A stretch of 64,000 bases of DNA from Candidatus Nanoarchaeia archaeon (GTDB taxonomy: Bacteria > Patescibacteriota > Microgenomatia > Woykebacterales > RBG-16-39-9b). A program made the position numbers and the translations under genes. The number at the start of each line of letters is the position of its first letter. Within the stretch, counting starts at the first letter, position 1. The notes under the pieces are model-generated. The model was not told the origin of the DNA, did not search any database, and saw nothing but the letters and a program-made list of their open reading frames with translations. The stretch covers positions 9,147 to 73,146 of the forward strand of contig DATBWR010000004.1 in NCBI GenBank assembly GCA_036514715.1, in the 5' to 3' direction. Below are positions 1-64,000 of this stretch, in pieces.

Positions 1-506
1 TAGCCTTTGCCTTTGTTACCGACTTCCCACTTTTTGAGTATGATAAGGAAGAAAAACGCTGGACTTTTTCCCACAACCCCTTTACTTCTCCGGATGAAAA
101 AGGTCTGAAAGATGTGATGGAAGAAAAACGTATTGGAGAAATAGGCTCCTTGCAATATGATTTAGTTTGCAACGGTTTTGAACTGGCTAGCGGTAGCATC
201 CGTATTCACGACCCAGCAGTTCAAAAGCAGGTTTTTAAGATTATGGGATATTCGGAAAGTGAGATTAAAGAAGATTTTGGCCATATTTTAGAAGCCTATG
301 AATATGGAGCTCCGGTGCACGGAGGAATTGCCGTTGGGTTGGATCGTCTAGTTGCGGTGGTAGCGGGCGAATCTTCAATCAGAGAGGTAATTGCCTTTCC
401 CGTAACTTCCTCTGGACAAACGTCAGTTATGGAAGCTCCAAGTGTTGTGGAAGAAAAAAAACTAAAAGAGCTTGGTATAGAGGTTAAGAAAATTAATAAA
501 GAGTAA
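1..506 (+). CDS. aspS: aspartyl-tRNA synthetase, C-terminal part (5' end outside window)
   Basis: Frame is open from the window edge (from nt 3: FAFVTDFPLFEYDKEEKRWTFSHNPFTSP...), then the class II aaRS motif-3 region GSIRIHD...YGAPVHGGIAVGLDRLV. Stop codon at 504-506. Confidence 0.8.
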   Translation, partial: AFAFVTDFPLFEYDKEEKRWTFSHNPFTSPDEKGLKDVMEEKRIGEIGSLQYDLVCNGFELASGSIRIHDPAVQKQVFKIMGYSESEIKEDFGHILEAYEYGAPVHGGIAVGLDRLVAVVAGESSIREVIAFPVTSSGQTSVMEAPSVVEEKKLKELGIEVKKINKE

Positions 507-557
507 TTTTACTATACTACTAAAAAATATGGGTATAAGTAATACTCAAAATACTTC

Positions 558-1640
558 TTACTTTTGGAATTCTGGTGAAATTGCAGATACGTAAGCAACA
601 AATTTTTCTTTTTCCGGGCCATTTTGACCCTCACCTTCAAAAACATAAACTGGTTGTAAAAACCTGGTTTCCTTAATTGGGCTTAAATAAGCTAAGTAAA
701 TTTTTAAAATAACTACTGTCTTGAATTTGCGAGCATTATCAGTAGCCACGTGACTCTTACCTTCTTTAAGATCTGCGTAGGCAGCCTCTGCAGTTTTGAG
801 GTTGTAAGTGCCAAAGTTGTTAAAATCCACACCCCAATAAGTGAAATTAAGTTCTAAAAGACGTTTTTCTAGCTTTCCAGCAGGGGAGATTAAAATGTTT
901 ACTGAGGATAAGTTAGTGTTTGGTTCAACAAGGGCATAGTTCTTACCTTTGAAACTGATATCTTTTCTAAAGAATTCAACCAAAACAGCATTTGCTTCTG
1001 AAAAACTTCCCACGCGGTTGCGGGTAGAACCTTCAAGTTTCCAAAAACTTACTTTAGTTTTTCCCTCCTTAAATTCATCTTTTAAAGATTTAAAGCTGCC
1101 TAAAAAGTTGCGGGCTTGACCAGCTATCTCGCTGTCGGTAGTTTTAAACACGCCTAGCAAACTTTCTGGGTCAGCAACCCAATCGTAGGCATAGACAAAA
1201 TTGTTGGTGACAATGTTCAGTTTCAAAGATCGGTTGGGATTTTTAGAGTTATTCCAGAGCCAGACCGGTTCGTTTAGTTTAATTGGGTTAGAATCCAACC
1301 CCCCATTGCGAGCGATCTCCGACCCGTTTTCCAGGGAAGTAAATTTGCCTTCCAAAGCAGGTATAGCAAAAACCGGCAAGAAGGTTGGGTTGGCTGGAAA
1401 CTCCCCACCGGGAGTTTGCAAGTCGAGTTCTAAAAGTTTATTAGTAGTATTAACAGTTTGGAATGGTCGAGGTAATTTACCGAAAGCCTGATCAGCTTCC
1501 TCAGGTCCCAAAGGAAAGATAATTCTGAAGAAAAAAGACAGAACGATCCAGATTAACCAGACAAAAAAAAGTCCGAGCAAACTGTAACCGCCCCATTTAA
1601 TAAGGGCTCGTATCTTTTCAGCAAGTATGGGCAGCTCCAC
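558..1640 (-). CDS. hypothetical membrane-anchored protein (N-terminal TM helix, large extracytoplasmic domain)
   Basis: 360-aa ORF with an N-terminal hydrophobic segment LLGLFFVWLIWIVLSFFF. No recognisable catalytic motif. Confidence 0.5.
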   Translation of the reverse strand: MELPILAEKIRALIKWGGYSLLGLFFVWLIWIVLSFFFRIIFPLGPEEADQAFGKLPRPFQTVNTTNKLLELDLQTPGGEFPANPTFLPVFAIPALEGKFTSLENGSEIARNGGLDSNPIKLNEPVWLWNNSKNPNRSLKLNIVTNNFVYAYDWVADPESLLGVFKTTDSEIAGQARNFLGSFKSLKDEFKEGKTKVSFWKLEGSTRNRVGSFSEANAVLVEFFRKDISFKGKNYALVEPNTNLSSVNILISPAGKLEKRLLELNFTYWGVDFNNFGTYNLKTAEAAYADLKEGKSHVATDNARKFKTVVILKIYLAYLSPIKETRFLQPVYVFEGEGQNGPEKEKFVAYVSAISPEFQK

Positions 1641-1760
1641 CTTTCAAGTATAACCTGCCCTTAAAGAGGCTTTCAAGTTAAAAGAGATAGAGGCTCAGAG
1701 ATTGGAAGACTGTATTTGAGTGTGTGTGTAAAACCAAGAAAAATCTCGTATAATTAGGCC

Positions 1761-3179
1761 ATGCCCAAAGAAAAAACCAAAGTTAGGACTAGGATTGCTC
1801 CGTCACCAACCGGTAGTCCCCACATCGGCACCGCCTACGCAGCCTTATTTAACTATTGTTTTGCCAAGCAAAACAGTGGTGATTTTGTCTTGCGTATTGA
1901 GGATACTGATCGAGCTAGGTTAGTAGAAGGTTCCGAAGAGGAGATTTATGAAGCTTTGAAGTGGCTTGGTTTGGAGCCGGACGAAAGTCCACAAAAGGAG
2001 GGAAAATTTGGACCCTATCGCCAATCGGAAAGGCTCGCAATTTATCGACAACAGCTAGAAAATTTGGTCAAGGAAGGTAAAGCCTATTACTGTGATTGTT
2101 CTCCCGATCGTCTTGAAAAATTGCGCAAAGAACAGCTCTCTAGAGGAGAAGCCCCTCATTACGATCAAAAATGTCGGCAAGAGCCACCCAAAAAGATTAA
2201 TAAGGTTGTAGTACGTTTGGCTGTTCCCCAAACAGGTGAGACTGTAGTTGAGGACAAAATCCATGGTAAAGTGGTCTTCCAAAACAACCTCATCGACGAT
2301 CAAGTACTCTTAAAATCAGATGGCTACCCAACTTACCACCTAGCTAGTGTGGTTGACGATCACTTAATGGAAATCTCCCATGTAATCCGCGCCGAAGAGT
2401 GGCTTTCCAGCACTCCAAAACATGTTTTACTTTACCAAGCCTTTGGTTGGAACTTACCCGAATTTGCCCACCTGCCGCTGCTTCGCAACCCTGATCGCAG
2501 TAAAATTAGTAAACGCAAGAATCCGGTAGCGATCAATTTTTATCGTGAACAAGGTTATTTACCAGAGGCACTACTTAATTTCTTGGGCTTGATGGGTTGG
2601 TCAATGCCAGACGGTAGGGAAATTTTTAGTTTGGATGAGATGGTTAAAAACTTTACCTTCGAAAGAGTTGATCCAAGCGGTCCGGTCTTTGACATAGATA
2701 AACTTTCTTGGTTGAACGGTGAATACATCCGTAAGTTGTCTGACCGGCAGTTGCTTGAGCGGTTAAAACCGTACACAAAATATTCACCAGAGCAAGTTCT
2801 CAAGGTCGTACCGCTGGTTAAAGAAAGACTAAAAAAACTATCAGAGTTCAACTCTCTGACTAGCTATTTTTTTGAAGAGCAGATTGATTTTGATCCTAAA
2901 TTGGCGGTGATAAAAAATCACTCAGAGGAAACGGTCAAGATTTATGAGGATATTAAGCAAACCTTTACTGGTTTGGAACCTTGGGATAAGAATTCTTTGG
3001 AGAAAGCTCTTGAAGTAAAACCACAAGAGTACGGTGTTTCTAAGACAGAGCTTTTTCAAAGTATCCGAGGTACTGTTACCGGTGGATTAACCTCACCTCC
3101 GCTCTACGACACCTTAGAGATGATCGGCAAAGAAAGGGTTGTTTCCAGAATTGGAACAGCGGTAGAGGAACTTAAGTAA
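1761..3179 (+). CDS. gltX: glutamyl-tRNA synthetase
   Basis: Class I signature PSPTGSPHIGTAYAALFNY (HIGH motif) and KISKR (KMSKS motif). A TATAAT at 1749-1754 lies 7 nt before the ATG. Confidence 0.9.
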   Translation: MPKEKTKVRTRIAPSPTGSPHIGTAYAALFNYCFAKQNSGDFVLRIEDTDRARLVEGSEEEIYEALKWLGLEPDESPQKEGKFGPYRQSERLAIYRQQLENLVKEGKAYYCDCSPDRLEKLRKEQLSRGEAPHYDQKCRQEPPKKINKVVVRLAVPQTGETVVEDKIHGKVVFQNNLIDDQVLLKSDGYPTYHLASVVDDHLMEISHVIRAEEWLSSTPKHVLLYQAFGWNLPEFAHLPLLRNPDRSKISKRKNPVAINFYREQGYLPEALLNFLGLMGWSMPDGREIFSLDEMVKNFTFERVDPSGPVFDIDKLSWLNGEYIRKLSDRQLLERLKPYTKYSPEQVLKVVPLVKERLKKLSEFNSLTSYFFEEQIDFDPKLAVIKNHSEETVKIYEDIKQTFTGLEPWDKNSLEKALEVKPQEYGVSKTELFQSIRGTVTGGLTSPPLYDTLEMIGKERVVSRIGTAVEELK

Positions 3180-3207
3180 ATAAGCTTAATCTGTTATCAT
3201 AATTTTA

Positions 3208-4494
3208 ATGGACCAACCTGCCTACGCCAGTGAACTGCAAGAAGCTCAAGAAAGAGAAAAACACTTACGCTTTGAAAAAGTTGCCGAAAAGTCAACTTAC
3301 TTAGTTATTTTCGGCGGCTTACTACTGACCTTCCTACCGCTCTCTTTTCCTATCCAGAGAGGGAGCCTTTACATTCTTTTCACCCTTGCCCTGCTAGTTG
3401 CTTTTTTCTGGTTTAGATTGTTGCCCCAGAGCTTTATCAGCCCTCTTAAATCGTTTCTTTACTTCTTATTCTCAGTCAGTTTTATTTACCTAGGTGTTCA
3501 TTTTACGAACGGTATTCAAAGTTTTGTAGTTTTCATCTTTTATCTTTCAGTTTTGAGAGCAGCTGCGTTCATTAATCTGGTTGGTTTTGTTGCGATAGTC
3601 TTATTAATAACGACCCTACTATTAATTGAGGCCTATTTTTTTAACACCTACCTGTCTTTAGACCAACGCCTAAGTTTATGGGCGTTACACGCATGGGCTC
3701 TAGCGGTCATTGCTATCTTTGGCAGGTACATTTTTGACAAAGAGCAAAAAGCGGAGAGTTTGGAGGAGTCAGCTAAGCTTAAGACCGCCAAACAGATTGA
3801 TGCGGTAAAAAACGAGTTCGTTTTCTTGATATCAAAAAAACTCAAAAAACCACTCCTACTTTTAGAAAGCTACTTAGCAACCGCCCTTAAGAGCGTGGAT
3901 CAAAATTGGAGTAAGGAGCTGAGTGATTTCCTTAGTAAAGCCAGCGAAAATTCCCAGCGACTGGCTAATCTGGTCAACGATCTTTCTGATCTTTCTTCTG
4001 TCGAAAGCCAAAAACTGAGCTTAGAGAAAAAACCAGTGGATCTCAACCAAGTTGTTGGTTCTACCTTGTCCGATTTCAACATGCGGGCTGCCGAAAAGAA
4101 CATTACCCTCAGTTATCAACCTACAGGCGACAAGGTGCTGGTTTTGGCGGACCAGTCGCGCTTGCACGAAATTCTAGCCAACTTGGTTGATAACGCCATT
4201 AAGTATTCACCCAACTCAGCCGTAATACAAGTTAGTTTTGGACACGATGGAAAAATTGCCCAGGTGAATATTAAGGACAACGGTTTGGGAATTCCGGATG
4301 AGGCTAAAAACCATCTTTTTGAGAAGTTTTACCGGGTCAACCGCAGTAATAGTGAACCAAAAGGGACAGGCTTAGGGTTGTTTGTCACCAAAGAGTTAGT
4401 AGAAAGGCAAGGCGGTAAAGTTTGGTTTGAGAGCAAGGTAAACGAGGGAACTAATTTTCACTTTACCCTACCGTTAGCAGGTAATTATGGATAA
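3208..4494 (+). CDS. sensor histidine kinase (multi-TM N-terminus, HisKA, HATPase_c)
   Basis: N-terminal TM helices, then an H-box-like region and ATPase N/G boxes: NLVDNAIKYSP, DNGLGIP, GTGLGLFV. Confidence 0.85.
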   Translation: MDQPAYASELQEAQEREKHLRFEKVAEKSTYLVIFGGLLLTFLPLSFPIQRGSLYILFTLALLVAFFWFRLLPQSFISPLKSFLYFLFSVSFIYLGVHFTNGIQSFVVFIFYLSVLRAAAFINLVGFVAIVLLITTLLLIEAYFFNTYLSLDQRLSLWALHAWALAVIAIFGRYIFDKEQKAESLEESAKLKTAKQIDAVKNEFVFLISKKLKKPLLLLESYLATALKSVDQNWSKELSDFLSKASENSQRLANLVNDLSDLSSVESQKLSLEKKPVDLNQVVGSTLSDFNMRAAEKNITLSYQPTGDKVLVLADQSRLHEILANLVDNAIKYSPNSAVIQVSFGHDGKIAQVNIKDNGLGIPDEAKNHLFEKFYRVNRSNSEPKGTGLGLFVTKELVERQGGKVWFESKVNEGTNFHFTLPLAGNYG

Positions 4495-5785
4495 AGATAC
4501 TTCTGGTAAAGCTAATAACTCCGCTGATAAGACCGTTATCTGGAAAAGGCTTTTTCTAGCAACCGCGCTGGTTTTGGTAGGAGTATTAGTAGCCAGCTTG
4601 CCTTTACCTCACCCCCTGACTTCGCGTCCGGTTACTACTAATTTAACCGGTGTTTTACTAACCCTTGGCAGCCTGCTAGCAGGTTTGGTAGTTTGGTGGA
4701 GCCTGCTGGCGCAAAAGTTCTCACCGCAAGTGAGAACTTTTGTAGAGGTGCTCATTTACTTGACAGCTATTAACATAGTAGTCAAGTTTACCGGTGGTCT
4801 CTATAGTTACTTCACTTTTCTTTATTTCCTCCCCATCCTTTATTCAGCCAGTAACTTTACTGCTAGGTACAGCTGGGCGGTTTTTATTTTTACAGCCCTT
4901 ATTATGAGTTTTCACCTGCTCGATAATAACGGAAGCTCATTTTCCGGCTCTGTCAGCGCACTAATCCTTAATTTGTTTGGGGTTTGGCTGGTTAACGGTT
5001 TGGGTAGGTCTCTAGCAGAACAGCTCGAACTTATTCATCAACGTCAAGTTGAAATTCAACTCGAACAACTCAATAAACTTGACAAGATTAAAGACGAATT
5101 TGTCTTTATTATCGCTCACGAACTGAGAAGCCCAATTACAGCTATCAGGGGTTATTTGGAATTGATAACAACCGATAGTGCCTTGAAGATTTCGGAAAGC
5201 CTAAAAAGTCTTTTGCAGAAGAGCTTTAATACCAGTACTAAGTTGGCTAATTTAGTAGGGTTGCTGCTGGAGATTGCTCGGATTGAGACCGGTAAAATTC
5301 GCTTCTACTATCAAAAAATCGATCTTCGCGACTCTTTGGATTTTGTTACGGCAGCTCTTAGAAGCGAGGCGGCCCAAAAGGATATCCAAATTACTACTCA
5401 GGTTGAAAAAGAAAATATTGTTTCAGTTGACAAAGAACGTTTGGAGGAAATTCTTAACATCATTATTGGTAACGCTATTGAGTACACGAGAGAGCATGGG
5501 AAAATCTTGATCAGTAGTCAGTCAACTGAGAAAGAGATTATCCTCTCAATTTCTGATACTGGAGTCGGTATCGCACCGGACAAAAAGGACAAGATTTTCG
5601 AAAAAATTTCTTCTGATGATGATCAAAACGGAGAAGCAACAGTTAAAGAGTATAGGATAAGCTTATACGTTGCCAGGCAGTTGTTGGCTCTCATGAAAGG
5701 CGATATAACTTGTGAGAGTGTTGTGGGTAGGGGAACGACCTTTAACCTTTCGCTACCCCGCTATTGGAGTTGGGGGACCCCTTAG
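4487..5785 (+). CDS. sensor histidine kinase
   Basis: H-box FVFIIAHELRSPITAIRGYLEL. N/G boxes IIGNAIEYT, DTGVGI, GRGTTFNLSLP. Overlaps the upstream kinase gene by 8 nt. Confidence 0.85.
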   Translation: MDKDTSGKANNSADKTVIWKRLFLATALVLVGVLVASLPLPHPLTSRPVTTNLTGVLLTLGSLLAGLVVWWSLLAQKFSPQVRTFVEVLIYLTAINIVVKFTGGLYSYFTFLYFLPILYSASNFTARYSWAVFIFTALIMSFHLLDNNGSSFSGSVSALILNLFGVWLVNGLGRSLAEQLELIHQRQVEIQLEQLNKLDKIKDEFVFIIAHELRSPITAIRGYLELITTDSALKISESLKSLLQKSFNTSTKLANLVGLLLEIARIETGKIRFYYQKIDLRDSLDFVTAALRSEAAQKDIQITTQVEKENIVSVDKERLEEILNIIIGNAIEYTREHGKILISSQSTEKEIILSISDTGVGIAPDKKDKIFEKISSDDDQNGEATVKEYRISLYVARQLLALMKGDITCESVVGRGTTFNLSLPRYWSWGTP

Positions 5786-7073
5786 AAGGAACCGACCCGT
5801 GCTAATTAGAAACCGAAATCAGCTTGTCAGCAGCTCTTTAAGAAAGAAAGCCTTGGCAATAATTGAAGCGGGACTAGCCTCCATTGATACTAAAAAAATC
5901 ATTCACGAGAATTTGACCCTTAAGAAAAACTTCCTTTTTATCAAAGACGCCCATTACGATTTAGACAGATATCGACAGGTTTTTTTGGTGGCCGTTGGGA
6001 AAAGCGCTCTGTCTGCCTCTTGTGAAATTGGAGAGATTTTAGGAAAAAAACTTAAAAGCGGAGTTGTTTTGTCACTAAAAGAAGGTAAAGTACCAAAAAT
6101 GGAAGTTTTTTCTTGCACCCACCCCGCACCTTCCGAGCAGAATGTCAAAGCAACCATTAAGGCACAAGAACTTTTAGAGTCGGTTGGGCAGGACGACTTG
6201 TTAATAGTTGTTGTTTCAGGTGGTGGCTCCTCCATGCTAACAGCACCCTATAAGATCAGCATAAGCGAAAAAGCCTCTGTTGCTAAAGTCCTGATGAGCT
6301 CTGGGGCTACTATTGAAGAGCTAAACACAGTTAGGAAGCATCTATCCCTAGTTAAGGGAGGGCGTCTGGCAGAACTTGCTTATCCGGCAACTATTGTTAC
6401 TTTGATCTTTTCTGATGTAGCTACAAATAACCTTAGCACTATTGCTTCCGGTCCAACAGTAATGGATCATACTACCAACGGGCAGGCAAGAGCAATTTTA
6501 GATAAATATAAAGTTCAAGAAGTCCTTAAATTGCCAAAACTTGATCTAAGTGAAACACCAAAAGAAACTAAATTTTTCCATAAAGTTCAACACCTCTTGT
6601 TAGTTGATAATTCTGTTGCCCTCAATGCAATGGTGGAGCAAGCGGGGAATTTAGGGTTCGCGGTAGAAGTTTACTCTAGAAACTTGGAGGGTGAAGCCCG
6701 CAAAGTAGGAAAAACCCTTTTGCAACAGTCCAAGAAAAACCAGGCTTTACTAGCCGCTGGAGAAACCACCGTTCATGTAGAAGGCTCAGGTAAGGGAGGG
6801 CGCTGTCAGGAGTTGGTGTTGGGAAGCCTTGAAAACCTAAGGGACAACCAAGTTCTAGTGGCAATTGGGACTGATGGGCATGATAATTCCGATTTTGCCG
6901 GCGCTATTGCCGATACCTCGACTCTCAAAAAGGCGGCCGGTAAAGCCCTTGACTACCAAACATTTTTAAAAAACAACGACTCTTTTAATTTCTTCAAAAA
7001 AGTTGGCGATGGTATTGAAACCGGACCACTTCCCTCCAATGTTGCCGACTTAATGCTTGTGCTGACTTCTTGA
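5712..7073 (+). CDS. glycerate kinase, MOFRL/GckA family (start codon uncertain, possibly TTG near 5853)
   Basis: LLIVVVSGGGSSMLTAP and IEELNTVRKHLSLVKGGRLAE are typical of glycerate 2-kinase / hydroxypyruvate reductase-like MOFRL proteins. The annotated start overlaps the upstream gene by 74 nt, so the real start is probably downstream. Confidence 0.7.
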   Translation: MRVLWVGERPLTFRYPAIGVGGPLRRNRPVLIRNRNQLVSSSLRKKALAIIEAGLASIDTKKIIHENLTLKKNFLFIKDAHYDLDRYRQVFLVAVGKSALSASCEIGEILGKKLKSGVVLSLKEGKVPKMEVFSCTHPAPSEQNVKATIKAQELLESVGQDDLLIVVVSGGGSSMLTAPYKISISEKASVAKVLMSSGATIEELNTVRKHLSLVKGGRLAELAYPATIVTLIFSDVATNNLSTIASGPTVMDHTTNGQARAILDKYKVQEVLKLPKLDLSETPKETKFFHKVQHLLLVDNSVALNAMVEQAGNLGFAVEVYSRNLEGEARKVGKTLLQQSKKNQALLAAGETTVHVEGSGKGGRCQELVLGSLENLRDNQVLVAIGTDGHDNSDFAGAIADTSTLKKAAGKALDYQTFLKNNDSFNFFKKVGDGIETGPLPSNVADLMLVLTS

Positions 7074-7140
7074 GCAACTTTTAAAAGCGAGTCATTGGAT
7101 AAAGAAATACCAGTGCCAACGCGAAACCTTGACTATAAGC

Positions 7141-7410
7141 TGTATAATCTGTTTAGCACTCAAAAACTAAAAAAAAGGGAATTTATCCGGGACATAGCTA
7201 ATTACCTATGGGGCGAAAAAGCCCTCCGTTTCTTCGGAAACGGGGACCGGTCTGTCTTGGCTGGTAAGAGACCAGCTTCAAACGGTTGTTAAGCGGAAGA
7301 CAGCGCGCTAATTAACAATCGATCTTGCACCCTCAAAACCCGAGCCACTGCGGTGGGGTTGGGTAGTTGTCTGACAGAGGGGCTCCCTGTTACCCGAATC
7401 TTCCACAGGT
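7141..7410 (+). ncRNA. putative tracrRNA-like structured RNA with a 3' anti-repeat (strand tentative)
   Basis: Extended -10 TGTATAAT at 7141-7148. Hairpin CCGTTTC-TTCG-GAAACGG (UUCG tetraloop) at about 7225-7242. Nested stems CTGTCTT...AAGACAG and GCTGGT-aagag-ACCAGC. The stretch 7381-7404 (GGCTCCCTGTTACCCGAATCTTCC) is complementary to repeat nt 6-26, giving 9-bp and 8-bp duplexes. It ends 49 nt before the first repeat. Confidence 0.5.
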
Positions 7411-7453
7411 TCAAGAAGCACGACTCCCGAAAGATTTCAAGCCTAACGGGGTT

Positions 7454-7706
7454 GTTGCATTCGGGTGCAAAACAGGGAGTAGAGTGTAACTTTCAAAAGC
7501 GCTGCCAGAACTATCAACACTAATAAGTTGCATTCGGGTGCAAAACAGGGAGTAGAGTGTAACAACAATCTTGATCATGAAACCACTCTTCATGTAAGTT
7601 GCATTCGGGTGCAAAACAGGGAGTAGAGTGTAACTCAAAAACAATGCTTCCGGTGTTGGCCAGTTTGATGTTGCATTCGGGTGCAAAACAGGGAGTAGAG
7701 TGTAAC
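7454..7706 (+). CRISPR. CRISPR array: 4 identical 37-nt repeats and 3 spacers of 36, 34 and 35 nt (transcribed strand uncertain)
   Basis: Repeat GTTGCATTCGGGTGCAAAACAGGGAGTAGAGTGTAAC occurs at 7454-7490, 7527-7563, 7598-7634 and 7670-7706. It carries an internal palindrome TTGCA-TTCGGG-TGCAA. Spacers are unique within the array. Confidence 0.95.
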
Positions 7707-7710
7707 AAAA

Positions 7711-7750
7711 TGGAGATGGTTTTCCCTTTACCATCTCCACTTTCTTCTTG
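7711..7750 (+). terminator. rho-independent terminator-like hairpin after the array
   Basis: Stem TGGAGATGG (7711-7719) pairs with CCATCTCCA (7731-7739) around an 11-nt loop, followed by CTTTCTTCTT. Confidence 0.6.
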
Positions 7751-7777
7751 ACTTCTCAATCATTTTTCAGTTAAAAC
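7748..7777 (+). promoter_or_regulatory. candidate sigma70-like promoter for cas1
   Basis: TTGACT (7748-7753), 17-nt spacer, TTAAAA (7771-7776). The cas1 start codon (GTG 7784 or ATG 7790) follows closely, so the leader is short or absent. Confidence 0.4.
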
Positions 7778-7783
7778 ATAAGT

Positions 7784-8782
7784 GTGTTAATGCACGAAAC
7801 CCTTTTGATCGATAAACCAGGCACTTTTCTGGGTAAGAAAAGCAGAAGAGTGGTGGTCAAAACTCCTGATTCGACAGAAGAATTTCCTTTGCTAAAAATT
7901 AAAGAGATTAACCTTGTTGGAACCGGTATTTCTTTGTCCGACGACCTAGTTTACCAGGCAGTTAAGCAAGAAGTGCAGATAAATTTTCAGGACAGATTAG
8001 GTAGGGTTTACGCTAGTATAGTCTCACCCTTTCTTAATCAAACAGTGGCAACTGTTAGGGCTCAGATAGGAGCGGAAGACACAGAAAAAGCCGCTGGTCT
8101 TGCCAAGGAGATCGTTCTGGTCAAAATTGCCAACCAGGAAAAACTACTGAGGTATTTTCTTAAGCACCAAAGGGTTTATTATCCGACCAACGCAGAGAAA
8201 ATTGGAGAGTTGAGCAACACCCTAGACTCTTTGGGTGAACAACTGCTAGTTACAAGCTTCAAACCGCTTAATTATCATAATCAATTATTTTCTTTTGAAG
8301 GCAGAGCCTCGGACAGTTATTGGCGAGGGGTTAAGTTGTTGATAGGAGGCAAAGTTGATTTCCCGGGTCGTAAAGGTAGAGGCGCGAAAGATTTGGTGAA
8401 CAGTCTGCTCAATTACGGTTACGCCATTTTGTACTCGAGGGTTTTAGCAGCATTGTTGGCCAACGGCCTTTTACCCTTCGCCGGATTTCTTCACAAAGAC
8501 CGTTCTGGGAAAAGTTCTCTTGTTTTGGATATTATGGAAATCTTTCGCCAGAAGATTGTTGATGAAACTTTGTTGATCTTTTTGAACAAGAAAAAATTGG
8601 AACCTACACTTGACCAAAACACCCTTTTTGCCTTTTCACAAAAAGTAGTTGAGAGATTTTCCTCAACCGGAAGGTTCGTTGATAACAAAAACTACACAGT
8701 GGAGAAAATAATCAGCCTGCAGGTTCAAGGTATTGCCGCCTATCTACGCGGAAATAAAAATCTAAATTTAGTTTCTTTATGA
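7784..8782 (+). CDS. cas1: CRISPR-associated endonuclease Cas1
   Basis: Cas1 hallmark block DLVNSLLNYGYAILYSRVLAALLANGLLPFAGFLHKDRSGKSSLVLDIMEIFRQKIVDE. Start is GTG at 7784 or ATG at 7790. Confidence 0.92.
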   Translation: MLMHETLLIDKPGTFLGKKSRRVVVKTPDSTEEFPLLKIKEINLVGTGISLSDDLVYQAVKQEVQINFQDRLGRVYASIVSPFLNQTVATVRAQIGAEDTEKAAGLAKEIVLVKIANQEKLLRYFLKHQRVYYPTNAEKIGELSNTLDSLGEQLLVTSFKPLNYHNQLFSFEGRASDSYWRGVKLLIGGKVDFPGRKGRGAKDLVNSLLNYGYAILYSRVLAALLANGLLPFAGFLHKDRSGKSSLVLDIMEIFRQKIVDETLLIFLNKKKLEPTLDQNTLFAFSQKVVERFSSTGRFVDNKNYTVEKIISLQVQGIAAYLRGNKNLNLVSL

Positions 8783-9033
8783 AAGTTTTGGTAGTCTACG
8801 ATATTTCCCAAGACAAGGAGCGGGGAAAAGTTGCCGAGATTTGTCTGGATTACGGTCTGGAAAGAATTCAGAAGAGTGCTTTTCTTGGCGAACTTAGCGA
8901 AACTTTACGACAGCGGTTGGTGGGAGAATTGAAGGAAAAGCTAGTAGGTAAAACCTTTAACCTGCAGGTATTTGAGTTAGATAAGAATTCTGCTAAGAAG
9001 AGATTAGTTTTTGAGGCAAAAAAGAAGGGGTAA
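8779..9033 (+). CDS. cas2: CRISPR-associated endoribonuclease Cas2
   Basis: 84 aa beginning MKVLVVYDISQDKERGKVAEI...QKSAF. Overlaps cas1 by 4 nt (ATGA). Confidence 0.9.
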   Translation: MKVLVVYDISQDKERGKVAEICLDYGLERIQKSAFLGELSETLRQRLVGELKEKLVGKTFNLQVFELDKNSAKKRLVFEAKKKG

Positions 9034-9056
9034 TAGCTATCTGGCTACTACCCCTT
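9025..9056. terminator. bidirectional terminator hairpin between the convergent cas2 and effector genes
   Basis: AAGGGGTA (9025-9032) pairs with TACCCCTT (9049-9056) around a 16-nt loop. The hairpin spans both stop codons. It is T-rich on the minus-strand side (CTTCTTTTTTGC). Confidence 0.6.
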
Positions 9057-10497
9057 TGACGAATAACTCCTGTGCTCGACGGGCCAAGTTTAAGGCAGTG
9101 TTGAAACCGGTGTTGTGCCGTGTTCCGCAATTACCGCAATAAACAGTGGGTCCCTTCAGAGAGATTGGTTGATCACCTTCTTTATTGGCCGCTCCGCAAG
9201 TTGAACAAAGCATCTTGGCTGTTGCCGAGTAGACCGAATAAGGTTTAGGCAAACCTTCCTTAACCGCTTTGTAGCTGGTCAGATCGGCGAGTTTCCCAAA
9301 TGGCCAGTATGACAACCTCAGGTTGAGCCGGGGATTGTATCTACCTTTGGGGATGTTGCCTACCTGCTCGACGGCAGGAACGGATTTGAACCTTAAGGCT
9401 TCTTCGACAATCTGTGCCACCTGACGGTAGTGGAAAGTTTCCAGCTCCTGGGAAAAGGGTCCGCCTCGCCGGCGCAGACGTTCCAACCGAGCAAAGTAGG
9501 TTTTCTCGTACCGCCTTGCTGGTTCCTGACGTTGGTGGACGACATTTCCATCACGATTGATAACTACCACGGTTACTAGATGTTCCAAACCAAAAGATAC
9601 ACCCATGAAGTTTTCCACTTCAAGTAGTGGTTTGGTGGGGATCTCACAAGCGACATTGACGAAAATTCTGCCGTTACGTACCAAGAGTTCCACTCGTTTG
9701 GGTTGGAAGTCTTTCTCACGCAGTAGCACTTCCGAGAGCCACTTTTTGTCTGAACGACGGTGAGTTGCTTTCCAAGTGGGTGGGTTATTCTCGCCTCGTA
9801 TGAAAGTAGCCTCACCCCACTTATCAAACTGAAGTGGAAGTAACAAACCGCTTGTTGAGCGGCTTAGACGGGCAATTTCTTTCTCTCCAAAAACCTGCAG
9901 CGCTGGTCCGCGGTCGGGATCGTAGTTATTGGTGATGTCTTCCTGGTGACTACCTCTTGGGAAAAGAGGAAGGTAGAGATAAAGCTGGCCGGTAATTGAT
10001 TGTTCGTAGCAAACGAACGCCCCTGTCCAGACGATTGGAAACTGATCGCCTATACTTGGATAGCTGGTTTTATCCGTAAATTGCGGGTCCAGTTTCCGCT
10101 TCGCATACGAGAGCAGCAAGTCTGCGACCTTGTGGCGCAAACCGTTTTTAACAGCGGAACCAAGTTGGTAACCCCTGAAAGGGGCAATCTCTTCCAGCTT
10201 TCTTAAGACCCGCATATGTCCAGCCGTTCTTTTGATAGGCCGACCCTCTTTATCAAGAAGTTTTTTGCCGTCTGGATCAGTAGGTTCCCACCAAAGTAGT
10301 TCTTGGTAAGGTTCGAACCAACGCAAGCAGTCGGCAGCTGCCTTTCGAACCGATTGGTTAACCCCAAGTAGAAGGGACAATTTTTTCTGGGGCAACCATT
10401 GCCGCCGCCAAAGCTCGCTGCGGGTTCGATTTTCCGGTAAGTCGTTGAGGGGCAAAGACATTGCCAAAGTCAGGTGCAGAGTGTTTTCTTCTGCCAA
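9037..10497 (-). CDS. miniature TnpB/Cas12f(Cas14)-like type V effector candidate (486 aa) with apparently degenerate RuvC catalytic motifs
   Basis: RuvC-I-like MGVSFGLEHLVTVVV. RuvC-II-like AVEQVGNI. LSYWPFGKLADLTSYKAVKEGLP block. Zinc finger CSTCG...CGNCG, followed by HNTGFNTALNLARRA (cf. HxDxNAAxNIARR). The canonical Asp positions read S and G/T. Good SD sequence AAAGGAGAGAG before the ATG. Coding sequence has higher GC (~50%) than cas1/cas2. Confidence 0.7.
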   Translation of the reverse strand: MAEENTLHLTLAMSLPLNDLPENRTRSELWRRQWLPQKKLSLLLGVNQSVRKAAADCLRWFEPYQELLWWEPTDPDGKKLLDKEGRPIKRTAGHMRVLRKLEEIAPFRGYQLGSAVKNGLRHKVADLLLSYAKRKLDPQFTDKTSYPSIGDQFPIVWTGAFVCYEQSITGQLYLYLPLFPRGSHQEDITNNYDPDRGPALQVFGEKEIARLSRSTSGLLLPLQFDKWGEATFIRGENNPPTWKATHRRSDKKWLSEVLLREKDFQPKRVELLVRNGRIFVNVACEIPTKPLLEVENFMGVSFGLEHLVTVVVINRDGNVVHQRQEPARRYEKTYFARLERLRRRGGPFSQELETFHYRQVAQIVEEALRFKSVPAVEQVGNIPKGRYNPRLNLRLSYWPFGKLADLTSYKAVKEGLPKPYSVYSATAKMLCSTCGAANKEGDQPISLKGPTVYCGNCGTRHNTGFNTALNLARRAQELFVKGVVAR

Positions 10498-10553
10498 TTT
10501 CTCTCTCCTTTGGAAAATTGGTATTTAGTTTTGGTGTGCTTGAGGCAAGCCAA

Positions 10554-10582
10554 AGTATATACTACTATAAGACAAAATGCAA
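10554..10582 (-). promoter_or_regulatory. near-consensus sigma70-type promoter driving the effector gene
   Basis: On the minus strand: TTGCAT (10582-10577), 17-nt spacer, TATACT (10559-10554), about 50 nt upstream of the effector ATG. Confidence 0.55.
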
Positions 10583-10628
10583 TCGGTCAGTGTTTGGGTT
10601 TGTGGAAAGATTTGGATAAAAAAAGAAC

Positions 10629-11201
10629 TTAAAGACGGGTTTGGCAAGAGTCGCAGACTGCCCGCGCAACAAATTGGTGGCTGTCAGGGCTAGTTGAGTC
10701 GGCTCGGAGTTCAAAAACAACATTCGCACCGCAGTGAGGACACTTGTAAAAATTCAAAAAGGGGTAATCTTGGGAGAGTTTGATCACGTCCCCGTAACTG
10801 TCACGTGGAGAAATACGGTAAGTTCTTAACACTGTAGCGTCGGTCAACTCTTTAATCTTGGAAATAATCTCGTTAGGAGAAAAGTTGGTTTTAAGCAAGT
10901 AATCGCGAGCTCCTAAGGAAAGCGCTTTTTTAATATTCTCATCATTGGCAACATTACTTAAAACAATTACCGGGATTGTTTTGAGTTTGGGGTTAGCAGC
11001 TAGAAACTCTAAAACTTGGAGACCGCTCACCTTTGGCATCAAAATATCAAGAAGGATAAGATCAGGGCTAACAGAAGCGATTTTATCAATCGCCTCCTGA
11101 CCGTCAGCAGCGGTTTCAACTAGGTAACCCTCAAAGGTCAGCCGGTCGGAATAAATTTTTCGGAGAATTTCTTCATCATCCGCGATTAATATTTTTTTCA
11201 T
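10629..11201 (-). CDS. response regulator: REC domain fused to a C-terminal Cys4 zinc ribbon (no HTH output domain)
   Basis: REC motifs ILIADDEE, DLILLDILMP, VIVLSNVAN. C-terminus CPHCGANVVFELRADSTSPDSHQFVARAVCDSCQTRL. Confidence 0.8.
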   Translation of the reverse strand: MKKILIADDEEILRKIYSDRLTFEGYLVETAADGQEAIDKIASVSPDLILLDILMPKVSGLQVLEFLAANPKLKTIPVIVLSNVANDENIKKALSLGARDYLLKTNFSPNEIISKIKELTDATVLRTYRISPRDSYGDVIKLSQDYPFLNFYKCPHCGANVVFELRADSTSPDSHQFVARAVCDSCQTRL

Positions 11202-12622
11202 GGCAAGTTTTTAACCTGTGGTAAAACGAAAGCAAAGGTGCTTCCTTTTCCTTCCTCAGAGGCAAACCAAAGCTTACCCTTTTGTTTCTCAACTAACTGT
11301 TTGACTGTGTACAATCCTAATCCGGTGCCGGTAGAAGCTTTACTGAGAGGATTTTCAACTCGGGAAAACTTCTTAAACAGATCTTTCTGGCGATTTTTTG
11401 GGATGCCAACACCACTATCCTTGACCAAAAACCAAACACCCTCTGAGTTAGTCATGACCCTGGCTTGTATTGTACCGCCCTCAAAAGTGTATTTCAAGGC
11501 ATTATCAAGAAGGTTGCTCATGATTTCCTTAGTTTTGTCGGGGTCAACCCAGACCTCGTGTTGATTGTTGTCCAGAGACAGAAGAAGATTTTGGGATTTC
11601 CTACCTGCCTGCATTTTTAAGCTTTCGACAACCTCTTTGGCAATTGTGCCTAGATCAACTGCTTGGATCTTGAACTGAATTCTTCCTTGTTCGAGTCGGG
11701 AGATATTCAGTAAATCATTAACTAGATTGATCATGCGGTCATTAGCCACGGAAAGCAAGTTTAAATATTCTGTTTGTTTCGAATTTAAAGGTCCGGCCAC
11801 ATTGTCGGCCAAGAGTTCAATTAAGCCTTTGATTTCCGAAAGCGGCGTGCGTAGCTGGTGTGAAGCAATGGAGATAAGGTCATTACGCATCTCCTCGAGT
11901 TCCTTTTCTCGGCTGACATCACGAAAAACGACAATACCGCCAACGATAATACCTTTTTGATTTCTGATCGGTGAGGAGTTAACCGCAACGGGTACTCTGT
12001 TCTGATTAGCTGTGACCATTACCGTTTCAGAGGGCAAGTTGAAAGACTTGCCTTCCAGTAAAACCTTGTCAATGAAGCTTCCGTATGGAGTTTTAGTTTT
12101 TAGATCAACGAATTGCAAAATCTGGTCATAGCGCTGCCTCAGAACCTGATCTCTGGAGAAACCCACCAGCTGCTCAGCCGCGTGGTTAAAGACAATTATT
12201 TCACTTCTTAAATTGACGGCGAAAACGCCTTCACCAACGTTTAGTAGAATTGCTTCCGCTCGGTCTTTGGATTCTTCAGCAACCCTAATTCTTTCTTTGA
12301 GAGCGTTGCGGAAGGTCTCTAGTGACCTGACTACTTCCCCAAACTCATCACTACTTTTTGACTCAATTGTCTCCTCCAGATTAGTTGTTATTAAGCGCAG
12401 AAGGAGATGAGTGTAAAACCCAAGTTTCTTTTTAGCGATGCTGGTTAAGATAAAAGCCAGTATTACAAACAAGGAAAGAAAAACAGCCAAGATCGGCAGA
12501 AGATTAATAACAACAAAACTTTCAGGAAGCAGCCAGATGACAATGAGCTCTCCTAAGGTAAGGAGAGAAACGATTAAAACTGTTTTTGGAACAATACCGA
12601 CTTTAAACATGAGCAGACTCAA
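11198..12622 (-). CDS. sensor histidine kinase with PAS domain (2 TM, PAS, HisKA, HATPase_c)
   Basis: PAS-like NVGEGVFAVNLRSEIIVFNHAAEQLVGFSRDQV. H-box SIASHQLRTPLSEIKGLIELL. N/G boxes LLDNALKYT, DSGVGIP, GTGLGLYTVKQLVE. Its stop overlaps the response-regulator start by 4 nt. Start is TTG at 12622 or ATG at 12610. Confidence 0.85.
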   Translation of the reverse strand: MSLLMFKVGIVPKTVLIVSLLTLGELIVIWLLPESFVVINLLPILAVFLSLFVILAFILTSIAKKKLGFYTHLLLRLITTNLEETIESKSSDEFGEVVRSLETFRNALKERIRVAEESKDRAEAILLNVGEGVFAVNLRSEIIVFNHAAEQLVGFSRDQVLRQRYDQILQFVDLKTKTPYGSFIDKVLLEGKSFNLPSETVMVTANQNRVPVAVNSSPIRNQKGIIVGGIVVFRDVSREKELEEMRNDLISIASHQLRTPLSEIKGLIELLADNVAGPLNSKQTEYLNLLSVANDRMINLVNDLLNISRLEQGRIQFKIQAVDLGTIAKEVVESLKMQAGRKSQNLLLSLDNNQHEVWVDPDKTKEIMSNLLDNALKYTFEGGTIQARVMTNSEGVWFLVKDSGVGIPKNRQKDLFKKFSRVENPLSKASTGTGLGLYTVKQLVEKQKGKLWFASEEGKGSTFAFVLPQVKNLP

Positions 12623-12627
12623 ATCTA

Positions 12628-12766
12628 TTATAACGTTCTTACGTTACAAGAGCGAACGATGTAATCGCGAGGCGATTATAACTTGCCACAAGTTACAAGA
12701 AGCAAGATATAATCTTGCGATTATAGCTCGCTAGAGCTACAGAAGGCGAGGGTTAACCCGAAGCGG
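12628..12766. repeat. three imperfect tandem direct repeats of ~45-48 bp in a divergent intergenic region
   Basis: Units start at 12628, 12676 and 12721: TTATAAC-N9/10-TTACAAGA(A)GC...TAATC(N)GCGA. Includes inverted repeat TAATCGC-GAG-GCGATTA. Confidence 0.6.
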
Positions 12767-12830
12767 TCTATACCCTCATACCCAGCAAGGTTATGGTATC
12801 ATTAAGGCGCTTTCACGACCGCGGGCAGTT

Positions 12831-13940
12831 ATGGGTAAAAGGAGTAGGTTACTAAAAGGTAAACTAACGGATTTGACCAAGCCAGAAAAGCCCAAGTTAC
12901 GGGCTGTCTTGGTGGTTCTTTTGGTGGCCACTATTATAAGCACTAGCGCTCTTGTTCTAAGCTATTCCAACTTCACCCCAAAATTTTTACCTCAAAGTTA
13001 CTTATTTGCTTTGGACAGTCTAATTGCGAAGTTACCACTGTTACCAAAAACCCCCAGGCAAGTTCTGGCTGCCGCTATCCTTAAAAACCGCACTCTTACC
13101 TCTTACACATTCTCAGCGAACCTTTTGGTTAAACTTCCTAACGGAAACTCTCTTGCTAATATCACTATGAGCGGAGAATTTTCGGACCTTGTAGACTCTA
13201 AGAGCCAAGCGCAAGCGACTCTTATGGGCAAAATTAGCGAATTCTTTGTCGGGGAAATTAACCTTAGAACAATAGAACTGTCTGACGACTTTTACTTTCT
13301 TGTTGAAAAAGCCCCTCCTTTCCCTGGTTATAACCTAAACCGATTGGTGGGGGATTGGCAAAAGGTTAATTTACCCAAGTTTCAGAATAACCTTGGAACT
13401 TCTTCCAAAACCGACGCACAGATCGTTAAGGACGTTCGTGTCCAGATGGAAAGTTTCTATACTGGTTTAATTGGAGAAGCTTTATCGCAAACTGAGGATT
13501 TTAGGCAGATTGAAGAAAAAGGTAGCCAGTATTATCGGATTACTTTGACCCCGCCAGTACAAAACTTAGGGGAAGTCCTGAATTTTGGTGAGGCTCTTGA
13601 GACTCGAGAAGTACAGATAAAGATTTTCATTAACAAAGGAAACTTTAACTTAACCAAGATAAGTGTCGAAGCTAAGCTCTTACCGAAGGAAGCTGGGTTG
13701 GACGAACAATTGGTTGAAGTAGCCTTTGATTACCAGATTGCGCCGGTGTCCGAAGCTAAGATACTTACTCCCCCACCCGAGTTTTCGGAAATCTCTGGAC
13801 CTTTGGATCTAACGATCAGGCTCTTACCAGAGGCAGACCAAGTTACACCTGACAATTTACGGATTGGGGAGACTGGCGAAAACTTTCTGACACTGGAGCG
13901 TTTGTTGAAGGTTTTATTGCTCTTACCTAAGTCGTTGTAA
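12831..13940 (+). CDS. hypothetical exported/membrane-anchored protein
   Basis: 369-aa ORF with N-terminal TM segment AVLVVLLVATIISTSALVL. Confidence 0.5.
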   Translation: MGKRSRLLKGKLTDLTKPEKPKLRAVLVVLLVATIISTSALVLSYSNFTPKFLPQSYLFALDSLIAKLPLLPKTPRQVLAAAILKNRTLTSYTFSANLLVKLPNGNSLANITMSGEFSDLVDSKSQAQATLMGKISEFFVGEINLRTIELSDDFYFLVEKAPPFPGYNLNRLVGDWQKVNLPKFQNNLGTSSKTDAQIVKDVRVQMESFYTGLIGEALSQTEDFRQIEEKGSQYYRITLTPPVQNLGEVLNFGEALETREVQIKIFINKGNFNLTKISVEAKLLPKEAGLDEQLVEVAFDYQIAPVSEAKILTPPPEFSEISGPLDLTIRLLPEADQVTPDNLRIGETGENFLTLERLLKVLLLLPKSL

Positions 13941-13961
13941 AAAATTAAGAAGGATTTTTCC

Positions 13962-13991
13962 TTGACACTTTTCCCTATCCCCTGTTAATAT
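13962..13991 (+). promoter_or_regulatory. promoter of the ArsR-family regulator gene
   Basis: TTGACA (13962-13967), 18-nt spacer, TAATAT (13986-13991). The -10 hexamer lies inside the palindrome at 13985-14014. Confidence 0.5.
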
Positions 13992-14014
13992 ATGAATAGT
14001 TATTCATATATTAA
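13985..14014. promoter_or_regulatory. 30-bp perfect palindrome (ArsR/SmtB-type 12-2-12 operator candidate), copy 1
   Basis: TTAATATATGAATA-GT-TATTCATATATTAA. Core ATATATGAATA-NN-TATTCATATAT recurs at 23997-24020, 36496-36519 and 63751-63774. Confidence 0.7.
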
Positions 14015-14026
14015 CCTAGTCTGCCG

Positions 14027-14392
14027 ATGAACAAACAAACTGTTAGTAAAACCCGCAGCCGACCCCTAACCCCTACTCTGACAGCTTTAAAAATCAAGAA
14101 TTTACAAGAAATTTTGTCAAAGAACGGTAGTTTCCAAAGGGAAAGAAATTTGGCCGAAATAGTTAGTGGCGAAACCCGTCTGAAAATCTTGTACGCACTG
14201 GCCCGTGAAAATTATCTCTCGGTCAGTGATATTGCCGATATTCTGAAATCCAAGCAGAGTGGGGTTTCCCACCAATTAGCTATCCTGCGAAAAGAAGGTT
14301 TAGTCAAGACCAAAAAGAGACAACGGCTAGTTTTTTATTCGCTAACTAAGCCTTTACCAAAATTGATTTGGGCAGCAGTAGATTTGCGCTAA
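14027..14392 (+). CDS. ArsR/SmtB-family winged-helix transcriptional regulator (no Cys, so probably not a thiolate metal sensor)
   Basis: TRLKILYALARENYLSVSDIADILKSKQSGVSHQLAILRKEGLV is an ArsR-type HTH with a conserved recognition helix. Confidence 0.75.
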   Translation: MNKQTVSKTRSRPLTPTLTALKIKNLQEILSKNGSFQRERNLAEIVSGETRLKILYALARENYLSVSDIADILKSKQSGVSHQLAILRKEGLVKTKKRQRLVFYSLTKPLPKLIWAAVDLR

Positions 14393-14443
14393 GATTGTGG
14401 AGACTTTTTTATAAACTATTCATAAGAAAAGGGGGAAAACTGC

Positions 14444-15475
14444 ATGTATAAGCTAGCAATTAACGGTTTTGGAAGAATTGGCCGGAGCGCTTTTAAGGTT
14501 GCTATTGATAAACACAGCAGTGAAATTGAAATTGTCGGCATTAACGATCTTACCTCTCCAACTGTTTTAGCTCATCTTTTGAAATACGACAGCGTCTATG
14601 GTTTGTATAACCACGAAGTTGGTAGTGATGCACAAAATGTAATCGTTGACGGTAAAAAATTTCGAGTTTATGCGGAAAAGGATCCGACTGCCCTGCCTTG
14701 GGGCCAACTTGGTGTGGATATTGTTATCGAGTCTACGGGTCGGTTTACTGATCTTGAAGGGGCAAGTGCCCATATTAAAGCCGGCGCCAAGAGAGTGGTT
14801 ATTTCCGCACCAGCCAAAGGAGAAGGTGTTGGTACGTACTTAATTGGTGTTAACGCACAAAATGATAGTGGGCAGCAGAGAGTAATTAACAACGCTTCCT
14901 GCACCACCAACTGTATCGCTCCAGTGGCGGCTGTCATGAGCGCTAAATTCGGAATCTTAAAGGCCATGATGACGACTGTGCACTCAGTAACTGCCGAACA
15001 AAACTTGGTTGACGGTCCCCCACCCGGCGGAAAGTCAACTGACCTGCGACGAGCTCGGGCTGCTTACGTCAACATTATTCCCACTACCACCGGAGCAGCT
15101 GTCGCCACAACCGAAGCAATTCCAGAACTAAAAGGCTTGTTTGACGGGGCTTCCCTGCGAGTCCCAACTATTTGTGGATCAATCTCCGACTTTACTTTTC
15201 TGGTAAAGACAAAAGTGACTGTTGAAGATGTTAATAATGCCTTTAAGGAGGCAGCCCAAACACCTCTTTTAAAAGGAGTTTTGGCCTTCAGCGAAGAACC
15301 TTTGGTTTCTAGTGACATTATTGGTCGAACCGAAAGCGCTGTTGTTGATCTGTTCCTAACTAAGGTTGTTGACGGCGACATGGTGAAAGTTTTTGCTTGG
15401 TACGATAACGAACTAGGTTATTCCCATCGGTTGGTTGAACAAGTAATTCATGCGGCCAGTTTAATTAAAACTTAG
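14444..15475 (+). CDS. gap: glyceraldehyde-3-phosphate dehydrogenase
   Basis: INGFGRIGR NAD-binding motif and the active-site SCTTNC. Confidence 0.95.
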   Translation: MYKLAINGFGRIGRSAFKVAIDKHSSEIEIVGINDLTSPTVLAHLLKYDSVYGLYNHEVGSDAQNVIVDGKKFRVYAEKDPTALPWGQLGVDIVIESTGRFTDLEGASAHIKAGAKRVVISAPAKGEGVGTYLIGVNAQNDSGQQRVINNASCTTNCIAPVAAVMSAKFGILKAMMTTVHSVTAEQNLVDGPPPGGKSTDLRRARAAYVNIIPTTTGAAVATTEAIPELKGLFDGASLRVPTICGSISDFTFLVKTKVTVEDVNNAFKEAAQTPLLKGVLAFSEEPLVSSDIIGRTESAVVDLFLTKVVDGDMVKVFAWYDNELGYSHRLVEQVIHAASLIKT

Positions 15476-15490
15476 TTCCAAGAACGTTAG

Positions 15491-15940
15491 ATGAAAATTT
15501 ATTTAGCTTCCGATCATGGAGGATTTGAACTTAAAGAGAAAATAAAAAAACATCTTGAAGAAGCTGGTAGGCAGGTAATTGATTTGGGTCCGGAAGAACT
15601 GAACCCAGAAGATGATTTTCCGGATTTTGCTGTTCCCCTGGCTGAAAAAGTGGCACAGGACCAAGAAAATCTGGGAATTGTCTTGTGTCGTAACGGTGTT
15701 GGTGTCGAAGTAGCCGCTAACAAAATTGATGGTGTGAGAGCAGCTTTGTCTTGGGAACCGCAACACGCCGCCAGCAGTCGAGAAGATGATAATTCCAATG
15801 TTTTGGCACTACCTGCCGATTATTTAGAAGAGAAAAAAGCTTTTGAAATAGTTGATAAATGGGTTTCCACACCTTACAAAGGCGAGGCGCGTTTTGAAAG
15901 ACGGCTGAAAAAAATTGAAAAGGAGGAAGATGAGCGTTGA
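15491..15940 (+). CDS. rpiB: ribose-5-phosphate isomerase B (RpiB/LacAB family)
   Basis: MKIYLASDHGG...GIVLCRNGVGVEVAANK. Confidence 0.85.
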   Translation: MKIYLASDHGGFELKEKIKKHLEEAGRQVIDLGPEELNPEDDFPDFAVPLAEKVAQDQENLGIVLCRNGVGVEVAANKIDGVRAALSWEPQHAASSREDDNSNVLALPADYLEEKKAFEIVDKWVSTPYKGEARFERRLKKIEKEEDER

Positions 15941-16616
15941 AATACTCCCGGCCATTTTAAGTAAGACTTCCTCAGATTATCATCGCAAACTAAAGGCAAT
16001 CGAACCTCACGCCTCTTGGGTGCAAATTGATATTGTTGACAACGTTTATGCGCGTAACCAAACTATTGACGCCAAGGTTGTTGCTTCGATCCGTACCCGC
16101 TTAAAACTGGAAATCCACCTAATGGTCGAGCACATCGAAAACTGGTTAGATCCGTTTTTAGCGATTCGGCCGGCTCGTATTGTTTTCCCTTTGGAAGCTT
16201 CTTACGAGCCGATACAGCTGGTTAGGCATATGAAGGCCCACCAAATGCCGTTTGGATTTTCCATCGAGCCGAAAACCTCAGCTGAGAGCTTGCAACATTT
16301 AGTCGATAAAATTGATATTGCCCTACTACTTGCCGTCCACCCGGGGTTTTCCGGCCAACATTTCGCCTTTGGTGTTTTGGAAAAAATCAGAAAATTGCGG
16401 GCGATGCGACCCGATCTTTTAATCGAAGTGGATGGTGGGATTGAGCCTGACACCGCTGCCAAATGTGCTGCTGTTGGTGCTAACGTACTAGCCGCCGGTA
16501 GTTTTATTTTCGATAATGATAAAATGGATGGAGCTACTTACAACGAGAAGGTTAGGAACGCTTACTCTACGCTGAAAGAAGCGGTGGCAGATGTAATACC
16601 AGAAGAGGGTGCCTAA
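15930..16616 (+). CDS. rpe: ribulose-phosphate 3-epimerase (likely start ATG at 15930, after RBS AAAGGAGGAAG)
   Basis: VQIDIVDNVYARNQTI, HLMVEH, VHPGFSGQHF, DGGIEPDTAAKCAAVGANVLAAGSFIF. Confidence 0.8.
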   Translation: MSVEILPAILSKTSSDYHRKLKAIEPHASWVQIDIVDNVYARNQTIDAKVVASIRTRLKLEIHLMVEHIENWLDPFLAIRPARIVFPLEASYEPIQLVRHMKAHQMPFGFSIEPKTSAESLQHLVDKIDIALLLAVHPGFSGQHFAFGVLEKIRKLRAMRPDLLIEVDGGIEPDTAAKCAAVGANVLAAGSFIFDNDKMDGATYNEKVRNAYSTLKEAVADVIPEEGA

Positions 16617-16633
16617 AAAGGAGGTGAAAAGCT

Positions 16634-17071
16634 TTGCGAAGTTTAATTATTGGCATAGTAATCGTTGCGCTCATAGCAGTTGGCGTCTTTGTTTTCGTTA
16701 ACAGCTCTTCTGACGAGTCAGGATCGGAAAGTCAGACAAGTTCACAAGGAGCCAAGGATACCTCGGGTAATTCTAGCTCAAAGGCTCCTAGTGAGGTGAC
16801 GATTACTTACACTAGCAGCGGTTTTTCACCCAGTTCAGTACGTTTAAAGAAAGGCGGGAAATTAACTTGGGTTAATGAGAGTTCCAACCAAGTCGAAATT
16901 GGCGTTAATCCCCATCCAGTCCACACCGGCGACCGAAGCATAACCAGCGAAGAGTTTACTCTAAATTTGGATAGCGGTGAAACAAAAACTATTACGGTTA
17001 ATAAAGCAGGTGACTTTGGTTACCATAACCACCTTGATTCTTTAATGAGCGGCAATATTTTAGTCGAATAA
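16634..17071 (+). CDS. membrane-anchored cupredoxin-like fold protein (no Cys ligand)
   Basis: N-terminal TM helix, Ser-rich linker, then a beta-sandwich-like segment TITYTSSGFSPSSVRLKKGGKLTWVN...GDFGYHNH. TTG start after an AAAGGAGG RBS. Confidence 0.5.
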   Translation: MRSLIIGIVIVALIAVGVFVFVNSSSDESGSESQTSSQGAKDTSGNSSSKAPSEVTITYTSSGFSPSSVRLKKGGKLTWVNESSNQVEIGVNPHPVHTGDRSITSEEFTLNLDSGETKTITVNKAGDFGYHNHLDSLMSGNILVE

Positions 17072-17087
17072 AACAAAGAACTGCCCT

Positions 17088-17960
17088 ATGGAAAACGCTA
17101 ATCCACGAGCCGATCACAAAACTTTAGAGCATCTCTCAAAAATTGCCTACGATATCCGTGAGGATATTATCAAGATGCTGTTGGAGGCTGGGAGCGGCCA
17201 CTCCGCGGGACCTTTGGGGATGGCCGATGTTTTCACTGCGCTGTATTTTGCCGTCCTTAATCACGACCCTGAAAACCCCAAGTGGGCCGACCGAGACCGG
17301 TTAGTTTTATCCAACGGCCACATTTGTCCGGTTTGGTACACAACACTAGCCCACGCTGGTTACTTCCCCAGAGAGGAACTTTATACTTTAAGAAAAATTA
17401 ACTCCCGTCTTCAGGGCCACCCTCACTACGGATCTTTACCTGGCGTGGAAAATACTGGCGGTCCCTTGGGACAAGGTTTATCGCAAGCCATTGGGATGGC
17501 CCTCTCTGCTCGGATGGACAAAAAAAGATACTGGACTTACTGTATGATGAGTGACGGTGAGCATGATGAAGGGCAGACTTGGGAAGCAATTTTGTTTGCC
17601 GGCAAAAACAAGCTTGGTAATTTAACTGCTATTGTTGACCGTAACAATATTCAGATTGACGGTTTTACTGAGGATATTATGCCGCTGGAACCGTTTAAGG
17701 AAAAACATGAAGCCTTCGGTTGGCATGTTCAGGAAGTGGATGGGCACAATATTCAGGCGGTAATTGATGCTTGCAACGGGGCTAAAGCAATTTTCAACAA
17801 GCCGAGTGTTATCATCGCCCACACCATACCTGGTAAAGGTGTTGATTTTATGGAAAGAGATTGGGTGTGGCACGGTAAACCGCCCAACCCTGAAGAAGCA
17901 AAACGTGCTTTGAAAGAACTTCGAACTCTGAAAGGTAAAATCACCGGCGAACACGAATAA
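17088..17960 (+). CDS. transketolase, N-terminal (TPP-binding) subunit
   Basis: GSGHSAGPLGMADVFTALYF, GHPHYGSLPGVENTGGPLGQGL. Confidence 0.9.
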   Translation: MENANPRADHKTLEHLSKIAYDIREDIIKMLLEAGSGHSAGPLGMADVFTALYFAVLNHDPENPKWADRDRLVLSNGHICPVWYTTLAHAGYFPREELYTLRKINSRLQGHPHYGSLPGVENTGGPLGQGLSQAIGMALSARMDKKRYWTYCMMSDGEHDEGQTWEAILFAGKNKLGNLTAIVDRNNIQIDGFTEDIMPLEPFKEKHEAFGWHVQEVDGHNIQAVIDACNGAKAIFNKPSVIIAHTIPGKGVDFMERDWVWHGKPPNPEEAKRALKELRTLKGKITGEHE

Positions 17961-18031
17961 CAATGTTTCAACTTATTAACAAATTAAAACAAAAGGAGGC
18001 TAAAAGTACGAGGACGTATAATTAGGAAATT

Positions 18032-18523
18032 ATGAATCAAATTGTCAAAATCGGTTTAGGGTTGGCAATAGCAATTATTTTTCCGTTGATGGTTGGTTTG
18101 GGGGTGGAAGCTTTTTATCCCAGTCCGAAGAGTCAGTACGAAAAATGTCGCTATCCAGTGGTAGAAGCGGCGGCAGCTGGTACTGTTAGTGAAAAATCAC
18201 CAATTTATCCGGAAGACGACCCAACTTACAAAAAATGTATTGATGATCAGGAAAAAATCGTTAACACTTACAACCGTAACGCTTTTGTAGTTATTACTAT
18301 TCTCGGCTTTGTGGCGATTGCAGTTGGGGCACTCTTCTTTAATGAGTCGCTGGGTCCGGTTGCCCCTGGGTTAGTCTTCGGCGGACTTTTCACCATTCTT
18401 TATGGTGCGGGCAGAGGCTTTACTGCTGTTGATAAACGCTGGTTATTCGCGGAGTTGGTAGTTTTGCTGGTCGGTTTAATTCTTGTGACGCGGCGCTTCT
18501 TAATGACGCAAGCTAAAAAATGA
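18032..18523 (+). CDS. hypothetical membrane protein
   Basis: Several hydrophobic segments; lies between the two transketolase halves. Confidence 0.5.
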   Translation: MNQIVKIGLGLAIAIIFPLMVGLGVEAFYPSPKSQYEKCRYPVVEAAAAGTVSEKSPIYPEDDPTYKKCIDDQEKIVNTYNRNAFVVITILGFVAIAVGALFFNESLGPVAPGLVFGGLFTILYGAGRGFTAVDKRWLFAELVVLLVGLILVTRRFLMTQAKK

Positions 18524-18561
18524 ACCGCTATGCGTTTCGTTTCTCGCTAAAATGAGTAGAT

Positions 18562-19539
18562 ATGAGCTTTTTAAACCCTAGACTTTTTGACAAAGAGGTT
18601 GAACAAGCTGGAACCAGGGATGGTTATGGCAAGGCATTGCTCGAACTTGGGGAGTCCAATAAAAACGTCTTGGTCTTAACTGCCGATTTGGCCGAGTCAA
18701 CTCGAGTCGAAGAGTTTGGGAAAAAGTTTCCTGACCGATTTATTGAATGCGGAGTGGCCGAACAAAATATGATGGGAATTGCCGCCGGACTTGCCCTAAG
18801 TGGAAAAATTCCCTTTGTCAGTTCCTACGCGGTCTTTTCTCCGGGGCGAAGTTGGGATCAATTTCGGGTGAGTGTCTGTTATACCGAAGCGAATGTTAAA
18901 GTTGCCGGTGCCCACTCTGGTATTTCCGTGGGTCCAGATGGTGCTACCCACCAAGCCTTGGAAGATATTGCTATGACGCGAGTTTTGCCCAATCTGGTGG
19001 TGGAAGTTCCCTGCGATGCCCAAGAAGCACGTAAAACTACTCTTGCCGCAGCAGCTCATAAAGGCCCTTTTTATTTTCGCTTTGGTCGGGAGAAAACGCC
19101 GATTATTACCACAGAAGAGGCGCCTTTCGAGGTCGGCAAAGCCGAAGTTTTTAAAGATGGAGATGATGTGACAATTGTTGCTTGTGGACCGCTTGTTTAC
19201 CAAGCGCTCCTTGCGGCCGAGCATTTGGAGAAAAAAGGAGTTAACCCTCGAGTAATCAATAATCATACAATTAAACCAATCGATACTCTCACTTTGGCAA
19301 AAGCAGCCAAAGAAACCGGCGCTATAGTCACCGTTGAAGAGCACCAAGTGATGGGTGGAATGGGTAGTGCAGTGGCCGAAGCTTTAGCTAAGAACTACCC
19401 AGTGCCTATAGAATTTATCGGTATGCAGGATACTTTTGGTGAAAGCGGCAAACCAAATGAACTTTATGAAAAATACGGCATGAGTCCTGACGCGATAATC
19501 GCCGCGGTTAACACCGTTTTAAAAAGAAAGAACAACTAA
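18562..19539 (+). CDS. transketolase, C-terminal (pyrimidine-binding) subunit
   Basis: GVAEQNMMGIAAGLALSGKIPFVSSYAVF...GPDGATHQALEDIAMTRVLPN. Confidence 0.9.
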   Translation: MSFLNPRLFDKEVEQAGTRDGYGKALLELGESNKNVLVLTADLAESTRVEEFGKKFPDRFIECGVAEQNMMGIAAGLALSGKIPFVSSYAVFSPGRSWDQFRVSVCYTEANVKVAGAHSGISVGPDGATHQALEDIAMTRVLPNLVVEVPCDAQEARKTTLAAAAHKGPFYFRFGREKTPIITTEEAPFEVGKAEVFKDGDDVTIVACGPLVYQALLAAEHLEKKGVNPRVINNHTIKPIDTLTLAKAAKETGAIVTVEEHQVMGGMGSAVAEALAKNYPVPIEFIGMQDTFGESGKPNELYEKYGMSPDAIIAAVNTVLKRKNN

Positions 19540-19877
19540 TGTTACAAAAAACTCTTGCAGTACTTTATTTAATCTTAGTGGTGGTAACAATAACCTACTC
19601 ATCAGGTGACCTTTTGCTAATTGCGGGTGAGGTTTTTGTCCTGCTTATTGCTAGTGCGTTATTGCTGAAACCGTTTAATAAAATACTACTTATACTATTT
19701 CTGGCGTTGACCTCGCTTGATCTTGCTTGGTTTATTTACGAGTTTGGTATTACAAGTTTTTCGGGATGCGAGGGTTCAGGAGACTTTGCCTGTGGGTTGG
19801 GAGTAATTCTCAGTTTACTTTTAGCGCCTGTTCTAGTTTTAACTCTAATAGTGCTTGTTAAACTTTTAAGAAAATGA
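19539..19877 (+). CDS. small hypothetical membrane protein
   Basis: 112 aa with three hydrophobic helices; start/stop overlap with neighbouring genes. Confidence 0.45.
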   Translation: MLQKTLAVLYLILVVVTITYSSGDLLLIAGEVFVLLIASALLLKPFNKILLILFLALTSLDLAWFIYEFGITSFSGCEGSGDFACGLGVILSLLLAPVLVLTLIVLVKLLRK

Positions 19878-20251
19878 CTTCTAAAATTGTTTTTTGGGTT
19901 CCAAGAATATTAGGAATAGTATCGTTACTGGCCCTTTTGTACTACCAAAGTAGCTTTGATATGACTTTTGGAGTTCTTTTCTTTGACATAATTGCCTTTA
20001 TACCATTACTTTCGCTATCTTTATCTTCAGTAGGTTCTGTTTTGAGAACAGTTATGTTTATATTAGGTTTATTCATTCTTGGTATGTGGTATTTCGTTTA
20101 CCTGCTAGGGGCAGGTTTATCTTCTAGTAATGGGGAACCAAGGCTTACTTATTTTTACCTATACCTAGTAACCTATTTGGTAGCACTAGTTTGGTTACTT
20201 ATTGGGAACCGTAAGAAAGTTACAAATGACACCAAAAGAGTGGTTAGCTAG
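19874..20251 (+). CDS. small hypothetical membrane protein
   Basis: 125 aa, multi-TM. Confidence 0.45.
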   Translation: MTSKIVFWVPRILGIVSLLALLYYQSSFDMTFGVLFFDIIAFIPLLSLSLSSVGSVLRTVMFILGLFILGMWYFVYLLGAGLSSSNGEPRLTYFYLYLVTYLVALVWLLIGNRKKVTNDTKRVVS

Positions 20252-21089
20252 AGCTAAAAACGAGGGTTTTGCCATACCTGCCTTAAACGCGGGGACTTTT
20301 GAGACTCTTAAGGGAATTGTTGCGGCCGCTAGCGAGGCAAAATCGCCGGTGATTATTGAAACTTCCACTAACGAAACCAAGTGGATGGAAGCCAAGAATG
20401 TACTGTGCATGTGCCGTAACTTTTCCGAAGAATACGGTGTGCCAGTTTTGGTTAATCTAGACCACGCCTACACTGAGGAAGATTTAAAACCAGGGTTTGA
20501 AGCAGGTTACGACCTAATTCATTTTGATGGCTCCAAACTTCCCTACGAAGAAAACGTGGCTATTGCCAAAAAAGTGGTTGCGGCTGCTCGCGAGCATGGT
20601 CAAATTGTCGAAGGAGAGATGGATAAAATTGTTGGTGAAGGTTCCGAAGTCCATACTACTCAGGTCGACCAAAGTGCAATTGACGCTGGTAAGAGTAAAC
20701 CGGAGACCGCCGCTAAATTTGTTAGCGAAACCGGCGTGGATATTTACGCTTCTTTCTTTGGTAACGTCCACGGCATTTACCCCGGTTATACTCCACACCT
20801 TGATATCGAACTCTTGAAAAAAATCCAAGAGGCCATTCCCAACACCTTTCTTTCGATGCACGGGTCTTCCGGAACTCCGGACGATCAAGTGAAAGCAGCG
20901 GTTGCCACGGGTGTTGTCAAAGTTAACGTTAATACGGAGCTAAGGCTCGCCTATCGTCAGTCTTTAGAAAAAGCGTTAGCTGAACATAAAGAAATCGCTA
21001 TGTACAAGGTTTTTCCGGAAGTTGTCGAAGCAGTCAAAAAAGAAGCTTTAAGGTGGATTGGAATGTGCGGTTCTGGAGGCAAGGTGTAA
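20226..21089 (+). CDS. fba: class II fructose/tagatose-bisphosphate aldolase (likely start ATG at 20226)
   Basis: AIPALNAGTFETLKGIVAAASEAKSPVIIETS...LDHAYTEE...HGSSGTPDDQV. Confidence 0.85.
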   Translation: MTPKEWLARAKNEGFAIPALNAGTFETLKGIVAAASEAKSPVIIETSTNETKWMEAKNVLCMCRNFSEEYGVPVLVNLDHAYTEEDLKPGFEAGYDLIHFDGSKLPYEENVAIAKKVVAAAREHGQIVEGEMDKIVGEGSEVHTTQVDQSAIDAGKSKPETAAKFVSETGVDIYASFFGNVHGIYPGYTPHLDIELLKKIQEAIPNTFLSMHGSSGTPDDQVKAAVATGVVKVNVNTELRLAYRQSLEKALAEHKEIAMYKVFPEVVEAVKKEALRWIGMCGSGGKV

Positions 21090-22075
21090 TGTACGACATG
21101 ATTAGCGTGGGTGATGCGACCATTGATACTTTTTTAAAAATTAACGATGCGCATATTTCCTGCAACATTAATAAAGAAAACTGCCAGCTCTGTATAAATT
21201 ACGGAGACAAAATTGCCGTGGAGAGTGTTCAGCATTTAGTAGCTGGGAACGCGGCCAACAACGCGGTCGGATCGGCCCGTTTGGGATTGAAAACGGCTAT
21301 CTACGTTAACGTTGGGTCAGATGAGCCGGGTTTCAAGATCAAAAAGAAGTTAGTCGAAGAAAAAGTTTCTCCTAACTATATCAAAGTTAACGAGGGTATG
21401 GAGTCCAACTACTCAGCCGTAATTAATTTTCAAGGGGAGCGCACGATTTTGGTCTATCACCAAGAGTGGAAGTACGATCTGCCGGAGATGGAACAGGCAA
21501 AATGGGTTTACTACACCAGTGCTGCCCCAAGTTTTGTTAACGGTACCTTTTCTCAGGATTTAGCCGCCTACGTTAAAGAAAACAGGGCTAAAATGGGTTA
21601 CAACCCTGGGACTTATCAAATTAAGGCTGGTGTGAAAAATTTCAAAGACATTTTAGAGGCGACAGAAGTCTTTTTTGTTAACACAGAAGAGGCAGAAAGA
21701 ATTTTGGGGATAGAAGGTAGCGGCAAAGTGGAAATTAAAGACTTATTGAAGAAAACTCGTGACGAGCTTGGTTTGAAGATAGTCGTGATTACTGATGGAC
21801 GTGAGGGTTCTTACAGTTTTGACGGAAACGATTACTGGAAACTACCGGAATATCCAGGCGACAGAATTGAAGCCACTGGAGCAGGCGATGCTTACGCAAC
21901 CGCACTTTGTGCAGCCCTTTTTTACGAAAAACCTTTACCGGAGGCTATGGTTTGGGGTAGTATTAACGGAGCTTTGGTAGTTGGCAAAGTAGGTCCTCAG
22001 GCAGGGTTAGCAACTTTAGAAGTAATGGACCAAAAAATCAAAGCTTTGCTCAACTTTAAGGCAGAAAAATTCTAA
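21089..22075 (+). CDS. PfkB-family carbohydrate kinase (start probably 21089; TAATG overlap with fba)
   Basis: MISVGDATIDTF, GGNAANNAVGSARLG, TGAGDAYATALCAAL. Confidence 0.8.
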   Translation: MYDMISVGDATIDTFLKINDAHISCNINKENCQLCINYGDKIAVESVQHLVAGNAANNAVGSARLGLKTAIYVNVGSDEPGFKIKKKLVEEKVSPNYIKVNEGMESNYSAVINFQGERTILVYHQEWKYDLPEMEQAKWVYYTSAAPSFVNGTFSQDLAAYVKENRAKMGYNPGTYQIKAGVKNFKDILEATEVFFVNTEEAERILGIEGSGKVEIKDLLKKTRDELGLKIVVITDGREGSYSFDGNDYWKLPEYPGDRIEATGAGDAYATALCAALFYEKPLPEAMVWGSINGALVVGKVGPQAGLATLEVMDQKIKALLNFKAEKF

Positions 22076-22077
22076 AA

Positions 22078-22326
22078 ATGAACGTAAAAATCTATACCAC
22101 AACCACGTGCCCTTTTTGTCGGATGGAAAAAGAATATCTTGATGCGGCAGGTATAAAATACGAAAATATTTATGTTGACGAAGACCAAGCGGCGGCCCAA
22201 GAACTAATTAATACTTCGCACCAGTTGGGTGTACCTTTTACAGTTGTTACTAAAGACGACGGTTCTAAGGAAAATATTCTGGGTTTCGACAAAACACGTT
22301 TAAAAGAACTTTTTCATCTTTCCTGA
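22078..22326 (+). CDS. glutaredoxin/NrdH-like thiol-disulfide oxidoreductase
   Basis: VKIYTTTTCPFCRMEKEYLD (CPFC active site), 82 aa. Confidence 0.85.
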   Translation: MNVKIYTTTTCPFCRMEKEYLDAAGIKYENIYVDEDQAAAQELINTSHQLGVPFTVVTKDDGSKENILGFDKTRLKELFHLS

Positions 22327-22350
22327 TCCCTGCCCAAGGTAAGTCTAAAC

Positions 22351-23004
22351 ATGGAAAACAACGAGGTTGCTGAGCTTAATAAAAAAGAGCGTAAGGAGTA
22401 TTTAAAAAATCTGCGCGCTGGCCAGTCGGGAAAAGACCGCAAAACCCGTTTGCTTGTTGGTGGTCTGATTGTGACCGGGGTAGTCCTTGCTGGGGCTGGA
22501 CTTTTTTACTTATCTAACTTGAACGCAACCGACAAAATCCCTCCGGTAGGAGAGCTAGTCGATGAAATGCCGGCCCCTAACACCGCGTTACACATTGAAG
22601 TTGGAGCCCAGCACGTTCCCTACAGCACCAACCCACCCACTTCTGGACCACATTACAACGCATCTGGAGCCGGGCCGATTGAGTGTAAGGTTTACGAAGA
22701 TGAGGTGGTGGATGAAGGTGTGATCCACAACTTGGAACATGGCGCAGTCTGGGTAACTTATCAAGATAAGAACGACACTGATCTTGCTGGTAAGTTAAAG
22801 GTGATTGTTGAGGATTACTCAAAAACCGTTCTTTCTCCTCGTTCCAAAAATGACTCCAAAATCGCGCTTGTTGCTTGGCGGCACATTCTGAAACTTGACC
22901 AGTTTGACGAAAAGAAAATTCGCGATTTTATCCGTCTTTACAAAAGCTCCAAAGAAGCTCCGGAGCCCCTTGCGGGTTGTGGAACTGCGGTGCCGGGAAG
23001 GTAA
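22351..23004 (+). CDS. DUF3105-like membrane-anchored protein
   Basis: TM helix LLVGGLIVTGVVLAGAGLFYL, then PPTSGPHY...NLEHGAVWVTY. Confidence 0.55.
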   Translation: MENNEVAELNKKERKEYLKNLRAGQSGKDRKTRLLVGGLIVTGVVLAGAGLFYLSNLNATDKIPPVGELVDEMPAPNTALHIEVGAQHVPYSTNPPTSGPHYNASGAGPIECKVYEDEVVDEGVIHNLEHGAVWVTYQDKNDTDLAGKLKVIVEDYSKTVLSPRSKNDSKIALVAWRHILKLDQFDEKKIRDFIRLYKSSKEAPEPLAGCGTAVPGR

Positions 23005-23008
23005 AAAA

Positions 23009-23533
23009 ATGGCTTTAGAAATCCGCACCAAAGAAAAACTAAAGGAAGTTCTCAGAGACCCATCTGCGCAAGGGCCGGACAATGCTTACTACATGATGCG
23101 CGGTATTCCCAACATCACAATTTGGGAGCCGGGTTTTTACGGGCAGGAGTTTAATAAGACTTACGGACACTATCACCTTCACAACGAGCCGGAGACCTAC
23201 CAAGTTTTATTTGGTGAAGGAATTGGAATTTTGCAGCATCGCAGCGAAAGTGGTGAAGTGTATGAGGTCCGCTTGGTGAAAGTTAAGCAAGGTGATACCG
23301 TTAAGGTTCCGCAGGGTGCTTGGGGTCACGCCTTTGCCAACACCGGTAAAACCTATCTGATTACTTCAGATGACGCCAGGAGCGATGCGTCTCATTCCCA
23401 AAACGACTACCTACCGGTGAAAGAAAAACAGGGTATGGCTTATTACATAGTTACCGAAGGCGGGGAAGTGAAAATTATTCCTAACCCCAATTATAAAAAC
23501 TTGCCAGATCCTAAGTGGGTTGACCCAGATTAA
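23009..23533 (+). CDS. cupin-type (archaeal-type) glucose-6-phosphate isomerase candidate (start probably ATG at 23009, after GGAAGG)
   Basis: TYGHYHLHNEPETYQVLFGEGIGILQ matches the cupin metal-binding motif of cPGI. Confidence 0.65.
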   Translation: MALEIRTKEKLKEVLRDPSAQGPDNAYYMMRGIPNITIWEPGFYGQEFNKTYGHYHLHNEPETYQVLFGEGIGILQHRSESGEVYEVRLVKVKQGDTVKVPQGAWGHAFANTGKTYLITSDDARSDASHSQNDYLPVKEKQGMAYYIVTEGGEVKIIPNPNYKNLPDPKWVDPD

Positions 23534-23970
23534 TGGAAAAAAATCAGTTTGATGCCAGTAACTTTACAATCGATGGAAAAGCCGAGCAGGTGGATAAGCC
23601 CTGGGGTTGGGAAATTCACTGGGCTAAAACTCCCGAATATGTCGGCAAACTGCTGCATATTAAGCAGGGCAAGAGACTCTCTCTCCAGTACCACGATCAG
23701 AAAACAGAATCCGAGTTTTTAATCAAAGGTAAAGTTACCTTGTGGTTGGACAACTTGGAGGGCGAGTATACTCCAGTGGAGATGGAGATTGGCAAAGGTT
23801 ACACGATTGTACCCTTCCAACGGCACCGCTTTGAAGCTCAGGAAGATTCCGAAATAATTGAAGTCTCTACTCCGGAAAAGGGTACTACCTACCGTTTGGA
23901 AGATGATTTTAAACGTCCGGATGAAACCGAAGAGCTTCGAAGTCAGCCTGGGCGTGGTTGGAAACCTTAA
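23533..23970 (+). CDS. cupin-domain protein (sugar-phosphate isomerase-like)
   Basis: KPWGWEIHWA...LSLQYHDQKTESEFLIKGKV is a cupin motif. Confidence 0.55.
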   Translation: MEKNQFDASNFTIDGKAEQVDKPWGWEIHWAKTPEYVGKLLHIKQGKRLSLQYHDQKTESEFLIKGKVTLWLDNLEGEYTPVEMEIGKGYTIVPFQRHRFEAQEDSEIIEVSTPEKGTTYRLEDDFKRPDETEELRSQPGRGWKP

Positions 23971-23994
23971 AACCACTTCATTTCCTAGAATAGT

Positions 23995-24022
23995 AAATAT
24001 ATGAATAGTTATTCATATATTT
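23995..24022. promoter_or_regulatory. palindrome copy 2 (28 bp), immediately upstream of trxB
   Basis: AAATATATGAATA-GT-TATTCATATATTT. It is followed by TGTAAT (24023-24028), 7 nt, then the trxB ATG at 24036. Confidence 0.7.
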
Positions 24023-24035
24023 TGTAATAGCCAAA

Positions 24036-24983
24036 ATGAACGATACTGACGATATTTTTGACACAATTATTGCTGGGTCGGGCCCAGCCGGCCTGACCGC
24101 AGCTATTTATGCTGCCCGTTCCAATTTAAAGACTTTGGTTATTGCCGGGGCTGAGCCAGGCGGGCAGTTGATTTGGACTACTGAGGTCGAAGATTATCCC
24201 GGCTTTCCGGAAGGAATTTTGGGACCAGACTTAATGAAGCTGTTTCGAGAGCAAGCCGAAAGGCTGGGGGCTAAATTTGCCGATGGGCAAGTAAAAGAAG
24301 TCGATCTTAAAGAAAGACCCTTTAAAGTTAAAGTAGGCGACCGCCAGTTTTTGGGCCAAAGCCTAATTATTGCTACTGGTGCTTCGGCAATGTGGCTGGG
24401 ACTGCCTTCTGAACAGCGTTTAAGAGGTCGGGGGGTTTCGGCTTGCGCAGTTTGTGACGGCGCTTTTTTCAAGGGTAAGAACTTAGTGGTTGTTGGTGGT
24501 GGTGACACAGCGCTTAGAGAAGCACTCTTTTTAACCAGGTTTGCACCTAAGGTTTATGTTGTCCACCGCCGTGATAGCTTGCGGGCCTTTAAAGCTTTGC
24601 AGGAAAGAGCCTTTCAAAATCCGCAGATTGAATTTGTCTGGAAAAGCGAGGTCCAAGAGGTTTTGGGTAAAGACACAGTTAACGGTGTCAAAATCAAAAA
24701 TAACCAGACTGGAAAAGAAAAAACCCTTGATGTACAAGGTTTATTTGTGGCGATTGGACACAGACCCAACACGGACTTTCTTAAAGGACATCTAGAACTC
24801 TCCGAAAAAGGTTATATAATGTTAAAAGGAGGGAGTACCACTAGTGTGAAAGGGGTGTTTGCTGCTGGTGATGTGCACGACTGGAAGTATCAGCAGGCAG
24901 TAACCGCGGCCGGAGCCGGCTGCATGGCAGCCCTTGAAGTGGAAGAGTTCCTGGAAGAGCAGAAAGCAGCCAACCAAGCCTAG
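24036..24983 (+). CDS. trxB: thioredoxin-disulfide reductase
   Basis: IIAGSGPAGLTAAIYAARSNL, redox-active CAVC, GGGDTALREALFLT. Confidence 0.95.
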   Translation: MNDTDDIFDTIIAGSGPAGLTAAIYAARSNLKTLVIAGAEPGGQLIWTTEVEDYPGFPEGILGPDLMKLFREQAERLGAKFADGQVKEVDLKERPFKVKVGDRQFLGQSLIIATGASAMWLGLPSEQRLRGRGVSACAVCDGAFFKGKNLVVVGGGDTALREALFLTRFAPKVYVVHRRDSLRAFKALQERAFQNPQIEFVWKSEVQEVLGKDTVNGVKIKNNQTGKEKTLDVQGLFVAIGHRPNTDFLKGHLELSEKGYIMLKGGSTTSVKGVFAAGDVHDWKYQQAVTAAGAGCMAALEVEEFLEEQKAANQA

Positions 24984-24986
24984 AAG

Positions 24987-25004
24987 TGATAGCACTACTA
25001 TCAC
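24987..25004 (+). terminator. hairpin after trxB (weak terminator candidate, no clear U-tract)
   Basis: GTGATAG-cacta-CTATCAC, 4 nt after the trxB stop. Confidence 0.3.
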
Positions 25005-25028
25005 AACTGAGCAGTGTAAACTAGGGTG

Positions 25029-25082
25029 TTGACAACCCCATATCTTGATGCTAGCATTTATTTAGTACCCAATATCTTGTGC
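25029..25082 (+). promoter_or_regulatory. nrdR-nrdJ promoter with two NrdR-box-like sites
   Basis: TTGACA (25029-25034), 17 nt, TAGCAT. Box 1 is ACCCCATATCTTGATG (25035-25050); box 2 is ACCCAATATCTTGTGC (25067-25082). Start-to-start spacing is 32 bp. Box 2 matches the NrdR-box consensus acaCaAtATaTtGtgt at 14 of 16 positions. Confidence 0.6.
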
Positions 25083-25276
25083 TTTGCAGTTTCCACATGT
25101 GAAACGTCTCGCCAGCATTTTAGGTTAAACGAGACCCCAAAGCCCATCAAACCACAAGTACAAGGTAAAAGGAAAAGTTCTTTATTAATTTTCTAAAAAA
25201 CAGCTTAAGGACAGAAAGCTTTGAAGTTTAAGGCGTAGTTTTTTGCGGCCTTGAAAACGGGATTATATCGACCAAA

Positions 25277-25738
25277 ATGAAATGCCCTTATTGTAGCTAC
25301 TATGACACTTCTGTACTTGACTCGCGTGACAGCGAGGATCTTGGTTCGATCCGCCGCCGGAGAGAGTGTTTAAAGTGTGAAAAACGCTTTACCACTTACG
25401 AGCGGGTTGACATGGTAGATTTAGTTGTCCTGAAAAAAGATGGTCGTAGAGAGCAATTTGACCGCAAAAAATTGATGACTGGGATTTTAAAAGCAACTGA
25501 AAAGAGACCAGTGTCTATGGATCAGATTGAAAAAGCAGTTGACGAAATTGAGAGAGAACTGCGGGGGCGAGACAGTATTGAAATCCCTTCTCAAGATATG
25601 GGCGAGATTGTCATGAAGAAACTTAAAAGTTTGGATGAAGTTGCCTACATCCGTTTTGCGAGTGTCTACCGTTCGTTTGACGACTTGGAAAGTTTCCAAA
25701 AAGAAGTCAAAAGTTTATTAAAAGATAAAGCTAGTTGA
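25277..25738 (+). CDS. nrdR: transcriptional repressor NrdR
   Basis: MKCPYCSYYDTSVLDSRDSEDLGSIRRRRECLKCEKRFTTYERV zinc ribbon, plus an ATP-cone domain. Confidence 0.95.
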   Translation: MKCPYCSYYDTSVLDSRDSEDLGSIRRRRECLKCEKRFTTYERVDMVDLVVLKKDGRREQFDRKKLMTGILKATEKRPVSMDQIEKAVDEIERELRGRDSIEIPSQDMGEIVMKKLKSLDEVAYIRFASVYRSFDDLESFQKEVKSLLKDKAS

Positions 25739-25762
25739 GCAATTAAAAGGAGGACCTGCCAC

Positions 25763-28387
25763 ATGTCGACTAAAGCCAAACCTAAATCCCACGGAAAGGA
25801 GTTTTCTTCCGTAAGGAAGCAGTCCCCGCAGGGGTTTAAGTTTTCGGAAAAGCTGCAGAAAAAGTTGGAAAGCGTAATTGCCGACGAGGCTAAAACTCAG
25901 CTAGATGGGATCAGGCAAAAAGTTTTTATGGACCGCTACTCCTTAAAAGATGGCGAAGGTAAAGCGGTGGAAGAACATCCCGAACAAATGTGGCGTCGGG
26001 TGGCAGCCGGTTTAGCGCAGGTTGAAAAAACTGCCCAAGATCAAAAGGACTGGACCCAAAAATTTTATTCAGCTCTCAAAGATTTTAAATATGTACCCGG
26101 CGGTCGGGTCCTTTCCGGGGCCGGTACTCCCTATGAGGTAACTTTTTACAATTGTTTTGTTATTCCCTCACCCCACGATTCCCGCAACGGCATTGTTGAT
26201 AACTTGAAATTAATGATCGATATTATGAGCCGCTCCGGTGGAGTTGGCATCAACCTTTCTTCTCTTCGTCCACGAGGAGCTCGGGTCAAGAAAGTTAACG
26301 GCACTTCCTCCGGGCCGGTCAATTGGGCAGAGCTTTATTCAACCGCTACGACTGATGTTATTCAACAAGGTGGATCTCGACGTGGTGCCTTGATGCTGAT
26401 GATTGATGACTGGCACCCGGATATTGAAGAGTTTATCGAAGTTAAAAAAGACCTTTCCCGAATTAATGGAGCTAACCTTTCAGTTTGCGCTTCGGATGAG
26501 TTTATGGAAGCAGTGAAAAAGAACGCCGATTGGGACCTTTACTTCCCTGATCTCACCGATCCGGATTACGACCGGGTTTGGGACGGCGATATTGAAAAAT
26601 GGAAAGCTCTAGGCAAAAAAGTCGTTCTCTACAAAACTGTTAAAGCAGCCGAAGTTTGGGAAAAGATTTGTCAGGCGGCTTGGGCTTCGGCCGAACCGGG
26701 TTTGCACTTTATTGGTCGGAGTAACTCTCGTAGCAACACTTGGTATTTTGAAAAACTCATTGCCACTAACCCCTGCGGCGAACAGCCTCTTGGGGCTTGG
26801 GCGGTATGTAATTTAGGGGCGATGAATTTGTCAGCTTTCGTTAACGAAAACAGCGAGTTTGACTACCAGGATTTGGAAGACAAGGTGCGGATTGCTATCC
26901 GGATGATGGACAATGTTATTGATGCAACCGGTTACTACTTCCCGGAAAATAAGGCTCAACAGATGGGCATCCGACGCACTGGTTTAGGAACCATGGGTTT
27001 GGGCGATGCTTTAATTAAAATGAAGTTGCGTTACGGTGCAGATGAGGCTCAAGGCGTAATTGAAAAAATCTACAAGACCATTCGTGATGCTGCCTACAGT
27101 GAAAGCGCTGCCCTTTCAGTTGAAAAAGGATCTTTCCCCAATTACAAAAAAGCAAAATACTTACAAGGTTGGTTCATCAAAAAACTTCCTAAAGAAATTC
27201 GTGATCTGATCGCCAAAAACGGCATCCGCAACGCAGTTCTTCTTACCCAAGCTCCCACCGGAACCACCAGTTTACTTTCCGGTGTCTCTAGCGGCATTGA
27301 GCCGGTTTATGATTTTGCCATGGTACGTCGGGATCGCACTGGTGAACACGTTCTTTATCACCCCCTTTATGAAGCTTGGAAAAAAGCCAATCCAGAGGTA
27401 GAGGTTGCTCCGGACTATTTTGTTAGTGCTAACGATTTGACTCCTGAAGATCATGTAAAAGTACAGGCCCTGGTACAGGATTACACTGATTCTTCTATTT
27501 CTAAGACTGTTAACGCACCCAATGCCCACACGGTTGAGGAAGTTCGACAGCTTTACATGCAGGCTTATGAACTGGGGTGCAAGGGCGTTACCTACATGAG
27601 GGACGGTTCCCGCGAAGGAGTGCTTTCTCACGAAGCCGGAGAGAAAACTAGTAGTGAGCACTCTGCAGCGGCTACCCTCCAACCGGTCTACTTGCGAAAG
27701 AGACCCGATTATCTTCACGGAGTGACGCGGAGGATTGCAACTCCAGTGGGACACGCCTTTGTGACTATTAATGAAGATGAGGCTGGTAATCCTTTTGAAG
27801 TTTTCATCAACGTTGGCAAGGCCGGCAGCGATATCACTGCGGATGCGGAAGCAATCGGTCGGTTAATTTCTTTGGCGCTACGTATCCCTTCGAATTACTC
27901 GCCCGCCGAAGTAGTGCAACAAGTGGTTAACCAACTCTCCGGAATTGGTGGCAGCAGTTCCCGTGGTTTTGGTATTGACCGCATCCACTCACTAGCCGAT
28001 GCCCTTTCCAAGGTCTTGGCAGAATATACTGGAAAGGGCAGCACCTACCCCTCTGTCGAAGAAGGAAAGGTAGCAGCTACTAACGGTAACGGTTTGCCTG
28101 CAACTAACGGGCATACTAATGGCAACACCAACGGTCAAAATAACGGGCACACAAGGGACGGTCAGGCAATTGTTCAAGCTAAAGAGTCGGTCGAAGTAGG
28201 TGAAGCCCCTGCCCTGATAAGCGAGCTTTCAGGAGGGCAAATTTTGCAGGCTTCAGGTGTTGAAAGTGAAAAGCCAATGGGCTTGCAGCCCAAGCGCTTT
28301 GACCTTTGCCCCAAATGTGGAGTGGCTTCCTTTGTTCACGAAGAAGGTTGCAGTAAGTGCATGAACTGCGGCCACTCCGAGTGCTAG
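25763..28387 (+). CDS. nrdJ: adenosylcobalamin-dependent (class II) ribonucleotide reductase
   Basis: NPCGEQPL active-site loop and a C-terminal Cys cluster CPKCG...CSKCMNCGHSEC. Low-complexity insert ATNGNGLPATNGHTNGNTNGQNNGHT. Confidence 0.9.
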   Translation: MSTKAKPKSHGKEFSSVRKQSPQGFKFSEKLQKKLESVIADEAKTQLDGIRQKVFMDRYSLKDGEGKAVEEHPEQMWRRVAAGLAQVEKTAQDQKDWTQKFYSALKDFKYVPGGRVLSGAGTPYEVTFYNCFVIPSPHDSRNGIVDNLKLMIDIMSRSGGVGINLSSLRPRGARVKKVNGTSSGPVNWAELYSTATTDVIQQGGSRRGALMLMIDDWHPDIEEFIEVKKDLSRINGANLSVCASDEFMEAVKKNADWDLYFPDLTDPDYDRVWDGDIEKWKALGKKVVLYKTVKAAEVWEKICQAAWASAEPGLHFIGRSNSRSNTWYFEKLIATNPCGEQPLGAWAVCNLGAMNLSAFVNENSEFDYQDLEDKVRIAIRMMDNVIDATGYYFPENKAQQMGIRRTGLGTMGLGDALIKMKLRYGADEAQGVIEKIYKTIRDAAYSESAALSVEKGSFPNYKKAKYLQGWFIKKLPKEIRDLIAKNGIRNAVLLTQAPTGTTSLLSGVSSGIEPVYDFAMVRRDRTGEHVLYHPLYEAWKKANPEVEVAPDYFVSANDLTPEDHVKVQALVQDYTDSSISKTVNAPNAHTVEEVRQLYMQAYELGCKGVTYMRDGSREGVLSHEAGEKTSSEHSAAATLQPVYLRKRPDYLHGVTRRIATPVGHAFVTINEDEAGNPFEVFINVGKAGSDITADAEAIGRLISLALRIPSNYSPAEVVQQVVNQLSGIGGSSSRGFGIDRIHSLADALSKVLAEYTGKGSTYPSVEEGKVAATNGNGLPATNGHTNGNTNGQNNGHTRDGQAIVQAKESVEVGEAPALISELSGGQILQASGVESEKPMGLQPKRFDLCPKCGVASFVHEEGCSKCMNCGHSEC

Positions 28388-28439
28388 TTGACAAGACTTT
28401 AACAAACCTTTAGAGTGAGTATACTTTAAAAATTTAGAG

Positions 28440-28545
28440 CAAAGGATTAATTGGTGAAAGGCCGTGGAATTCGGCCGGACTGCCGGTACTGTTATACCCA
28501 GAACCCAACCTTTGTGTTCCTTCGAGCAAGGGAGGTGTTGATGAG
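28440..28545 (+). ncRNA. structured leader, possible cobalamin-riboswitch-like element (low confidence)
   Basis: GGTGAAAGG, hairpin GGCCG-UGGAAUU-CGGCC (cf. the GUGAAAAUC loop of B12 elements), and GCCGGUACUGU (cf. GCCACUGU). It lies immediately upstream of the terminator at 28554-28590. Confidence 0.3.
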
Positions 28546-28553
28546 TGTTTCTT

Positions 28554-28590
28554 AACCAACCAACTTTGCGGGTTGGTTTTTATTTTCTGC
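28554..28590 (+). terminator. rho-independent terminator (AACCAACC...GGTTGGTT, then TTTTATTTT)
   Basis: 8-bp stem 28554-28561 / 28571-28578, followed by a T-run. Confidence 0.7.
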
Positions 28591-28618
28591 CAATTATTAA
28601 TTAATCTTAAGGAAAAAT

Positions 28619-29041
28619 ATGATGGATTTTGTTAGAAAGAATTTACTGTTGGTTGTTGCGGCTCTTGTTATCTTGGTTGGTGGAGGTTGGTATGTTGTCG
28701 ACCAGAACAAAAACACTCCAGAGCAAAATACCCAGACCTCTCAAGAAAAGAAAACTCAAGCCACAATTACTGTTGACGACGGTACTGGTGCTAAAACTTA
28801 CACAGTTGAGAACGTTGAAGGTAAAACTGCTCTGGAAGTTACTCAGATGGCTACCAGTGAGGTTGAAATGACTGGTGAGGGCACTAATGCCTACATCACC
28901 GCCATCAACGGTCGCGAAGCTTCAAACGACAAGAAAGAGTATTGGAAGTTGGTAATCAACGGCAGCGATGCTCAGGTCGGTGCTGGTAGTTACGTTGTAC
29001 AAGACGGTGATACTATCGCTTGGGAAATTGCGACGTATTAA
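28619..29041 (+). CDS. DUF4430-like protein (transcobalamin beta-domain-like; putative B12-binding), N-terminal TM/signal anchor
   Basis: C-terminus EYWKLVINGSDAQVGAGSYVVQDGDTIAWEI matches the W.y.vNG...y.l.dGD.I.W motif. Confidence 0.55.
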   Translation: MMDFVRKNLLLVVAALVILVGGGWYVVDQNKNTPEQNTQTSQEKKTQATITVDDGTGAKTYTVENVEGKTALEVTQMATSEVEMTGEGTNAYITAINGREASNDKKEYWKLVINGSDAQVGAGSYVVQDGDTIAWEIATY

Positions 29042-29104
29042 GCTAAAATGTATAATTAGTTAGTTTTGAAACTAATCCTGCCCTAATTATACTTAAAACA
29101 ACTT

Positions 29105-29638
29105 ATGCAAAAGATTTTGGAAAAACTCTCTAATCCACTAATTTTTGTTCTGATCGCAGCGACTTTGCGGGTAGTACCACACGCGCCGAACTTTGCACCG
29201 ATTGGTGCCATGGCTTTGTTTGGTGGAGCCTACCTTGGTCGAAAGTGGGCAATTGCCTTGCCACTTGTGGCGATGTTTCTCTCCGACCTTTTCATCGGAT
29301 TTGACAGCTTAACTTCGAGATTGACTGTTTATGGCAGCTTTGCGCTGATTGGGTTAATTGGAATGTGGCTGAAAAACCACCGTTCATTCCAAAACGTAGT
29401 TTTGGCAGCGCTGGGATCGTCCGTCTTGTTCTTTGTCACCACTAATTTCGGTGTTTGGGCGTTTGGAACTCTTTACCCAAAAACTGCCGAGGGTTTGGTA
29501 GCCTGTTTTGTTGCTGCCATCCCTTTCTTTAGAAACACTCTGATGGGCGATCTATTCTACACCACAGTTTTCTTTGGTGGTTATGAGTTGGTTAAGGCTT
29601 TGGTGAAAAGTAGAAAATTGGCAGTTTTGAAGGGATAA
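29105..29638 (+). CDS. small integral membrane protein (ECF S-component-like; candidate vitamin transporter)
   Basis: 177 aa, about 5 TM helices; PNFAPIGAMALFGG. Confidence 0.4.
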   Translation: MQKILEKLSNPLIFVLIAATLRVVPHAPNFAPIGAMALFGGAYLGRKWAIALPLVAMFLSDLFIGFDSLTSRLTVYGSFALIGLIGMWLKNHRSFQNVVLAALGSSVLFFVTTNFGVWAFGTLYPKTAEGLVACFVAAIPFFRNTLMGDLFYTTVFFGGYELVKALVKSRKLAVLKG

Positions 29639-29713
29639 AAATAACGATCAATAAGTTGTTTCTGAGAAACTAAGCATTAATATTACGATCGATATTTTCT
29701 CGAGGACTCAAAA

Positions 29714-29953
29714 ATGGCTAAAAAAGAAGAAAAATTTGAAGTTCGCGGTGAAGACGTGGTCAAAAAAGTAAAAGAATTGATCAAAGAAGGCAACATTCGT
29801 TCGATAACTATCTCCGATAAACAAGGTAAAGTAATTGCCTCCTTTCCTCTGACGGTGGGTGTTGTCGGTGCTCTTCTTGCCCCGCCCTTGGCCGCAATTG
29901 GTGCGATCGCCGCACTGGTTACCGATTGCACGATCTCCGTTGAACGCCGCTAA
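29714..29953 (+). CDS. DUF4342-like small protein
   Basis: FEVRGEDVVKKVKELIKEGNIRSITISDKQGKVIASFPLTVGVVGALLAPPLAAIGAIAAL. The overlapping minus-strand ORFs look spurious. Confidence 0.5.
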   Translation: MAKKEEKFEVRGEDVVKKVKELIKEGNIRSITISDKQGKVIASFPLTVGVVGALLAPPLAAIGAIAALVTDCTISVERR

Positions 29954-29973
29954 ATTGGTATTTTGTCCCCAAA

Positions 29974-30029
29974 ATATCGCACGCATATAATAAAACTTAA
30001 GATTTTCAAATCTACCTTTAGTGCGATAT
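29974..30029. promoter_or_regulatory. 9-bp inverted repeat ATATCGCAC / GTGCGATAT flanking a CATATAAT -10 upstream of the IMPase-family gene
   Basis: Arms at 29974-29982 and 30021-30029. Confidence 0.35.
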
Positions 30030-30039
30030 AATTTTCCCA

Positions 30040-30807
30040 ATGGACGAATTCAAAAAAGTAGCCCTGGAAGCTGTCAAAGCTGCTGAGGAGCGAATTCTTT
30101 TTCATTTCAACCAAGAACTTGTCGCTGAGCAAAAAGCGGACTTTTCACCAGTGACCAAGGCTGATAAAGAGGCCGAAGAAATAATTGTTTCTACAATTAA
30201 AAAAAGATTTCCCAACCACGGTTTTAGCGGCGAGGAATTTGGCACTGATAATCCAAATGCTGAATTTGTTTGGTACATAGACCCGATTGACGGAACCAAA
30301 GAGTTTATCCACGGTATTGAAACTTTTGGTACAATCTTGGGTTTAAAACACGGTGATCAAATAATTTTGGGTGTAGTAAACTTACCGGCTTTAAAAGAGC
30401 TAATTTTTGCTTCCACTCAAGAGCAAACAACTATAAATGCCGCGAGGGTTGGCGTGTCCAAAACTGACGATTTAAGTAAGGCTTACATCAATTTTGGTGG
30501 ATATCGGGTCTTAGAAAACCAGGGTTATATGCAAGCCCTTATCAACCTAAAAAACCGAGCTCAAAGCGTTAAAGGTTTCCCCTACGCTTACAGTTTTAGT
30601 CTATTGGTAAAAGGCAAAATCGACGGAATGATTGACCCGGCTGCTTTACCTCACGATGTTTCCGCTTGGACAATAATTGTTAAACAAGCAGGAGGAAAAT
30701 ACTCTGATTTTTACGGTAATGAAGACACGCTTGGGCCAACCTCACTGGCTACTAACGGAAAGATCCACAGCCAGCTAATGGAAATATTGAAAGAGGTTAA
30801 AGTTTAA
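30040..30807 (+). CDS. inositol monophosphatase / FBPase-family phosphatase
   Basis: WYIDPIDGTKEFIHG metal-binding motif. Confidence 0.85.
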   Translation: MDEFKKVALEAVKAAEERILFHFNQELVAEQKADFSPVTKADKEAEEIIVSTIKKRFPNHGFSGEEFGTDNPNAEFVWYIDPIDGTKEFIHGIETFGTILGLKHGDQIILGVVNLPALKELIFASTQEQTTINAARVGVSKTDDLSKAYINFGGYRVLENQGYMQALINLKNRAQSVKGFPYAYSFSLLVKGKIDGMIDPAALPHDVSAWTIIVKQAGGKYSDFYGNEDTLGPTSLATNGKIHSQLMEILKEVKV

Positions 30808-30888
30808 TGGCAAAGTTAAACCAATACATGTTCGTATTCTTCTTTCTGGGTTTTAAATAGGTTTTTAACTGCCAATTTTAAGAATTGT

Positions 30889-31689
30889 ATGCAAATTACA
30901 GATTTCTCACAAGTAAGAAATAAGCGACTAATCGTCTTTGACCTCGACGGTACACTTGCTCCGACCAAGTCAACTATAGACCAAGAAATGTCAAGTCTTC
31001 TTGTAGATCTTTTAAAAGTTAAAAAAGTAGCAGTTATTGGCGGCGGCAAACTGGAACTTTTCCAAGAACAATTATTAGATAATTTAAGAGTATCAAATGA
31101 ACTTTTAAAAAATCTCTTCTTATTCCCCACCACAGCCACCACTTTTTACAAACACGAAAATGGCGAATGGGAACAAATTTACGCCCACAATCTTTCCAAA
31201 GAAGAAGTCGACAAAATTATGGCTGCTTTCGACAAAGTATTAAAAGAAGTCGATTACAAGCCGGAAAAAACTTACGGTGAAATTATAGAAAATCGTGGTA
31301 GCCAAATTACCTGGTCGGCACTAGGTCAGGACGTTGTCAAAATTTTAGGTGACAAAGGCGTCGAACTTAAAAATAAATGGAGGGAAGAAAACACTCCACT
31401 CAAGCTTAAAATTGCCAAAATGCTCCAGGAAGAATTGTCCAATCTAGAAATCCACGCAGCTGGTTACACGTCAATCGACATCACCAAACCCGGTATCGAC
31501 AAAGCCTACGGACTTCACCAAATCGAGGAACATCTAGGTATAAAAATAGAAAACATGCTTTTTGTTGGTGATGCCATTTTCGAAGGTGGGAACGATTATG
31601 CCATCACCAAAACTCCAGTGAATTACGTTCAAGTAAAAGATCCCCAAGAGACTAAAGCTGTAATAAAAGCGGTTCTGCACTCCTCTTAA
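30889..31689 (+). CDS. eukaryotic-type phosphomannomutase (HAD-IIB, PMM family)
   Basis: VFDLDGTLAPTKSTIDQEMSSLLVDLLKVKKVAVIGGGKLELFQEQLL parallels the eukaryotic PMM N-terminus. Confidence 0.75.
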   Translation: MQITDFSQVRNKRLIVFDLDGTLAPTKSTIDQEMSSLLVDLLKVKKVAVIGGGKLELFQEQLLDNLRVSNELLKNLFLFPTTATTFYKHENGEWEQIYAHNLSKEEVDKIMAAFDKVLKEVDYKPEKTYGEIIENRGSQITWSALGQDVVKILGDKGVELKNKWREENTPLKLKIAKMLQEELSNLEIHAAGYTSIDITKPGIDKAYGLHQIEEHLGIKIENMLFVGDAIFEGGNDYAITKTPVNYVQVKDPQETKAVIKAVLHSS

Positions 31690-31750
31690 ATTTTCGAAGA
31701 AAAACTTTTTCGCCTTCCTTTTGTTGGCCGAGATTGGAAGACAGTTTAAT

Positions 31751-32839
31751 TTACCATTGGGGAAGGAAGTCGCGGTAGTTTTCGGGAGTAATTTCCACAA
31801 GTTGGGCGTTTTCCTCGACAATTTTGCGGGCGACTTTCCTTAGCACCCCATTAATCGTTCGTTGAATGTTGCGGATATCAATTTCGTAACCAAAAGGCTT
31901 AATCATTAAGGGCCAAACCTCTTCACTAAATTTAACCTTGGCGCTATCAACGCCAGTAGCTACCAACTCTCGAGGGTAAAGATAATCGCGGGCAATTTTC
32001 ATTTTATCTTCGTCAGTGTAGCGGGGCATAATAATAATTTCGAGACGGTCCATTACTGCTGAGGTAATATTGCCCATGCGGTTAGCTGAGGCAATAAAAA
32101 GCACTTCGGATAAATCAACTGGATAGTTAATGTAGTAGTCAGTGAAGGCAAAATTTTGTTCCGGGTCAAGTAACTCAAGCAGCACTCCCATAATGTCGCT
32201 TTCAGCACCCTCTGCAATTGAATCAATTTCATCAAGCAGAATTACCGGATTTTTGGTGCCAGCACGAACCAAGGAACGTACAACGGTGCCTGGTTCAGCC
32301 TGCGGTAGAGTGCGGGGCTGGCCGCGCAGTAACATGGGGTTACTCATACCACCCATGGCAATTCGGCCAAACTTCCTGCCCAAAGACTCCGCAATTGAAG
32401 CGGCAAACGAAGTTTTGCCGCTGCCGGGTAAGCCCACAAAACAGAGGATGCTAGCCCGGGTAGTTTTGAAAACCTTATCAGAGTCTTTTTCCTGGTGGAG
32501 TTTAAGAACCGATAAATATTCCAAAATTCGGTTTTTTACTGACTCTAAGCCCCAATGGCTCTTATCAAGAATTGTTTTGGCAGCTTTTAAGTCAAGATTA
32601 TCGGTCGAACGGGCAGCCCAGGGTATTTTTAGGATCCAATCAATATATTTGGCAGCTTGCTCGTAATCTTGCTGATACACGCCATGGGTCATGGCGCGAT
32701 TGAGCCGCACCAAAGTTTCTTTAGCAGTTTCTTTGAGATCGTCTGGTAAGTGCGCTTTCTCAAGTTTTTCAGAAAGTGCGGAAATTTCGAGTAGTGTAGA
32801 TTCTTGAGGTTCTTGGTCTTTTTCTTTGGCAGTGGGCAT
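31751..32839 (-). CDS. Lon-like AAA+ ATPase module lacking the N-terminal substrate domain and the protease domain
   Basis: ILCFVGLPGSGKTSFAASIAESLGRKFGRIAMGG, NPVILLDEIDSIA, LLELLDPEQN, ANRMGNITSAVMDRLEIII. The ORF is bounded by neighbouring genes, so there is no room for a protease domain. Confidence 0.75.
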   Translation of the reverse strand: MPTAKEKDQEPQESTLLEISALSEKLEKAHLPDDLKETAKETLVRLNRAMTHGVYQQDYEQAAKYIDWILKIPWAARSTDNLDLKAAKTILDKSHWGLESVKNRILEYLSVLKLHQEKDSDKVFKTTRASILCFVGLPGSGKTSFAASIAESLGRKFGRIAMGGMSNPMLLRGQPRTLPQAEPGTVVRSLVRAGTKNPVILLDEIDSIAEGAESDIMGVLLELLDPEQNFAFTDYYINYPVDLSEVLFIASANRMGNITSAVMDRLEIIIMPRYTDEDKMKIARDYLYPRELVATGVDSAKVKFSEEVWPLMIKPFGYEIDIRNIQRTINGVLRKVARKIVEENAQLVEITPENYRDFLPQW

Positions 32840-32955
32840 TGTTCTAAACTATTCTAGGGATAAGGAAGAATTTAGTCAACCGTTTAAAAGAAGGAGCTAC
32901 AAAATTGTCAGGAAAGTTTGGTTGTACGTTGACTAAGTAGTTATAATAACTTATT

Positions 32956-33171
32956 ATGAAAACAACCTATATGGCTAAAGTAAAGTCCCTCCCCAAAAAA
33001 GATTTAGTACCAGGAAGCAAAATCCCCATTACCTACCTACTAGACTATGTAAAAGAGGGTTATTCTGTTACCGATTTTGTCTCTGCCTACCCTTGGGTAA
33101 AAAGAAGTGATGTTGAAAAAGCTCTTGAAGAGATAAAAAAGCGAGATTTCACTTCGCAATATGCCGTCTAG
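32956..33171 (+). CDS. DUF433-family antitoxin-like protein
   Basis: 71 aa; ITYLLDYVKEGYSVTDFVSAYPWVKRSDVEKALEE. Overlaps the downstream gene by 11 nt. Confidence 0.6.
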   Translation: MKTTYMAKVKSLPKKDLVPGSKIPITYLLDYVKEGYSVTDFVSAYPWVKRSDVEKALEEIKKRDFTSQYAV

Positions 33172-33565
33172 ACAGGCAAAGCTTCAATTCTACGCTGACG
33201 AGTGTTTCCCAATCACATCAGTAACTTTTTTGAAATCACTAGGATATTCCGTAATTCACGCTTACGATATTAAATTTGTTAGAAAATCGGATCCAAAGCA
33301 CTTACTAAAAAGTAAGGAGCTAAATAGAGTCCTCTTAACTACTGACCGAGATTTTCTTTACTACAGCGAAGCTAATTTGGCCAACCATCCAGGCGTAATA
33401 GTTATTTCTTCTGGATCAGTAACTGCTCCCAAAGTTAACACTGTATGTAGCAAGTTATTCCAAAAGTTAAGTAGTGATTTAGTAAAAAGTTCGTTAGTAC
33501 GCTCTTCGAGCGAGAAGATGGTTAAGTTTAAAGATGGGGAGAAAGTTTTAGAGAGAAAATTGTAA
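33161..33565 (+). CDS. DUF5615 / Mut7-C PIN-like ribonuclease toxin candidate
   Basis: FYADECFPITSVTFLKSLGYSVIHAYDIKFVRKSDPKHLLKSKELNRVLLTTDRDF. Confidence 0.6.
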   Translation: MPSRQAKLQFYADECFPITSVTFLKSLGYSVIHAYDIKFVRKSDPKHLLKSKELNRVLLTTDRDFLYYSEANLANHPGVIVISSGSVTAPKVNTVCSKLFQKLSSDLVKSSLVRSSSEKMVKFKDGEKVLERKL

Positions 33566-33644
33566 CTAAAGTTATAGGTTGGTTGGAAAAGCTGTCAAGG
33601 AAATTTTACTGTGTCTCCTAAATTTTTTACCGGCCAATTACTGC

Positions 33645-34010
33645 TCATCTTAGTCCAAGCCAAGCTAATAGAACTGTAATTATTACAGTAATAACAATCT
33701 TTTCTAAATTTCTAGTTACCCAGTTAGGGATATGCACTCTAGGGAATTTTATGGTTTTATTAATCTTGGTAGCCCAAGGATATTTTGCCCCGCACTTATG
33801 GCAATGTGACGGAATAGAAGTTGGACCCCCTCCTATTACATTTGGTATCACGTAGTCACCTCTTATAGGCTCGTTGCATTTAGGGCACGTGTGGATGGTT
33901 TTTGCTCCACAATTACCACAAAAATCCTTTCTATGCTGTTGCAATTCATTATAATGGTCTGTAATTTGATGACCATTTAAACAAACTTGCATTACGTCAT
34001 AATATCCCAT
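33645..34010 (-). CDS. zinc-ribbon protein with C-terminal TM anchor (start probably the MGYYDV methionine)
   Basis: CLNGH...FCGNCG...CPKCNEP...HCHKCGAKYPW gives 4 Cys/His pairs, with C-terminal IVITVIITVLLAWLGL. The ORF-track N-terminal extension overlaps the upstream gene by 136 nt. Confidence 0.5.
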   Translation of the reverse strand: MGYYDVMQVCLNGHQITDHYNELQQHRKDFCGNCGAKTIHTCPKCNEPIRGDYVIPNVIGGGPTSIPSHCHKCGAKYPWATKINKTIKFPRVHIPNWVTRNLEKIVITVIITVLLAWLGLR

Positions 34011-34018
34011 GATTTTAA

Positions 34019-34309
34019 TTACCTTTCTCCGCAAGTTGGGTTGTACTGAGTTCTGATCATTAATTCGATCTTTAGACGAGTTTGTTCGTCCGCGATTTGT
34101 AAAATATACAATCCTAAATTTCCGGCTTTGTTTCTTTCCCAACAAGCTTGCCATGGGTGGTTTGGGAACCTATTATTTAAATCATCTGTTTGACCCACGT
34201 CTAACAACTTTGGTTGGTTATCAACAATTACATATACAGCAGATATTTGATTCGTGAAACCTCGGAGTGGATCGAACGGTCCTTCAAAATTGTAACCGGT
34301 AATGTTCAC
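34019..34309 (-). CDS. small GIY-YIG-like nuclease-domain protein (96 aa)
   Basis: SAVYVIVDNQPKLLDVGQTDDLNNRFPNH (GIY...YIG...R...H pattern), then RLKIELMIRTQYNP (conserved Glu/Asn). Confidence 0.5.
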   Translation of the reverse strand: MNITGYNFEGPFDPLRGFTNQISAVYVIVDNQPKLLDVGQTDDLNNRFPNHPWQACWERNKAGNLGLYILQIADEQTRLKIELMIRTQYNPTCGER

Positions 34310-34441
34310 CTAACCTCCTTACACTTGACAATTTCTGTAATTTTTTGGTTAAATTTACAATGAAGGCCAAAACCTTCACAAAAGTGCTGTTTTCCTTTGA
34401 ACGGGGGAGCGGCACTTTTATTGTCTCTAATTATACAGAAG

Positions 34442-34849
34442 TCACTTATTGTTTTCAAGTAGATCTATAACAAAAATCTCTCCAAACTCACCATCTTTAA
34501 CTTTGGTAGGAGTTTTTCTACCAACATATTCCTCTTTATTTATCTCATTAGATATCAAAAATGATCTAACTGTAACAGAACCTGTTGTTCTTTTATTTCC
34601 GTGAATTATTGTGAAGGCGCCTTCAGCATCCTTATCGTTTGTGAACTGGAAACCCACAGCTTTCCTACTTTTATCGTAGAAAAGTACGACCTTATTATAT
34701 CTACTTATACCTTCTCGATTGTAGAACCCGCTGCTGAACCCGAATGAGTGTGAGCCAGTAAGGCTAATCGAATAATTGCCTAATTTAGACCCGATTTTCG
34801 TGAAACGTTTGAATTTATAGTCAGACATAGTGTTGTAGTCACTGTACAT
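34442..34849 (-). CDS. hypothetical protein
   Basis: 135-aa ORF with no recognisable motif; part of the low-GC island. Confidence 0.4.
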   Translation of the reverse strand: MYSDYNTMSDYKFKRFTKIGSKLGNYSISLTGSHSFGFSSGFYNREGISRYNKVVLFYDKSRKAVGFQFTNDKDAEGAFTIIHGNKRTTGSVTVRSFLISNEINKEEYVGRKTPTKVKDGEFGEIFVIDLLENNK

Positions 34850-34973
34850 GATCTATTATAAGTTGTCAAGTGTTTAATACAGTAGTTTTAAATTTACTGT
34901 CTGCAGTTTAATTATTAAACTCTAGATGAGTTTCTTTTATCGGAGGTTTTAAGCTTGTTTTAAATATTTGGGG

Positions 34974-36449
34974 TTAGAAAAGCTCTAGGGTTTCGGAGGT
35001 TTCTTCAACAGCGTCTGTCTCTTTGTACGGTTCTTTATGCGGAGGCATGTCTACTTCTTTGCCGCTCAGTAAGTCTTCAACTGTCAATATTTGGGTTCTT
35101 GGATAATCCTTATTCCAAGTTTCGGAGTGATAAAACCCAGCAACTGTGGCCTCCTTTTTCATAGGGTTTGTAGGCTCTTCAAGAGTTATAAAAACACCAA
35201 TAGCGGCTTTTTCCCTTTCGATCACACCATTTAAATCTCTAATTTGTGAAACATCAGTGTGCCCACTTTTCACTTGGAGCAAAACTTTCTTTGCATCTTC
35301 TTTGCCATCCAGAAACGGAATTACCCCATCAATACCCTTGTCGGAGCCTTTTCTTTTATCTTGAACTGGCCGCCCGCCCGCTAGATCAACAGCCCACCAT
35401 TCGAACTGGAACCGATCGTGTTTTGCTAAATCGACAGCACCACTAAGATCCTTAGGTTCACCAATAACTTCTATCTTCAACCCAGGAAATGAGTCCTTTA
35501 GTCTCTTTCTCATTAAACCAACCGCCAAATGTGTTATATCTATTCCGACCCACTTCCTTTTTAATTTCTGAGCTGCAACTAAAGCGGTTCCGCAACCACA
35601 AAAAGGATCTAAAACGACGTCACCCTCGTTTGACGATGCTTTGATTATTATCTCCAGTAAAGCTACAGGTTTTTGTGTTGGGTAACCCAACCTCTCTTTT
35701 GAAATTGGGGCTATAATTGACACTTCCCAGACATCTGACATTGGTGCTCCGGGACTTTCTTCTTCGGTGGAACTACTAACAACCCTTTTGCCTTCTTCAA
35801 ACACAGCACGCTGTTTCTTTGTTCCCCATTGTTCAAGGGTTGACTTAGCTAAGTTTTCGTAAAGAGTATTGAAATCTCTTTCTCTTGCTTGGGATTTAGA
35901 GTAAAAAAGTATTACATCATGCATCCTCTGAAACCTCTGTGCTTTGGTAGGCCATCGTCTGTACCTCCAAATGACTTCGTTTTGAAAGTTTTCTTTGCCG
36001 AAAATTACATCCATTATAGTCTTTAGGTAGTGACTTGCGGTTGGGTCACAGTGTAAATAAAGAGATCCTGTATTTTTCAAAACCCTACGAAGTTCAATCA
36101 ACCTCGGCGTCATCATCACTAGATAAGCGGTTAAATCGTTATGCCCCAAAAACTTTATTAAACTATCTATCATGTCTGCTATGTTCTGGGTTGGGGCGTT
36201 GGTCATTATGTCATGATAGGTTCTTTCAGCCTCTGGACCCCACTTCCACGTATCAGTAAAGGCTTCTATTTGTGCTTCCGACTCTTTATTTTCCTCTTCT
36301 TTAAAGATAACGTTATAATCGCGTTTACTGTTAAATGGCGGATCTAAATAGATTAGATCAACACTCTCGTCAGGGAAATGCTCTCTGAGGATTTTTAAGT
36401 TGTCGCCGTAATAGAGCGCGTTGGTTTTCAATTCCATAAGTTTAACCAT
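34974..36449 (-). CDS. beta-class DNA (N6-adenine/N4-cytosine) methyltransferase fused to a C-terminal Mrr-like PD-(D/E)xK nuclease domain
   Basis: Motif IV VDLIYLDPPFNSKRDYN precedes motif I VVLDPFCGCGTALVAAQ. C-terminus KGSDKGIDGVI...VLLQVKSG...AIGVFITLEE matches the Mrr catalytic domain. The likely start is MVKLMELKTNALYYGDNLKIL at 36449; the ORF-track start at 36515 uses an ATG inside the palindrome. Confidence 0.75.
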   Translation of the reverse strand: MVKLMELKTNALYYGDNLKILREHFPDESVDLIYLDPPFNSKRDYNVIFKEEENKESEAQIEAFTDTWKWGPEAERTYHDIMTNAPTQNIADMIDSLIKFLGHNDLTAYLVMMTPRLIELRRVLKNTGSLYLHCDPTASHYLKTIMDVIFGKENFQNEVIWRYRRWPTKAQRFQRMHDVILFYSKSQARERDFNTLYENLAKSTLEQWGTKKQRAVFEEGKRVVSSSTEEESPGAPMSDVWEVSIIAPISKERLGYPTQKPVALLEIIIKASSNEGDVVLDPFCGCGTALVAAQKLKRKWVGIDITHLAVGLMRKRLKDSFPGLKIEVIGEPKDLSGAVDLAKHDRFQFEWWAVDLAGGRPVQDKRKGSDKGIDGVIPFLDGKEDAKKVLLQVKSGHTDVSQIRDLNGVIEREKAAIGVFITLEEPTNPMKKEATVAGFYHSETWNKDYPRTQILTVEDLLSGKEVDMPPHKEPYKETDAVEETSETLELF

Positions 36450-36494
36450 TTTACCATTTCTAGGCTTAGAAATCGAATTTTCTTGGCAGCTAGG

Positions 36495-36520
36495 GATATA
36501 TGAATAGTTATTCATATATC
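36495..36520. promoter_or_regulatory. palindrome copy 3 (26 bp) between the divergent methyltransferase and uppS genes
   Basis: GATATATGAATA-GT-TATTCATATATC. TATAAT at 36528-36533 follows, then ATG at 36541. Confidence 0.7.
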
Positions 36521-36540
36521 GTTGCGGTATAATGGCCTTT

Positions 36541-37221
36541 ATGGAAAATATAGTGCCGGATCATGTGGCGATAATTATGGACGGGAACCGCCGCTGGGCA
36601 AAACAGCGAGGCCTTCCCGCCCTTGCAGGCCATGCGGCAGGGGTTGAAGCTTTGGAAAAAGTAGTTACCTTGGCTGCCAAAAAGAAAATTAAATTTTTGA
36701 CAGTTTACGCACTATCTGCCGAAAACTTGCAGGAACGCGGACAAAGTGAACTTGCGGGCCTCTTTTCTTTAATTCAAAAAGGTTTGGTTACCAAACTTGA
36801 CCGGCTGGTGAAAGAGGGTGTAAAACTAGTTTTTCTTGGTAACATCAAAGCTCTACCGACGTTAGTTCAGAAGGCGCTTGGTCTGGCCTTGGAAAGGTCA
36901 AAAGGCGGTAAAGGTTTACAACTGGCTGTTGCTCTAAACTACAGTTCTCGAGCTGAAATTGTGGAAGCAGCGCAAAAAGCCTCCTCTATAAAAGATTTGG
37001 ACGAGACCAAATTTTCCAATCTTCTTTACACTTCTCCCACAGCTGATCCGGATTTAATTATCCGCACCGGTGGGCAAAAGCGGCTTTCTAACTTTTTGTT
37101 GTGGCAGGCTTCTTACAGTGAGTTATATTTCACTGACTTGTTATGGCCGGATTTTGGAGAAAAAGATTTTGAGAGAGCACTGGAGGATTTTGCGCTGCGC
37201 AAGCGAAATTTTGGAGCTTAA
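36541..37221 (+). CDS. uppS: undecaprenyl-diphosphate synthase (start probably ATG at 36541)
   Basis: HVAIIMDGNRRWAKQRGLP, typical UppS N-terminus. Confidence 0.9.
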   Translation: MENIVPDHVAIIMDGNRRWAKQRGLPALAGHAAGVEALEKVVTLAAKKKIKFLTVYALSAENLQERGQSELAGLFSLIQKGLVTKLDRLVKEGVKLVFLGNIKALPTLVQKALGLALERSKGGKGLQLAVALNYSSRAEIVEAAQKASSIKDLDETKFSNLLYTSPTADPDLIIRTGGQKRLSNFLLWQASYSELYFTDLLWPDFGEKDFERALEDFALRKRNFGA

Positions 37222-37940
37222 GTACCGGGGATGGCGCGGTTAGCAAAGAGAAAAATACCGATCGCCACAATTATCGCTACCACTAAAATCACAAAAATCG
37301 TTACCGGAAAACCACCTTGGTGCTCCTCACTTTGAGTTTCCTCACTTGGGGTAACTGCGGGAGTTGGTGTACCTGGGGCAGTTGGGGTAGAACTTTCTGC
37401 CGGTACTTGCCAAGGTAGTGGAGCACTGGCTAAGGAAGGGTCTGGAGCTGCAGGTACACTTGGAGGGGGCGGAGTATTGTCTTCTGGGCGCAGCCAACTA
37501 GGACCAACTTCACCGGTGTTTTCTGGCGGCGCTGGCGGTTCGATACTTGGAGTTGAGGTCCCTACTACTCCACTGGCAACTGGTGCAGTTGGTGTGGGTT
37601 CTGGGGCTGAAGGTTCAGGTACCGCTGGTTGGTCATTCATAGCCCATGGCGGTTTCTCCATTTCTGTTGGCGCTGGCATAGCGGCAGCTGGCGGTTCCGA
37701 TACTGTTGGGTTGCTTGGTGTTGGCGGTAGAGGATTTGGCATTGGGTCAGGAACTGCCGGAGTTGGTGTTGGACTTGGGTCAGCTAGCGGCGTTGTTGGT
37801 ACCGGATCCGGACTTGGTGGTAGCGGTGGGGGGTCGGGTATTGGGTTTGGTTCTGGCGTTGGCAGATTAGGATCAGGACCTAACGGTGAGGGTGGTGTTG
37901 GACCAGAAGGTGGGGTAGGCGAGTTTGGTTCTTCGGGCAT
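37218..37940 (-). CDS. Pro/Thr/Ser-rich low-complexity protein with C-terminal TM anchor
   Basis: PTPPSGPTPPSPLGPDPNLPTPEPNP repeats, ending VTIFVILVVAIIVAIGIFLF. The Gly-rich plus-strand ORF at 37477-37944 is its mirror image. Confidence 0.5.
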   Translation of the reverse strand: MPEEPNSPTPPSGPTPPSPLGPDPNLPTPEPNPIPDPPPLPPSPDPVPTTPLADPSPTPTPAVPDPMPNPLPPTPSNPTVSEPPAAAMPAPTEMEKPPWAMNDQPAVPEPSAPEPTPTAPVASGVVGTSTPSIEPPAPPENTGEVGPSWLRPEDNTPPPPSVPAAPDPSLASAPLPWQVPAESSTPTAPGTPTPAVTPSEETQSEEHQGGFPVTIFVILVVAIIVAIGIFLFANRAIPGT

Positions 37941-38094
37941 TTAAAAAATTAAACTGCAGATTTTATTAGAGAGCAGTTCTCCTTAAGAAAGGTTATCTTA
38001 TCATACAATAAGTTGTCAAGGATTTATCTTGAGGTTTGCCGCACACCTATTTTTGTGCTAAAATACCATAGTTTCTGGCCTCGTGCATCTTGTG

Positions 38095-38150
38095 GCCAGC
38101 GATATCGGGTTTTCATCCCAGGAGACCTGCGGGTTTGAGCTGCGGAGCAA
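38095..38150 (+). pseudogene. partial tRNA-Glu-like duplicate (anticodon arm identical, acceptor and T arm degenerate)
   Basis: GATATCGGGTTTTCATCCCAGGAGA differs from the downstream tRNA at one position (CCCA vs CCCG). The following GGGTTTGAGCTGCGG cannot form a T-stem. Confidence 0.4.
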
Positions 38151-38160
38151 CTAAAAATTT

Positions 38161-38237
38161 GGCGCGTTCGTCTAGAGGCCTAGGATATCGGGTTTTCATC
38201 CCGGAGATCAGGGGTTCGAATCCCCTACGCGCTACCA
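38161..38237 (+). tRNA. tRNA-Glu (anticodon UUC), CCA encoded
   Basis: GGCGCGTTCGTCTAGAGGCCTAGGATATCGGGTTTTCATCCCGGAGATCAGGGGTTCGAATCCCCTACGCGCTACCA, with canonical arms and a G1-U72 wobble pair. Confidence 0.9.
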
Positions 38238-38339
38238 AATTTTTACACCCCGCCGAGGTCACCACTTTAGAACCCTGTTGTGACTAACTTATCCGACCAG
38301 CTGTTGGGTAAGTGACTTTTTTTGATACCCATTGATACA

Positions 38340-38368
38340 TTGACACAAAACGCTTTCTATGCTACAAT
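38340..38368 (+). promoter_or_regulatory. consensus-like promoter of greA
   Basis: TTGACA (38340-38345), 17 nt, TACAAT (38363-38368). Confidence 0.6.
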
Positions 38369-38428
38369 CCTCATGTTAATAAACAGGTATCGGGTTTGAG
38401 TATTAGTCTCGTGTCCCGAGCAATGAAG

Positions 38429-38454
38429 TCCCCGACAAGGGGATTTTATGTTTT
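38429..38454 (+). terminator. intrinsic terminator/attenuator inside the greA 5' leader
   Basis: TCCCC-GACAA-GGGGA followed by TTTTATGTTTT, about 35 nt before the greA ATG. Confidence 0.45.
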
Positions 38455-38487
38455 CTGCCCAAAAAGACGAGCCCACTAAAGGAAACG

Positions 38488-38958
38488 ATGAGCAAAAAAG
38501 ACACCAAAGTTCTTTTGACAGCCGAAGGTTTGCAAAAACTGAAGGTCGAGTATGACGAGTTAGTCAACGTCAAAAGAAAAGAAGTAACGGAAAAAATTGC
38601 TAAAGCCCGCGAATTTGGTGACCTCTCCGAAAATTCCGAATACGACACCGCCCGCGAAGAACAAAGCTTCACTGAAGGTCGAATAATGGAACTTGAGGAA
38701 ATCCTTTCTCACGCCAAAGTTATTGAGTCCGCGCCAAAATCCTCCGGAACAGTTGATATCGGTTCGAGAGTCCGGGTCCATGTTGACGGCGAGGAAGATG
38801 AGTTTGTGATCGTTTCTTCAGTCGAGGCTAATCCTATGGAAGGCAAAATCTCGGTTGAGTCCCCGGTCGGTAAAGCGCTGCTTGGTTCTAAGGTCGGGGA
38901 TGTGGTCACTGTTTCCTCCACCATCAAAGCTACGTATAAGATTCTCAACATAAGATAG
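38488..38958 (+). CDS. greA: transcription elongation factor GreA
   Basis: LTAEGLQKLKVEYDELVNVKRKEVTEKIAKAREFGDLSENSEYDTAREEQ. Confidence 0.9.
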   Translation: MSKKDTKVLLTAEGLQKLKVEYDELVNVKRKEVTEKIAKAREFGDLSENSEYDTAREEQSFTEGRIMELEEILSHAKVIESAPKSSGTVDIGSRVRVHVDGEEDEFVIVSSVEANPMEGKISVESPVGKALLGSKVGDVVTVSSTIKATYKILNIR

Positions 38959-39071
38959 GGTAGACAATCTTGCGTTTCCTTTAGGAAACTAAAAGTCCTC
39001 GACATTAAGTAGTTTCTCCTAAACCTAAAAATTTGCTTCCAAACCCTTTTTGAGCTACAATCGCCCGCGTA

Positions 39072-40331
39072 ATGGACGATCTGATCAAATTCTTTGTTTT
39101 TGCTTCCAGGCTGAAATTTTTACCGCGCCGGCGCTGGAAAACTCTTGGTATTCCCAACCCAGAAACAGTCGGTGACCACATCTATCTCACCACCTTTTTA
39201 GCCTGGTTGTTTTCGTTTGGACACGATTTCAACAGCCGTAATTTAATGCTCTCTTCCTTAGCGCACAGCCTAGATTTGGTTTTTCGGCAAGGTCATGATG
39301 TTTATTTGCAAATCCTTAAAGAAAACCCGGCTTCTTTGTATAATGAGGTTCTCCCCACAATTCCTCCCAGCCAACTAATCAAGGGGGAGAAAGAATCATT
39401 AAACAAGTTGCTGAAATACTCTACTGGCTTCCGCAAAGAAATCCGCAAACTCTGGGAAGATTTTAGGTTAGGAAAAAGTAAGGAGGCCAAATTTTTAAAC
39501 ACTGTGGATAAATTGGAAAACCTAATACAAGCCTTAACCTACAAAAAACACTTAAGTAAGAAAACACTTAAAATTTTTTGGGATGAGTGTTACAAATCAA
39601 CTAATGATGCTAGAATTTTGGATTTTCTTAGCTCCCTACAAGAATACGAGGTTGGTAGTGAGAAAGCGGTTAAGAACCGCACCAATCTTAATTTAATAAA
39701 GTTTATTTTTTGCGTTGCTAAGCTCAAGACCATCAAACGCAAAGGCTGGCTACTGCGGGGTGTAAAAAATCCCGATTCAATTTCTTCACATTCAGCCTTA
39801 TCAGCGCTGATGGTCTGGTTTTTGAGTAAACGAAGAAAACTTGACCAGTCAGTGATGTTTATGATGATTCTTTTACACGATCTTTGGGCTTCAGAGATCG
39901 GTGATATTAGCCCGCACGAAGCTTTTATCACTAGAAAAGTGAGTGCCAAAAAAGTTTTCGAATCCTTTCCTTGGATTGGTATGCAACAGGAAAAAGAAAT
40001 TATTATGAGAAAAACTTTGGAGACAAAGGGAGCTGCCTTAGAGAGAATTTTTCGTTATTTACCTTATCAGTTTCATCGCGAACTCAAGTATTTGTGGCTT
40101 GAATTTGAGACCGGTACAAGCCCAGAGGCAAGATTTGCTCGTCAAGTGGATAAAATTGAAACCGTTATTCAGGCAATGGAATATTATCTTGAAGACAAAA
40201 AAATTTCCCCGACCTCGTTTTGGTTGGGTTTGAAAGAGATTATTGACGATCCTCAATTGTCCAAATTTGTTGAAAGCATCGATAACTACTACTTTAAAGA
40301 AAAAGTGCCTGCTAGAGAGCTTGTAAGTTGA
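39072..40331 (+). CDS. tandem HD-domain (YfbR-like 5'-nucleotidase-type) protein
   Basis: Two YfbR-like repeats: RWKTLGIPNPETVGDHIYLTTFLA, and KRKGWLLRGVKNPDSISSHSALSAL...LLHDLWASEIGDISP. Confidence 0.6.
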   Translation: MDDLIKFFVFASRLKFLPRRRWKTLGIPNPETVGDHIYLTTFLAWLFSFGHDFNSRNLMLSSLAHSLDLVFRQGHDVYLQILKENPASLYNEVLPTIPPSQLIKGEKESLNKLLKYSTGFRKEIRKLWEDFRLGKSKEAKFLNTVDKLENLIQALTYKKHLSKKTLKIFWDECYKSTNDARILDFLSSLQEYEVGSEKAVKNRTNLNLIKFIFCVAKLKTIKRKGWLLRGVKNPDSISSHSALSALMVWFLSKRRKLDQSVMFMMILLHDLWASEIGDISPHEAFITRKVSAKKVFESFPWIGMQQEKEIIMRKTLETKGAALERIFRYLPYQFHRELKYLWLEFETGTSPEARFARQVDKIETVIQAMEYYLEDKKISPTSFWLGLKEIIDDPQLSKFVESIDNYYFKEKVPARELVS

Positions 40332-40417
40332 GACAAATTATTGTAAAATTACGAGCCAAACCCAAAAACTAAACGAGGGATCAACGCCTTAAACTCTAAA
40401 GAAAGGAGGGAGCTTTC

Positions 40418-41260
40418 GTGAGGCGTGCACTGCGTATCGGCTGGTTGCTCTTGGTGGCCGTACTCGTTTGGCTCCTTCCTCCTTTGGCTGTAAAAAGCCT
40501 TGGGGTTGAGGATACGCTCAGACGAATAGCGGAGAAGTCGGTTTGGAAACGACTACTGGTCAGTTGGGAGAGAAGGAGTCGACGGCGACTTTACCGTCAA
40601 ATTGACCAGTTCTTCGAAGAGCGTTGCAGGCCTGTTCTTTCCAGGTTGCGCAAGAGCGGGTTTCGGGCTCTTGGGAGTGTGAAACCTCAGACGGTCCTCG
40701 AACACATCGAGGCTGTCAAGACCAGGTTTGAACGGGAGGCGAGAATCGAAGGTTTTTCCGAGGAAGAGATTACCGAAGGTGTTTACCGCATCATCTGCCA
40801 CGAGCTAGATGAGGTGGTAAGCCGACGTGATCGAATGCGTACACCTGGTCTTCCTCGACGGAAGGCTGATCGTGACGCTTTCGTTGACGACTTCTGGTAC
40901 GATCCGACTTGGTTCCCCTCGGTTGCCGGTGGTGTTAGTCAGCAGTGGATCGATTCCTACAATAGGGATAGGCCAGCTGTCTACCGGTTTCTCTTGGAAG
41001 AGAAAGGCAAGAAGTTTGCCTCTAGCGTGAGCCTTTACTACGAGGCCTTCCATGTTGGTATAGACCGGACCTCGGTGCTCTGCCGAGACAACCACTATGC
41101 CGAAACCGTGGAGCAAGGCATCGCCGAAGGTGTTAAGGTGAACTTCTTCTGGCAAGAGGCAGTTGCGGCCATCGCCAGCCCAAGGATCCGTATGCAGGTT
41201 GCTCGGGCGTACAATGAGTACTTCCGACGCCAAGCAGAGGAACCAGCTGCCACTAACTAA
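40418..41260 (+). CDS. hypothetical protein, GC-rich (~55%) relative to neighbours
   Basis: 280 aa, N-terminal signal/TM, Arg-rich; composition differs from flanking genes. Confidence 0.45.
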   Translation: MRRALRIGWLLLVAVLVWLLPPLAVKSLGVEDTLRRIAEKSVWKRLLVSWERRSRRRLYRQIDQFFEERCRPVLSRLRKSGFRALGSVKPQTVLEHIEAVKTRFEREARIEGFSEEEITEGVYRIICHELDEVVSRRDRMRTPGLPRRKADRDAFVDDFWYDPTWFPSVAGGVSQQWIDSYNRDRPAVYRFLLEEKGKKFASSVSLYYEAFHVGIDRTSVLCRDNHYAETVEQGIAEGVKVNFFWQEAVAAIASPRIRMQVARAYNEYFRRQAEEPAATN

Positions 41261-41294
41261 GAAAAAGGAGAAAGAGATGAAGCGTACGTAAACC

Positions 41295-41377
41295 AAGCCT
41301 CCGTGAGACCCTCGCCGGTACGGAGGCTTAACCATTTGTCCAGCCCCTCAATGTAAAACATCGAGGGGCTTTTTCTT
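41295..41377 (+). terminator. two hairpins after the GC-rich gene; the second is a rho-independent terminator
   Basis: First hairpin AAGCCTCCGT...ACGGAGGCTT (41295-41329). Second GCCCCTC...GAGGGGC (41343-41369), followed by TTTTTCTT. Confidence 0.6.
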
Positions 41378-41411
41378 GCGCAAAAATACGCTGATCAGTA
41401 TACTAAGAGCA

Positions 41412-42938
41412 ATGTTTTGGGCGGATATTATTGCCAAAAATCTAAAAGACAAAGGACCACATTTGGTTGACGATGCCAAAACTCCTTCAGGCAAAGTTCA
41501 TGTTGGCGCCTTGCGTGGAGTATTAATCCATGATTTTGTTCATAAAGCCTTGCTTGAGATGGGAGCAAAATCCCGCTATACCTACATTTTTGACGATTTT
41601 GACCCCATGGACTCTCTTCCAGTTTATTTAGATAAAAGTAAATACGAAAAATATATGGGAGCCCCGCTGAAAAACATTCCTGCTCCGGAAGGCGAAGGTT
41701 CATACGCGGAATATTACGCGCACGATTTTCGGACGGTCTTTAATAGTTTAGGAGCCAAACCAGAAATTTTATGGAATTCTAAACTTTACGAAGAAGGTAA
41801 GTTGGATAAGGCGATCAGAGTTGTTTTAGACAACGCTGAGCAGATTCAGGAAATCTACCACCAAGTTTCCGGTTCCCAAAAAGAAAAAGGCTGGCTGCCT
41901 TTTCAGCCGGTTTGTGAGAATTGCGGTAAAATCGGCACAACTAGAGCTTACGACTGGGATGGCCAAGAAGTTAAGTACAAGTGCGAGTCGGAGATGGTTG
42001 AGTGGGCAAGAGGTTGCAGCCACGAGGGTAAAGTTTCACCTTTTGGGGGAAGTGGAAAAATGCCCTGGAAAGTGGAGTGGCCGGCCAAATGGTTTGTTTT
42101 GGGAGTAACTATCGAAGGAGCCGGGAAAGACCATTCTTCCAAGGGTGGTGCGCGTGATGTTGGCGTCAAGATTATCCGCGAAGTTTTCAAAAAAGAACCA
42201 CCTTACGATGTTTCTTACGAATTTATTAACTTAGGCGGTAAAAAAATGAGTTCGTCCAAAGGTTTGGGGTCTTCCGCTCTGGAAGTTGCTGAAATTTTGC
42301 CGCCAGAGGTCCTTCGCTTTCTTTTTGCCCGAGTACCAGCTCAGAGGTCCATTGATTTCGATCCTACACAAGAGACAACCATACCTAACCTCTTTGATGA
42401 GTTTGATCGAGGGCAGAAGGCACATTTTTCTAAAGAAAATCCTGATCTTGCTAAAACTTGGGAAGCATCACAGATTGGAGAAATAAAGCAAGAATTTGTA
42501 CCACGCTTCAATTTAATTAAAGAAGCACTCTCTAACTTCAAAAACGAAGAAGAGATTCTCTCTGAAGCGGGAAAATTAAAAGGAGAGAAACTGTCCAAAG
42601 TTGACGAAGAAGCGATCAAACTACGTATTAAATACGTAAAAATCTGGTTGGAGAGGTTTGGAAAAGAAGAAAAGGCCAGCGAAAAAGCTGTTTTGAGTCC
42701 AGCGCAGAAAAAACTCCTCGAAGAGATCAGTCAAGCTCTTAAAGAAACTCAGAGGGAGGACGAGGTGCAAAACTTCATTTATAATAGAGGAAGGCAGCTC
42801 GGTTTGACTCCGCAAGAAACCTTTCAAGCGGTTTACAAAGCCCTTTTAGGAAAATCCCAGGGTCCAAAGGCTGGGAAGTTAGTCCTCTCACTCGGGTTTA
42901 AGAAAGCAAAAGAGAAATTTTTAGAGGCGGCCAAATGA
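41412..42938 (+). CDS. lysK: class I lysyl-tRNA synthetase (start probably ATG at 41412)
   Basis: MFWADIIAKNL...KVHVGALRG (HIGH-like) and KMSSSKG (KMSKS). The upstream in-frame TTG lies inside the terminator T-run. Confidence 0.85.
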   Translation: MFWADIIAKNLKDKGPHLVDDAKTPSGKVHVGALRGVLIHDFVHKALLEMGAKSRYTYIFDDFDPMDSLPVYLDKSKYEKYMGAPLKNIPAPEGEGSYAEYYAHDFRTVFNSLGAKPEILWNSKLYEEGKLDKAIRVVLDNAEQIQEIYHQVSGSQKEKGWLPFQPVCENCGKIGTTRAYDWDGQEVKYKCESEMVEWARGCSHEGKVSPFGGSGKMPWKVEWPAKWFVLGVTIEGAGKDHSSKGGARDVGVKIIREVFKKEPPYDVSYEFINLGGKKMSSSKGLGSSALEVAEILPPEVLRFLFARVPAQRSIDFDPTQETTIPNLFDEFDRGQKAHFSKENPDLAKTWEASQIGEIKQEFVPRFNLIKEALSNFKNEEEILSEAGKLKGEKLSKVDEEAIKLRIKYVKIWLERFGKEEKASEKAVLSPAQKKLLEEISQALKETQREDEVQNFIYNRGRQLGLTPQETFQAVYKALLGKSQGPKAGKLVLSLGFKKAKEKFLEAAK

Positions 42939-44191
42939 TTGACATTAAAGAAATCCGGGAAAATAAAGATAAAGTAACTCGGCAACTAGCCAAAAAAGCT
43001 TTTTCTATTAATCTTGATTATCTTCTTGAGATTGATAACGAGCGGCTCCGGCTGATCCAAGAAGTGGATAGCCTGCGTACCAAAAGAAACGAGGCTGCGA
43101 AATCGCGTGACATTGACAAGGGCCGGGAAACAAAAGAAAAACTGGAGAAAGCTGAAAGAGCTCTTTCTGCAGTCGAAGAGGAGTTTAAAACCGTGCTTTA
43201 TAGAGTACCTAACCCTCCTTTGGAAGACGTTCCGGTTGGAGATGAAACTCACAACAAAGTTCTCAAAATTGTTGGGGAGCTGCCGAAGTTTAAATTTACC
43301 CCCAAAGATCACGTAGAAATTGGAGAAGATTTAGGCATTATTGATATCCCAAGAGCAGCCAAAGTTTCCGGAACCCGCTTTGCTTACCTTAAGGGGGACG
43401 GAGTTTTATTAGAGCTAGCTTTGGTGAACTACGCTTTCAGGAAACTTTCCCAAAAGGGGTTTGTACCGGTTTTACCACCGGCGATGATTAAACAGGAAAT
43501 TACTGAAGGTTTGGGCTATTGGCAAGCTGGTGGCAACGAAAACTACTATCTGGTCAGAAATGCCGATGTTTATGCAGACGAGGAAGGTTTGGGTTTATAT
43601 CTGATTGGAACCGGAGAGCACTCGGTTGTTCCCATGCACAAAGACGAAGTTTTTGAGGCAAGCGATCTACCTAAAAAATACGCAGCTTTTTCACCCTGTT
43701 TCCGTCTGGAGGCTGGCTCTTACGGTAAAGATACCCACGGGATCTTAAGAGTCCACCAGTTTGATAAAGTAGAAATGGTTGCTTTTGTGAAGGGCGAAGA
43801 CGATGAAAAAGTAAGAGGAGAAATGCTTACTTTAGTCGAGGAGATCATGGGCGACTTGAAACTCCCTTACCAAGTCGTCAAATTGGCAAGCGGAGATTTG
43901 AGTTTTCCGGCCGCCCAAACCACTGATATTGAAACTTGGATCCCTTCGCAGGAGAAATACCGGGAAACCCACTCAATTTCAACCACAACGGACTTTCAGG
44001 CTAAAAGGCTGAATATAAAGTACGCTCAAGGAGCTAATAAGGATTTTGTTCACATTCTCAACGGTACCGCTATCGCTCTCGGCCGGACAATAATCGCCAT
44101 TTTAGAAAATTACCAACAAGAAGACGGTAGCGTAGCCGTGCCAGAGGTTTTGCGTGAGTATCTTTCTAAAGACGTTATTTCAAGGGGTTAG
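42935..44191 (+). CDS. serS: seryl-tRNA synthetase
   Basis: N-terminal coiled coil plus class II motifs FRLEAGSYGKDTHGILRVHQFDKVE. Confidence 0.9.
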   Translation: MIDIKEIRENKDKVTRQLAKKAFSINLDYLLEIDNERLRLIQEVDSLRTKRNEAAKSRDIDKGRETKEKLEKAERALSAVEEEFKTVLYRVPNPPLEDVPVGDETHNKVLKIVGELPKFKFTPKDHVEIGEDLGIIDIPRAAKVSGTRFAYLKGDGVLLELALVNYAFRKLSQKGFVPVLPPAMIKQEITEGLGYWQAGGNENYYLVRNADVYADEEGLGLYLIGTGEHSVVPMHKDEVFEASDLPKKYAAFSPCFRLEAGSYGKDTHGILRVHQFDKVEMVAFVKGEDDEKVRGEMLTLVEEIMGDLKLPYQVVKLASGDLSFPAAQTTDIETWIPSQEKYRETHSISTTTDFQAKRLNIKYAQGANKDFVHILNGTAIALGRTIIAILENYQQEDGSVAVPEVLREYLSKDVISRG

Positions 44192-44798
44192 TCCCTACAA
44201 CGGTGAGGTTAAAGTTGTTGAAAGCTTTGGCGAAAGAAGGCTGATTGCCTCTTCCTATACTCAGTCCCGTAGTCTCAATAAGAAAGGAAAAACAGCCTCC
44301 TACTGGGATGGGTTCGTCAATAATCTACCTCCTGTAAGTAGAGATGGTCGGATCCTCATTTTGGGTTTAGCCGGTGGGACGATCGCTAAACTGATAACCG
44401 CCAAATTTGGCCCGGTCGCTATTGATGGAGTTGATATCGACCCGCTGATGGTTGACCTGGGCCGCAAATACCTAGACTTCAAAGAAAAGAACGTCAACGT
44501 GATTATCGCCGATGCCTTAAAGTTTGTTGATGAGACTCGTTATAAATACGATATTGTCTGCGTGGATTTGTTTGCGCGGGGCGATGTGGCGGTGGGTACA
44601 GAATCGTCGGAATTTTTTGAAAAAACAAAAAGACTTCTTACTGAAAATGGGGTGGTGGTTGTCAACAAACTTTATAGCACCAGAGAAGCTCTGGAAGGAT
44701 ATTTAGATTTCTTGCACCAAATTTTTGGAAAAACTAACGTGTTAATGGTACGCAACAGTTTTCGTAACGAGAATGTCATCGTTTATGCCCATAGGTAA
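44154..44798 (+). CDS. spermidine-synthase-like SAM-dependent methyltransferase-fold protein
   Basis: ILILGLAGGTIAKLI...VDGVDIDPLMVDLGRKYL. Confidence 0.5.
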   Translation: MSIFLKTLFQGVSPYNGEVKVVESFGERRLIASSYTQSRSLNKKGKTASYWDGFVNNLPPVSRDGRILILGLAGGTIAKLITAKFGPVAIDGVDIDPLMVDLGRKYLDFKEKNVNVIIADALKFVDETRYKYDIVCVDLFARGDVAVGTESSEFFEKTKRLLTENGVVVVNKLYSTREALEGYLDFLHQIFGKTNVLMVRNSFRNENVIVYAHR

Positions 44799-45627
44799 CC
44801 TTTCAGAAATCTTCCAAGCAGCTATTCTCGGTATCATCCAAGGGGTGACTGAGTTCCTACCAATTTCTTCCTCCGGCCATCTTTTTTTAGTAACAGAGAT
44901 TTTGGGTTGGGAGGGAGTGGTTAACTCTCTTTCGTTTGATCTTGCTTTGCACGTAGGTACAAGCGCGGCTGTGGTTTTGTTTTTCTGGAGAGATTTTTGG
45001 CGAATGATAAAAGCGTTTGTGGACAACTTGCCAAGAGGATTAAAGGGAGTTTGGGGGGATGAGCAGTCCCGACTTTTAATTTTTATTGTGGTCGGCTCAG
45101 TACCAGCCGGCGTAATTGGATTTTTGTTCGAAGATTTCTTTACAACTGAGGCCCGCAATCTACCACTGGTCGCCCTTACCTTAATTTTTTTCGGTCTACT
45201 TCTTTACTTGGGTGATCGTTTAGGTCGAAAAGACAGACAGATCAAAGGTCTTACTTTTCTCGACAGCCTTTTTATTGGTTTAGCTCAAAGTTTGGCTTTA
45301 GTTCCCGGTGTTTCCCGCTCAGGCATTACCATTACTTCTGGATTGTTTCGCAACTTGGACCGAGAGGCCTCAACCCGGTTTTCGTTTTTGCTCTCTACCC
45401 CGGCAATTTTGGGAGCTTCGATTTTAAAATTGCCGGAAATTACCAATAGTGCTTTGGGAGGTTCGTCGCAAACTTTTCTTTTTGTCGGGGTTTTGACAGC
45501 CGCAGTCTCTGGATTTTTAGCAATCAAAGTGCTCTTGAACTTTATAATGTCCAACAATTTCACTATTTTTGTAATCTATAGAGTTGTCTTAGGATTAGCG
45601 GTTCTGGCGGTGGCTATTGGTATTTAG
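44773..45627 (+). CDS. uppP: undecaprenyl-diphosphatase
   Basis: EFLPISSSGHLFLV and 7-8 TM helices. Confidence 0.9.
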   Translation: MSSFMPIGNLSEIFQAAILGIIQGVTEFLPISSSGHLFLVTEILGWEGVVNSLSFDLALHVGTSAAVVLFFWRDFWRMIKAFVDNLPRGLKGVWGDEQSRLLIFIVVGSVPAGVIGFLFEDFFTTEARNLPLVALTLIFFGLLLYLGDRLGRKDRQIKGLTFLDSLFIGLAQSLALVPGVSRSGITITSGLFRNLDREASTRFSFLLSTPAILGASILKLPEITNSALGGSSQTFLFVGVLTAAVSGFLAIKVLLNFIMSNNFTIFVIYRVVLGLAVLAVAIGI

Positions 45628-45895
45628 GTTCAAGGGCTTTGGCCTTCCGACCAAGGGCAAAGTTGAGAGCATGAGTAACTGCTAGACCCACCCGGATGCC
45701 AGTGTAAGAGCCAGGCCCGACCTTTGCGGAAAAGCTGTCAATCTCCTTAAGTTTAAGACCGGCTTTTTTCAAGGCTGCCTCGATAGCAGCTAGGGGTGAG
45801 TCTTTGGTGATTGTGACCAAAACCTTGCCGTCTTCTTTAATTTCGACCTTGGCTTCTTTGGCGACCGTGGTGTCTAAAAGTAGCTCTTTACTCAT
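45614..45895 (-). CDS. minimal TsaB/YeaZ-like protein (N-terminal half only, 93 aa)
   Basis: LLLDTT...KVGPGSYTGIRVGLAVTHALNFALG. Bounded on both sides, so a full-length version cannot fit. Confidence 0.55.
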   Translation of the reverse strand: MSKELLLDTTVAKEAKVEIKEDGKVLVTITKDSPLAAIEAALKKAGLKLKEIDSFSAKVGPGSYTGIRVGLAVTHALNFALGRKAKALEPKYQ

Positions 45896-48129
45896 ATTTT
45901 GGGAACAGAGGCAGCGAAGTTTTTCTTTTCACTCTCTTGTCTCATTTCGTCCAAAACTGATCTTTCTGCGATCCTTAAAGTGAAAATAAAACTAGAGCCT
46001 TTACCAACCTCACTTTTTACCCAAATTTTGCCACCTAAGAGTTCGACGTAATTTTTAGTAATGTAAAGCCCTAAGCCCGTCCCCCCGCTGGTAGCAGCAG
46101 CAGCGTAAGAGTTTTCCAAACGTCCGTACTTGGTGAAGAGCTTATCGATTCCCTCCTTGGTCATACCGACTCCGGTGTCAGTTACTGAGATTTCCACAAA
46201 ACCAGCCTCTTGAGAAAGAGAAGATTTAACGGTAATTTTACCTTTTTCAGGAGTAAATTTAATGGCGTTGCCAACCAAATTTTGGAGAATTTCCGGGAAG
46301 CGCTGCTTATCTAAAATAACCTTGGGTAATTTAGGTTGTTCTTCATAGGTAAGGACGATCTTCTTCTCATCCGTCTTGGAAGCGATTTCCGCAAAAACTT
46401 GGTCCACGAGTGGTTTCAGGGCGGCTTCTTCAAAATTAAGCTGCACCCTGCCAGCCTCAATTCGAGAGACATTAAGAAGATCGTTGATCAAAGCGATCAT
46501 GCGTTCGGAACTGGTGTAGGAAACATCCAAATAATGCTTGAGCTTTTCGTTTTTAATCTCTCCGGCCCGGCCGTTTAAGGCCATCCACAAGTAACTTTTA
46601 ATCGCGGTCATAGGAGTGCGTAAATCATGAGAGGCAATGGAGAGAAATTCGTCTTTGAGCTTATCAATTTCCTTAAGAGCCTCGTTGGCTTTCTTCAGTT
46701 CACGAGTAGCCCTCTCTACCTGTTCTTTCAAAGTGATGTTGAAGCGGCGGATTTTTTCAACGGACTTTGCATTTTCAAAAGAGATGGCAGCCTCAGGTGA
46801 AAAGATCTCAAGAACTTTAATGTCTTTGGATGAATAAATCTCGCCAGAAGCTTTTTCCCCTAAGAGCAAAACTCCAACGTGGTCAATCTGAGTTTTCAGA
46901 GGGATAACTACAGTCACGTCCAGCCGCCGCAACAGTTCTTTGGTCGCACCTTCCTCAAGATCCTCAAAAACCAGGTTTTTGTCAATGGCTTCTAGTGAAA
47001 AGACATCTTTTTCGGAAAAAGAAGGCTCTTTTTTGTAGCCAGAAGTTTCACTAACAAAGATTTTGCCGGCATCGGTTAGAACAAAGGCGCCGCGGGTGAT
47101 GCGCATTTGGGCCAAAATTTTCTCAAGCAGTTTGTGGGCAATATCATCGATTAAAATCGTTTCCGCCATGGTTCTTGTAAGGTCAGAAAGCAGCACAGTA
47201 GACTCGTAATCCTCTTTAAAGAAGATCCGATCAGTAACGTGCTCAAAGAAGCGCCGTAGAGGTTGGAAGGTGAAGGCCACGACTAAAGTTAGTGAAGCGT
47301 AAATTAGTAGCTGTGCCGTAGAAGTAGTAGTTCTGAAAAGGAAGTTAGTAAGTAGAACAGTTGACCCAATGTAAAAAATTGCAATCGAGAAAACCAAAAG
47401 TGAGTAAGCCACCGTCCTCGCCACCACCAGCCGAATATCCAGCAACCGGTGCCTGACAATAGCATAAGCGGTTGCACCAAGAAAGAGCACAAAACCGTAA
47501 ATTCCTAAGCGGGTTATAGCTGGTGTAACGTTAATTAACTGAGGAAGCACTACGTTAGTCAAAACTGCTATAACTGAGGTTGAAATTAGTCCTAGCAAGA
47601 CGTAAAAAGTTTGAGACTTCTCGACTCCCACTAGAGTTTTAAACTTTATGAAAAGAGCAACCGCACTAATTAAAACTACGTATAAGAAAGAGTAGACCGA
47701 AAACAAGTCTCCTAAGGGTCCGTAGGTAAATTTAACCCTATTTCCAACTATTTCTACATAGGCGATTAAGTCTGTAAAAGAAAGAACTATTAAAAGCAGA
47801 GTTGGTATGAATAACAACAAATCTCTTTTCACGTGTAACTTTGCTTTAGGAAAGTTTAGCGAGAAAAGTAAGAACACATAGGCTATTAGGGACGCACTTG
47901 CGTAGTCCAAGCTCTTAAGGAGGTTTATTACAGATCTCCCAAAAGTCTCATCTTCGGAGAAACTGACAAAAGACCAAAAAGCCATTAAGAGGGATAGGGC
48001 AGCAAAAAGCCTGTTAGTCCAGTTCTTTGGATTTCTAGTAATTACTAGAAGACCAAGGAGAAGGTTAGCAACAATTATCGAAACCGCAAGTATTAAATCA
48101 AGACGCATCTTGGCTAGGTTTTTCTCCAA
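45892..48129 (-). CDS. sensor histidine kinase with large polytopic N-terminal domain
   Basis: About 10 TM helices, coiled coil, H-box SIASHDLRTPMTAIKSY. N/G boxes LVGNAIKFT, DTGVGM, GTGLGLYITKN. Confidence 0.85.
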   Translation of the reverse strand: MEKNLAKMRLDLILAVSIIVANLLLGLLVITRNPKNWTNRLFAALSLLMAFWSFVSFSEDETFGRSVINLLKSLDYASASLIAYVFLLFSLNFPKAKLHVKRDLLLFIPTLLLIVLSFTDLIAYVEIVGNRVKFTYGPLGDLFSVYSFLYVVLISAVALFIKFKTLVGVEKSQTFYVLLGLISTSVIAVLTNVVLPQLINVTPAITRLGIYGFVLFLGATAYAIVRHRLLDIRLVVARTVAYSLLVFSIAIFYIGSTVLLTNFLFRTTTSTAQLLIYASLTLVVAFTFQPLRRFFEHVTDRIFFKEDYESTVLLSDLTRTMAETILIDDIAHKLLEKILAQMRITRGAFVLTDAGKIFVSETSGYKKEPSFSEKDVFSLEAIDKNLVFEDLEEGATKELLRRLDVTVVIPLKTQIDHVGVLLLGEKASGEIYSSKDIKVLEIFSPEAAISFENAKSVEKIRRFNITLKEQVERATRELKKANEALKEIDKLKDEFLSIASHDLRTPMTAIKSYLWMALNGRAGEIKNEKLKHYLDVSYTSSERMIALINDLLNVSRIEAGRVQLNFEEAALKPLVDQVFAEIASKTDEKKIVLTYEEQPKLPKVILDKQRFPEILQNLVGNAIKFTPEKGKITVKSSLSQEAGFVEISVTDTGVGMTKEGIDKLFTKYGRLENSYAAAATSGGTGLGLYITKNYVELLGGKIWVKSEVGKGSSFIFTLRIAERSVLDEMRQESEKKNFAASVPKI

Positions 48130-48907
48130 CTACTATAAGTGAGTACCCTAAGCTAGGAAAAAGTTTCCCCAAAGTTTGGAATTCAAGGTTCAAAAACTTT
48201 TTCGTTAAAGATCTGTTGAGTTGAAACACTTTTTTAACTAAAGGAACCTCGGGAAAATAGGTTAAACCGAAAATTCTTACGTTATTAAACTCTTTAAAGA
48301 GTTTCTTTAGTTTTGGAGCAGAATAAAAATAGACTGGTATGGCTGGTGGTTCACCTTTACTATAATTTCTTATTTTATACGGTCTGAAACTACTAATATA
48401 TTCAGGATTTAGATGGAAAAGCGAAGAAAGAATGTTTCTTAGAGAATACTGTGAGTAGAACATAAAGATAAACTTACCGCCAGGCTTGAGGGCCTGATAG
48501 ACCTCAGCGACAAGATTGTTGATGTCAGTTGAGTGAGAAAGTGATCCATAAAAAGATACCATATTATCAAAAGAGTTGGGTTCTAGCTTAATTTTATCGA
48601 AATCTTCGTTTAAGAACTGAGCGTTTGGGTGTAATTTTTTGGCTTTCTTTACCATCTCGAATGAGATGTCCACACCCACGTACCTTTTTGCCGGTACAAC
48701 TTGGTACCCAAAGCCAGTTCCGGACCCGAGATCTAAAACATTTTCAGGTTGGCTGCTGTGTTGTAAAAATTTACTAGTAAGTTTGCTGACTAAGTCATCT
48801 TCAGCCCCACTGATAAAATCGTGGTACAAATTATCATAGTCAGCAGTAACGTTGTTGTAATAAGTTTTAGTGGCGTTTTTTAAGACGGTCGCGATAGAGG
48901 GATACAC
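48098..48907 (-). CDS. class I SAM-dependent methyltransferase
   Basis: VLDLGSGTGFG...LKPGGKFIF. Confidence 0.7.
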   Translation of the reverse strand: MYPSIATVLKNATKTYYNNVTADYDNLYHDFISGAEDDLVSKLTSKFLQHSSQPENVLDLGSGTGFGYQVVPAKRYVGVDISFEMVKKAKKLHPNAQFLNEDFDKIKLEPNSFDNMVSFYGSLSHSTDINNLVAEVYQALKPGGKFIFMFYSQYSLRNILSSLFHLNPEYISSFRPYKIRNYSKGEPPAIPVYFYSAPKLKKLFKEFNNVRIFGLTYFPEVPLVKKVFQLNRSLTKKFLNLEFQTLGKLFPSLGYSLIVVGEKPSQDAS

Positions 48908-48977
48908 TCTTTAATTTTAACATAAGGCTTTTACCTAAGAAAAAGGGCTACCTCCTTTTAGAGAAGTAGCCCCTTGG

Positions 48978-50363
48978 TTACTTATAGAGTACGCGCTTAG
49001 TTATGGCGTTGCCGAACAGAGCGATGAAGGGACGTCTGAGAAACCCAGGGATGATGTAGAGCGGGTTCTGACGTCTCAGGATCACTCCCACAGGTGGGTC
49101 ATCACGCAGGTAGTAATTGGTTTCCACCCTCACTTGGGTGAAGTCCAAACCGCGGTAATATTCCAGCTCTGTGTCGGCGTATGCCTCACTCTTTCTCCAT
49201 GGTGACCAGTTAGGATCGATCGCTTTTCTCACGTCACCCACAGTCAGGGTGGCGTATTCCTGAGGAGTTGGTGCGCGACGTCCGGATTGACAGTAGAGCG
49301 AGCAGATGTTCTTGTAATCCGGAACTCTGCTTCCGACCAAGACTTGTCTGTATCTTGAAAGAAGCAGTAGGAAAGTCTGGGCAACGATTACAGTACTGGC
49401 TCCAGTTATGCTGTACCTTGGCGGGACGCTAAGGGTTATTCCCCAAAGGTCCTTGCCAGATTTGTTAGTGCCAAACCTGTCAGCGATGCCATCGAAGTTA
49501 ACTGCAGGTTTTTGCAGAATCTCCTTGGCGTCGCAGGGAGTTGCCATACCGACAGCAATTACTCTTCCCAACCTGTTGCGAGCGACGATCACTCCGTCTG
49601 GGAAGGAACGTATCCTTTGGGCGTAAGTTTCAGCCGATCGTTCATGCCCCCTACCCCAAGCCAGACGTTCAACCGAGGCGATGTCTGGTGCATCCTCGAT
49701 TCGCGCTAGGCCGGCGGTGATTTCAGCTCTTTCTACCCTTGTGAACAGAAGCGGCCGGCTCCCCTCTCGCAAGAAAGGCGGCCTAAGGTTGGCCTCCACT
49801 ACATAGGCTTCCATCACGAACCAGAGGCCGTAAGTCAAGACCAAGTCAAAGATCACCAGACCGAGCCCAAAAGCAGGGAGACCTTCGTAACCAGCAACCA
49901 GTACGTAGGTCAAAGGTAATCCGGCAAAGAGGCGGTTAAGCCGACCAAGCCAGACCGTCAGTTTTGACGAAAGCCTCAAGTCAATAAGGCTCAGATTGTA
50001 GGCTGACCAGAGACCCCAGAAGAGCCCTGCTGGCCACCGAAGTGGGTTTTTCTTGAGGTTTTCTAAAGCCTTACTCGCGTAGGGTGGCCAGACCGACCTT
50101 TCTACAGAAAAGATCCATATTAGGGTTATCGTCAGAACTGACTCTGAGATGATTAGCAGAGTTCCGTAGAACACTACGTTTACGCCGTAGGGCTCAAGAG
50201 TCTCTACCTCAATTGCCTTCTCCACGATGTAGCCTAGTACGACAAAGTACAGAACAAGACCCAGAAGAAGGGCCTTGTTTATCCAGGATTTAGCTCTCTC
50301 GTTTAACACAATCCTCTCCTTGTTTTTGATTTTTGTACAATTAAATTGTGGTGTGCCAATCAA
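48978..50363 (-). CDS. hypothetical polytopic membrane protein with C-terminal soluble domain (GC-rich island)
   Basis: 461 aa with about 5 N-terminal TM helices; ~52% GC. Confidence 0.5.
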   Translation of the reverse strand: MIGTPQFNCTKIKNKERIVLNERAKSWINKALLLGLVLYFVVLGYIVEKAIEVETLEPYGVNVVFYGTLLIISESVLTITLIWIFSVERSVWPPYASKALENLKKNPLRWPAGLFWGLWSAYNLSLIDLRLSSKLTVWLGRLNRLFAGLPLTYVLVAGYEGLPAFGLGLVIFDLVLTYGLWFVMEAYVVEANLRPPFLREGSRPLLFTRVERAEITAGLARIEDAPDIASVERLAWGRGHERSAETYAQRIRSFPDGVIVARNRLGRVIAVGMATPCDAKEILQKPAVNFDGIADRFGTNKSGKDLWGITLSVPPRYSITGASTVIVAQTFLLLLSRYRQVLVGSRVPDYKNICSLYCQSGRRAPTPQEYATLTVGDVRKAIDPNWSPWRKSEAYADTELEYYRGLDFTQVRVETNYYLRDDPPVGVILRRQNPLYIIPGFLRRPFIALFGNAITKRVLYK

Positions 50364-50459
50364 TTATATACTATAGGACCAAGTTTGTCTAAATTTTATA
50401 GAAAAAGAAAAAGACCCGCGAGGTTTGAAAACCTTTTGGGTCTTTGGTGATCTCTCTGT

Positions 50460-50783
50460 TTGCCAAGCGCCTCTCTCGAATGCTACTATTTCTTAAGAGC
50501 CATGAACGCCCTAAAGAAACTGCCTTGGTACATCCTCCCAATCCTCTGGGGCCTACTTACGCTTCCCCTTACGTGGGCTGTGATGTGGATTACTTCCTTC
50601 CTGTTTTCTGGAGATAGTAATCTTTGGGTTGCTGCTTACGGAGTTCTAGTATGGGCATTTGTACTAGCAACTCTTCTCGTCTGTCTAGGTAGTGCCTTAA
50701 CTGCTCCAGAAAAACGACTGCGCTCCCTTGGGTTAACCATTTTCGTTGTCATCGCGACAATTGCAATCCTTTCTTCAATTTAG
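50460..50783 (+). CDS. small membrane protein (GC-rich island)
   Basis: 107 aa, 3 hydrophobic helices. Confidence 0.4.
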   Translation: MPSASLECYYFLRAMNALKKLPWYILPILWGLLTLPLTWAVMWITSFLFSGDSNLWVAAYGVLVWAFVLATLLVCLGSALTAPEKRLRSLGLTIFVVIATIAILSSI

Positions 50784-52834
50784 GGAGCGTAGTTCGTCTG
50801 CGAACCTACCAAATCTTGAGCTATTCGCAGCCTCACTTGTTCTGCTACGATCTTACCGACACTTGCCTGATCACTGGGACCTAGAAGTACGAAACTGTGG
50901 GTTTCAGCGACATCACTGTATCCACAAGTCTCTACCGAGCGCTGATCACCACAATTTGGCAGAAAGTTGACTTCGATTCGAGTTTCAGGTTTGACGAACT
51001 GCGTGTCCGCGTAGTCGGACCTACCCCAAGATGTAGGGGTATCGAAGAAGTTGTAGGGTGAGCATAAACTCGGACTCCACAGGCAATCACCTGAATTCCC
51101 GATGTTCCAGACCAGAGTGCCGCTTTCAATCGCAATGTCCTCGAAGATTTGGTTGAAGAGAAGCGCGCGACTTTCCTCAACCTGATCTTGAAGCCTTTTC
51201 TTAACCGGTCCGGTATAAAGCTCGAGGACACTTTTAGTTGCCTTGCTCGTAGCAAACCTAAGTAGGCATGGAAGTGGTAGATCACCTAGGTTAGTGGCTA
51301 AGTTTGCTACCCAATCACCGTTGACTCCGTTTAGTGGGGAGTCAATGGTGATGACGCCGGCCATTGGTAGAGCCGAACGATCCTCCAAACCTCGTTCGTT
51401 GATCGCTTGAGCCATTGCCTGGAAAGCTACCAACCCACCAAAACTGTGACCAACCAGGTAGATCTGGTAGTTTGGCTTAGCTTCTTTCAGCTGCCGGACT
51501 GCTTTGAGCAGTTGTTTTGCCGGCCGGTCGTACTTGTGAGCAGTTACGTCCTGACAACCGTAGTTGGCAGGAACCCATTCTCCGGTCCGTTTCTTGACCT
51601 TAACGTCCTTGTAGGAAAATTCAAGGAAGTCGCCCTCTGCGAAGCCAACTTCCCGCAGTTCCTGTTTGATCTTCCCGAAAGGCTCCTCATCGCCTGCATC
51701 TGATCCACAGGATTCCCCATACTCGGACCCGTCAGTTAGGCAGCTGGCGTAACCTTGAACGAAGATAACGATCTTCCTTGCGTCCGACGGCCCCGGTGTT
51801 GGGATCGGAGTTGGTGTCGGGGTTGGCGTTGGTGGGATCGTAAACGAACGGAAGCCCTCTACCTTAAAGACGCTGTTGTTGGTATCGTCAGTGAAAAAGA
51901 GGGTACCCGCCTCATCAACAGCAACATCACCAGGACCGATCTGGGCTTCCAGCAGTGCGCAGCCAGTATCGAAACTGACGCAAGTTCCTCCACCAACCAC
52001 CACTTGTGGCGAACCACCTCCTACCAGACTGTAGATTAGACCCAGCCCGGAGGAGGAATTTTCCGCAGCAATGAGAAACTCATTTCCGAGAACTTCCAAA
52101 CCGATAAAGCGTTCGCTGACCGGAGTTGAAAGCGACTGAACCTGCCCGCCGGTGATTGCCATCACCCTTCCTCCACCGGAAGCGCAAGGGTCAGTGACTA
52201 GGTAGAGTATACCTCCGGCAAATTCCGTGTCTCGTACGCAGCCAAGACCGGCCTGCGTTGCTAGAGTACCGTTTGGACTGATGCTTGGGTCGCCAGTGCC
52301 GGCGAAATGGGTTACCGTGCCGCCTGAGTTGACTTTGTAGATCTTGGCGTTATCGAGCTGGGCGTAGATGTCGCCGGTTGTTTCATCAACTGCCACTGAC
52401 CAGACGTTGGAAGGCAGTTGGGCGAGAGTGGAAATGTTGCCATCTGTACCGACAATCCGAACACGGTTGTTGGAGTAGTCGCCAATGATCACTCGTCCGT
52501 CGGCGAGGACTTGCACATCACGCACATCGTCCAGCTGGGCGTTGACTGCTGGGCCGCCGTCGCCGGAAAAGCCTGGGCTAAAATTGCCCGCAACCAACTC
52601 AACCGTTCCGTTGGGGAGTACCTTTTGGACCACACTGTTGCAGCGGTCGGCAAAATACACCGCTCCGTCGGGTCCAACGTCAACTCCGGTTGGGCAACCG
52701 AACACTGCTGCTAGACGAACAACCATCGGCTCGGCTGCTTGGGAACTCGCAAGCAGTTGTCCAAAGACAACTGGCAGCAGAACCAAAAGGACCAACCAGA
52801 CCAGACGCGTTACCTGCGTGGTTTTCCTGAACAC
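50780..52834 (-). CDS. secreted NHL-repeat beta-propeller / Pro-Thr linker / alpha-beta-hydrolase (lipase-esterase) fusion
   Basis: Signal peptide. NHL-like repeats GPDGAVYFADRCNSVVQKV and NNRVRIVGTDGN. Linker PPTPTPTPTPIPTPGP. Nucleophile elbow YLVGHSFGGLVA. Confidence 0.7.
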   Translation of the reverse strand: MFRKTTQVTRLVWLVLLVLLPVVFGQLLASSQAAEPMVVRLAAVFGCPTGVDVGPDGAVYFADRCNSVVQKVLPNGTVELVAGNFSPGFSGDGGPAVNAQLDDVRDVQVLADGRVIIGDYSNNRVRIVGTDGNISTLAQLPSNVWSVAVDETTGDIYAQLDNAKIYKVNSGGTVTHFAGTGDPSISPNGTLATQAGLGCVRDTEFAGGILYLVTDPCASGGGRVMAITGGQVQSLSTPVSERFIGLEVLGNEFLIAAENSSSGLGLIYSLVGGGSPQVVVGGGTCVSFDTGCALLEAQIGPGDVAVDEAGTLFFTDDTNNSVFKVEGFRSFTIPPTPTPTPTPIPTPGPSDARKIVIFVQGYASCLTDGSEYGESCGSDAGDEEPFGKIKQELREVGFAEGDFLEFSYKDVKVKKRTGEWVPANYGCQDVTAHKYDRPAKQLLKAVRQLKEAKPNYQIYLVGHSFGGLVAFQAMAQAINERGLEDRSALPMAGVITIDSPLNGVNGDWVANLATNLGDLPLPCLLRFATSKATKSVLELYTGPVKKRLQDQVEESRALLFNQIFEDIAIESGTLVWNIGNSGDCLWSPSLCSPYNFFDTPTSWGRSDYADTQFVKPETRIEVNFLPNCGDQRSVETCGYSDVAETHSFVLLGPSDQASVGKIVAEQVRLRIAQDLVGSQTNYAP

Positions 52835-53063
52835 TTCTCTATCCTTTCTGAACTATTGGCTATTTTCGATTATGTAAAAGTGCTTAACGATCAGCCGCAT
52901 TTTCTCATTTGCCTTGCTTGGTTGTCAAAGCTTCTTTCTCAATAAACTTGACTATGAGTGCCTGAAATGGTAAGAAAGACTGCAAGGTAGAGACTACTGG
53001 CTTTACCTTCACCCCGCACAAAAAATACACGGCAAAGCCGTTACTAGAAGGGGAGCAGAGATC

Positions 53064-53864
53064 ATGGCTGGAGGAAGGAGAGCCCGCGACTGGGTTCATC
53101 CTGAGGTGCGCGCCGCTTGGACCACTCAAGGAAGAGATCGGGAGCAGCTGTTACTGGAAGCTCGCAGTCAGATCGACAATCTAGGCTCGGGAATACACTC
53201 GGCCTTTGTCGCTGGCCTTGAGTTTTTCATCCTGATTTGGCTCATTCAGGGTAGAAGAGGTACGGACTGGGCGGCTGGTCTGAAGCGTAATTTGGTAAGA
53301 TACGTAGCTTGGGAGTGCCGTCGGCAAAAAACCAACCCAGTACTGGTCAAAGTTTACTACCAGCCGCTTTTCAACGGTATGTTAGATAACTTAATCGGTC
53401 TTCTGGGTGACGGACAAGTGGATCTGGACTTTCTCCTGCAGGGCCTGCCAAGTGCTAGGAGAGATGAGGCTCACAGATTTGCAAGTATAGACCTTGCAGA
53501 CCTGCGTGAGGGAAGAAGTGTATGGCTTCGCTTCCGGCCGCCGGAACTCGGGCCTATTTTCAACCTCACCACAGAGCGTCTTGCTGTAGTGATGGATGTC
53601 GGTTTAGCCAAAGGCCCTGATAAGGACCCACACGTGCCGGTCCGCGAGGAAGAAAACCGTCAGGCCGAACGTAAGCGCTGCCGACGCGAAGGCATTAGCA
53701 GGGAGATTACGGAGCGCTACTACGTCAGGTCGCTTCAGGGCTGGATGAACGCAGCTACTGACGTGCAGTACGTGGTAAGGAGAAATCCTGACCTTTTCCG
53801 GATCTTTCTTGATAAGACTAGGGAGGAAATTCCAAGATTGGAAGCAGTGGAAATCGGGCCGTAA
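53064..53864 (+). CDS. hypothetical protein (GC-rich island)
   Basis: 266-aa ORF with no motif recognised. Confidence 0.4.
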   Translation: MAGGRRARDWVHPEVRAAWTTQGRDREQLLLEARSQIDNLGSGIHSAFVAGLEFFILIWLIQGRRGTDWAAGLKRNLVRYVAWECRRQKTNPVLVKVYYQPLFNGMLDNLIGLLGDGQVDLDFLLQGLPSARRDEAHRFASIDLADLREGRSVWLRFRPPELGPIFNLTTERLAVVMDVGLAKGPDKDPHVPVREEENRQAERKRCRREGISREITERYYVRSLQGWMNAATDVQYVVRRNPDLFRIFLDKTREEIPRLEAVEIGP

Positions 53865-53873
53865 CCTCTGCAA

Positions 53874-53910
53874 GGAGCTCTGACACTTTAGAGCTCCTTT
53901 TCTTTTCTTG
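53874..53910 (+). terminator. rho-independent terminator
   Basis: GGAGCTCT (53874-53881) pairs with AGAGCTCC (53890-53897), followed by TTTTCTTTTCTT. Confidence 0.7.
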
Positions 53911-53947
53911 CTTTCTGGAAGCAATCAGAGTATATTTTGAAGCTGAC

Positions 53948-55078
53948 ATGGCAGAAATTCCTTCACTTTTACCTAACTCTTCTGGTTTTGAGACTACTTA
54001 TGGTAATGAGGCAAGAGACGCCTTAGATTATCTGGCCTGGTTTAAAAAACAGTTTGATAGGCAATTATTCTCGTTTTTAGACCAAAAGAAAAAAGAAGCT
54101 TCTGAAATTGACCCACAAACGCAAGATTTAGTTGGCGAAATTATCCGCTTTGGGCAAAACGGCGGAAAAAGGATCCGGCCAGCCTTTATGTACGCTGGTT
54201 ATATTAGTTCAGGTGGCCAAGCCCACGAGGCAATTCTTTTCGCTACTTTGTCAGTTGAGCTTCTTCACACCTTTGCCCTAATTCACGATGACATTATGGA
54301 CAAATCCGATCTGCGCCGTGGTCAGCTCACAACTCATCGGCAATTTACAAAACTTCACCAGTTAAAAAATTTGCGGGGAAAGAGAGAGGATTTTGGCTTA
54401 GCCGCTGCCATCTTGGCTGGGGATCTGTCCTACAGCTTTGCCGAGGAGATCTTTACAGAGGCTCCCTTTCCCCAAGAAAGGGTAAGGAGAGCCCGTTACT
54501 TTTTCGACCAAATGAAGACTCAAGTAGTTTACGGCCAGTATCTGGATGTTTTAGGAGGTTACAAAGAAACTTTAACCGAAGACGAAGTTTTGAAAATCTT
54601 AGAGTACAAGACTGCTAAATACACTGTCGAACGGCCCTTGCATCTGGGAGCAATGCTCGCCGGTGCCGACTACCAAATTCTGGAAGCTTTCAGTCGTTAC
54701 GCTATCCCCCTGGGGCAAGCTTTCCAAATTCAAGATGATATCCTGGGAACTTTCGGCAGTGAGAAAGAAATTGGCAAACCCGCGGACAGCGACATTAAAG
54801 AGGGTAAGAAGACTCTTCTTGTGGTTAAGGCGATGGAGTTAGCAAGCCAGAAAAACAAAAACGCCTTAAAATCTCTTGTTGGTAAGCCTGATGTGACTAA
54901 AGATGAGATTGAAAAGGTTAGGAAAATAATTGAAGAAACCGGCAGTTTAGATTACTGTGTCAAATTATCTCGAGAACTTTTGCGCCAAGCCAAAGAAGTT
55001 GTGACAGGGGCCAAGCTTAAACCAGAAGGCAAAAATTACTTAATTGCCGCCGCGAGTTACTTGGAAACCCGAATTTAA
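53948..55078 (+). CDS. trans-polyprenyl diphosphate synthase (GGPP/FPP synthase family)
   Basis: First Asp-rich motif LIHDDIMDKSD; second FQIQDDILG. Confidence 0.9.
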   Translation: MAEIPSLLPNSSGFETTYGNEARDALDYLAWFKKQFDRQLFSFLDQKKKEASEIDPQTQDLVGEIIRFGQNGGKRIRPAFMYAGYISSGGQAHEAILFATLSVELLHTFALIHDDIMDKSDLRRGQLTTHRQFTKLHQLKNLRGKREDFGLAAAILAGDLSYSFAEEIFTEAPFPQERVRRARYFFDQMKTQVVYGQYLDVLGGYKETLTEDEVLKILEYKTAKYTVERPLHLGAMLAGADYQILEAFSRYAIPLGQAFQIQDDILGTFGSEKEIGKPADSDIKEGKKTLLVVKAMELASQKNKNALKSLVGKPDVTKDEIEKVRKIIEETGSLDYCVKLSRELLRQAKEVVTGAKLKPEGKNYLIAAASYLETRI

Positions 55079-55488
55079 AAGACACTAATTTCCCGCTTGC
55101 TTTCATCAACTTTCTTAAACCTTACCCGCACAGTATTTTTCGGTAGAAGCTCTTCAATTATTTCTGGCCATTCGATAGCAACTAGACTGCCGCTTGCAAG
55201 AATTTCTTCAATCCCGACTGATCTGGCCGCTTCCAGACTTTCAGCTCGGTAAAGATCTACATGATGAAAAATTTTGAAGCGGGGATCTCGCAGAGAGTAA
55301 GATCGTACAAAAACGAAAGTTGGGGAAAGGACTCTTTTTTCTATTCCCAAAGTCTTTGCTAAACCTTGAACAAAAGTAGTTTTACCGGTTCCCAACTCTC
55401 CATAGAGAGCAATTACTTTAGGTTCTGTAAGGCTCTCAACCAAATTCTTGGCTAAACTTTGAGTTTCTCGCCCACTTTTAGAAATCAT
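55075..55488 (-). CDS. tsaE: tRNA t6A biosynthesis ATPase TsaE
   Basis: P-loop VIALYGELGTGKTTFVQGLAK and HVDLYR. Confidence 0.85.
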   Translation of the reverse strand: MISKSGRETQSLAKNLVESLTEPKVIALYGELGTGKTTFVQGLAKTLGIEKRVLSPTFVFVRSYSLRDPRFKIFHHVDLYRAESLEAARSVGIEEILASGSLVAIEWPEIIEELLPKNTVRVRFKKVDESKREISVF

Positions 55489-55516
55489 GGGAATATTTTA
55501 CCAAAAGAAGCCTAAC

Positions 55517-56710
55517 TTAAGCAGTGATAACCCGATCTTTTAGTTTTCTCTTCAAAATAACCAGACCACCGAAAGCTAGTAGTAAACTACCTAAAACGAC
55601 CAGAGGGGTGTTAATCGGATTTTTGTCGGTATTACCAACTTGGGCCGAGACTGTGGCTGACGTGGTGGCAGCTAGAACTTGAGGGATTTTAAATTTAGGT
55701 CCAGGGGTTTCTTCTGGGTCGTCAGACTCTAACTGATTAGAACCATTTTTTGAAGTCAGTTGTCTCTCAGACGTTGCAGCTAAAACTGTGGGGTTGGGCG
55801 GATTTTCCGCTCCTGGGGTTGGATTGGAATTGGCGAACCAGCTTCCAGCCTCATCCTTTGCCCAAGACTCTCCCTTAACAGTCGTGTCGTAACGGAAGCT
55901 TTCCACCTCGGTCCCATCAGGTTTCAATAAACGAACCGAGTCGGTCAGATCGTTGAGTTTAGGTGAACTAAAATTAACCACCAAAAAGTTTCCTGCCCCA
56001 ATAATTGTGCCGGCGGGGATTTCGTAGGGAGAAGATTTCCCTGGCTCATCGTCAACCCACCAACCGGAAAGATCGGCTGGTCCTGTCCCCTTATTTTTGA
56101 TTTCTACCCATTCGGTGCCGCTGCCAGGTTGAGCAACAAATTCGTTGAGAGAAGGTTCTCCAATCTGGTCGACAACTGTCGGCGTTCCTGTCTCCTCTTT
56201 TTGCTCCTGTTCCTTGATTACTAAAGAGTAAGTTGCCGAGTCAATGTTGGCAGAGCCGGTTCTAATCCTGACAGCCAGATAGTTTTGTCCGAGCGGGGCA
56301 GTTTTAGTGGAACGCCCTTGAATTTTTCCAACCCAGTAACCATCAGAGTCGGTTTGAAACTGAGGAAATTTGTCCCAGGAAACTGTGTCGGAAAGCCACA
56401 GATTTTGGTTGGGGTTAAAAGTTTGGCCAGCTCTTAAATCGTTAGTCTGCTTGCCGAGGCGAGCCTTGATGAAGTAGCTAGTGTTGGGACTGGCTGAAAT
56501 TTCCAAATTAATTTCAAAGGAAGTTTCGGGAAGAATTTCACTTGGAGCAGTAACTTTAAGAAAATCAGCAGCAACGGCCGAGGGTGTGAAAAAATAAAAC
56601 GAGGTTGTAACAGTAAGTAGAATTAACTGAAGAAACCAAAGTTTTTTCAGCAAGGGTATAGTTTGGGCAAGCATGTGCATTAACTTACATTGCCGCAAAC
56701 TTCCCGTCAA
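55517..56710 (-). CDS. cell-surface protein with lamin-tail-domain-like module and C-terminal TM anchor
   Basis: FVAQPGSGTEWVEIKNKGTGPADLSGWWVDDE (LTD-like), ending PLVVLGSLLLAFGGLVILKRK. Confidence 0.55.
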   Translation of the reverse strand: MTGSLRQCKLMHMLAQTIPLLKKLWFLQLILLTVTTSFYFFTPSAVAADFLKVTAPSEILPETSFEINLEISASPNTSYFIKARLGKQTNDLRAGQTFNPNQNLWLSDTVSWDKFPQFQTDSDGYWVGKIQGRSTKTAPLGQNYLAVRIRTGSANIDSATYSLVIKEQEQKEETGTPTVVDQIGEPSLNEFVAQPGSGTEWVEIKNKGTGPADLSGWWVDDEPGKSSPYEIPAGTIIGAGNFLVVNFSSPKLNDLTDSVRLLKPDGTEVESFRYDTTVKGESWAKDEAGSWFANSNPTPGAENPPNPTVLAATSERQLTSKNGSNQLESDDPEETPGPKFKIPQVLAATTSATVSAQVGNTDKNPINTPLVVLGSLLLAFGGLVILKRKLKDRVITA

Positions 56711-56857
56711 CTGAGACGATCAATATAGGAGAAATTCAAACCGGATCAATTTTCTTTCCACCTTTGGTAGCAAAGTTTGAATTTTTAACTTATCTGATGT
56801 GCCAATAGATCGCTAAAGCGCTCTGCGACCACTTCGTGGGCTAAAATTGTTTTCGGT

Positions 56858-58027
56858 CTAACGAATGTGCCAGTAGATAGTTTTTGTACCGTCGCCGTGG
56901 TCAATGCTAATGCCCTTACCTTTGCCAGTACCGGGGATGAGTTGCGGGCAGCCATTATCGCTACCTAAGTAAGCGGTTCCGCTTTTAGCGGCTTTGATTG
57001 GAGCGTTCCAGCCAGCGGTCATGTCAATTGCCGGGTGTCCTCCGGATTGTCCCAGTTGTGCATAAAAAGCGGGGTTAGCACCAAAGGGTTGGGTAATACG
57101 GGGGTTATCCTCCGGCCAGGCTAACACCCCAGAGTTCAAATAAGGCATCGGGTCAACTGCTCGACTGTTGACTAAAAAGCCAAAGTGCAGGTGCGTGCCA
57201 GTGGAACAGCCAGTGTTGCCTTGGAAAGCAATAATCTCGCCGCGTTTGACTGGGCCAAGCTTGGTTCCTAAGTTAAAGAGAGCTTGCTGAATGATTTGCT
57301 GAGCAATTTGTGCTTGAGCTAGCTCGACTTGGAAGTTTTGCTCATTGTTTTTAGTGATGGTGAGAAGGTTCGCCTTTTGGGCCCTTTGGCTATCAAGATC
57401 AGCTTTTTGACTATCAAGTTGAACTTTTAGCTCTTCCGCACTCTTTTTTTGATCGGAAAGATTGGTTTTTTCTTCCTGGTAAGTTTCTTTTAGTTCTTTG
57501 AGTGAAGTTATTAAGCGGACGTCTTGGTCGTGGATAGCTTCAGCGTATTTCTGCAAAACTAAGAAGTTATTAAAGCCTTCGGTTTTGAGGAAAAGTTCAA
57601 GCGGCCCCACAAAGCTTTGTTCGTAGACAGCCCTTACTCGAGAATTGGCAACTTCAGTTCTGTTAGTTAAATCGCTTTCTAAGTCCTCGAGTTTATTTTC
57701 AGTGTTAGCAACATCCAAGGCTAGCTGAGCGATGCGGTTTTCCGTCTCGTCAATTTTAAGCTCAGTTAAGGCAATCTCATCGTCCATCAGAGCAATTTGG
57801 CTGCTCAGGGAACGTTGCTGGTTTTGGGCGTCTTTGATCCTTTTTTGTAAATCGGATTGTTTTTTGAGGTTATCGTTAAGCTGTTTTTGCAATTCAGTAA
57901 AAGTGGAACCAGAATTTTCAGCTAAAGATTTTACCAGAGGAGCCGGCGATAGAGTCAGCAGAAGACTGAAAATTAACACTACTGGTAATAGTTTTTTTAG
58001 TTTAAGAGCTGACCAAAGTTTTTTCAT
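56858..58027 (-). CDS. coiled-coil M23 family metallopeptidase (EnvC-like, partner of FtsEX)
   Basis: Long coiled-coil N-terminus. C-terminal GNTGCSTGTHLHFGF and HPAIDM. Confidence 0.85.
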   Translation of the reverse strand: MKKLWSALKLKKLLPVVLIFSLLLTLSPAPLVKSLAENSGSTFTELQKQLNDNLKKQSDLQKRIKDAQNQQRSLSSQIALMDDEIALTELKIDETENRIAQLALDVANTENKLEDLESDLTNRTEVANSRVRAVYEQSFVGPLELFLKTEGFNNFLVLQKYAEAIHDQDVRLITSLKELKETYQEEKTNLSDQKKSAEELKVQLDSQKADLDSQRAQKANLLTITKNNEQNFQVELAQAQIAQQIIQQALFNLGTKLGPVKRGEIIAFQGNTGCSTGTHLHFGFLVNSRAVDPMPYLNSGVLAWPEDNPRITQPFGANPAFYAQLGQSGGHPAIDMTAGWNAPIKAAKSGTAYLGSDNGCPQLIPGTGKGKGISIDHGDGTKTIYWHIR

Positions 58028-58031
58028 TTCT

Positions 58032-58913
58032 TTAAATTTCTAAGTAGCGCCGGGTGGCTACCCAAGCCCCAAAAGACCCAATCAGTAAGCCAAGAAACAT
58101 TTCCGCTCCCAGAATGAGCAGAAAAACTAAAGGATCGCTAGGCAAAAGCGGTATTGGTTCGAATTGTTTCTGCAAGGCTGGTGAAATAAACGGATAAAGA
58201 ATGATCAGTATGCCCATTGCCAGCAGAGCACTAATAAAACCGTAAGCAATGCCCTCAATAATAAACGGAGTGCGAACGTAGGCTTTGGTAGCCCCGACCA
58301 GCTTCATAATCTCGATCTCCTCTTTATGCAGCGAAATATTTAAGCCAACTACAATTAGAGTAACCACCACGCTAGTTAAAAGCAAAAAGGAGACGATAAT
58401 AAAACCAACCAGCCGCACCGTTGAGGTTACTTTTATCAAAGTATCGATAATTTCTTGATAGTAAACGACTTTTGAAACTTGCGGCTCACTTTTTAGGGCA
58501 TTGGCGATTTTTTCAAAATCGCCAATTTTGTTACCGGAAACTTCAACTGAGGCTGGTAAAATGTCAGCGGTGACAAACTCAAGAAGGGCAGGCTCGTTTT
58601 TATTACGCTCTCGGTAAATTTCCAAAGCTTCTTCCTTGGAGATGTGTTTGGTGTTAGTAACCGAAGGGATTTTGGAAACGTTATTTTTTATTTCCTCAAT
58701 TTGCTCTAAGCTTGTATCGTCTTTAAGAAAAGCAGTAACTTGAGGCCGGGTTTCGTAATAGTGAATAATTACGTTTGAAGCTAGCGATACTAAAATAAAG
58801 ATTGCACCAACAAAAAAAGTTAAGAACATTACCAAAATCGCTGCCAAGGCGTTGTAGGGGTTGCGTTGAATTCTTTTAGTTGCGGTTTTGGTCAGGCGGT
58901 TTATTTGGGCCAT
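58032..58913 (-). CDS. ftsX: cell division permease FtsX
   Basis: Four TM helices with a large periplasmic loop; downstream of ftsE. Confidence 0.85.
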   Translation of the reverse strand: MAQINRLTKTATKRIQRNPYNALAAILVMFLTFFVGAIFILVSLASNVIIHYYETRPQVTAFLKDDTSLEQIEEIKNNVSKIPSVTNTKHISKEEALEIYRERNKNEPALLEFVTADILPASVEVSGNKIGDFEKIANALKSEPQVSKVVYYQEIIDTLIKVTSTVRLVGFIIVSFLLLTSVVVTLIVVGLNISLHKEEIEIMKLVGATKAYVRTPFIIEGIAYGFISALLAMGILIILYPFISPALQKQFEPIPLLPSDPLVFLLILGAEMFLGLLIGSFGAWVATRRYLEI

Positions 58914-59639
58914 TTAGTTTTTACTTTCTTTAGTTTCAGTTAACCGTTCTTTCTCCTCTTTTTGGTCTTTGGTACCTTTCTGACGGCTATCCTTAACAAT
59001 TTTGCCTTTCTCAATTTGAACTCGGCGGTGAGGAAGGGAAGAGGTAATATCCAAATTGTGAGTAGCCATAATCACCGTGCTTCCCAGACTATTAACCTTG
59101 GTTAAAAGTTGCATTACTTCCCAAGCGCTTTGCGGGTCCAAATTTCCAGTTGGTTCATCAGCTAAAACTATTTCCGGGCGCAATACTACGGCCCGGGCGA
59201 TTGAAGTTCTTTGAGCCTCCCCACCGGAGAGTTGGCTGGGAAAGTGCCCGGCCTTGTCTTGTAGGTTAACTAACTTCAAAGCTTCATTAGCAGTTTCCGA
59301 AATGTCAGAGTCTTCCAAGCCCATCACTTCTAGGGGAAAGGCAACGTTTTCAAAGACAGTCCTTTGAGGCAGCAGTTTAAAATCCTGAAAAATAGTTCCC
59401 ACCTTGCGGCGCAATACTGGAATGTGTTTTTCTTCTAGGTTAGAGACGTCCCACTCGTCAACCATCACCTTGCCGGCAGTTGGTACTTCCTCGCGGATTA
59501 GAAGCTTGAGAAGGGTAGATTTACCCGCACCGGAATGACCAATTAGAAAAACAAACTCACCGTCGGGAATTTCTAAATCAAGATTTTCCAGAGCGTAGTT
59601 ATCGTAATATTTTTTGGAAACACCGGAGAATTGGATCAT
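58914..59639 (-). CDS. ftsE: cell division ATP-binding protein FtsE
   Basis: Walker A GHSGAGKST, ABC signature LSGGEAQR, Walker B VLADEPTGNLD. Confidence 0.9.
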   Translation of the reverse strand: MIQFSGVSKKYYDNYALENLDLEIPDGEFVFLIGHSGAGKSTLLKLLIREEVPTAGKVMVDEWDVSNLEEKHIPVLRRKVGTIFQDFKLLPQRTVFENVAFPLEVMGLEDSDISETANEALKLVNLQDKAGHFPSQLSGGEAQRTSIARAVVLRPEIVLADEPTGNLDPQSAWEVMQLLTKVNSLGSTVIMATHNLDITSSLPHRRVQIEKGKIVKDSRQKGTKDQKEEKERLTETKESKN

Positions 59640-59721
59640 GGTAAAAGAGATAATACCCTCGGAGACTTAAACTCTAGCAAAAATGAACCTAAAAAGCAAC
59701 CTTTGGTCAGTAGCGCAGGTG

Positions 59722-60798
59722 CTAAAGCCGAATTTCGGCTTCTATAAACTCGTCAATTTCTCCGTTGAGCACCGCGTCTGTATTGCTAGTTTCGTAGTTG
59801 GTGCGTAAATCTTTAACCAATTTATAAGGATGGAGAACGTAAGAGCGAATTTGAGTTCCCCAAGAAGCGGTTTTTTGCCAACTCTTCAACTTCCTTTCTG
59901 CCTCCTCACGTTTGAGTTCTTCCAGTTGGAAAAGTTTCCCCCTGAGAATTTTAAGAGCATTCTCTTTATTCTGGTGCTGAGAGCGCTCTGTCTGGCAGGT
60001 AACAGTTATACCAGAGGGTAAGTGCTTGACTCGGACAGCGGTTGAAACTTTTTGGACATTTTGCCCGCCCGGGCCGCTTGATTTAAATATGTCAAACTGC
60101 AGGTCAGCTTCATTGAGAGTGACTTCACTTGCATCTTCCACCACCGGTAAAACCTCAACTAAAGCAAAAGAAGTCTGACGCAAGTGGTCGGCATTGTATG
60201 GTGATTGTCGCACCAGACGGTGAGTACCCGATTCTCTCTTTAAGAGTCCGTAAGAGAGCCTGCCGGTAATTTCAACTGTGGAAGACTTTATTCCAGCTTC
60301 TTCTCCCTTAGTCTCGTCAACTAAGGTTACTGACCAACCCTTTCGTTCGCAAAACCTTTGGTACATACGCAAGAGCATGGCCGCCCAGTCCATGGCTTCC
60401 ACACCACCCTGACCAGCGTGCACGCTCAAGAAACAATTACCGCTGTCATATTTACCGCCCAGAAAAAGCCGGTCCTCAACCTCGTTAAGCTCTCTCTCGA
60501 TTTTGTCGAGTTCGGCGGCTAAATTTAAGTCTTTTGTTTCCTCGCCTGATAAGGAGAGGAGTTCATGGACAGTTTTTATCCGTTCTTCCAAGTTTTCGAA
60601 TTGAGAAAGTTCTTCTTTTAGGTCAGAAATTTTTTGCATGGTAACTTGAGCGGTTTTTACATCGGTCCAAAAATCGCCTTTCATACCTTGGGCTTCCAGT
60701 TGCCGAAGCTCTTTCTGCAAATTTTCTCGGTCGGTTTTCTTTTCGACTTCAGAGAGCCGCTTTTGCAAAAGCTCCAACCGATCTTTCAATTCTTTCAT
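59722..60798 (-). CDS. prfB: peptide chain release factor 2 (single ORF, no programmed frameshift)
   Basis: GGQ motif SGPGGQNVQKVST. SPY(F)-type discriminator QSPYNADHLRQTSFA. Confidence 0.85.
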   Translation of the reverse strand: MKELKDRLELLQKRLSEVEKKTDRENLQKELRQLEAQGMKGDFWTDVKTAQVTMQKISDLKEELSQFENLEERIKTVHELLSLSGEETKDLNLAAELDKIERELNEVEDRLFLGGKYDSGNCFLSVHAGQGGVEAMDWAAMLLRMYQRFCERKGWSVTLVDETKGEEAGIKSSTVEITGRLSYGLLKRESGTHRLVRQSPYNADHLRQTSFALVEVLPVVEDASEVTLNEADLQFDIFKSSGPGGQNVQKVSTAVRVKHLPSGITVTCQTERSQHQNKENALKILRGKLFQLEELKREEAERKLKSWQKTASWGTQIRSYVLHPYKLVKDLRTNYETSNTDAVLNGEIDEFIEAEIRL

Positions 60799-60879
60799 GG
60801 CTTTATAGTTTACTACTTCTTTTGTTTGTGGTAAATTAGGGACCCCTCCCTTAACCTGCCAATTTTTCTGTCCGGTCTG

Positions 60880-61521
60880 ATGAGAAAAAGATATATTCCA
60901 ACACGAGAGCGACGCTCTCCTAATAAAACCCGCCTTTCAATTTCCCTTTCTGGGGTGAGCGTCAGCGTTCTTTTACTACTGGCCGCAATCAGTATTATTT
61001 CCGCCTTGCAAGCCTCTTTTATTAAACCGTATCCCAAAGTTAGCGACCGAGAGGTTGTTCCTGAACAAAAAATTAGTGACGCTGTTGTTGCAAGGCAGGT
61101 AAGCACTCTTCAAAACACACAACTAATCAGTATTCCCAACCCAACTGCCTTTGTAGCCACCTTCCCATTAGAAAAATCCTGGCCAGTGGGTGGCAGGTTG
61201 ACCACTCTTTTCAGTCGTTACCATCCAGCAGTCGATATTGCCACTACTCTGGGGACACCAGTGCATCCTTTTGCCAGTGGAGTTGTGACCCGCGCGGGTT
61301 GGTGGGGTGGTTACGGCAACAGTATTGTTATCCTTCATACTGATGGTTGGGAGAGTCTGTACGCCCATCTTAGCAGAATTTCAGCAGCAGTGGGTCAACA
61401 AGTGGATTTGGGGACAGTAATTGGCAGCGTTGGTAGCACTGGCCGGTCAACTGGCCCACATCTCCACTTTCAGCTTAGCAAGAACGGGCAATTTGTGAAC
61501 CCGTTAACCAACCTTCCCTAA
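60880..61521 (+). CDS. M23 family metallopeptidase
   Basis: HPAVDIATTLGTPV...GYGNSIVILH...GSTGRSTGPHLHF. Confidence 0.85.
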   Translation: MRKRYIPTRERRSPNKTRLSISLSGVSVSVLLLLAAISIISALQASFIKPYPKVSDREVVPEQKISDAVVARQVSTLQNTQLISIPNPTAFVATFPLEKSWPVGGRLTTLFSRYHPAVDIATTLGTPVHPFASGVVTRAGWWGGYGNSIVILHTDGWESLYAHLSRISAAVGQQVDLGTVIGSVGSTGRSTGPHLHFQLSKNGQFVNPLTNLP

Positions 61522-62606
61522 GAACCTTGCTTTCTCTTTTCCAAGAAAATCGCGCCACCAAAAAGGGCAACCGCAATGATGATTAAGATCAAAGCTTGCA
61601 ACTGTACGCCGCCAAAAGCTTTGTGGAGAAGATCGTTAAGATTGTCCGCTAGTAGTGAAAGAGCCGCACCTTGATAGGTTTCAGAGCCGGCATCAAGGGC
61701 GGAGGAAAGATTTGATTCTACGGTTTGCGGTTTAACTAGGAAAAGAAAAACAGAGGCCGCTATTAGTGGGATGGTACTAGCAGAAACTAGGGTCCAGGCA
61801 AGCCAGCGAAAAACCCCCGCGAAGTTAAACAAGCGCGAAATAGTTAAAAGTATTGCCAAGATACCGCTGACTAAAAGTAGGTAACCAGCAGAGTTTTTTA
61901 AAGCGACAAATAAATTACGCAAATGTTCAAGCGAAGGCCCCTCTTGGTTTTTCCCTGTCGGCTCAGGGTTGTCGGTTGTCAAACTTAAAGGAGGGTCAAA
62001 AACGATTTTATTCTTGGTAATAATTAGGGAGTTTGGGGCGTTGGCGGTAAGATCGCTGATAAGTTTATCAACTTCAAATTCTTGCAAGACTTCCTCAGTG
62101 CTTTTGCTTTGCAGACGACAGTCAAGGGTTGGGCTTTCTGTTCCTTGTAGGGCCAACTCTTGTTTTGGAGTGCAAGCTGGTAGGGCTTCGTAATATTTAA
62201 CAATGGCTGGTTTGAGCCCTTGCTTTAGAGTTTGGGTGTAAGCGGTTAAGTCAACCCTCGCTTCTAAGGAAGAAGAGGCTCCGACAGTGTATTTATAAGT
62301 TTCCCCGACGACTCTTTCTAAATCTTCGGCCAACCTCTCTTTATCAATAGTAGCAATAACACTGCTAACAACTTCGCTGGGTATACCTTGCCCAGGTTGT
62401 TCTGCGGAAGTTAAATTAATAATGGTTGACGGCAGAATCTCTGTTGCCAAGGCCTCATAAGTCTTGTTTTCCTTAAGGGTTTCAAGAAAAGTTGCCTCGT
62501 TTAAAAAGACATTGGAAAAATTATTTAAGAACAGGAAAATAAGTAAAGATGGTATTAGAAAAAAAGCAACGACGCTGGAAAAGAAATTTCTGAGCAGATT
62601 TAACAT
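61518..62606 (-). CDS. hypothetical membrane protein
   Basis: N-terminal TM, internal TM pair and C-terminal TM; no motif recognised. Confidence 0.45.
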   Translation of the reverse strand: MLNLLRNFFSSVVAFFLIPSLLIFLFLNNFSNVFLNEATFLETLKENKTYEALATEILPSTIINLTSAEQPGQGIPSEVVSSVIATIDKERLAEDLERVVGETYKYTVGASSSLEARVDLTAYTQTLKQGLKPAIVKYYEALPACTPKQELALQGTESPTLDCRLQSKSTEEVLQEFEVDKLISDLTANAPNSLIITKNKIVFDPPLSLTTDNPEPTGKNQEGPSLEHLRNLFVALKNSAGYLLLVSGILAILLTISRLFNFAGVFRWLAWTLVSASTIPLIAASVFLFLVKPQTVESNLSSALDAGSETYQGAALSLLADNLNDLLHKAFGGVQLQALILIIIAVALFGGAIFLEKRKQGS

Positions 62607-63845
62607 CTAACGTTCAAGCAGTAAACTAAAGTCGCCAGTTAAAAGCTTGGCTAAAATTAAGTATACAACAAAAAGGATCAAAATAATTGCTGGGTAAGTT
62701 TTCGGCAGAGAACGCCCCTCACTAAGGTCCTTGAAAGTCCAACGACTGTTAACCACGTAGTTAAAGATAGCTACTAAGGGTATGGTCATGGCTTTGGAGA
62801 GCAAATCGTAAATTTTTAGGTAGTGGGTGTAGGTTAAAATTTGCATTTGTGAGATCATCAAACCCCCTAAAGAGACAAATTGGAAAGCGAGAAACTTTCT
62901 AACTAGACTTTGTTGTTCCTTCCGTTTTGAAAAAGTCCAGAGGTTATTGAGGGTAAAATTCCAAATAATCGCAAGTTCAACACTCAGAGGATTAGCCCGT
63001 AGCGGAGAAAGTCCCAAATACCTAGTTAAAAGGTAATAGCTGACGTAGTCAACTAAGGTACCGCTTGCGCCGACGAGGGCAAAACGGACGAAAGTTTGGT
63101 GTCGATAGATTAGGGCAAAAGATGTGTCCAGCTTTCCGTTTCCGTCTTTAGCATGGCGCAGACGTAATTTAATTAAATCCACAAAGGCGTTGACCGTATC
63201 TCTGACCCTGACTTGCGAAAGAGAATCGTTGAACCATAAAACCGGTACTTCTTTGATTTTTAATTTCTGTCTCTGAGCAAGGAAAAGCAGTTCGATGTCA
63301 AAGGCGAAGCCGCTGACAGTTTGTTTTTCGAAAATTGGCTCGGTTGTTTTTTTGCGAAAAGCTTTAAAGCCACACTGGGTATCGTAAATGCGCTCAACCG
63401 CCCCCAGCCTGATCAAGATGTTTGCAGCCTTACCAACAAGTTCTCGCAGAAAAGGTTGGCGTTTTTTCACTAAAGAGCGGTCCAAAGCCCGCGACCCAAT
63501 AGCGATATCGTAGCCGTTATTAACCTCGTTTAAGAGTTTGTGAAGCTCAGTTATCGGGGCTGAAAAATCCGCATCGGAAAAAACAACAGTTTCACTCCTT
63601 GCTTCCTGAAACCCCCGTTTCACAGCCGCTCCTTTGCCAAGATTTTCCCCGAGGCTAATAACTTTTAGGTTTTTAATTTCATTTTGAAAAGAGCTTGCAA
63701 CTTGAACAGTTTTGTCGTTGCTTCCGTCATCCACAACAATAACTTCAGAAATATATGAATAAGTATTCATATATTTAGCAAGTTTTTCTAACGACTTGTC
63801 CAGCCGTTTTTCTTCATTAAAACAAGGGATTACTAGTGAGACCAT
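62607..63845 (-). CDS. GT2 glycosyltransferase (DPM1-like) fused to a GtrA-like membrane domain
   Basis: VIPCFNEE...VVDDGSND, DAD motif SDADFS, and 4 C-terminal TM helices. Palindrome copy 4 lies in-frame at codons ~24-32 (KYMNTYSYI). Confidence 0.85.
   Translation of the reverse strand: MVSLVIPCFNEEKRLDKSLEKLAKYMNTYSYISEVIVVDDGSNDKTVQVASSFQNEIKNLKVISLGENLGKGAAVKRGFQEARSETVVFSDADFSAPITELHKLLNEVNNGYDIAIGSRALDRSLVKKRQPFLRELVGKAANILIRLGAVERIYDTQCGFKAFRKKTTEPIFEKQTVSGFAFDIELLFLAQRQKLKIKEVPVLWFNDSLSQVRVRDTVNAFVDLIKLRLRHAKDGNGKLDTSFALIYRHQTFVRFALVGASGTLVDYVSYYLLTRYLGLSPLRANPLSVELAIIWNFTLNNLWTFSKRKEQQSLVRKFLAFQFVSLGGLMISQMQILTYTHYLKIYDLLSKAMTIPLVAIFNYVVNSRWTFKDLSEGRSLPKTYPAIILILFVVYLILAKLLTGDFSLLLER
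63749..63776. promoter_or_regulatory. palindrome copy 4 (28 bp, central AG), located inside the glycosyltransferase coding sequence
   Basis: AAATATATGAATA-AG-TATTCATATATTT. Confidence 0.6.
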
Positions 63846-64000
63846 TGCGTAATTTTAGTATACCAGAGCAAGTTTGACGACTTTGATATAGTCGGACTAG
63901 AGTTGAATACAGAGTTTATTGGAAGAAGGTGTATTAAGATGCTTGACGGTTATTATGGAATGATGGGTAGTTTTGGGGTGTCCTCTGGTTTAGCTTGGTT

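Follow-up and report, generated by a model that had tools for sequence, protein, structure and literature searches.

Type V-F effectors are compact proteins of 400-700 AA with a TnpB-like RuvC domain and a zinc ribbon. Among them, Cas12f1 is listed as tracrRNA-dependent (PMC11246509). The tracrRNAs of type V-F1 systems (Un1/Cas14a1, AsCas12f, SpCas12f1 and CnCas12f1) are long multi-stem scaffolds of about 130-200 nt, which adjoin the array and carry a 3' anti-repeat pairing with the repeat in a long, bulged duplex. For the guides of Cas12b, Cas12f, Cas12g and Cas12l, a long bulged repeat:anti-repeat stem is described next to a short pseudoknotted one of 5-7 bp (PMC11246509). Cas12f folds with an impaired RuvC domain are found in dCas12f associated with σE and in a CRISPR-associated dCas12f cluster (Hoffmann et al., PMC13472631). 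These dCas12f proteins are close relatives of CnCas12f, occur in Bacteroidota and are truncated C-terminally; the putative guide RNAs of the CRISPR-associated cluster, determined by covariance, are located in intergenic regions upstream of the arrays, whereas the σE-associated dCas12f proteins use single guide RNAs without a tracrRNA (PMC13472631).

Cas12c, Cas12m and Cas12k bind DNA without cleaving it, a property which is likely shared by the effector considered here, Cas14u.3. Cas12c and Cas12m retain an active RuvC for crRNA processing, whereas in Cas12k the RuvC site itself is defective, as is probably the case in Cas14u.3. Cas12k, which acts together with Tn7-like genes, and Cas12c use a tracrRNA, and the same appears to hold for the Cas14u.3 locus. 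Type V guide scaffolds derive in evolution from the ωRNA (reRNA) of TnpB, in which a structured scaffold precedes the guide. This RNA is encoded on the strand of tnpB, with whose 3' end it overlaps, and contains one fixed guide. Cas14u.3 was reportedly catalogued in 2018. None of the papers searched describes a tracrRNA for this effector; it may have been reported earlier in the original Cas14 paper (Harrington et al. 2018) or in patents.

In the DNA analyzed here (a stretch of 64,000 nt, referred to as the window), the segment 7189-7404 (+) is very probably the tracrRNA of a compact type V Cas14u.3 locus. In every property of a tracrRNA which can be addressed by sequence, the element behaves as one. 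Judged by the comparisons given below, it is in all likelihood a real tracrRNA, belonging to a rare and divergent Cas12f-like system, and not a homolog of the Cas12f1 tracrRNA. As in the Cas12f1 tracrRNAs, a long scaffold of several stems adjoins the array, the anti-repeat lies at the 3' end and can pair with the repeat over a long stretch interrupted by a bulge, the 3' tail of the repeat may make a second, short contact, and the predicted fold of the effector (486 AA) is alike. In contrast, sequence or Rfam similarity to the Cas12f1 tracrRNAs was not detectable, the set of helices differs and contains two helices (H4 and H5) interleaved within the element itself, the candidate short contact comprises only 4 bp and is located in a hairpin loop, and the effector lacks two RuvC aspartates. 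Compared to the dCas12f proteins, Cas14u.3 has an intact C-terminus, its aspartates are substituted and not deleted, its loci contain cas1 and cas2, and the family is unrelated by sequence. Conserved partner genes flanking the loci were not found and, unlike for Cas12k, there are no flanking transposition genes either. The fold formed in cis by anti-repeat, leader and the first repeat resembles an ωRNA scaffold split by insertion; in contrast to an ωRNA, however, the element and the effector gene are on opposite strands, with 2.7 kb between the element and the 3' end of the gene, and the guides come from a multi-spacer array.

The order in the window is tracr element, array, cas1, cas2 and convergent effector gene. 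The element is located outside the array, 49 nt upstream of repeat 1, from which it is separated by the leader (7405-7453, +), whose + strand shows neither a promoter-like nor a terminator-like site. In the CRISPR array (7454-7706, +), three spacers of 36, 34 and 35 nt separate four identical repeats of 37 nt each. It is followed by a hairpin formed by GGAGAUGGU and ACCAUCUCC (7712-7720 / 7730-7738) with a U-rich tail, which is likely an intrinsic terminator (7712-7749, +). Downstream, cas1 (7784-8782, +; Pfam Cas_Cas1, E = 1e-61; TIGR00287, E = 3e-64), cas2 (8779-9033, +; Pfam CRISPR_Cas2, E = 2e-16) and the effector gene (9037-10497, -) were identified. The sequence features listed in the first-pass annotation were all re-located in the region 6600-8100 at the positions given there. 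In viral contigs, no exact match was found to the first 24 nt of any of the three spacers, and no match to the 5' motif conserved in the tracrRNA. The DNA examined here contained no near match to a spacer either, and neither a PAM nor an orientation was obtained. An inverted repeat flanking tracrRNA and array (7091-7120 / 7916-7945) has no counterpart in four homologous loci and was rejected as a chance occurrence.

The effector is 100% identical to GenBank QBM02146.1, "Cas14u.3". The PADLOC model for Cas12f matched the protein over its full length (E = 7e-102), and the Pfam model Cas12f1-like_TNB stayed below its cut-off (22.5 vs 26.3 bits). For the AlphaFold2 monomer model (pLDDT 74), the best Foldseek match was AsCas12f (E = 1e-17), followed by SpCas12f1, Un1Cas12f1 and OsCas12f (E values from 1e-17 to 1e-14), which are only 14-17% identical to the effector. 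According to this model, the effector has a Cas12f-like fold. Only weak matches were obtained by a sequence search of the PDB; they are restricted to the C-terminal half of the effector and come from members of TranC, TnpB and Cas12f, e.g., CnCas12f (8hr5) with E = 0.007. Among 5.8 billion proteins, the effector family has 12 members. When 1.84 billion representatives were searched with a profile, matches outside the RuvC/TNB half were obtained for just three proteins, two of full length and one an N-terminal fragment of 257 AA; full-length relatives outside the 12-protein family were not found.

The catalytic residues of RuvC were determined from the alignment of the 12 members and from alignments to ISDra2 TnpB, LaTranC and the TnpB-like chain 9nzp. 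In RuvC-I, the canonical GVDVG is replaced by GV[SA][FL]G, i.e., Asp is changed to Ser or Ala (12/12), and in RuvC-III the canonical DxNAA by [GNT]xN[AT]A, i.e., Asp is changed to Gly, Asn or Thr (12/12). The canonical Glu of RuvC-II is kept in 11 of the 12 members. An intact D-E-D triad is absent from the entire family, while C-terminus and zinc ribbon of the effector are intact. Since two of the three RuvC carboxylates are lost, the effector is probably nuclease-dead despite the presence of cas1-cas2. It is also possible that the active site is rearranged instead of dead, given that rearranged RuvC sites are known in TnpB clades (PMC10691335).

The same element was found in the same place in six other loci encoding homologs of the 486-AA effector, with effectors 41-58% identical to that of the window. 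The loci compared were L001 (same sequence as L004), L002 (same sequence as L003), L005, L007, L008, L009 and the window, giving seven distinct sequences, one of which is 5'-truncated at a contig end. In every contig reaching far enough, the order is promoter, element, leader of 30-110 nt, array, terminator hairpin, cas1, cas2 and convergent effector gene. A covariance model built from the alignment gave one strong match per locus (E values from 1e-37 to 3e-57) and no second match within the 64-kb window. A weak match in L011 (E = 0.18) lies within the coding region of the effector and was discarded as spurious. All arrays are very short, with one to seven spacers. Within each array, the repeats are identical and complementary to the anti-repeat; the repeat nearest to cas1 is degenerate in L002, L005, L007 and L008, from which it follows that the leader end faces the tracr element. 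In the homologous loci, about 50-100 nt are taken up by anti-repeat plus leader, the latter being poorly conserved. Conservation ends with the motif GAAUCUUCC (7396-7404, +) directly 3' of the anti-repeat, in which AUCUUCC is found in five of seven loci, ACUUUCC in L001 and AUCUGCG in L009.

For the secondary structure, the sequences were aligned with MAFFT and folded with RNAalifold, which yielded a fold of several helices; the interleaved helix CUGUCUU/AAGACAG was added and the pairs were then counted. The resulting model contains 52 pairs in nine helices, and 91% of the cells are paired across the seven loci. Compensatory changes on both sides were observed in 34 of the 52 pairs, compared to 7-16 when the pairing partners were slid by one to three columns, and none of 500 shuffles was as good. 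This is the covariance analysis across homologous loci which the first-pass annotation had proposed as a check, and it came out in favor of the structured element. With RNAalifold on its own, 34 of 50 pairs are compensatory. The alignment of the covariance model was left out for helices 3-5, as its stored structure is one column off in the middle helices. The 216-nt core, from GGGAC to GAAUCUUCC, folds better than shuffled sequences (z = -2.9; 1/200). The z-score of the fold is -2.3 for the + strand and -1.3 for the - strand, and the + strand is also favored because 18 G-U cells stand against 5 A-C cells. Based on covariation, nine helices or more make up the conserved scaffold, and two of them (H4 and H5) are interleaved.

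All helices are given for the + strand. Helix H1 (CAUAG/CUAUG, 7193-7210, loop CUAAUUAC) covaries, with CUAGG/CCUAG in L005 and CCCAG/CUGGG in L009. H2 (GGGC-GAAAAA-GCCC, 7211-7224) was obtained by RNAalifold and the pair counts. H3 (CCGUUUC-UUCG-GAAACGG, 7226-7243) is a variable hairpin, positioned alike in L001, L002, L005 and L008; its stem sequence is unrelated in every locus, the lengths differ and the loop is GUAA in L001 and comprises 11 nt in L002, making it the least conserved helix. H4 pairs CUGUCUU (7252-7258) with AAGACAG (7297-7303) and has compensatory counterparts in L008 (CUGCCUU/AGGCAG) and L005 (CUGUCC/GGACAG). It encloses the hairpin H4b (GCUGGU/ACCAGC, 7260-7265 / 7271-7276), in which five of six pairs covary. 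In H5 (7283-7295 / 7304-7321), 11 of 12 pairs are compensatory. According to the alignment, the 8-nt loop of H5 holds the 3' arm of H4, so that both helices interleave; this would form either a pseudoknot or alternative folds. As the linkers measure only 0-1 nt, H4 and the inner part of H5 may not coexist. In L009, two foldings of the middle region are possible. H7 (CCCUC 7330-7334 / GAGGG 7377-7381) is nearly invariant and contains the hairpin H6 (7338-7364; 8/10 pairs covary) and the 3-bp hairpin H8 (7368-7376; 3/3). A further pairing, GACCGUU/AACGGU, was rejected, as its CGG is already taken by the covarying helix H5.

The likeness to the Cas12f1 tracrRNA for which the first-pass annotation had pointed to a UUCG-capped stem did not hold. 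This stem is H3, and it is not located shortly upstream of the anti-repeat but about 140 nt away from it. Because this hairpin is the least conserved one, the likeness is superficial. The string UUUCUUCGGAAA, noted in the first-pass annotation and presumably shared with the Cas12f1 tracrRNA, falls in the window within the non-conserved H3. No Rfam family matches the element, either in a permissive search around it or at the gathering threshold over the whole window.

The anti-repeat (7383-7399, +) consists of two blocks. The first, CTCCCTGTT (7383-7391; RNA form CUCCCUGUU), is the exact complement of repeat nt 18-26, and the second, ACCCGAAT (7392-7399; RNA form ACCCGAAU), is the exact complement of repeat nt 6-13. 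The duplex thus has 17 bp over repeat nt 6-26 with the repeat GCAA (14-17) bulged out, precisely as had been noticed at first sight. Beyond it, the 11 terminal nt of the repeat remain single-stranded, and so does the spacer. The energy of the cognate duplex in the window was calculated as -28.6 kcal/mol using RNAduplex. When 25,464 windows of 30 nt on both strands of the 64 kb were scanned, the anti-repeat segment was the best partner of the repeat, the best-window duplex reaching -30.3 kcal/mol compared to a mean of -11.7 (sd 3.6). A nearly as strong complementary site at 49855-49895 (-) is located inside an ORF of 461 AA and is regarded as a chance match. Duplex energy alone is not decisive, because this coding site at about 49.88 kb nearly equals the anti-repeat.

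Decisive are conservation, covariation and co-evolution with the repeat in the six other loci. An anti-repeat, whose absence from homologous loci had been named as an argument against the element, is present in all six. In each locus, the segment following the conserved GAGGG pairs with the locus' own repeat in two blocks. When the 26-nt anti-repeat segments of the seven loci were assigned to the repeats in all 5040 ways, the true assignment was the single best, with a cognate mean of -23.3 kcal/mol compared to -15.3 ± 1.8 across all assignments. Thus, anti-repeat and repeat co-evolve, and it is this property by which a tracrRNA is defined. Together with the conserved position, the covarying helices and the neighboring gene for a protein of predicted Cas12f fold, this bears out the initial description as a structured, tracrRNA-like element.

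A second, shorter contact may exist. Four nucleotides in the loop of H1, UUAC (7202-7205), are complementary to a GUAA found at the repeat's 3' end. In all six full-length loci, a 4-nt stretch complementary to the tail of the repeat occurs in the same register at this position, and at no other position of the tracrRNA. The pair is UUAC/GUAA in the window and UUGC/GCAA elsewhere, which amounts to one compensatory event. This candidate contact of 4 bp may be the short repeat:anti-repeat stem. For a candidate second anti-repeat in the 5' extension of the window element (GUUUAGCACUC vs GAGUGUAAC), no equivalent was seen in the corresponding extensions of the other loci. It was rejected as a chance match, also because the RNA of L005 and L008 probably starts at GGGAC.

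Upstream of the element in the window, a perfect, putative -10 hexamer TATAAT (7143-7148, +) is found. The first-pass annotation had described an extended -10. Indeed, TGTATAAT is present at 7141-7148 and includes TATAAT; however, it is not a canonical extended -10 (TGnTATAAT), because TG directly abuts TATAAT. There is no -35 motif at a distance of 16-18 nt and TTGACT is only 8 nt upstream; the promoter scan did not flag this site. In the homologous loci, TTGACA-N16/17-TAnnnT occurs at the equivalent position, with promoter matches of 11/12 in L001, 12/12 in L002, 9/12 (with TG) in L008 and 12/12 in L009. The -10 of L005 and L008 is so near to the element that the RNA would start at about GGGAC. 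For the window, reasoning with a σ70 promoter is weaker, as the NCBI label is archaeal, although the gene content looks bacterial.

Co-transcription of tracrRNA and array, suggested at first sight for the window, is plausible, and we regard it as somewhat favored. Besides the promoters upstream of the element, it agrees with the scans of the window, L001, L002, L008 and L009, in which no promoter-like site was found in the leaders and no terminator was flagged between anti-repeat and repeat 1. Terminators after the arrays were found by the scan in L001 and L009 and by eye in L002, L007 and L008. Other features of the leaders speak against it. In L005, a terminator-like hairpin of 7-8 bp followed by UUUUCU is located immediately before repeat 1, and the leaders of L002, L007 and L008 contain stable hairpins of -18 to -23 kcal/mol. 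Moreover, if the RNA is made only within the array transcript, there would be one tracrRNA for several repeats, which poses a problem of stoichiometry. Frequent termination in the leader, or cleavage of the RNA there, would ease this problem, and termination or processing in the leader likely takes place to some extent.

The leader hairpins and the UUUUCU in L005 could alternatively mean that the tracrRNA is a separate unit, which ends or is produced independently in the leader, while the array is transcribed from a non-consensus promoter of its own. An excess of tracrRNA over crRNA would then solve the stoichiometry problem, and unusual promoters may escape scans for consensus motifs. Against this stand the leaders of the five scanned loci, devoid of promoter-like sites and flagged terminators, and L001, in which only about 25-35 nt remain between anti-repeat and repeat 1. 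We consider a separate unit possible but rather unlikely.

Under the favored co-transcription, transcription would start a few nt after the TATAAT at 7143-7148, cross the 49-nt leader and the array, and end at the hairpin 7712-7749, so that the 5' part of the pre-crRNA would contain the tracrRNA. Pairing of the anti-repeat would take place in cis, with repeat 1, or in trans, with any of the repeats, and a host RNase, most likely RNase III, would cut the duplexes. The effector, probably a dimer like Cas12f, would bind the scaffold, the repeat tail and the spacer. The loop of H1 may pair with the repeat 3' end as a second contact, analogous to the short stem of Cas12b/f/g/l guides. Since two RuvC carboxylates are missing, the complex probably binds target DNA without cutting it.

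Pairing in cis is favored by the folding of anti-repeat, leader and repeat 1 together, for which the repeat:anti-repeat duplex is the minimum-energy fold in seven of seven loci, leaving the last 5-12 nt of the repeat free. In the extreme case, scaffold, leader, repeat 1 and spacer 1 would act as a natural single guide similar to the ωRNA of TnpB and the other spacers would be little used. The shortness of the arrays fits such a use, and for relatives of Cas12f, it has been proposed that the tracrRNA is fused with half a repeat (PMC10691335). However, identity of the repeats and their complementarity to the anti-repeat are maintained throughout each array, and the loci contain cas1-cas2 and differ from one another in their spacers, which points to a working multi-spacer array; exclusive use of the first spacer is therefore improbable. 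That the element is no guide component at all but a cis-regulatory leader structure, as its position in the 5' region of the array unit would permit, or the coding sequence of the 65-AA ORF present in the window (7095-7292), is highly improbable, because a regulatory leader would not need an anti-repeat co-evolving with the repeat, no Rfam family matches, stop-free stretches of the homologous loci lie in other frames and positions, the length differences of the hairpins are not multiples of 3 and the substitutions in the helices are compensatory; the ORF had already been judged as probably non-coding, and this assessment is supported by the same observations.

The alignment provides a covariation-backed model of the guide scaffold for an uncharacterized miniature effector, which is a prerequisite for reconstituting the system. 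In its layout, the locus combines a tracrRNA that immediately precedes a co-oriented array with a single putative promoter and a short leader. Fusions of tracr and repeat are considered to have arisen from this arrangement, and a natural locus is now available in which the question of fusion can be tested. If the loss of the RuvC residues is real, Cas14u.3 would be a natural programmable DNA binder of 486 AA which still acquires spacers, and this would bear on cleavage-free interference as well as on compact scaffolds for CRISPRi or base editors.

Taking these points further, a tentative and rather doubtful proposal is that Cas14u.3-type loci are adaptive type V systems restricted to DNA binding, in which a RuvC-dead effector is kept together with cas1-cas2 and the guides derive from one promoter-driven transcript of tracr, leader and array. 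Repeat 1 folded on the anti-repeat would then represent a natural single guide and a living intermediate on the way from ωRNA to split tracrRNA and crRNA, and H4/H5 would act as a pseudoknot or conformational switch. In L007, only remnants of cas1 are left, and element and array are retained.

Within the tracrRNA (window 7189-7404, plus strand), helices H4 (7252-7258 / 7297-7303) and H5 (7283-7295 / 7304-7321) are interleaved in the region 7252-7321, such that the 8-nt loop of H5 holds the 3' arm of H4. Covariation is found in both helices, and the linkers are just 0-1 nt long; therefore, H4 and H5 either coexist in a strained pseudoknot or represent alternative folds. An internal G-rich segment (7241-7250, GGGGAC; GGGAGAC, GUGGGAC and GGAGAC in the homologous loci on contigs L001, L002 and L007, respectively) is similar to the GGGAG box of the repeat and is able to pair with the anti-repeat. 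Pairing of 7241-7250 with 7381-7388 was predicted by RNAalifold (columns 67-70 / 243-246) and likewise by the minimum-energy fold of the window sequence, and the free tracrRNA may mask itself in this way. The motif GAAUCUUCC (7396-7404) abuts the anti-repeat on its 3' side and is conserved in nearly all loci, even though the length of the preceding anti-repeat differs between them.

In the window (7129-7148) and in L005 (about 2745-2770, minus strand), only 7-8 nt separate a TTGAC(T/A) box from the perfect TATAAT that follows it; the other four loci have the usual spacing of 16-17 nt between the two promoter boxes. In L008, a promoter matching the consensus at 12/12 positions (2968-2996, minus strand) overlaps the terminator hairpin following the array, just upstream of cas1. 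Its position suggests that cas1-cas2 form a separate transcription unit.

Between array and effector, L007 contains only stop-interrupted remnants of cas1 (7748-8100, read on the minus strand) and no cas2, and tracrRNA and array are kept despite this. Genes of the PD-(D/E)XK (Cas4-like) type are located on the tracrRNA side in L001 (13410-14117) and L008 (4189-5717) and may be an optional cas4; none adjoins this side in the window.

Judged from its RuvC motifs, the effector (9037-10497, minus strand) is probably nuclease-dead. All 12 family members lack the aspartates of RuvC-I (motif GV[SA][FL]G; S301 in the window) and RuvC-III (motif [GNT]xN[AT]A; G464), while the RuvC-II glutamate is retained in 11. 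The effector without RuvC aspartates adjoins cas1-cas2 and arrays, the spacers of which vary from locus to locus.

Two other sequence features of the window are probably due to chance. The sequence at 49855-49895 (minus strand) is complementary to nearly the whole repeat (-32.5 kcal/mol; common blocks GTTAC, CTCCCTG and TTTTG), and is located inside a 461-aa ORF (48978-50363, minus strand) without Pfam match. A 30-nt inverted repeat (7091-7120 / 7916-7945, 83% complementary) flanks tracrRNA and array with one arm within cas1, and is probably fortuitous, since no counterpart exists in four homologous loci.

In GenBank, the entry QBM02146.1, 'Cas14u.3 [uncultured archaeon]', matches the effector at 100% identity; HEY4694500.1 is the same sequence, labeled Candidatus Nanoarchaeia. 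This archaeal label may be wrong, since the gene content looks bacterial: the window encodes a bacterial-type GluRS anticodon domain (1761-3179) and matches an AdoCbl riboswitch (28439-28515, plus strand), and L001 encodes SecA and a sigma-70 protein. The riboswitch match, of the AdoCbl-II type, directly follows a ribonucleotide reductase gene (25763-28387, plus strand). The window further contains a tRNA at 38161-38234.

Follow-up and report, generated by a model that had tools for sequence, protein, structure and literature searches.

The window, as the whole 64,000-nt stretch of DNA analysed in this study is called here, holds a CRISPR array, adjacent cas1 and cas2 genes, and a gene for a Cas12f-like effector that is convergent with them. 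A glycerate-kinase gene lies upstream of the array and is followed by 380 nt of non-coding DNA, in which a putative tracrRNA was delimited. The features, in window positions, are as follows.

5712–7073: glycerate-kinase gene, upstream of the array
7121–7148, plus strand: promoter-like region, with TTGACT at 7129–7134 and TATAAT at 7143–7148 at a non-canonical spacing
7189–7381, plus strand: putative tracrRNA scaffold, conserved in seven loci and carrying the motif ACCCTCAAAACC
7193–7210, plus strand: predicted P1 hairpin of the tracrRNA
7252–7258/7297–7303 and 7283–7290/7314–7321, plus strand: two predicted helices that cross to form the tracrRNA pseudoknot
7330–7334/7377–7381, plus strand: predicted closing helix of the tracrRNA
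7382–7399, plus strand: anti-repeat GCTCCCTGTTACCCGAAT, which would pair with repeat positions of about 6–13 and 18–27 and leave a 4-nt bulge in the repeat
7400–7453, plus strand: linker from the anti-repeat to the first repeat, with the conserved motif GAATCTTCC; presumed leader for spacer integration
7454–7706, plus strand: CRISPR array of four repeats and three spacers; the conserved 3' half of the repeat would be the crRNA handle
7711–7749, plus strand: intrinsic terminator of the tracrRNA–array unit, a 10-bp hairpin followed by TTTCTTCTT
7784–8782, plus strand: cas1 (Pfam Cas_Cas1, 9.8e-62; TIGR00287, 217 bits)
8779–9033, plus strand: cas2 (Pfam CRISPR_Cas2, 2.1e-16; TIGR01573)
9025–9056, minus strand: terminator-like hairpin at the convergent cas2/effector junction, a 13-bp stem with six G-C pairs followed by CTTTTTT
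9037–10497, minus strand: Cas12f-like effector Cas14u3 (486 aa), convergent with cas2

The array and related loci

On the plus strand, four identical 37-nt repeats (GTTGCATTCGGGTGCAAAACAGGGAGTAGAGTGTAAC) lie at 7454–7490, 7527–7563, 7598–7634 and 7670–7706, separated by three unique spacers of 36, 34 and 35 nt (7491–7526, 7564–7597 and 7635–7669). These are the repeats and spacers that a preliminary description of this DNA had counted; its coordinates were confirmed, and repeat matches arose in 0 of 100 dinucleotide-preserving shuffles. The CCCGAAT that it had placed on the complementary strand is likewise there, since the plus-strand repeat contains ATTCGGG. No further copies of the repeat were found in the 64-kb window at up to three mismatches. 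The locus thus has at least three near-identical direct repeats of 23–50 nt with unique spacers of similar length, and cas genes beside them: cas1–cas2 begin 78 nt downstream of the array, and the Cas12f-like effector is convergent with them. The stretch 7454–7706 is a genuine CRISPR array. A degenerate terminal repeat is absent from it. By a hand count, the repeat shares 16 of 37 positions, mostly at the termini, with what we take to be the repeat of Un1Cas12f1. A second array-like repeat in the window, at 38101–38202, consists of a tRNA-Glu gene and a partial copy, and hence is no CRISPR array.

The rest of the window carries bacterial housekeeping genes, including a bacterial-type GluRS, an RF-1/PCRF release factor and an M23 peptidase, and two-component regulators surround the locus. 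An RNase III gene was not identified in the 64-kb window, and cas4 is absent from the locus. The same layout of effector, convergent cas2–cas1, array and conserved non-coding element was found on at least five independent contigs, namely L002 (whose array is the same as that of L004), L003, L005, L008 and L009 (whose contig is the same as that of L006); L007 and L010 show parts of it. Genes beyond cas1 and cas2 differ from locus to locus. The four loci whose Cas1 was aligned all keep the catalytic residues E172, H237 and D249/E252. Scans of genome and metagenome contigs added only four more loci, which indicates that the family is rare; the contigs of the nearest outgroup proteins are too short to show arrays. 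Arrays are short throughout the family, with about 1–6 spacers. The three spacers in the window, with the identical repeats, had earlier been read as consistent with a young or rarely adapting array; as arrays of this length are the norm in the family, they are no sign of youth.

Identity of the effector

The effector is identical at 486 of 486 residues to GenBank QBM02146.1, "CRISPR-associated protein Cas14u.3", an entry that presumably forms part of the Cas14 deposit of Harrington et al. 2018. The source of that entry is labelled an archaeon, and the content of the window is bacterial. The window thus carries the very gene of that entry. Its locus is type V-F-like, a known kind of system, and both the system and the protein are already catalogued. 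The PADLOC profile PDLC01691 (Cas12f, CAS-V-F) matched the effector with E = 7e-102 and 340 bits, residues 9–477 covering profile positions 1–331 of 332. The Pfam Cas12f1-like_TNB family and, in part, the NCBIfam TnpB and Cas12f2 models were also matched, the Cas12f2 model at 57 bits against a cut-off of 450. The best sequence matches in the PDB were at about E = 1e-5.

An AlphaFold2 model of the effector (pLDDT 75, pTM 0.65) was used for a Foldseek search. Solved Cas12f structures came first for the predicted fold (E 2e-17 to 1e-14), with AsCas12f at the top (2e-17), followed by SpCas12f1 and Un1Cas12f1; the effector aligned with these three over its full length at 13–17% identity, with TM-scores of 0.43–0.55. 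CasX, Cas12g, the Bacteroidota dCas12f, Cas12o1, Cas12m2, Cas12p and Cas12k followed at lower ranks, and the PDB entries "Cas12o1" (E = 2e-8) and "Cas12p" (1e-6), names given by other groups, are distant. The top Foldseek matches are all Cas12 or TnpB proteins, as expected of a type V system with a single TnpB-derived effector that has a RuvC-like fold and a Zn-ribbon (TNB). The effector-profile match, the miniature size (within about 400–700 aa) and the Cas12f-like domain order point further to type V-F. The suggestion, made from the array alone, that the system is Cas12f-like was therefore sound: the neighbouring effector scores 340 bits against the PADLOC Cas12f profile, has a predicted Cas12f fold and is identical to Cas14u.3.

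A word-index search gave a family of 12 full-length members, 41–67% identical and all from metagenomes, and the hosts look like groundwater bacteria. When 1.84 billion representatives were searched with a profile, only three clusters (at 50% identity) belonged to the family proper; beyond them, scores dropped steeply to proteins that share the RuvC half only. In the literature searched, to which Harrington et al. 2018 did not belong, no statement was found on the RuvC state, tracrRNA, array orientation or activity of Cas14u3.

The RuvC site

The preliminary description, which left the effector unexamined, made no mention of RuvC inactivation. At the RuvC-I aspartate the effector has S301 (codon 9595–9597; GVSFG), opposite D191 of ISDra2 TnpB in the alignment, and at the RuvC-III aspartate it has G464 (codon 9106–9108; HNTGFNTA), opposite D361. 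The RuvC-II glutamate was placed at E377 (9367–9369) from the AVE[Q/T]VG motif in family alignments; an HMMER pairwise alignment sets E377 opposite TnpB E273, not E278. By predicted secondary structure, all three residues occupy canonical positions: S301 is part of the first strand of RuvC, E377 closes the fourth strand and G464 opens the final helix. The D-E-D triad that is intact in canonical outgroups (D/E/D) is broken in all 12 members of the family, in which RuvC-I carries S or A and RuvC-III carries G, N or T in place of the aspartates. In profile matches outside the family that have a recognisable motif, D is present at RuvC-I in 84 of 95 and at RuvC-III in 97 of 105, compared with 0/12 in the family. 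The nearest outgroup set has H, Q or R at RuvC-I and mostly keeps the RuvC-III aspartate; one of its members adjoins cas1. The Zn-ribbon CxxC...CxxC (C431, C434, C454, C457) is invariant across the family. Type V variants with an inactivated RuvC domain are still accepted within type V (PMC12669027).

Since two of the three RuvC carboxylates are replaced in every member, the effector most likely cannot cut DNA, and the family has most likely lost RuvC-type cleavage. That the effector is still a nuclease, with a rearranged or non-canonical active site or with a partner nuclease acting in trans, and destroys its targets as a conventional Cas12f/Cas14 does, appears rather unlikely with two carboxylates gone. 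Rearranged catalytic sites, probably still active, are documented across TnpB and Cas12 proteins (PMC10691335); E377 is kept in 11 of the 12 members, E366 is nearly invariant, and the residues of the nearest outgroups could mark an altered chemistry, not a dead one. However, no acidic residue within 290–486 is conserved besides E366 and E377, and the replacements vary (S or A; G, N or T), unlike a conserved alternative catalytic residue. Besides cas1 and cas2, no neighbour conserved across the loci could supply a nuclease.

Spacers and the case for immunity

The family arrays together contain 23 spacers, all unique and 32–38 nt long, and each locus carries different ones. The window spacers had no match in the 64-kb window at up to three mismatches and none above the level of shuffled spacers, in agreement with what had been noticed earlier by inspection. 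Against phage and plasmid collections, the 23 family spacers gave no protospacer, the single match having E = 1, which equals chance, and a scan of eight spacer seeds (23–24 nt) against IMG/VR gave none. When all spacers were compared with every family locus and with the flanks of their own loci, which cover a small part of each host genome, nothing exceeded chance. The search thus returned no match to a phage or plasmid, and no self-target in the window or the own-locus flanks either.

The retention of cas1–cas2 together with the turnover of spacers argues for immunity rather than for a fixed regulatory role. A regulatory role has published precedent (PMC13472631): the effector would have been exapted as a natural CRISPRi-like repressor or activator of host genes, as in dCas12f-sigmaE, in TldR and in the CRISPR-associated dCas12f cluster directed at efflux promoters. 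A dead RuvC site would suit such a role, as would the very short arrays, the absence of matches to known phages and plasmids, and the position of the window locus among two-component regulators. We nevertheless consider it quite unlikely for Cas14u3, because intact and conserved cas1–cas2 genes adjoin the array, spacers differ at every locus, and none of them matched above chance in the 64-kb window or the own-locus flanks, a small part of the host genomes. Neither a sigma factor nor a second effector was found beside the effector, no HTH partner is present, the neighbours vary between loci, and solo guide handles were not found.

The upstream RNA

The region of about 7189–7399 in the window was aligned with its counterparts in six other loci. 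Eight helices, both of those in the pseudoknot included, make up a structure that fits this alignment: 91.6% of cells are paired, compared with 35–51% in slid controls, compensatory changes occur at 30 of 48 pairs, and the observed pairing was reached in 0 of 500 shuffles. Rfam has no family for this RNA (E<=1 over 6800–10800; gathering threshold over the whole window), and a pseudoknotted tracrRNA family absent from that collection is now defined.

The anti-repeat forms a predicted duplex of 18 pairs with the repeat (-27.9 kcal/mol). With the full-length tracrRNA as input, RNAduplex did not tell cognate from non-cognate repeats by score, and the test was restricted to the homologous anti-repeat segment. 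In that test, the cognate assignment of anti-repeats to repeats in seven loci was the best of 5040 permutations, which indicates that the anti-repeat tracks the variable half of the repeat. A covarying structured RNA whose anti-repeat follows the repeat in seven loci is probably the repeat-pairing tracrRNA expected of a V-F system. The loop of P1 is UUGC where the repeat ends in GCAAC; in the window it is UUAC and the repeat ends in GUAAC. This one compensatory event suggests a four-base contact between the P1 loop and the repeat, like AR:R1 of Un1Cas12f1 (PMC8053092).

Compensatory evolution of the tracrRNA requires selection on the RNA, and the anti-repeats follow changes in the repeats. Both results make it very improbable that the locus is in decay and retains only an inactivated effector and a residual array that no longer have a function, even though the catalytic residues are lost and the array has only three spacers and no degenerate terminal repeat. 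The catalytic substitutions, moreover, are common to 12 full-length homologs that are 41–67% identical and have an invariant Zn-ribbon, and the active site of Cas1 is intact.

Strand of the array

The orientation of the array is resolved: it is read on the plus strand of the window, in the sense of cas1. Across loci, the repeat read on this strand has a conserved 3' half (GGAGAGTRGAGTGCAAC) and a variable 5' half, a pattern that fits a Cas12-type crRNA with its handle 5' of the spacer. Degenerate terminal repeats occur at the cas1-proximal end in L003, L005, L007 and L008, which places the leader on the opposite side. On the sense strand, a hairpin with a T-run stands within about 30–100 nt of the end of the last full repeat in 7/7 loci; between the tracrRNA and the array no terminator was found, so a single precursor is likely. 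In L003 and L009 a perfect TTGACA-16/17-TATAAT precedes the conserved RNA by 24–30 nt; at the homologous position L008 has TTGACT-17-TACGAT, and by eye L002 has TTGACA-17-TACAAT further upstream. In the window, a consensus promoter scanner called no promoter upstream of the tracrRNA. The antisense side of the arrays shows only weaker promoter-like matches (7–10 of 12). Compared with shuffles, the upstream RNA folds at z = -2.2 on the plus strand and z = -0.7 on the minus strand, and its helices contain 17 G.U cells versus 4 A.C cells, in a test that leans towards the strand used to derive the structure. The energies of the anti-repeat:repeat duplex are alike on both strands and do not discriminate between them.

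The preliminary description had favoured plus-strand transcription and left the strand ambiguous. Its preference is upheld by the repeat conservation, the degenerate repeats, the promoters and terminators, the folding and the G.U cells, and the downstream terminator that it reported is present as the hairpin and T-tract at 7711–7749. The plus-strand anti-repeat that it also cited does exist, at 7382–7399, but fails as an indicator of strand, complementarity being strand-symmetric. Transcription of the array from the minus strand had been kept as an option; in this effector sense it would give Cas12a-like crRNAs (hairpin TTGCA-CCCGAA-TGCAA beside the spacer) with no tracrRNA, and it is now scarcely credible: the window repeat does end on that strand in a 5-bp hairpin immediately before the spacer, the effector itself lies there and the duplex energies are similar for both strands, but this hairpin is unconserved and sits in the locus-variable half of the repeat, the conserved half would be spacer-distal, the degenerate repeats would become promoter-proximal and a minus-strand transcript of the effector would meet the terminator at 9056–9025 before the array, while the sense-strand terminators after the array in 7/7 loci, the promoters before the tracrRNA in most loci, the weaker promoter-like matches of the antisense side (7–10 of 12) and the tracrRNA structure all favour the plus strand.

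Proposed mechanism and significance

The reading preferred here is that the locus encodes a type V-F-like, tracrRNA-dependent and adaptation-competent system in which interference proceeds by RNA-guided DNA binding without cleavage; its probability is put at roughly 60%. A promoter upstream of about 7189 would drive one plus-strand transcript that comprises the tracrRNA, the linker and the array and ends at 7711–7749. The tracrRNA part, pseudoknotted and about 200 nt long (7189–7399), would be expected as a transcript of roughly 200–260 nt starting near 7155–7189. The anti-repeat at 7382–7399 would pair with the repeat over its variable 5' and middle portion to give a duplex for the host RNase III, as in other systems that use a tracrRNA, and the conserved 3' half of the repeat would remain 5' of the spacer as a crRNA handle of about 17–20 nt, ending ...GAGUGUAAC. 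The 486-aa effector would then bind the dual RNA, and the spacer would guide it to complementary DNA. With S301 and G464 in the RuvC site no cutting is predicted, and binding alone may block the transcription or replication of the invader, as in Cas12m and Cas12c. Cas1–Cas2 would add spacers to the array at its tracrRNA-proximal end. The steps that we infer are co-transcription, processing by RNase III, binding to DNA and silencing by occupancy.

For the family as a whole, the chances seem evenly balanced that Cas14u3 represents a distinct and very rare Cas12f-like lineage that has wholly lost RuvC catalysis, has kept a tracrRNA, working adaptation and spacer turnover, and provides nuclease-dead adaptive immunity. 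If Cas14u3 is truly DNase-dead in a system with cas1–cas2, it would be an independent and much smaller example of the few CRISPR defences that bind and do not cut, and spacer acquisition could be maintained without any effector nuclease activity. A natural dCas of 486 aa with a defined tracrRNA could also serve CRISPRi or base editing as a compact chassis. Cas14u3 at times appears in lists of Cas14 nucleases, and cutting should not be expected of it. The strand of the array, for its part, is settled by this analysis.

Comparison with known systems

The V-F nucleases Cas12f/Cas14 (Un1Cas12f1, AsCas12f and SpCas12f1) resemble the system in their miniature effector, which shares the predicted fold over the full length and the PADLOC V-F profile, in their adjacent cas1–cas2, and in a 37-nt repeat with GTTGCA...AAC termini. 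Both kinds would have a long structured tracrRNA with an anti-repeat, possibly with a loop contact like AR:R1 (PMC8053092). Cas14u3 differs in being 13–17% identical to the solved proteins, in its score with the NCBIfam Cas12f2 model (57 vs 450 bits), and in that its family lacks the RuvC-I and RuvC-III aspartates. V-F systems are characterised by RNA-guided DNA cleavage, with a homodimer on one guide; the sequence of Cas14u3 predicts no cleavage by RuvC. The loci differ as well: here there is no cas4, the effector is convergent with cas1–cas2, and the tracrRNA is found beyond the array.

Silencing by RNA-guided DNA binding without cutting, as proposed here, has been demonstrated for Cas12m (V-M) and Cas12c (V-C), and other type V variants with an inactivated RuvC are predicted to act likewise (PMC10442227; PMC12669027). 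Like the present loci, Cas12c loci keep cas1. A specific sequence relationship to Cas12m is lacking, with E = 0.24 to Cas12m4a in the PDB, and the fold match to Cas12m2 (E = 7e-8) is weaker than that to Cas12f. In the Cas12m and Cas12c effectors the RuvC domain still works and serves to process pre-crRNA, and Cas12m is not known to need a tracrRNA. In contrast, the RuvC site of Cas14u3 is gutted, so that the protein would be unable to process its own crRNA by RuvC, and a tracrRNA is present; the system does not belong to V-M.

Cas12k of V-K CAST and other inactivated Cas12 proteins recruited by transposons also combine an inactivated RuvC domain with a tracrRNA-dependent guide. The Cas12k fold match is weak (E of about 1e-6), cas1–cas2 are present here, and no Tn7- or Mu-like transposition genes were found in the window or the related loci. 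With tnsB, tnsC and tniQ absent from them all, membership in V-K/CAST was rejected.

The dCas12f-sigmaE systems and the CRISPR-associated dCas12f cluster resemble Cas14u3 as naturally nuclease-dead, Cas12f-like proteins that use guide RNAs. The dCas12f proteins of Hoffmann et al. come from Bacteroidota, are close to canonical Cas12f, and have a C-terminal truncation that removes RuvC-III; their guides are single gRNAs, no tracrRNA having been detected, and they are linked to rpoE/HTH genes, mostly without CRISPR and cas1–cas2 (PMC13472631). Cas14u3, in contrast, has a complete C-terminus and Zn-ribbon, comes with a tracrRNA and cas1–cas2, and has no sigma gene nearby; in the fold comparison, the solved dCas12f structure scores less well (E = 9e-9) than active Cas12f does. 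Cas14u3 is accordingly no member of dCas12f-sigmaE and represents a separate lineage.

Altae-Tran et al. and Makarova et al. found that RuvC inactivation and the capture of adaptation modules occurred many times in type V (PMC10691335, PMC12669027). As these surveys drew on JGI and NCBI data, they probably include the Cas14u3 family under a V-U, V-O or V-P label, names that cover type V groups with a predicted inactivation of RuvC. What this study adds to them, on the evidence of conserved sequence, is that Cas14u3 most likely represents a nuclease-dead effector family within a tracrRNA-dependent, adaptation-competent system.

Gene neighbourhood and composition

The window's CRISPR locus lies between genes of two-component signalling type, and a bacterial release-factor gene stands farther along:

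3208-5785 (+), two tandem histidine-kinase genes, on one side of the locus
10629-12622 (-), histidine kinase and response regulator, on the other side
59722-60798, RF-1/PCRF release factor, a bacterial marker

The response regulator within 10629-12622 (-) matched a C-terminal Zn-ribbon domain weakly and below threshold. These histidine-kinase/response-regulator surroundings were not found at the related loci. At 49.9% G+C, the effector gene (9037-10497) lies above both the window as a whole (43.9%) and its own flanks (about 38-45%), a difference that may reflect past horizontal acquisition.

Protein entries identical to the effector are labelled "[uncultured archaeon]" and "[Candidatus Nanoarchaeia archaeon]" at NCBI, and the related locus L003 is labelled "uncultured Gammaproteobacteria". 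The window itself carries further bacterial markers besides the release factor, namely an M23 peptidase, a bacterial-type GluRS, sigma70-like promoters and intrinsic terminators. These taxonomic labels look generic or mis-binned.

Other elements

Three further features were recorded in the window:

28439-28515 (+), AdoCbl-II (cobalamin) riboswitch, scoring above the Rfam gathering threshold
34974-36515 (-), N6/N4 DNA methyltransferase and Mrr-like restriction-endonuclease domain, fused in one 513-aa ORF
38161-38237 (+), tRNA-Glu, within the stretch 38095-38237

The riboswitch is located just past a ribonucleotide-reductase gene (25763-28387) and ahead of a 140-aa ORF (28619-29041). The methyltransferase-Mrr fusion could be a second defence gene of the window. 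The anticodon arm of the tRNA-Glu recurs in part about 70 nt upstream of the gene (GATATCGGGTTTTCATCCC), and a simple repeat-array search marked the two together as array-like; this partial copy could be left over from a duplicated tRNA or an integration site. On L007, a contig with a related locus, the SufB gene (2811-5387) harbours an intein that includes a LAGLIDADG homing-endonuclease domain.

Nearest outgroup proteins

The proteins nearest to the Cas14u3 family outside it are the following:

P0014, P0015, P0018, P0019, P0021 and P0025, 510-572 aa; contig stretch recorded with them, L015 309-2963

The RuvC-I aspartate is absent from these proteins too, with H, Q or R in its place, and the RuvC-III aspartate is mostly retained. 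One of them, P0019, is encoded directly downstream of a cas1 gene. Together they may form a further type V lineage, related to the Cas14u3 family and likewise altered in its RuvC.

Promoter and tracrRNA

Upstream of the tracrRNA, both in the window (7129-7148) and at the related locus L005, a TTGAC(T/A) hexamer occurs only 7-8 nt ahead of a perfect TATAAT, rather than 16-18 nt. The hexamers of L005 are in the sense of cas1; at the remaining related loci the spacing is canonical.

The first hairpin of the tracrRNA has a loop (7198-7205) complementary to the 3' end of the repeat (e.g. 7484-7490), and the paired bases co-vary, with UUAC:GUAA in the window and UUGC:GCAA at the other loci. This pairing between tracrRNA loop and repeat end resembles the AR:R1 contact in the sgRNA of Un1Cas12f1, on the basis of a single compensatory event.

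Follow-up and report, generated by a model that had tools for sequence, protein, structure and literature searches.

Cas14u.3, a small Cas12f-like effector with two RuvC aspartates replaced, in CRISPR loci that carry cas1 and cas2

What would a CRISPR locus do with an effector whose RuvC domain is short of two of its three catalytic carboxylates, if genes for the acquisition of new spacers stand beside it? We studied this question in a 64-kb window (the whole stretch of DNA analysed here), in which a minus-strand ORF of 486 aa (9037-10497) encodes a Cas12f-like protein. Judged from its sequence, this effector is Cas14u.3, a member of a small Cas12f-like (V-F-like) family short of two RuvC carboxylates, and our analysis suggests that an RNA-guided binder or silencer is its most economical reading.

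Identity of the effector and layout of the locus

The effector was identical in 485/486 positions to GenBank entry QBM02146.1, "Cas14u.3", the sole difference being the start residue, and the PADLOC profile PDLC01691 (Cas12f / CAS-V-F) matched it over residues 9-477 (E 7.4e-102, 340 bits). A Cas12f2 identity was ruled out by the 57 bits obtained with NCBIfam Cas12f2 (NF049972), whose cutoff is 450. The Cas14u names reportedly come from the Cas14 discovery paper of Harrington and colleagues (2018); with that paper and the 2020 classification outside its scope, our literature search found no study of Cas14u.3 function. The first-pass annotation had held that this was not a described subtype. That view has to be given up: the protein is deposited as Cas14u.3, PDLC01691 matches it full-length, and repeated RuvC inactivation in type V, Cas12f branches included, is already published (PMC10691335, PMC12669027). 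The V-F placement used here is by profile and name.

The AF2 monomer model of the effector (pLDDT 75, mostly >85 in the RuvC region) gave AsCas12f (8j12_A, E 2e-17) as top Foldseek match, at an identity to solved Cas12f chains of only 11-17%. Cas12f1/Cas14a proteins of type V-F (Un1Cas12f1, AsCas12f) were thus its best structural matches; both they and the effector fall in the 400-700 aa class and have the WED-REC-RuvC-zinc-ribbon order in common. The fold comparison proposed in the first-pass annotation returned a Cas12f/TnpB fold, and V-F profile, Foldseek and phmmer alignments agreed on a miniature TnpB/Cas12f-like type V effector. The type V features found were a TnpB-like split RuvC fold, a zinc-ribbon/TNB insert and an adjoining CRISPR array. 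In the protein, a WED/REC half (residues 1-290) precedes the RuvC domain (residues 296-480), and a CxxC..CxxC zinc ribbon lies at residues 431-457 (C431/C434/C454/C457; window 9124-9207). All the motifs quoted earlier for the effector were present in the ORF, i.e., GVSFG (residues 299-303), AVEQVG (375-380), LSYWPFG (395-401) and HNTGFN (461-466), and the C-terminus was full-length, with the zinc ribbon and an NxALNLA helix.

The locus order was tracrRNA-like RNA, CRISPR array, cas1, cas2 and a convergent effector gene, as in every locus long enough; in six related loci (L001, L002, L003, L005, L006 and L010) effector, cas2 and cas1 were followed by array and tracrRNA-like RNA as far as the contigs reach. 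On the + strand, cas1 (332 aa, 7784-8782; Pfam Cas_Cas1 E 9.8e-62, TIGR00287 E 3.4e-64) is overlapped by 4 nt by the start of cas2 (84 aa, 8779-9033; Pfam CRISPR_Cas2 E 2.1e-16, TIGR01573 E 2.6e-14). Cas1 could be aligned from end to end with A. fulgidus Cas1 (4n06, E 1.2e-37), and FEGRAS, GFLH and LDIME, which we take to be its catalytic motifs, were conserved between the two. With these motifs kept and a Cas2 partner present, the sequences describe a Cas1-Cas2 adaptation module, and the claim that the effector sits beside an intact cas1-cas2 pair was borne out. cas1-cas2 was kept in all loci long enough to show it. The flanks differed between loci; in the window, as in six related loci, they held genes of a housekeeping or regulatory kind. 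No transposase was found in them, in agreement with the earlier statement that transposon genes are absent nearby.

The effector ORF starts with TTG, and a ribosome-binding site, AGGAG (10509-10505, minus strand), was read from the sequence 8 nt upstream. Its GC content of 49.9% exceeded that of cas1 (41.0%) and cas2 (40.4%), as noticed before. The "near-consensus promoter" credited to the gene was overstated: the best candidate on the minus strand, TTGCAT (10582-10577) and TATACT (10559-10554) with a 17-nt spacer, was read by eye, matches the consensus weakly at 8/12 positions and went unflagged in a consensus scan with a threshold of 9/12. Where cas2 and the effector gene converge there is a G+C-rich hairpin (9025-9056; 13-pair stem with 6 GC pairs), followed on the minus strand by a T-run (CTTTTTT).

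Replacement of the RuvC aspartates in the family

Cas12f cuts DNA with a D-E-D RuvC site, whereas Cas14u.3 has Ser and Gly at the two Asp positions. The RuvC-I Asp is replaced by Ser301 (codon 9595-9597, minus strand) and the RuvC-III Asp by Gly464 (codon 9106-9108, minus strand), and the RuvC-II Glu377 is kept (codon 9367-9369, minus strand), so that the intact D-E-D triad of V-F proteins was not found here. The first-pass annotation had reported both replacements, and they stood after the register was checked three ways. The phmmer alignments to ISDra2 TnpB (8bf8) and LaTranC (9jfo) matched Ser301 to the RuvC-I Asp of GVDVG and Gly464 to the RuvC-III Asp of HDRDEN. In a PDB search with the family profile, VE(t)vG fell on the RuvC-II Glu of TnpB/Cas12f. 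Outgroup relatives (n=132) aligned to the family HMM had D in 83 and H in 20 at column 301, E in 120 at column 377 and D in 108 at column 464, and a complete D-E-D at these columns was present in 80/132.

The Cas14u.3 family comprised 12 known members (38-67% identical). None of the 12 had Asp at the RuvC-I position (Ser/Ala instead) or at the RuvC-III position (Gly in 9, Asn in 2, Thr in 1), which, together with the register checks, indicates that the loss is due neither to chance nor to sequencing error. Glu377 was kept in 11/12 members, and 10/12 had an Asp five residues past the RuvC-I position. Of the acidic residues in the RuvC half, just E366 and E377 were conserved, and the 12-member alignment showed no further Asp, Glu or His that is conserved there. 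A re-search of the 5.8-billion-protein set with the family profile returned the same 12 clusters, GTDB species genomes gave a match only on one contig already in the set, and JGI metagenomes contained three family loci, one of them new and one partial. IMG/VR had no family member, so there was no sign of a phage-borne family.

All eight members with DNA had an intact CDS (8/8), and the two pairs unsaturated at synonymous sites gave dN/dS values of ~0.10 and 0.12; by these sequence comparisons the family genes are under purifying selection. The alignment contained 62 invariant columns, the four zinc-ribbon cysteines among them, and the RuvC domain was the best-conserved part of the protein. In a sister clade a conserved His replaces the RuvC-I Asp, with the Glu and the RuvC-III Asp kept.

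The putative guide RNA and the array

A tracrRNA-like non-coding RNA of ~220 nt was located on the + strand at 7189-7405, its ends being inferred. Its conserved 5' sequence is GGGACATAGCTAATTACCTATGGGG, its 5' GGGA pairs with a 3' ATCTTCC, and an anti-repeat (7382-7399) pairs with the repeat segment ATTCGGGT..AACAGGGAG. The RNA was found upstream of the array in six loci whose effectors are only 38-62% identical. RNAalifold predicted 56 pairs, 29 of them with compensatory changes, and 88% of the cells in the alignment were paired versus 37-51% when the partners were slid. The anti-repeat segment paired best with its own repeat in 5/5 loci, a test limited to the homologous segment; duplex energies of the whole region were non-discriminating relative to shuffled repeats (z -1.9 to +0.5). 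In Rfam no match reached the gathering score and the E-value search returned noise only. A long tracrRNA pairing with the repeat, as expected of V-F, is therefore present in putative form, with a co-varying anti-repeat. In this the window locus resembles those of Cas12f1, which also combine a long tracrRNA with crRNA and have 36-37-nt repeats that start with GTTGCA and end with GCAAC/GTAAC.

The array (7454-7706, + strand) has a 37-nt repeat (GTTGCATTCGGGTGCAAAACAGGGAGTAGAGTGTAAC), present in four identical copies, and three spacers, which are 36, 34 and 35 nt long. After the last repeat there is a terminator-like hairpin on the + strand (7704-7746; 17-nt arms, 9-nt loop, then CTTTCTTCTT), and L001 has an equivalent hairpin and T-run at the matching place; these support + strand transcription from the tracrRNA-like RNA through the array. 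Related loci had 1.5 to 7 repeats with a conserved 3' end, GAGTGYAAC. In L002, L005 and L010 the repeat next to cas1 has degenerated, which puts the leader at the end where the tracrRNA-like RNA lies.

Arrays were short across the family (3-6 spacers). Spacers were unrelated between loci, except that L001 and L009, from different samples of one organism, had identical ones. With blastn-short, all spacers searched against the 64-kb window and the fetched loci matched only the arrays themselves. Exact 20-mers of 7 spacers gave 0 matches in IMG/VR, and all 18 spacers gave 0 matches to INPHARED phages (blastn "distant" mode).

Proposed interference without cutting and its alternatives

The reading that we favor, with a probability of about 0.55, is that Cas14u.3 would act as a dual-RNA-guided DNA-binding protein that interferes without cutting, within a complete chromosomal CRISPR locus. 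Transcription on the + strand would cover the tracrRNA-like RNA and the array, possibly in a single transcript; after pairing of anti-repeat and repeat, a host RNase (probably RNase III) would mature the dual guide. The effector would load this guide, perhaps as a dimer in the manner of Cas12f, which sits as an asymmetric homodimer on one guide RNA, and form an R-loop on PAM-flanked dsDNA. Occupancy would then keep the invader from being transcribed or replicated, as with Cas12m and Cas12c, and Cas1-Cas2 would continually supply new spacers. RNA processing, dimerisation, PAM dependence, a complete lack of cleavage and silencing as the result are points that we infer for Cas14u.3. We counted against binding alone the retention of Glu377 and of the Asp five residues past RuvC-I, the 0 protospacers for 18 spacers, and the small size of the family together with its short arrays and the spacers common to L001 and L009.

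The nearest functional precedents are Cas12m (V-M) and Cas12c (V-C). Both keep a RuvC site that processes pre-crRNA; Cas12m works without a tracrRNA and Cas12c has about 1200 aa. They protect through binding with no cleavage of target DNA (PMC12669027), and PMC11013384 and PMC10442227 describe crRNA-guided binding that blocks transcription without cutting the target. Adaptation genes are missing from V-M, and V-C is accompanied by cas1 alone (PMC10691335), whereas Cas14u.3 loci carry cas1 and cas2. V-M membership was rejected on the tracrRNA-like RNA, the cas1-cas2 pair and a structural likeness to Cas12m weaker than that to Cas12f.

Cas12k (V-K) resides inside Tn7-like transposons with a wider set of transposition genes (tnsB, tnsC, tniQ). 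TnsC and TniQ are present in the solved Cas12k recruitment complex 8bd5, and cas1/cas2 are absent from V-K (PMC10691335). V-K membership was rejected on the housekeeping or regulatory flanks free of transposon genes and the presence of cas1-cas2; a kinship suggested by a "GVSFGL" RuvC-I motif in 650-900-aa relatives was also discarded, since these match V-F PDLC01689 and no Cas12k profile. Archaeal Cas14 loci have cas1-cas2 nearby (PMC7229846), as the window locus does, and the RuvC active-site mutants D326A and D510A of Un1Cas12f1 were made in the same study (PMC7229846).

Destruction of the target, either by a non-canonical site (Glu377 with other residues, or one completed by a dimer) or by a recruited, unlinked host nuclease, is the strongest competitor, but we consider it unlikely. 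A non-canonical or RNA-directed catalytic activity is possible in view of the 11/12 retention of Glu377 in the best-conserved domain, the sister clade with its His, and the TnpB/Cas12 lineages with rearranged, apparently active catalytic sites on record (PMC10691335). The replacements, however, are small, variable residues (Ser/Ala; Gly/Asn/Thr) that bind no metal, a pattern of inactivation rather than rearrangement, and the RuvC half offers no further conserved Asp, Glu or His. As to a helper enzyme, RecB-like or PD-(D/E)xK genes lie near L001 (6404-7879 and 11410-12117) and L005, but L002, L003 and the window lack them, their scores stay under the Cas4 cutoff, and no partner nuclease was conserved across the loci.

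Still less probable is that the protein has been domesticated to regulate host genes under RNA guidance instead of serving immunity, in the way of TldR or of CRISPR-associated dCas12f repressors. Natural nuclease-dead TnpB and Cas12f do act as repressors or activators (PMC12259090, PMC10691335), the window locus sits among two-component regulators, and the arrays are short, those of L001 and L009 being identical in two samples of one organism. It is mainly truncation of the C-terminus that has inactivated natural dCas12f (sigma-E-associated activators, array-associated repressors) and TldR. These proteins no longer have cas1-cas2 and in most cases no array either, they are found with rpoE/HTH genes, and their targets are promoters of the host. 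The Cas14u.3 family, unlike them, keeps the RuvC-III/zinc-ribbon region, the putative dual-RNA guide and the adaptation module. Membership in TldR or sigma-E-associated dCas12f was rejected on the full-length C-terminus, the kept cas1-cas2 and the lack of a conserved rpoE/HTH linkage across the family loci (L001 has a sigma-70 gene 5.5 kb off, the others none). Against regulation there also stand the conserved Cas1 motifs, with cas1-cas2 in all sufficiently long loci, the unconserved flanking genes, spacers that are unrelated between loci and match nothing in the window or fetched loci outside their own array, and terminal repeats that decay as in active arrays.

Decay of an inactive Cas12f gene on its way to a pseudogene, which the two missing catalytic residues and the rarity of the family (12 clusters among 5.8 billion proteins) might suggest, is strongly disfavored by ORFs that have all stayed intact in lineages whose synonymous divergence is saturated, a dN/dS of ~0.1, the 62 invariant columns with their four cysteines, a partner RNA conserved with compensatory changes, and the same state in a second distant family (P0026, see below).

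Returning to binding without cutting, the wider proposal of a self-updating CRISPR system whose sole effector is unable to cut, with a roadblock to invader transcription or replication, or the recruitment of an unlinked host factor, protecting small-genome bacteria, falls a little short of even odds in our judgment. If true, this would make Cas14u.3 the smallest "CRISPRi" effector in nature to have an adaptation module of its own. It would stand apart from V-C (whose RuvC still acts on RNA and which has just cas1), V-M (which lacks adaptation genes) and V-K (which is carried by transposons). A full adaptation module would then have been kept without a nuclease, which raises the question of how binding-only interference pays in tiny genomes. 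It would also provide a hypercompact (486 aa) Cas12f-type scaffold, nuclease-dead by nature and paired with a tracrRNA of its own, on which CRISPRi, base-editor or activator fusions could be built.

The second family, P0026 (PDLC01689-type "Cas12f", GCA_001824325.1), has proteins of ~494 aa with Ser/Glu/Ala at the triad columns. Like Cas14u.3, it has cas1-cas2 and an array adjoining, and its repeat also starts with GTTGCA; unlike it, the genes of its locus run in one direction, in the order effector, cas1, cas2, array, and do not converge, and the two proteins are 26% identical in the RuvC half only. The dead-triad state thus appears old and stable, being common to two distant families. Dead triads occur in at least two V-F-typed families, PDLC01691 (Cas14u.3) and the P0026 family (PDLC01689), and annotators should note that typing by a V-F / Cas12f profile does not guarantee a cutting enzyme.

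The effector gene and its assignment

The open reading frame at 9037-10497 is real, lies on the minus strand and encodes a protein of 486 aa; translation starts at TTG, 8 nt after an AGGAG ribosome-binding site. Every motif quoted in the first-pass annotation was found in the protein: GVSFG (residues 299-303), AVEQVG (375-380), LSYWPFG (395-401), four zinc-ribbon cysteines (431, 434, 454 and 457) and HNTGFN (461-466). The gene is also, as had been noted, richer in G+C (49.9%) than cas1 (41.0%) and cas2 (40.4%), a property of the family, since its members all have 50-55%. The near-consensus promoter attributed to it was overstated: the best candidate, TTGCAT-17-TATACT, has 8/12 matches and went unflagged in a consensus scan.

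Except for the start-codon translation, the protein is GenBank QBM02146.1, titled 'CRISPR-associated protein Cas14u.3 [uncultured archaeon]'; HEY4694500.1 also matches it. Consecutive accessions follow the window's gene order (GluRS QBM02152, Cas14u.3 QBM02146, response regulator QBM02145, GAPDH QBM02141). PADLOC profile PDLC01691 ('Cas12f / CAS-V-F') matched the full-length effector (E 7.4e-102) and current tools would therefore type the locus as V-F; the protein fell short of the NCBIfam model for Cas12f2 (57 bits vs a cutoff of 450).

A family-invariant segment, FDKWGEATFIR..PPxWK..R (residues 224-247, window 9760-9828), falls where the structural model has its one long run of low confidence (residues 225-262, pLDDT <50). 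Mostly missing from the sister clades, the segment is a candidate element for binding RNA, the PAM or a partner.

Locus organization and a tracrRNA-like RNA

In plus-strand order the locus begins with a 380-nt non-coding stretch, followed by a CRISPR array (7454-7706) whose four repeats of 37 nt are identical, cas1 (7784-8782) and cas2 (8779-9033); the effector gene is convergent with cas2, with a hairpin between them. The adaptation module was correctly described as intact: Cas2 is canonical, and Cas1 (209 bits on Pfam) aligned along its entire length with the A. fulgidus protein 4n06 (E 1.2e-37), with conservation of FEGRAS, GFLH and LDIME, which we take to be its catalytic motifs. The flanking genes (GluRS, histidine kinases, a glycerate-kinase-like gene, a response regulator, GAPDH and RpiB) include no transposase or Tn7-like genes, also in agreement with the earlier reading. 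In six related loci (L001, L002, L003, L005, L006 and L010) the effector is always convergent with cas2-cas1, and the array and conserved non-coding region come next where the contig is long enough; genes outside this effector-cas2-cas1-array-RNA unit differ from locus to locus. RecB-like (TM0106 family) or PD-(D/E)xK genes adjoin the unit in L001 (6404-7879 and 11410-12117) and L005 (4189-5717), with weak, sub-threshold similarity to Cas4; neither the window nor L002 or L003 has such genes. Two small ORFs lying across the tracrRNA-like region and the array are almost certainly not genes: 7095-7292 (plus, 65 aa) and 7411-7740 (minus, 109 aa), the latter a translation of the CRISPR repeats.

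The tracrRNA-like region (7189-7405) is a structured RNA. It is kept in six loci despite effectors only 38-62% identical, with the invariant blocks GGGACATAGCTRATTGCCTATGGGG, ACCCTCAAAACC and GGTA.T..TCT.AC.GAGGG; an Rfam search of the region matched no family. RNAalifold predicted 56 pairs. With five sequences, 88% of paired cells were complementary vs 37-51% when partners were slid by 1-3 columns, compensatory changes occurred in 29 pairs vs 4-12, and none of 500 shuffles reached the observed covariation score; a sixth sequence (L010) contributed more such changes. An anti-repeat directly adjoins the conserved GAGGGGC block on its 3' side; the window's version, GCTCCCTGTTACCCGAAT (7382-7399), pairs with the repeat segments ATTCGGGT..AACAGGGAG. 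In 5/5 loci the best pairing of the anti-repeat segment was with the locus's own repeat (chance about 0.0003). The last repeat is followed by a hairpin and T-run (7704-7746 in the window; also in L001) and in L002, L005 and L010 the repeat nearest to cas1 is degenerate; together these observations indicate that transcription runs from the tracrRNA into the array on the plus strand and thus yields a repeat-5'/spacer-3' crRNA, as typical of type V.

Active-site loss and a proposed mode of action

The RuvC-I and RuvC-III aspartates are truly missing, the motif register being fixed by three independent alignments. In phmmer searches against the PDB, GVSFG aligned with GVDVG of ISDra2 TnpB, and HNTGFN with HDRDEN (TnpB) or HNRDIN (LaTranC); the family profile placed VE(t)vG on the strand that carries the RuvC-II Glu in TnpB and Cas12f chains. 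The triad positions read Ser301, Glu377 and Gly464. Among 132 outgroup relatives, each at least 330 aa long and aligned to the family HMM, Asp occupied column 301 in 83 (His in 20) and column 464 in 108, Glu occupied column 377 in 120, and 80 had a complete D-E-D. None of the 12 members of the family (clusters at 90% identity, 38-67% identical to the window protein) has Asp at the RuvC-I or RuvC-III position: the former is Ser or Ala and the latter Gly (9), Asn (2) or Thr (1), while 11/12 retain Glu377. The earlier interpretation got the chemistry right and the novelty wrong: its undescribed subtype is the catalogued Cas14u.3, typed V-F.

Judged from sequence, Cas14u.3 appears to be a naturally nuclease-dead Cas12f-like effector that has kept a tracrRNA and an adaptation module. 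The best-supported reading is that it would act as a dual-RNA-guided DNA binder, interfering without cutting, with spacers supplied by Cas1-Cas2. The data establish the anatomy, the conservation, the selection and the RNA partner; binding only, silencing, RNase III processing and dimerisation would complete this scheme. RuvC inactivation has recurred in type V, where V-C and V-M act through binding, a mode also predicted for V-O and V-P (PMC12669027); natural dCas12f proteins are known, without cas1-cas2 (PMC12259090). Our literature search found no functional study of Cas14u.3 and no paper on its family, on that family's dead triad beside cas1-cas2 or on its tracrRNA, though an earlier description may exist. 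This reading of a protein already catalogued as V-F is directly testable.

The likeliest rival is a residual, non-canonical or recruited nuclease activity. The conserved acidic residues of the family's RuvC half are E366 and E377 only. Against a non-canonical active site stand the lack of any conserved replacement Asp, Glu or His in that half and the small, variable substitutes at both Asp positions, which on alignment look like the signature of inactivation and not of a rearranged site. Regulation of host genes by the effector ranks second. Spacers are unrelated from one locus to another, and the main weakness of the DNA-binder reading is that none of 18 had a detectable target. Decay of the gene is the least likely rival, for by several criteria it is still functional: all eight available coding sequences are intact, dN/dS is about 0.10 and 0.12 in the two measurable pairs (synonymous sites are saturated between family genes, pS 0.72-0.84; dN 0.26-0.69), and the alignment has 62 invariant columns, among them the four cysteines and several WED/REC motifs.

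Distant relatives and host

Homologues outside the family were found by the C-terminal half only. In the nearest clade (about 19 clusters, one labelled Patescibacteria) a conserved His stands in for the RuvC-I Asp, and the Glu and the RuvC-III Asp remain; its loci have cas1 without cas2, the cas1-cas12 pair lying between two inverted CRISPR arrays (L013 1-4500; L014 4300-7827; L015 4000-7979). The sister-clade proteins P0014, P0161, P0165 and P0170 are Cas12f-like, of 500-550 aa, and the L013 arrays (16-586 and 3454-4016) share spacers as reverse complements. This clade may combine a rearranged active site with an unusual array geometry, or reflect an assembly artefact.

More distant still is the family of P0026 (494 aa, GCA_001824325.1; 725 bits on the 'V-F'-typed PADLOC profile PDLC01689), whose triad columns read Ser/Glu/Ala and whose locus is a co-directional cas12-cas1-cas2-array (L017, MHXC01000002.1, 6001-9100). 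Nuclease-less effectors beside an adaptation module are therefore no isolated case. In several relatives of 650-900 aa (P0028, P0033, P0038, P0041, P0056 and P0064), too, RuvC-I carries Ser or Thr, and the RuvC-III column aligns with gaps or a non-Asp residue.

GenBank and TPA records give the source genome as 'uncultured archaeon' or 'Candidatus Nanoarchaeia archaeon', and the archaeal label looks wrong. The window carries many two-component systems, a bacterial-type GluRS, an M23 peptidase and a bacterial class-I release factor (PCRF and RF-1 domains); the genes behind the taxonomic doubt lie at 59722-60798, 56858-58027 and 1761-3179. L001 carries SecA, SecDF and a sigma-70 gene, and record names place L001 and L003 in groundwater samples. 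This is a bacterial host, plausibly a member of the Candidate Phyla Radiation. Histidine kinases and response regulators are unusually dense (3208-5785, 10629-12622 and 45892-48129) for an apparent small-genome groundwater bacterium, and the gene directly upstream of the effector encodes a response regulator whose C-terminus carries a zinc ribbon. A B12 riboswitch aptamer of the AdoCbl-II type (28439-28515, plus strand; 40.4 bits, above the gathering score) follows a gene for a B12-dependent ribonucleotide reductase (25763-28387) after ~50 nt and lies upstream of the ORF at 29105-29638.
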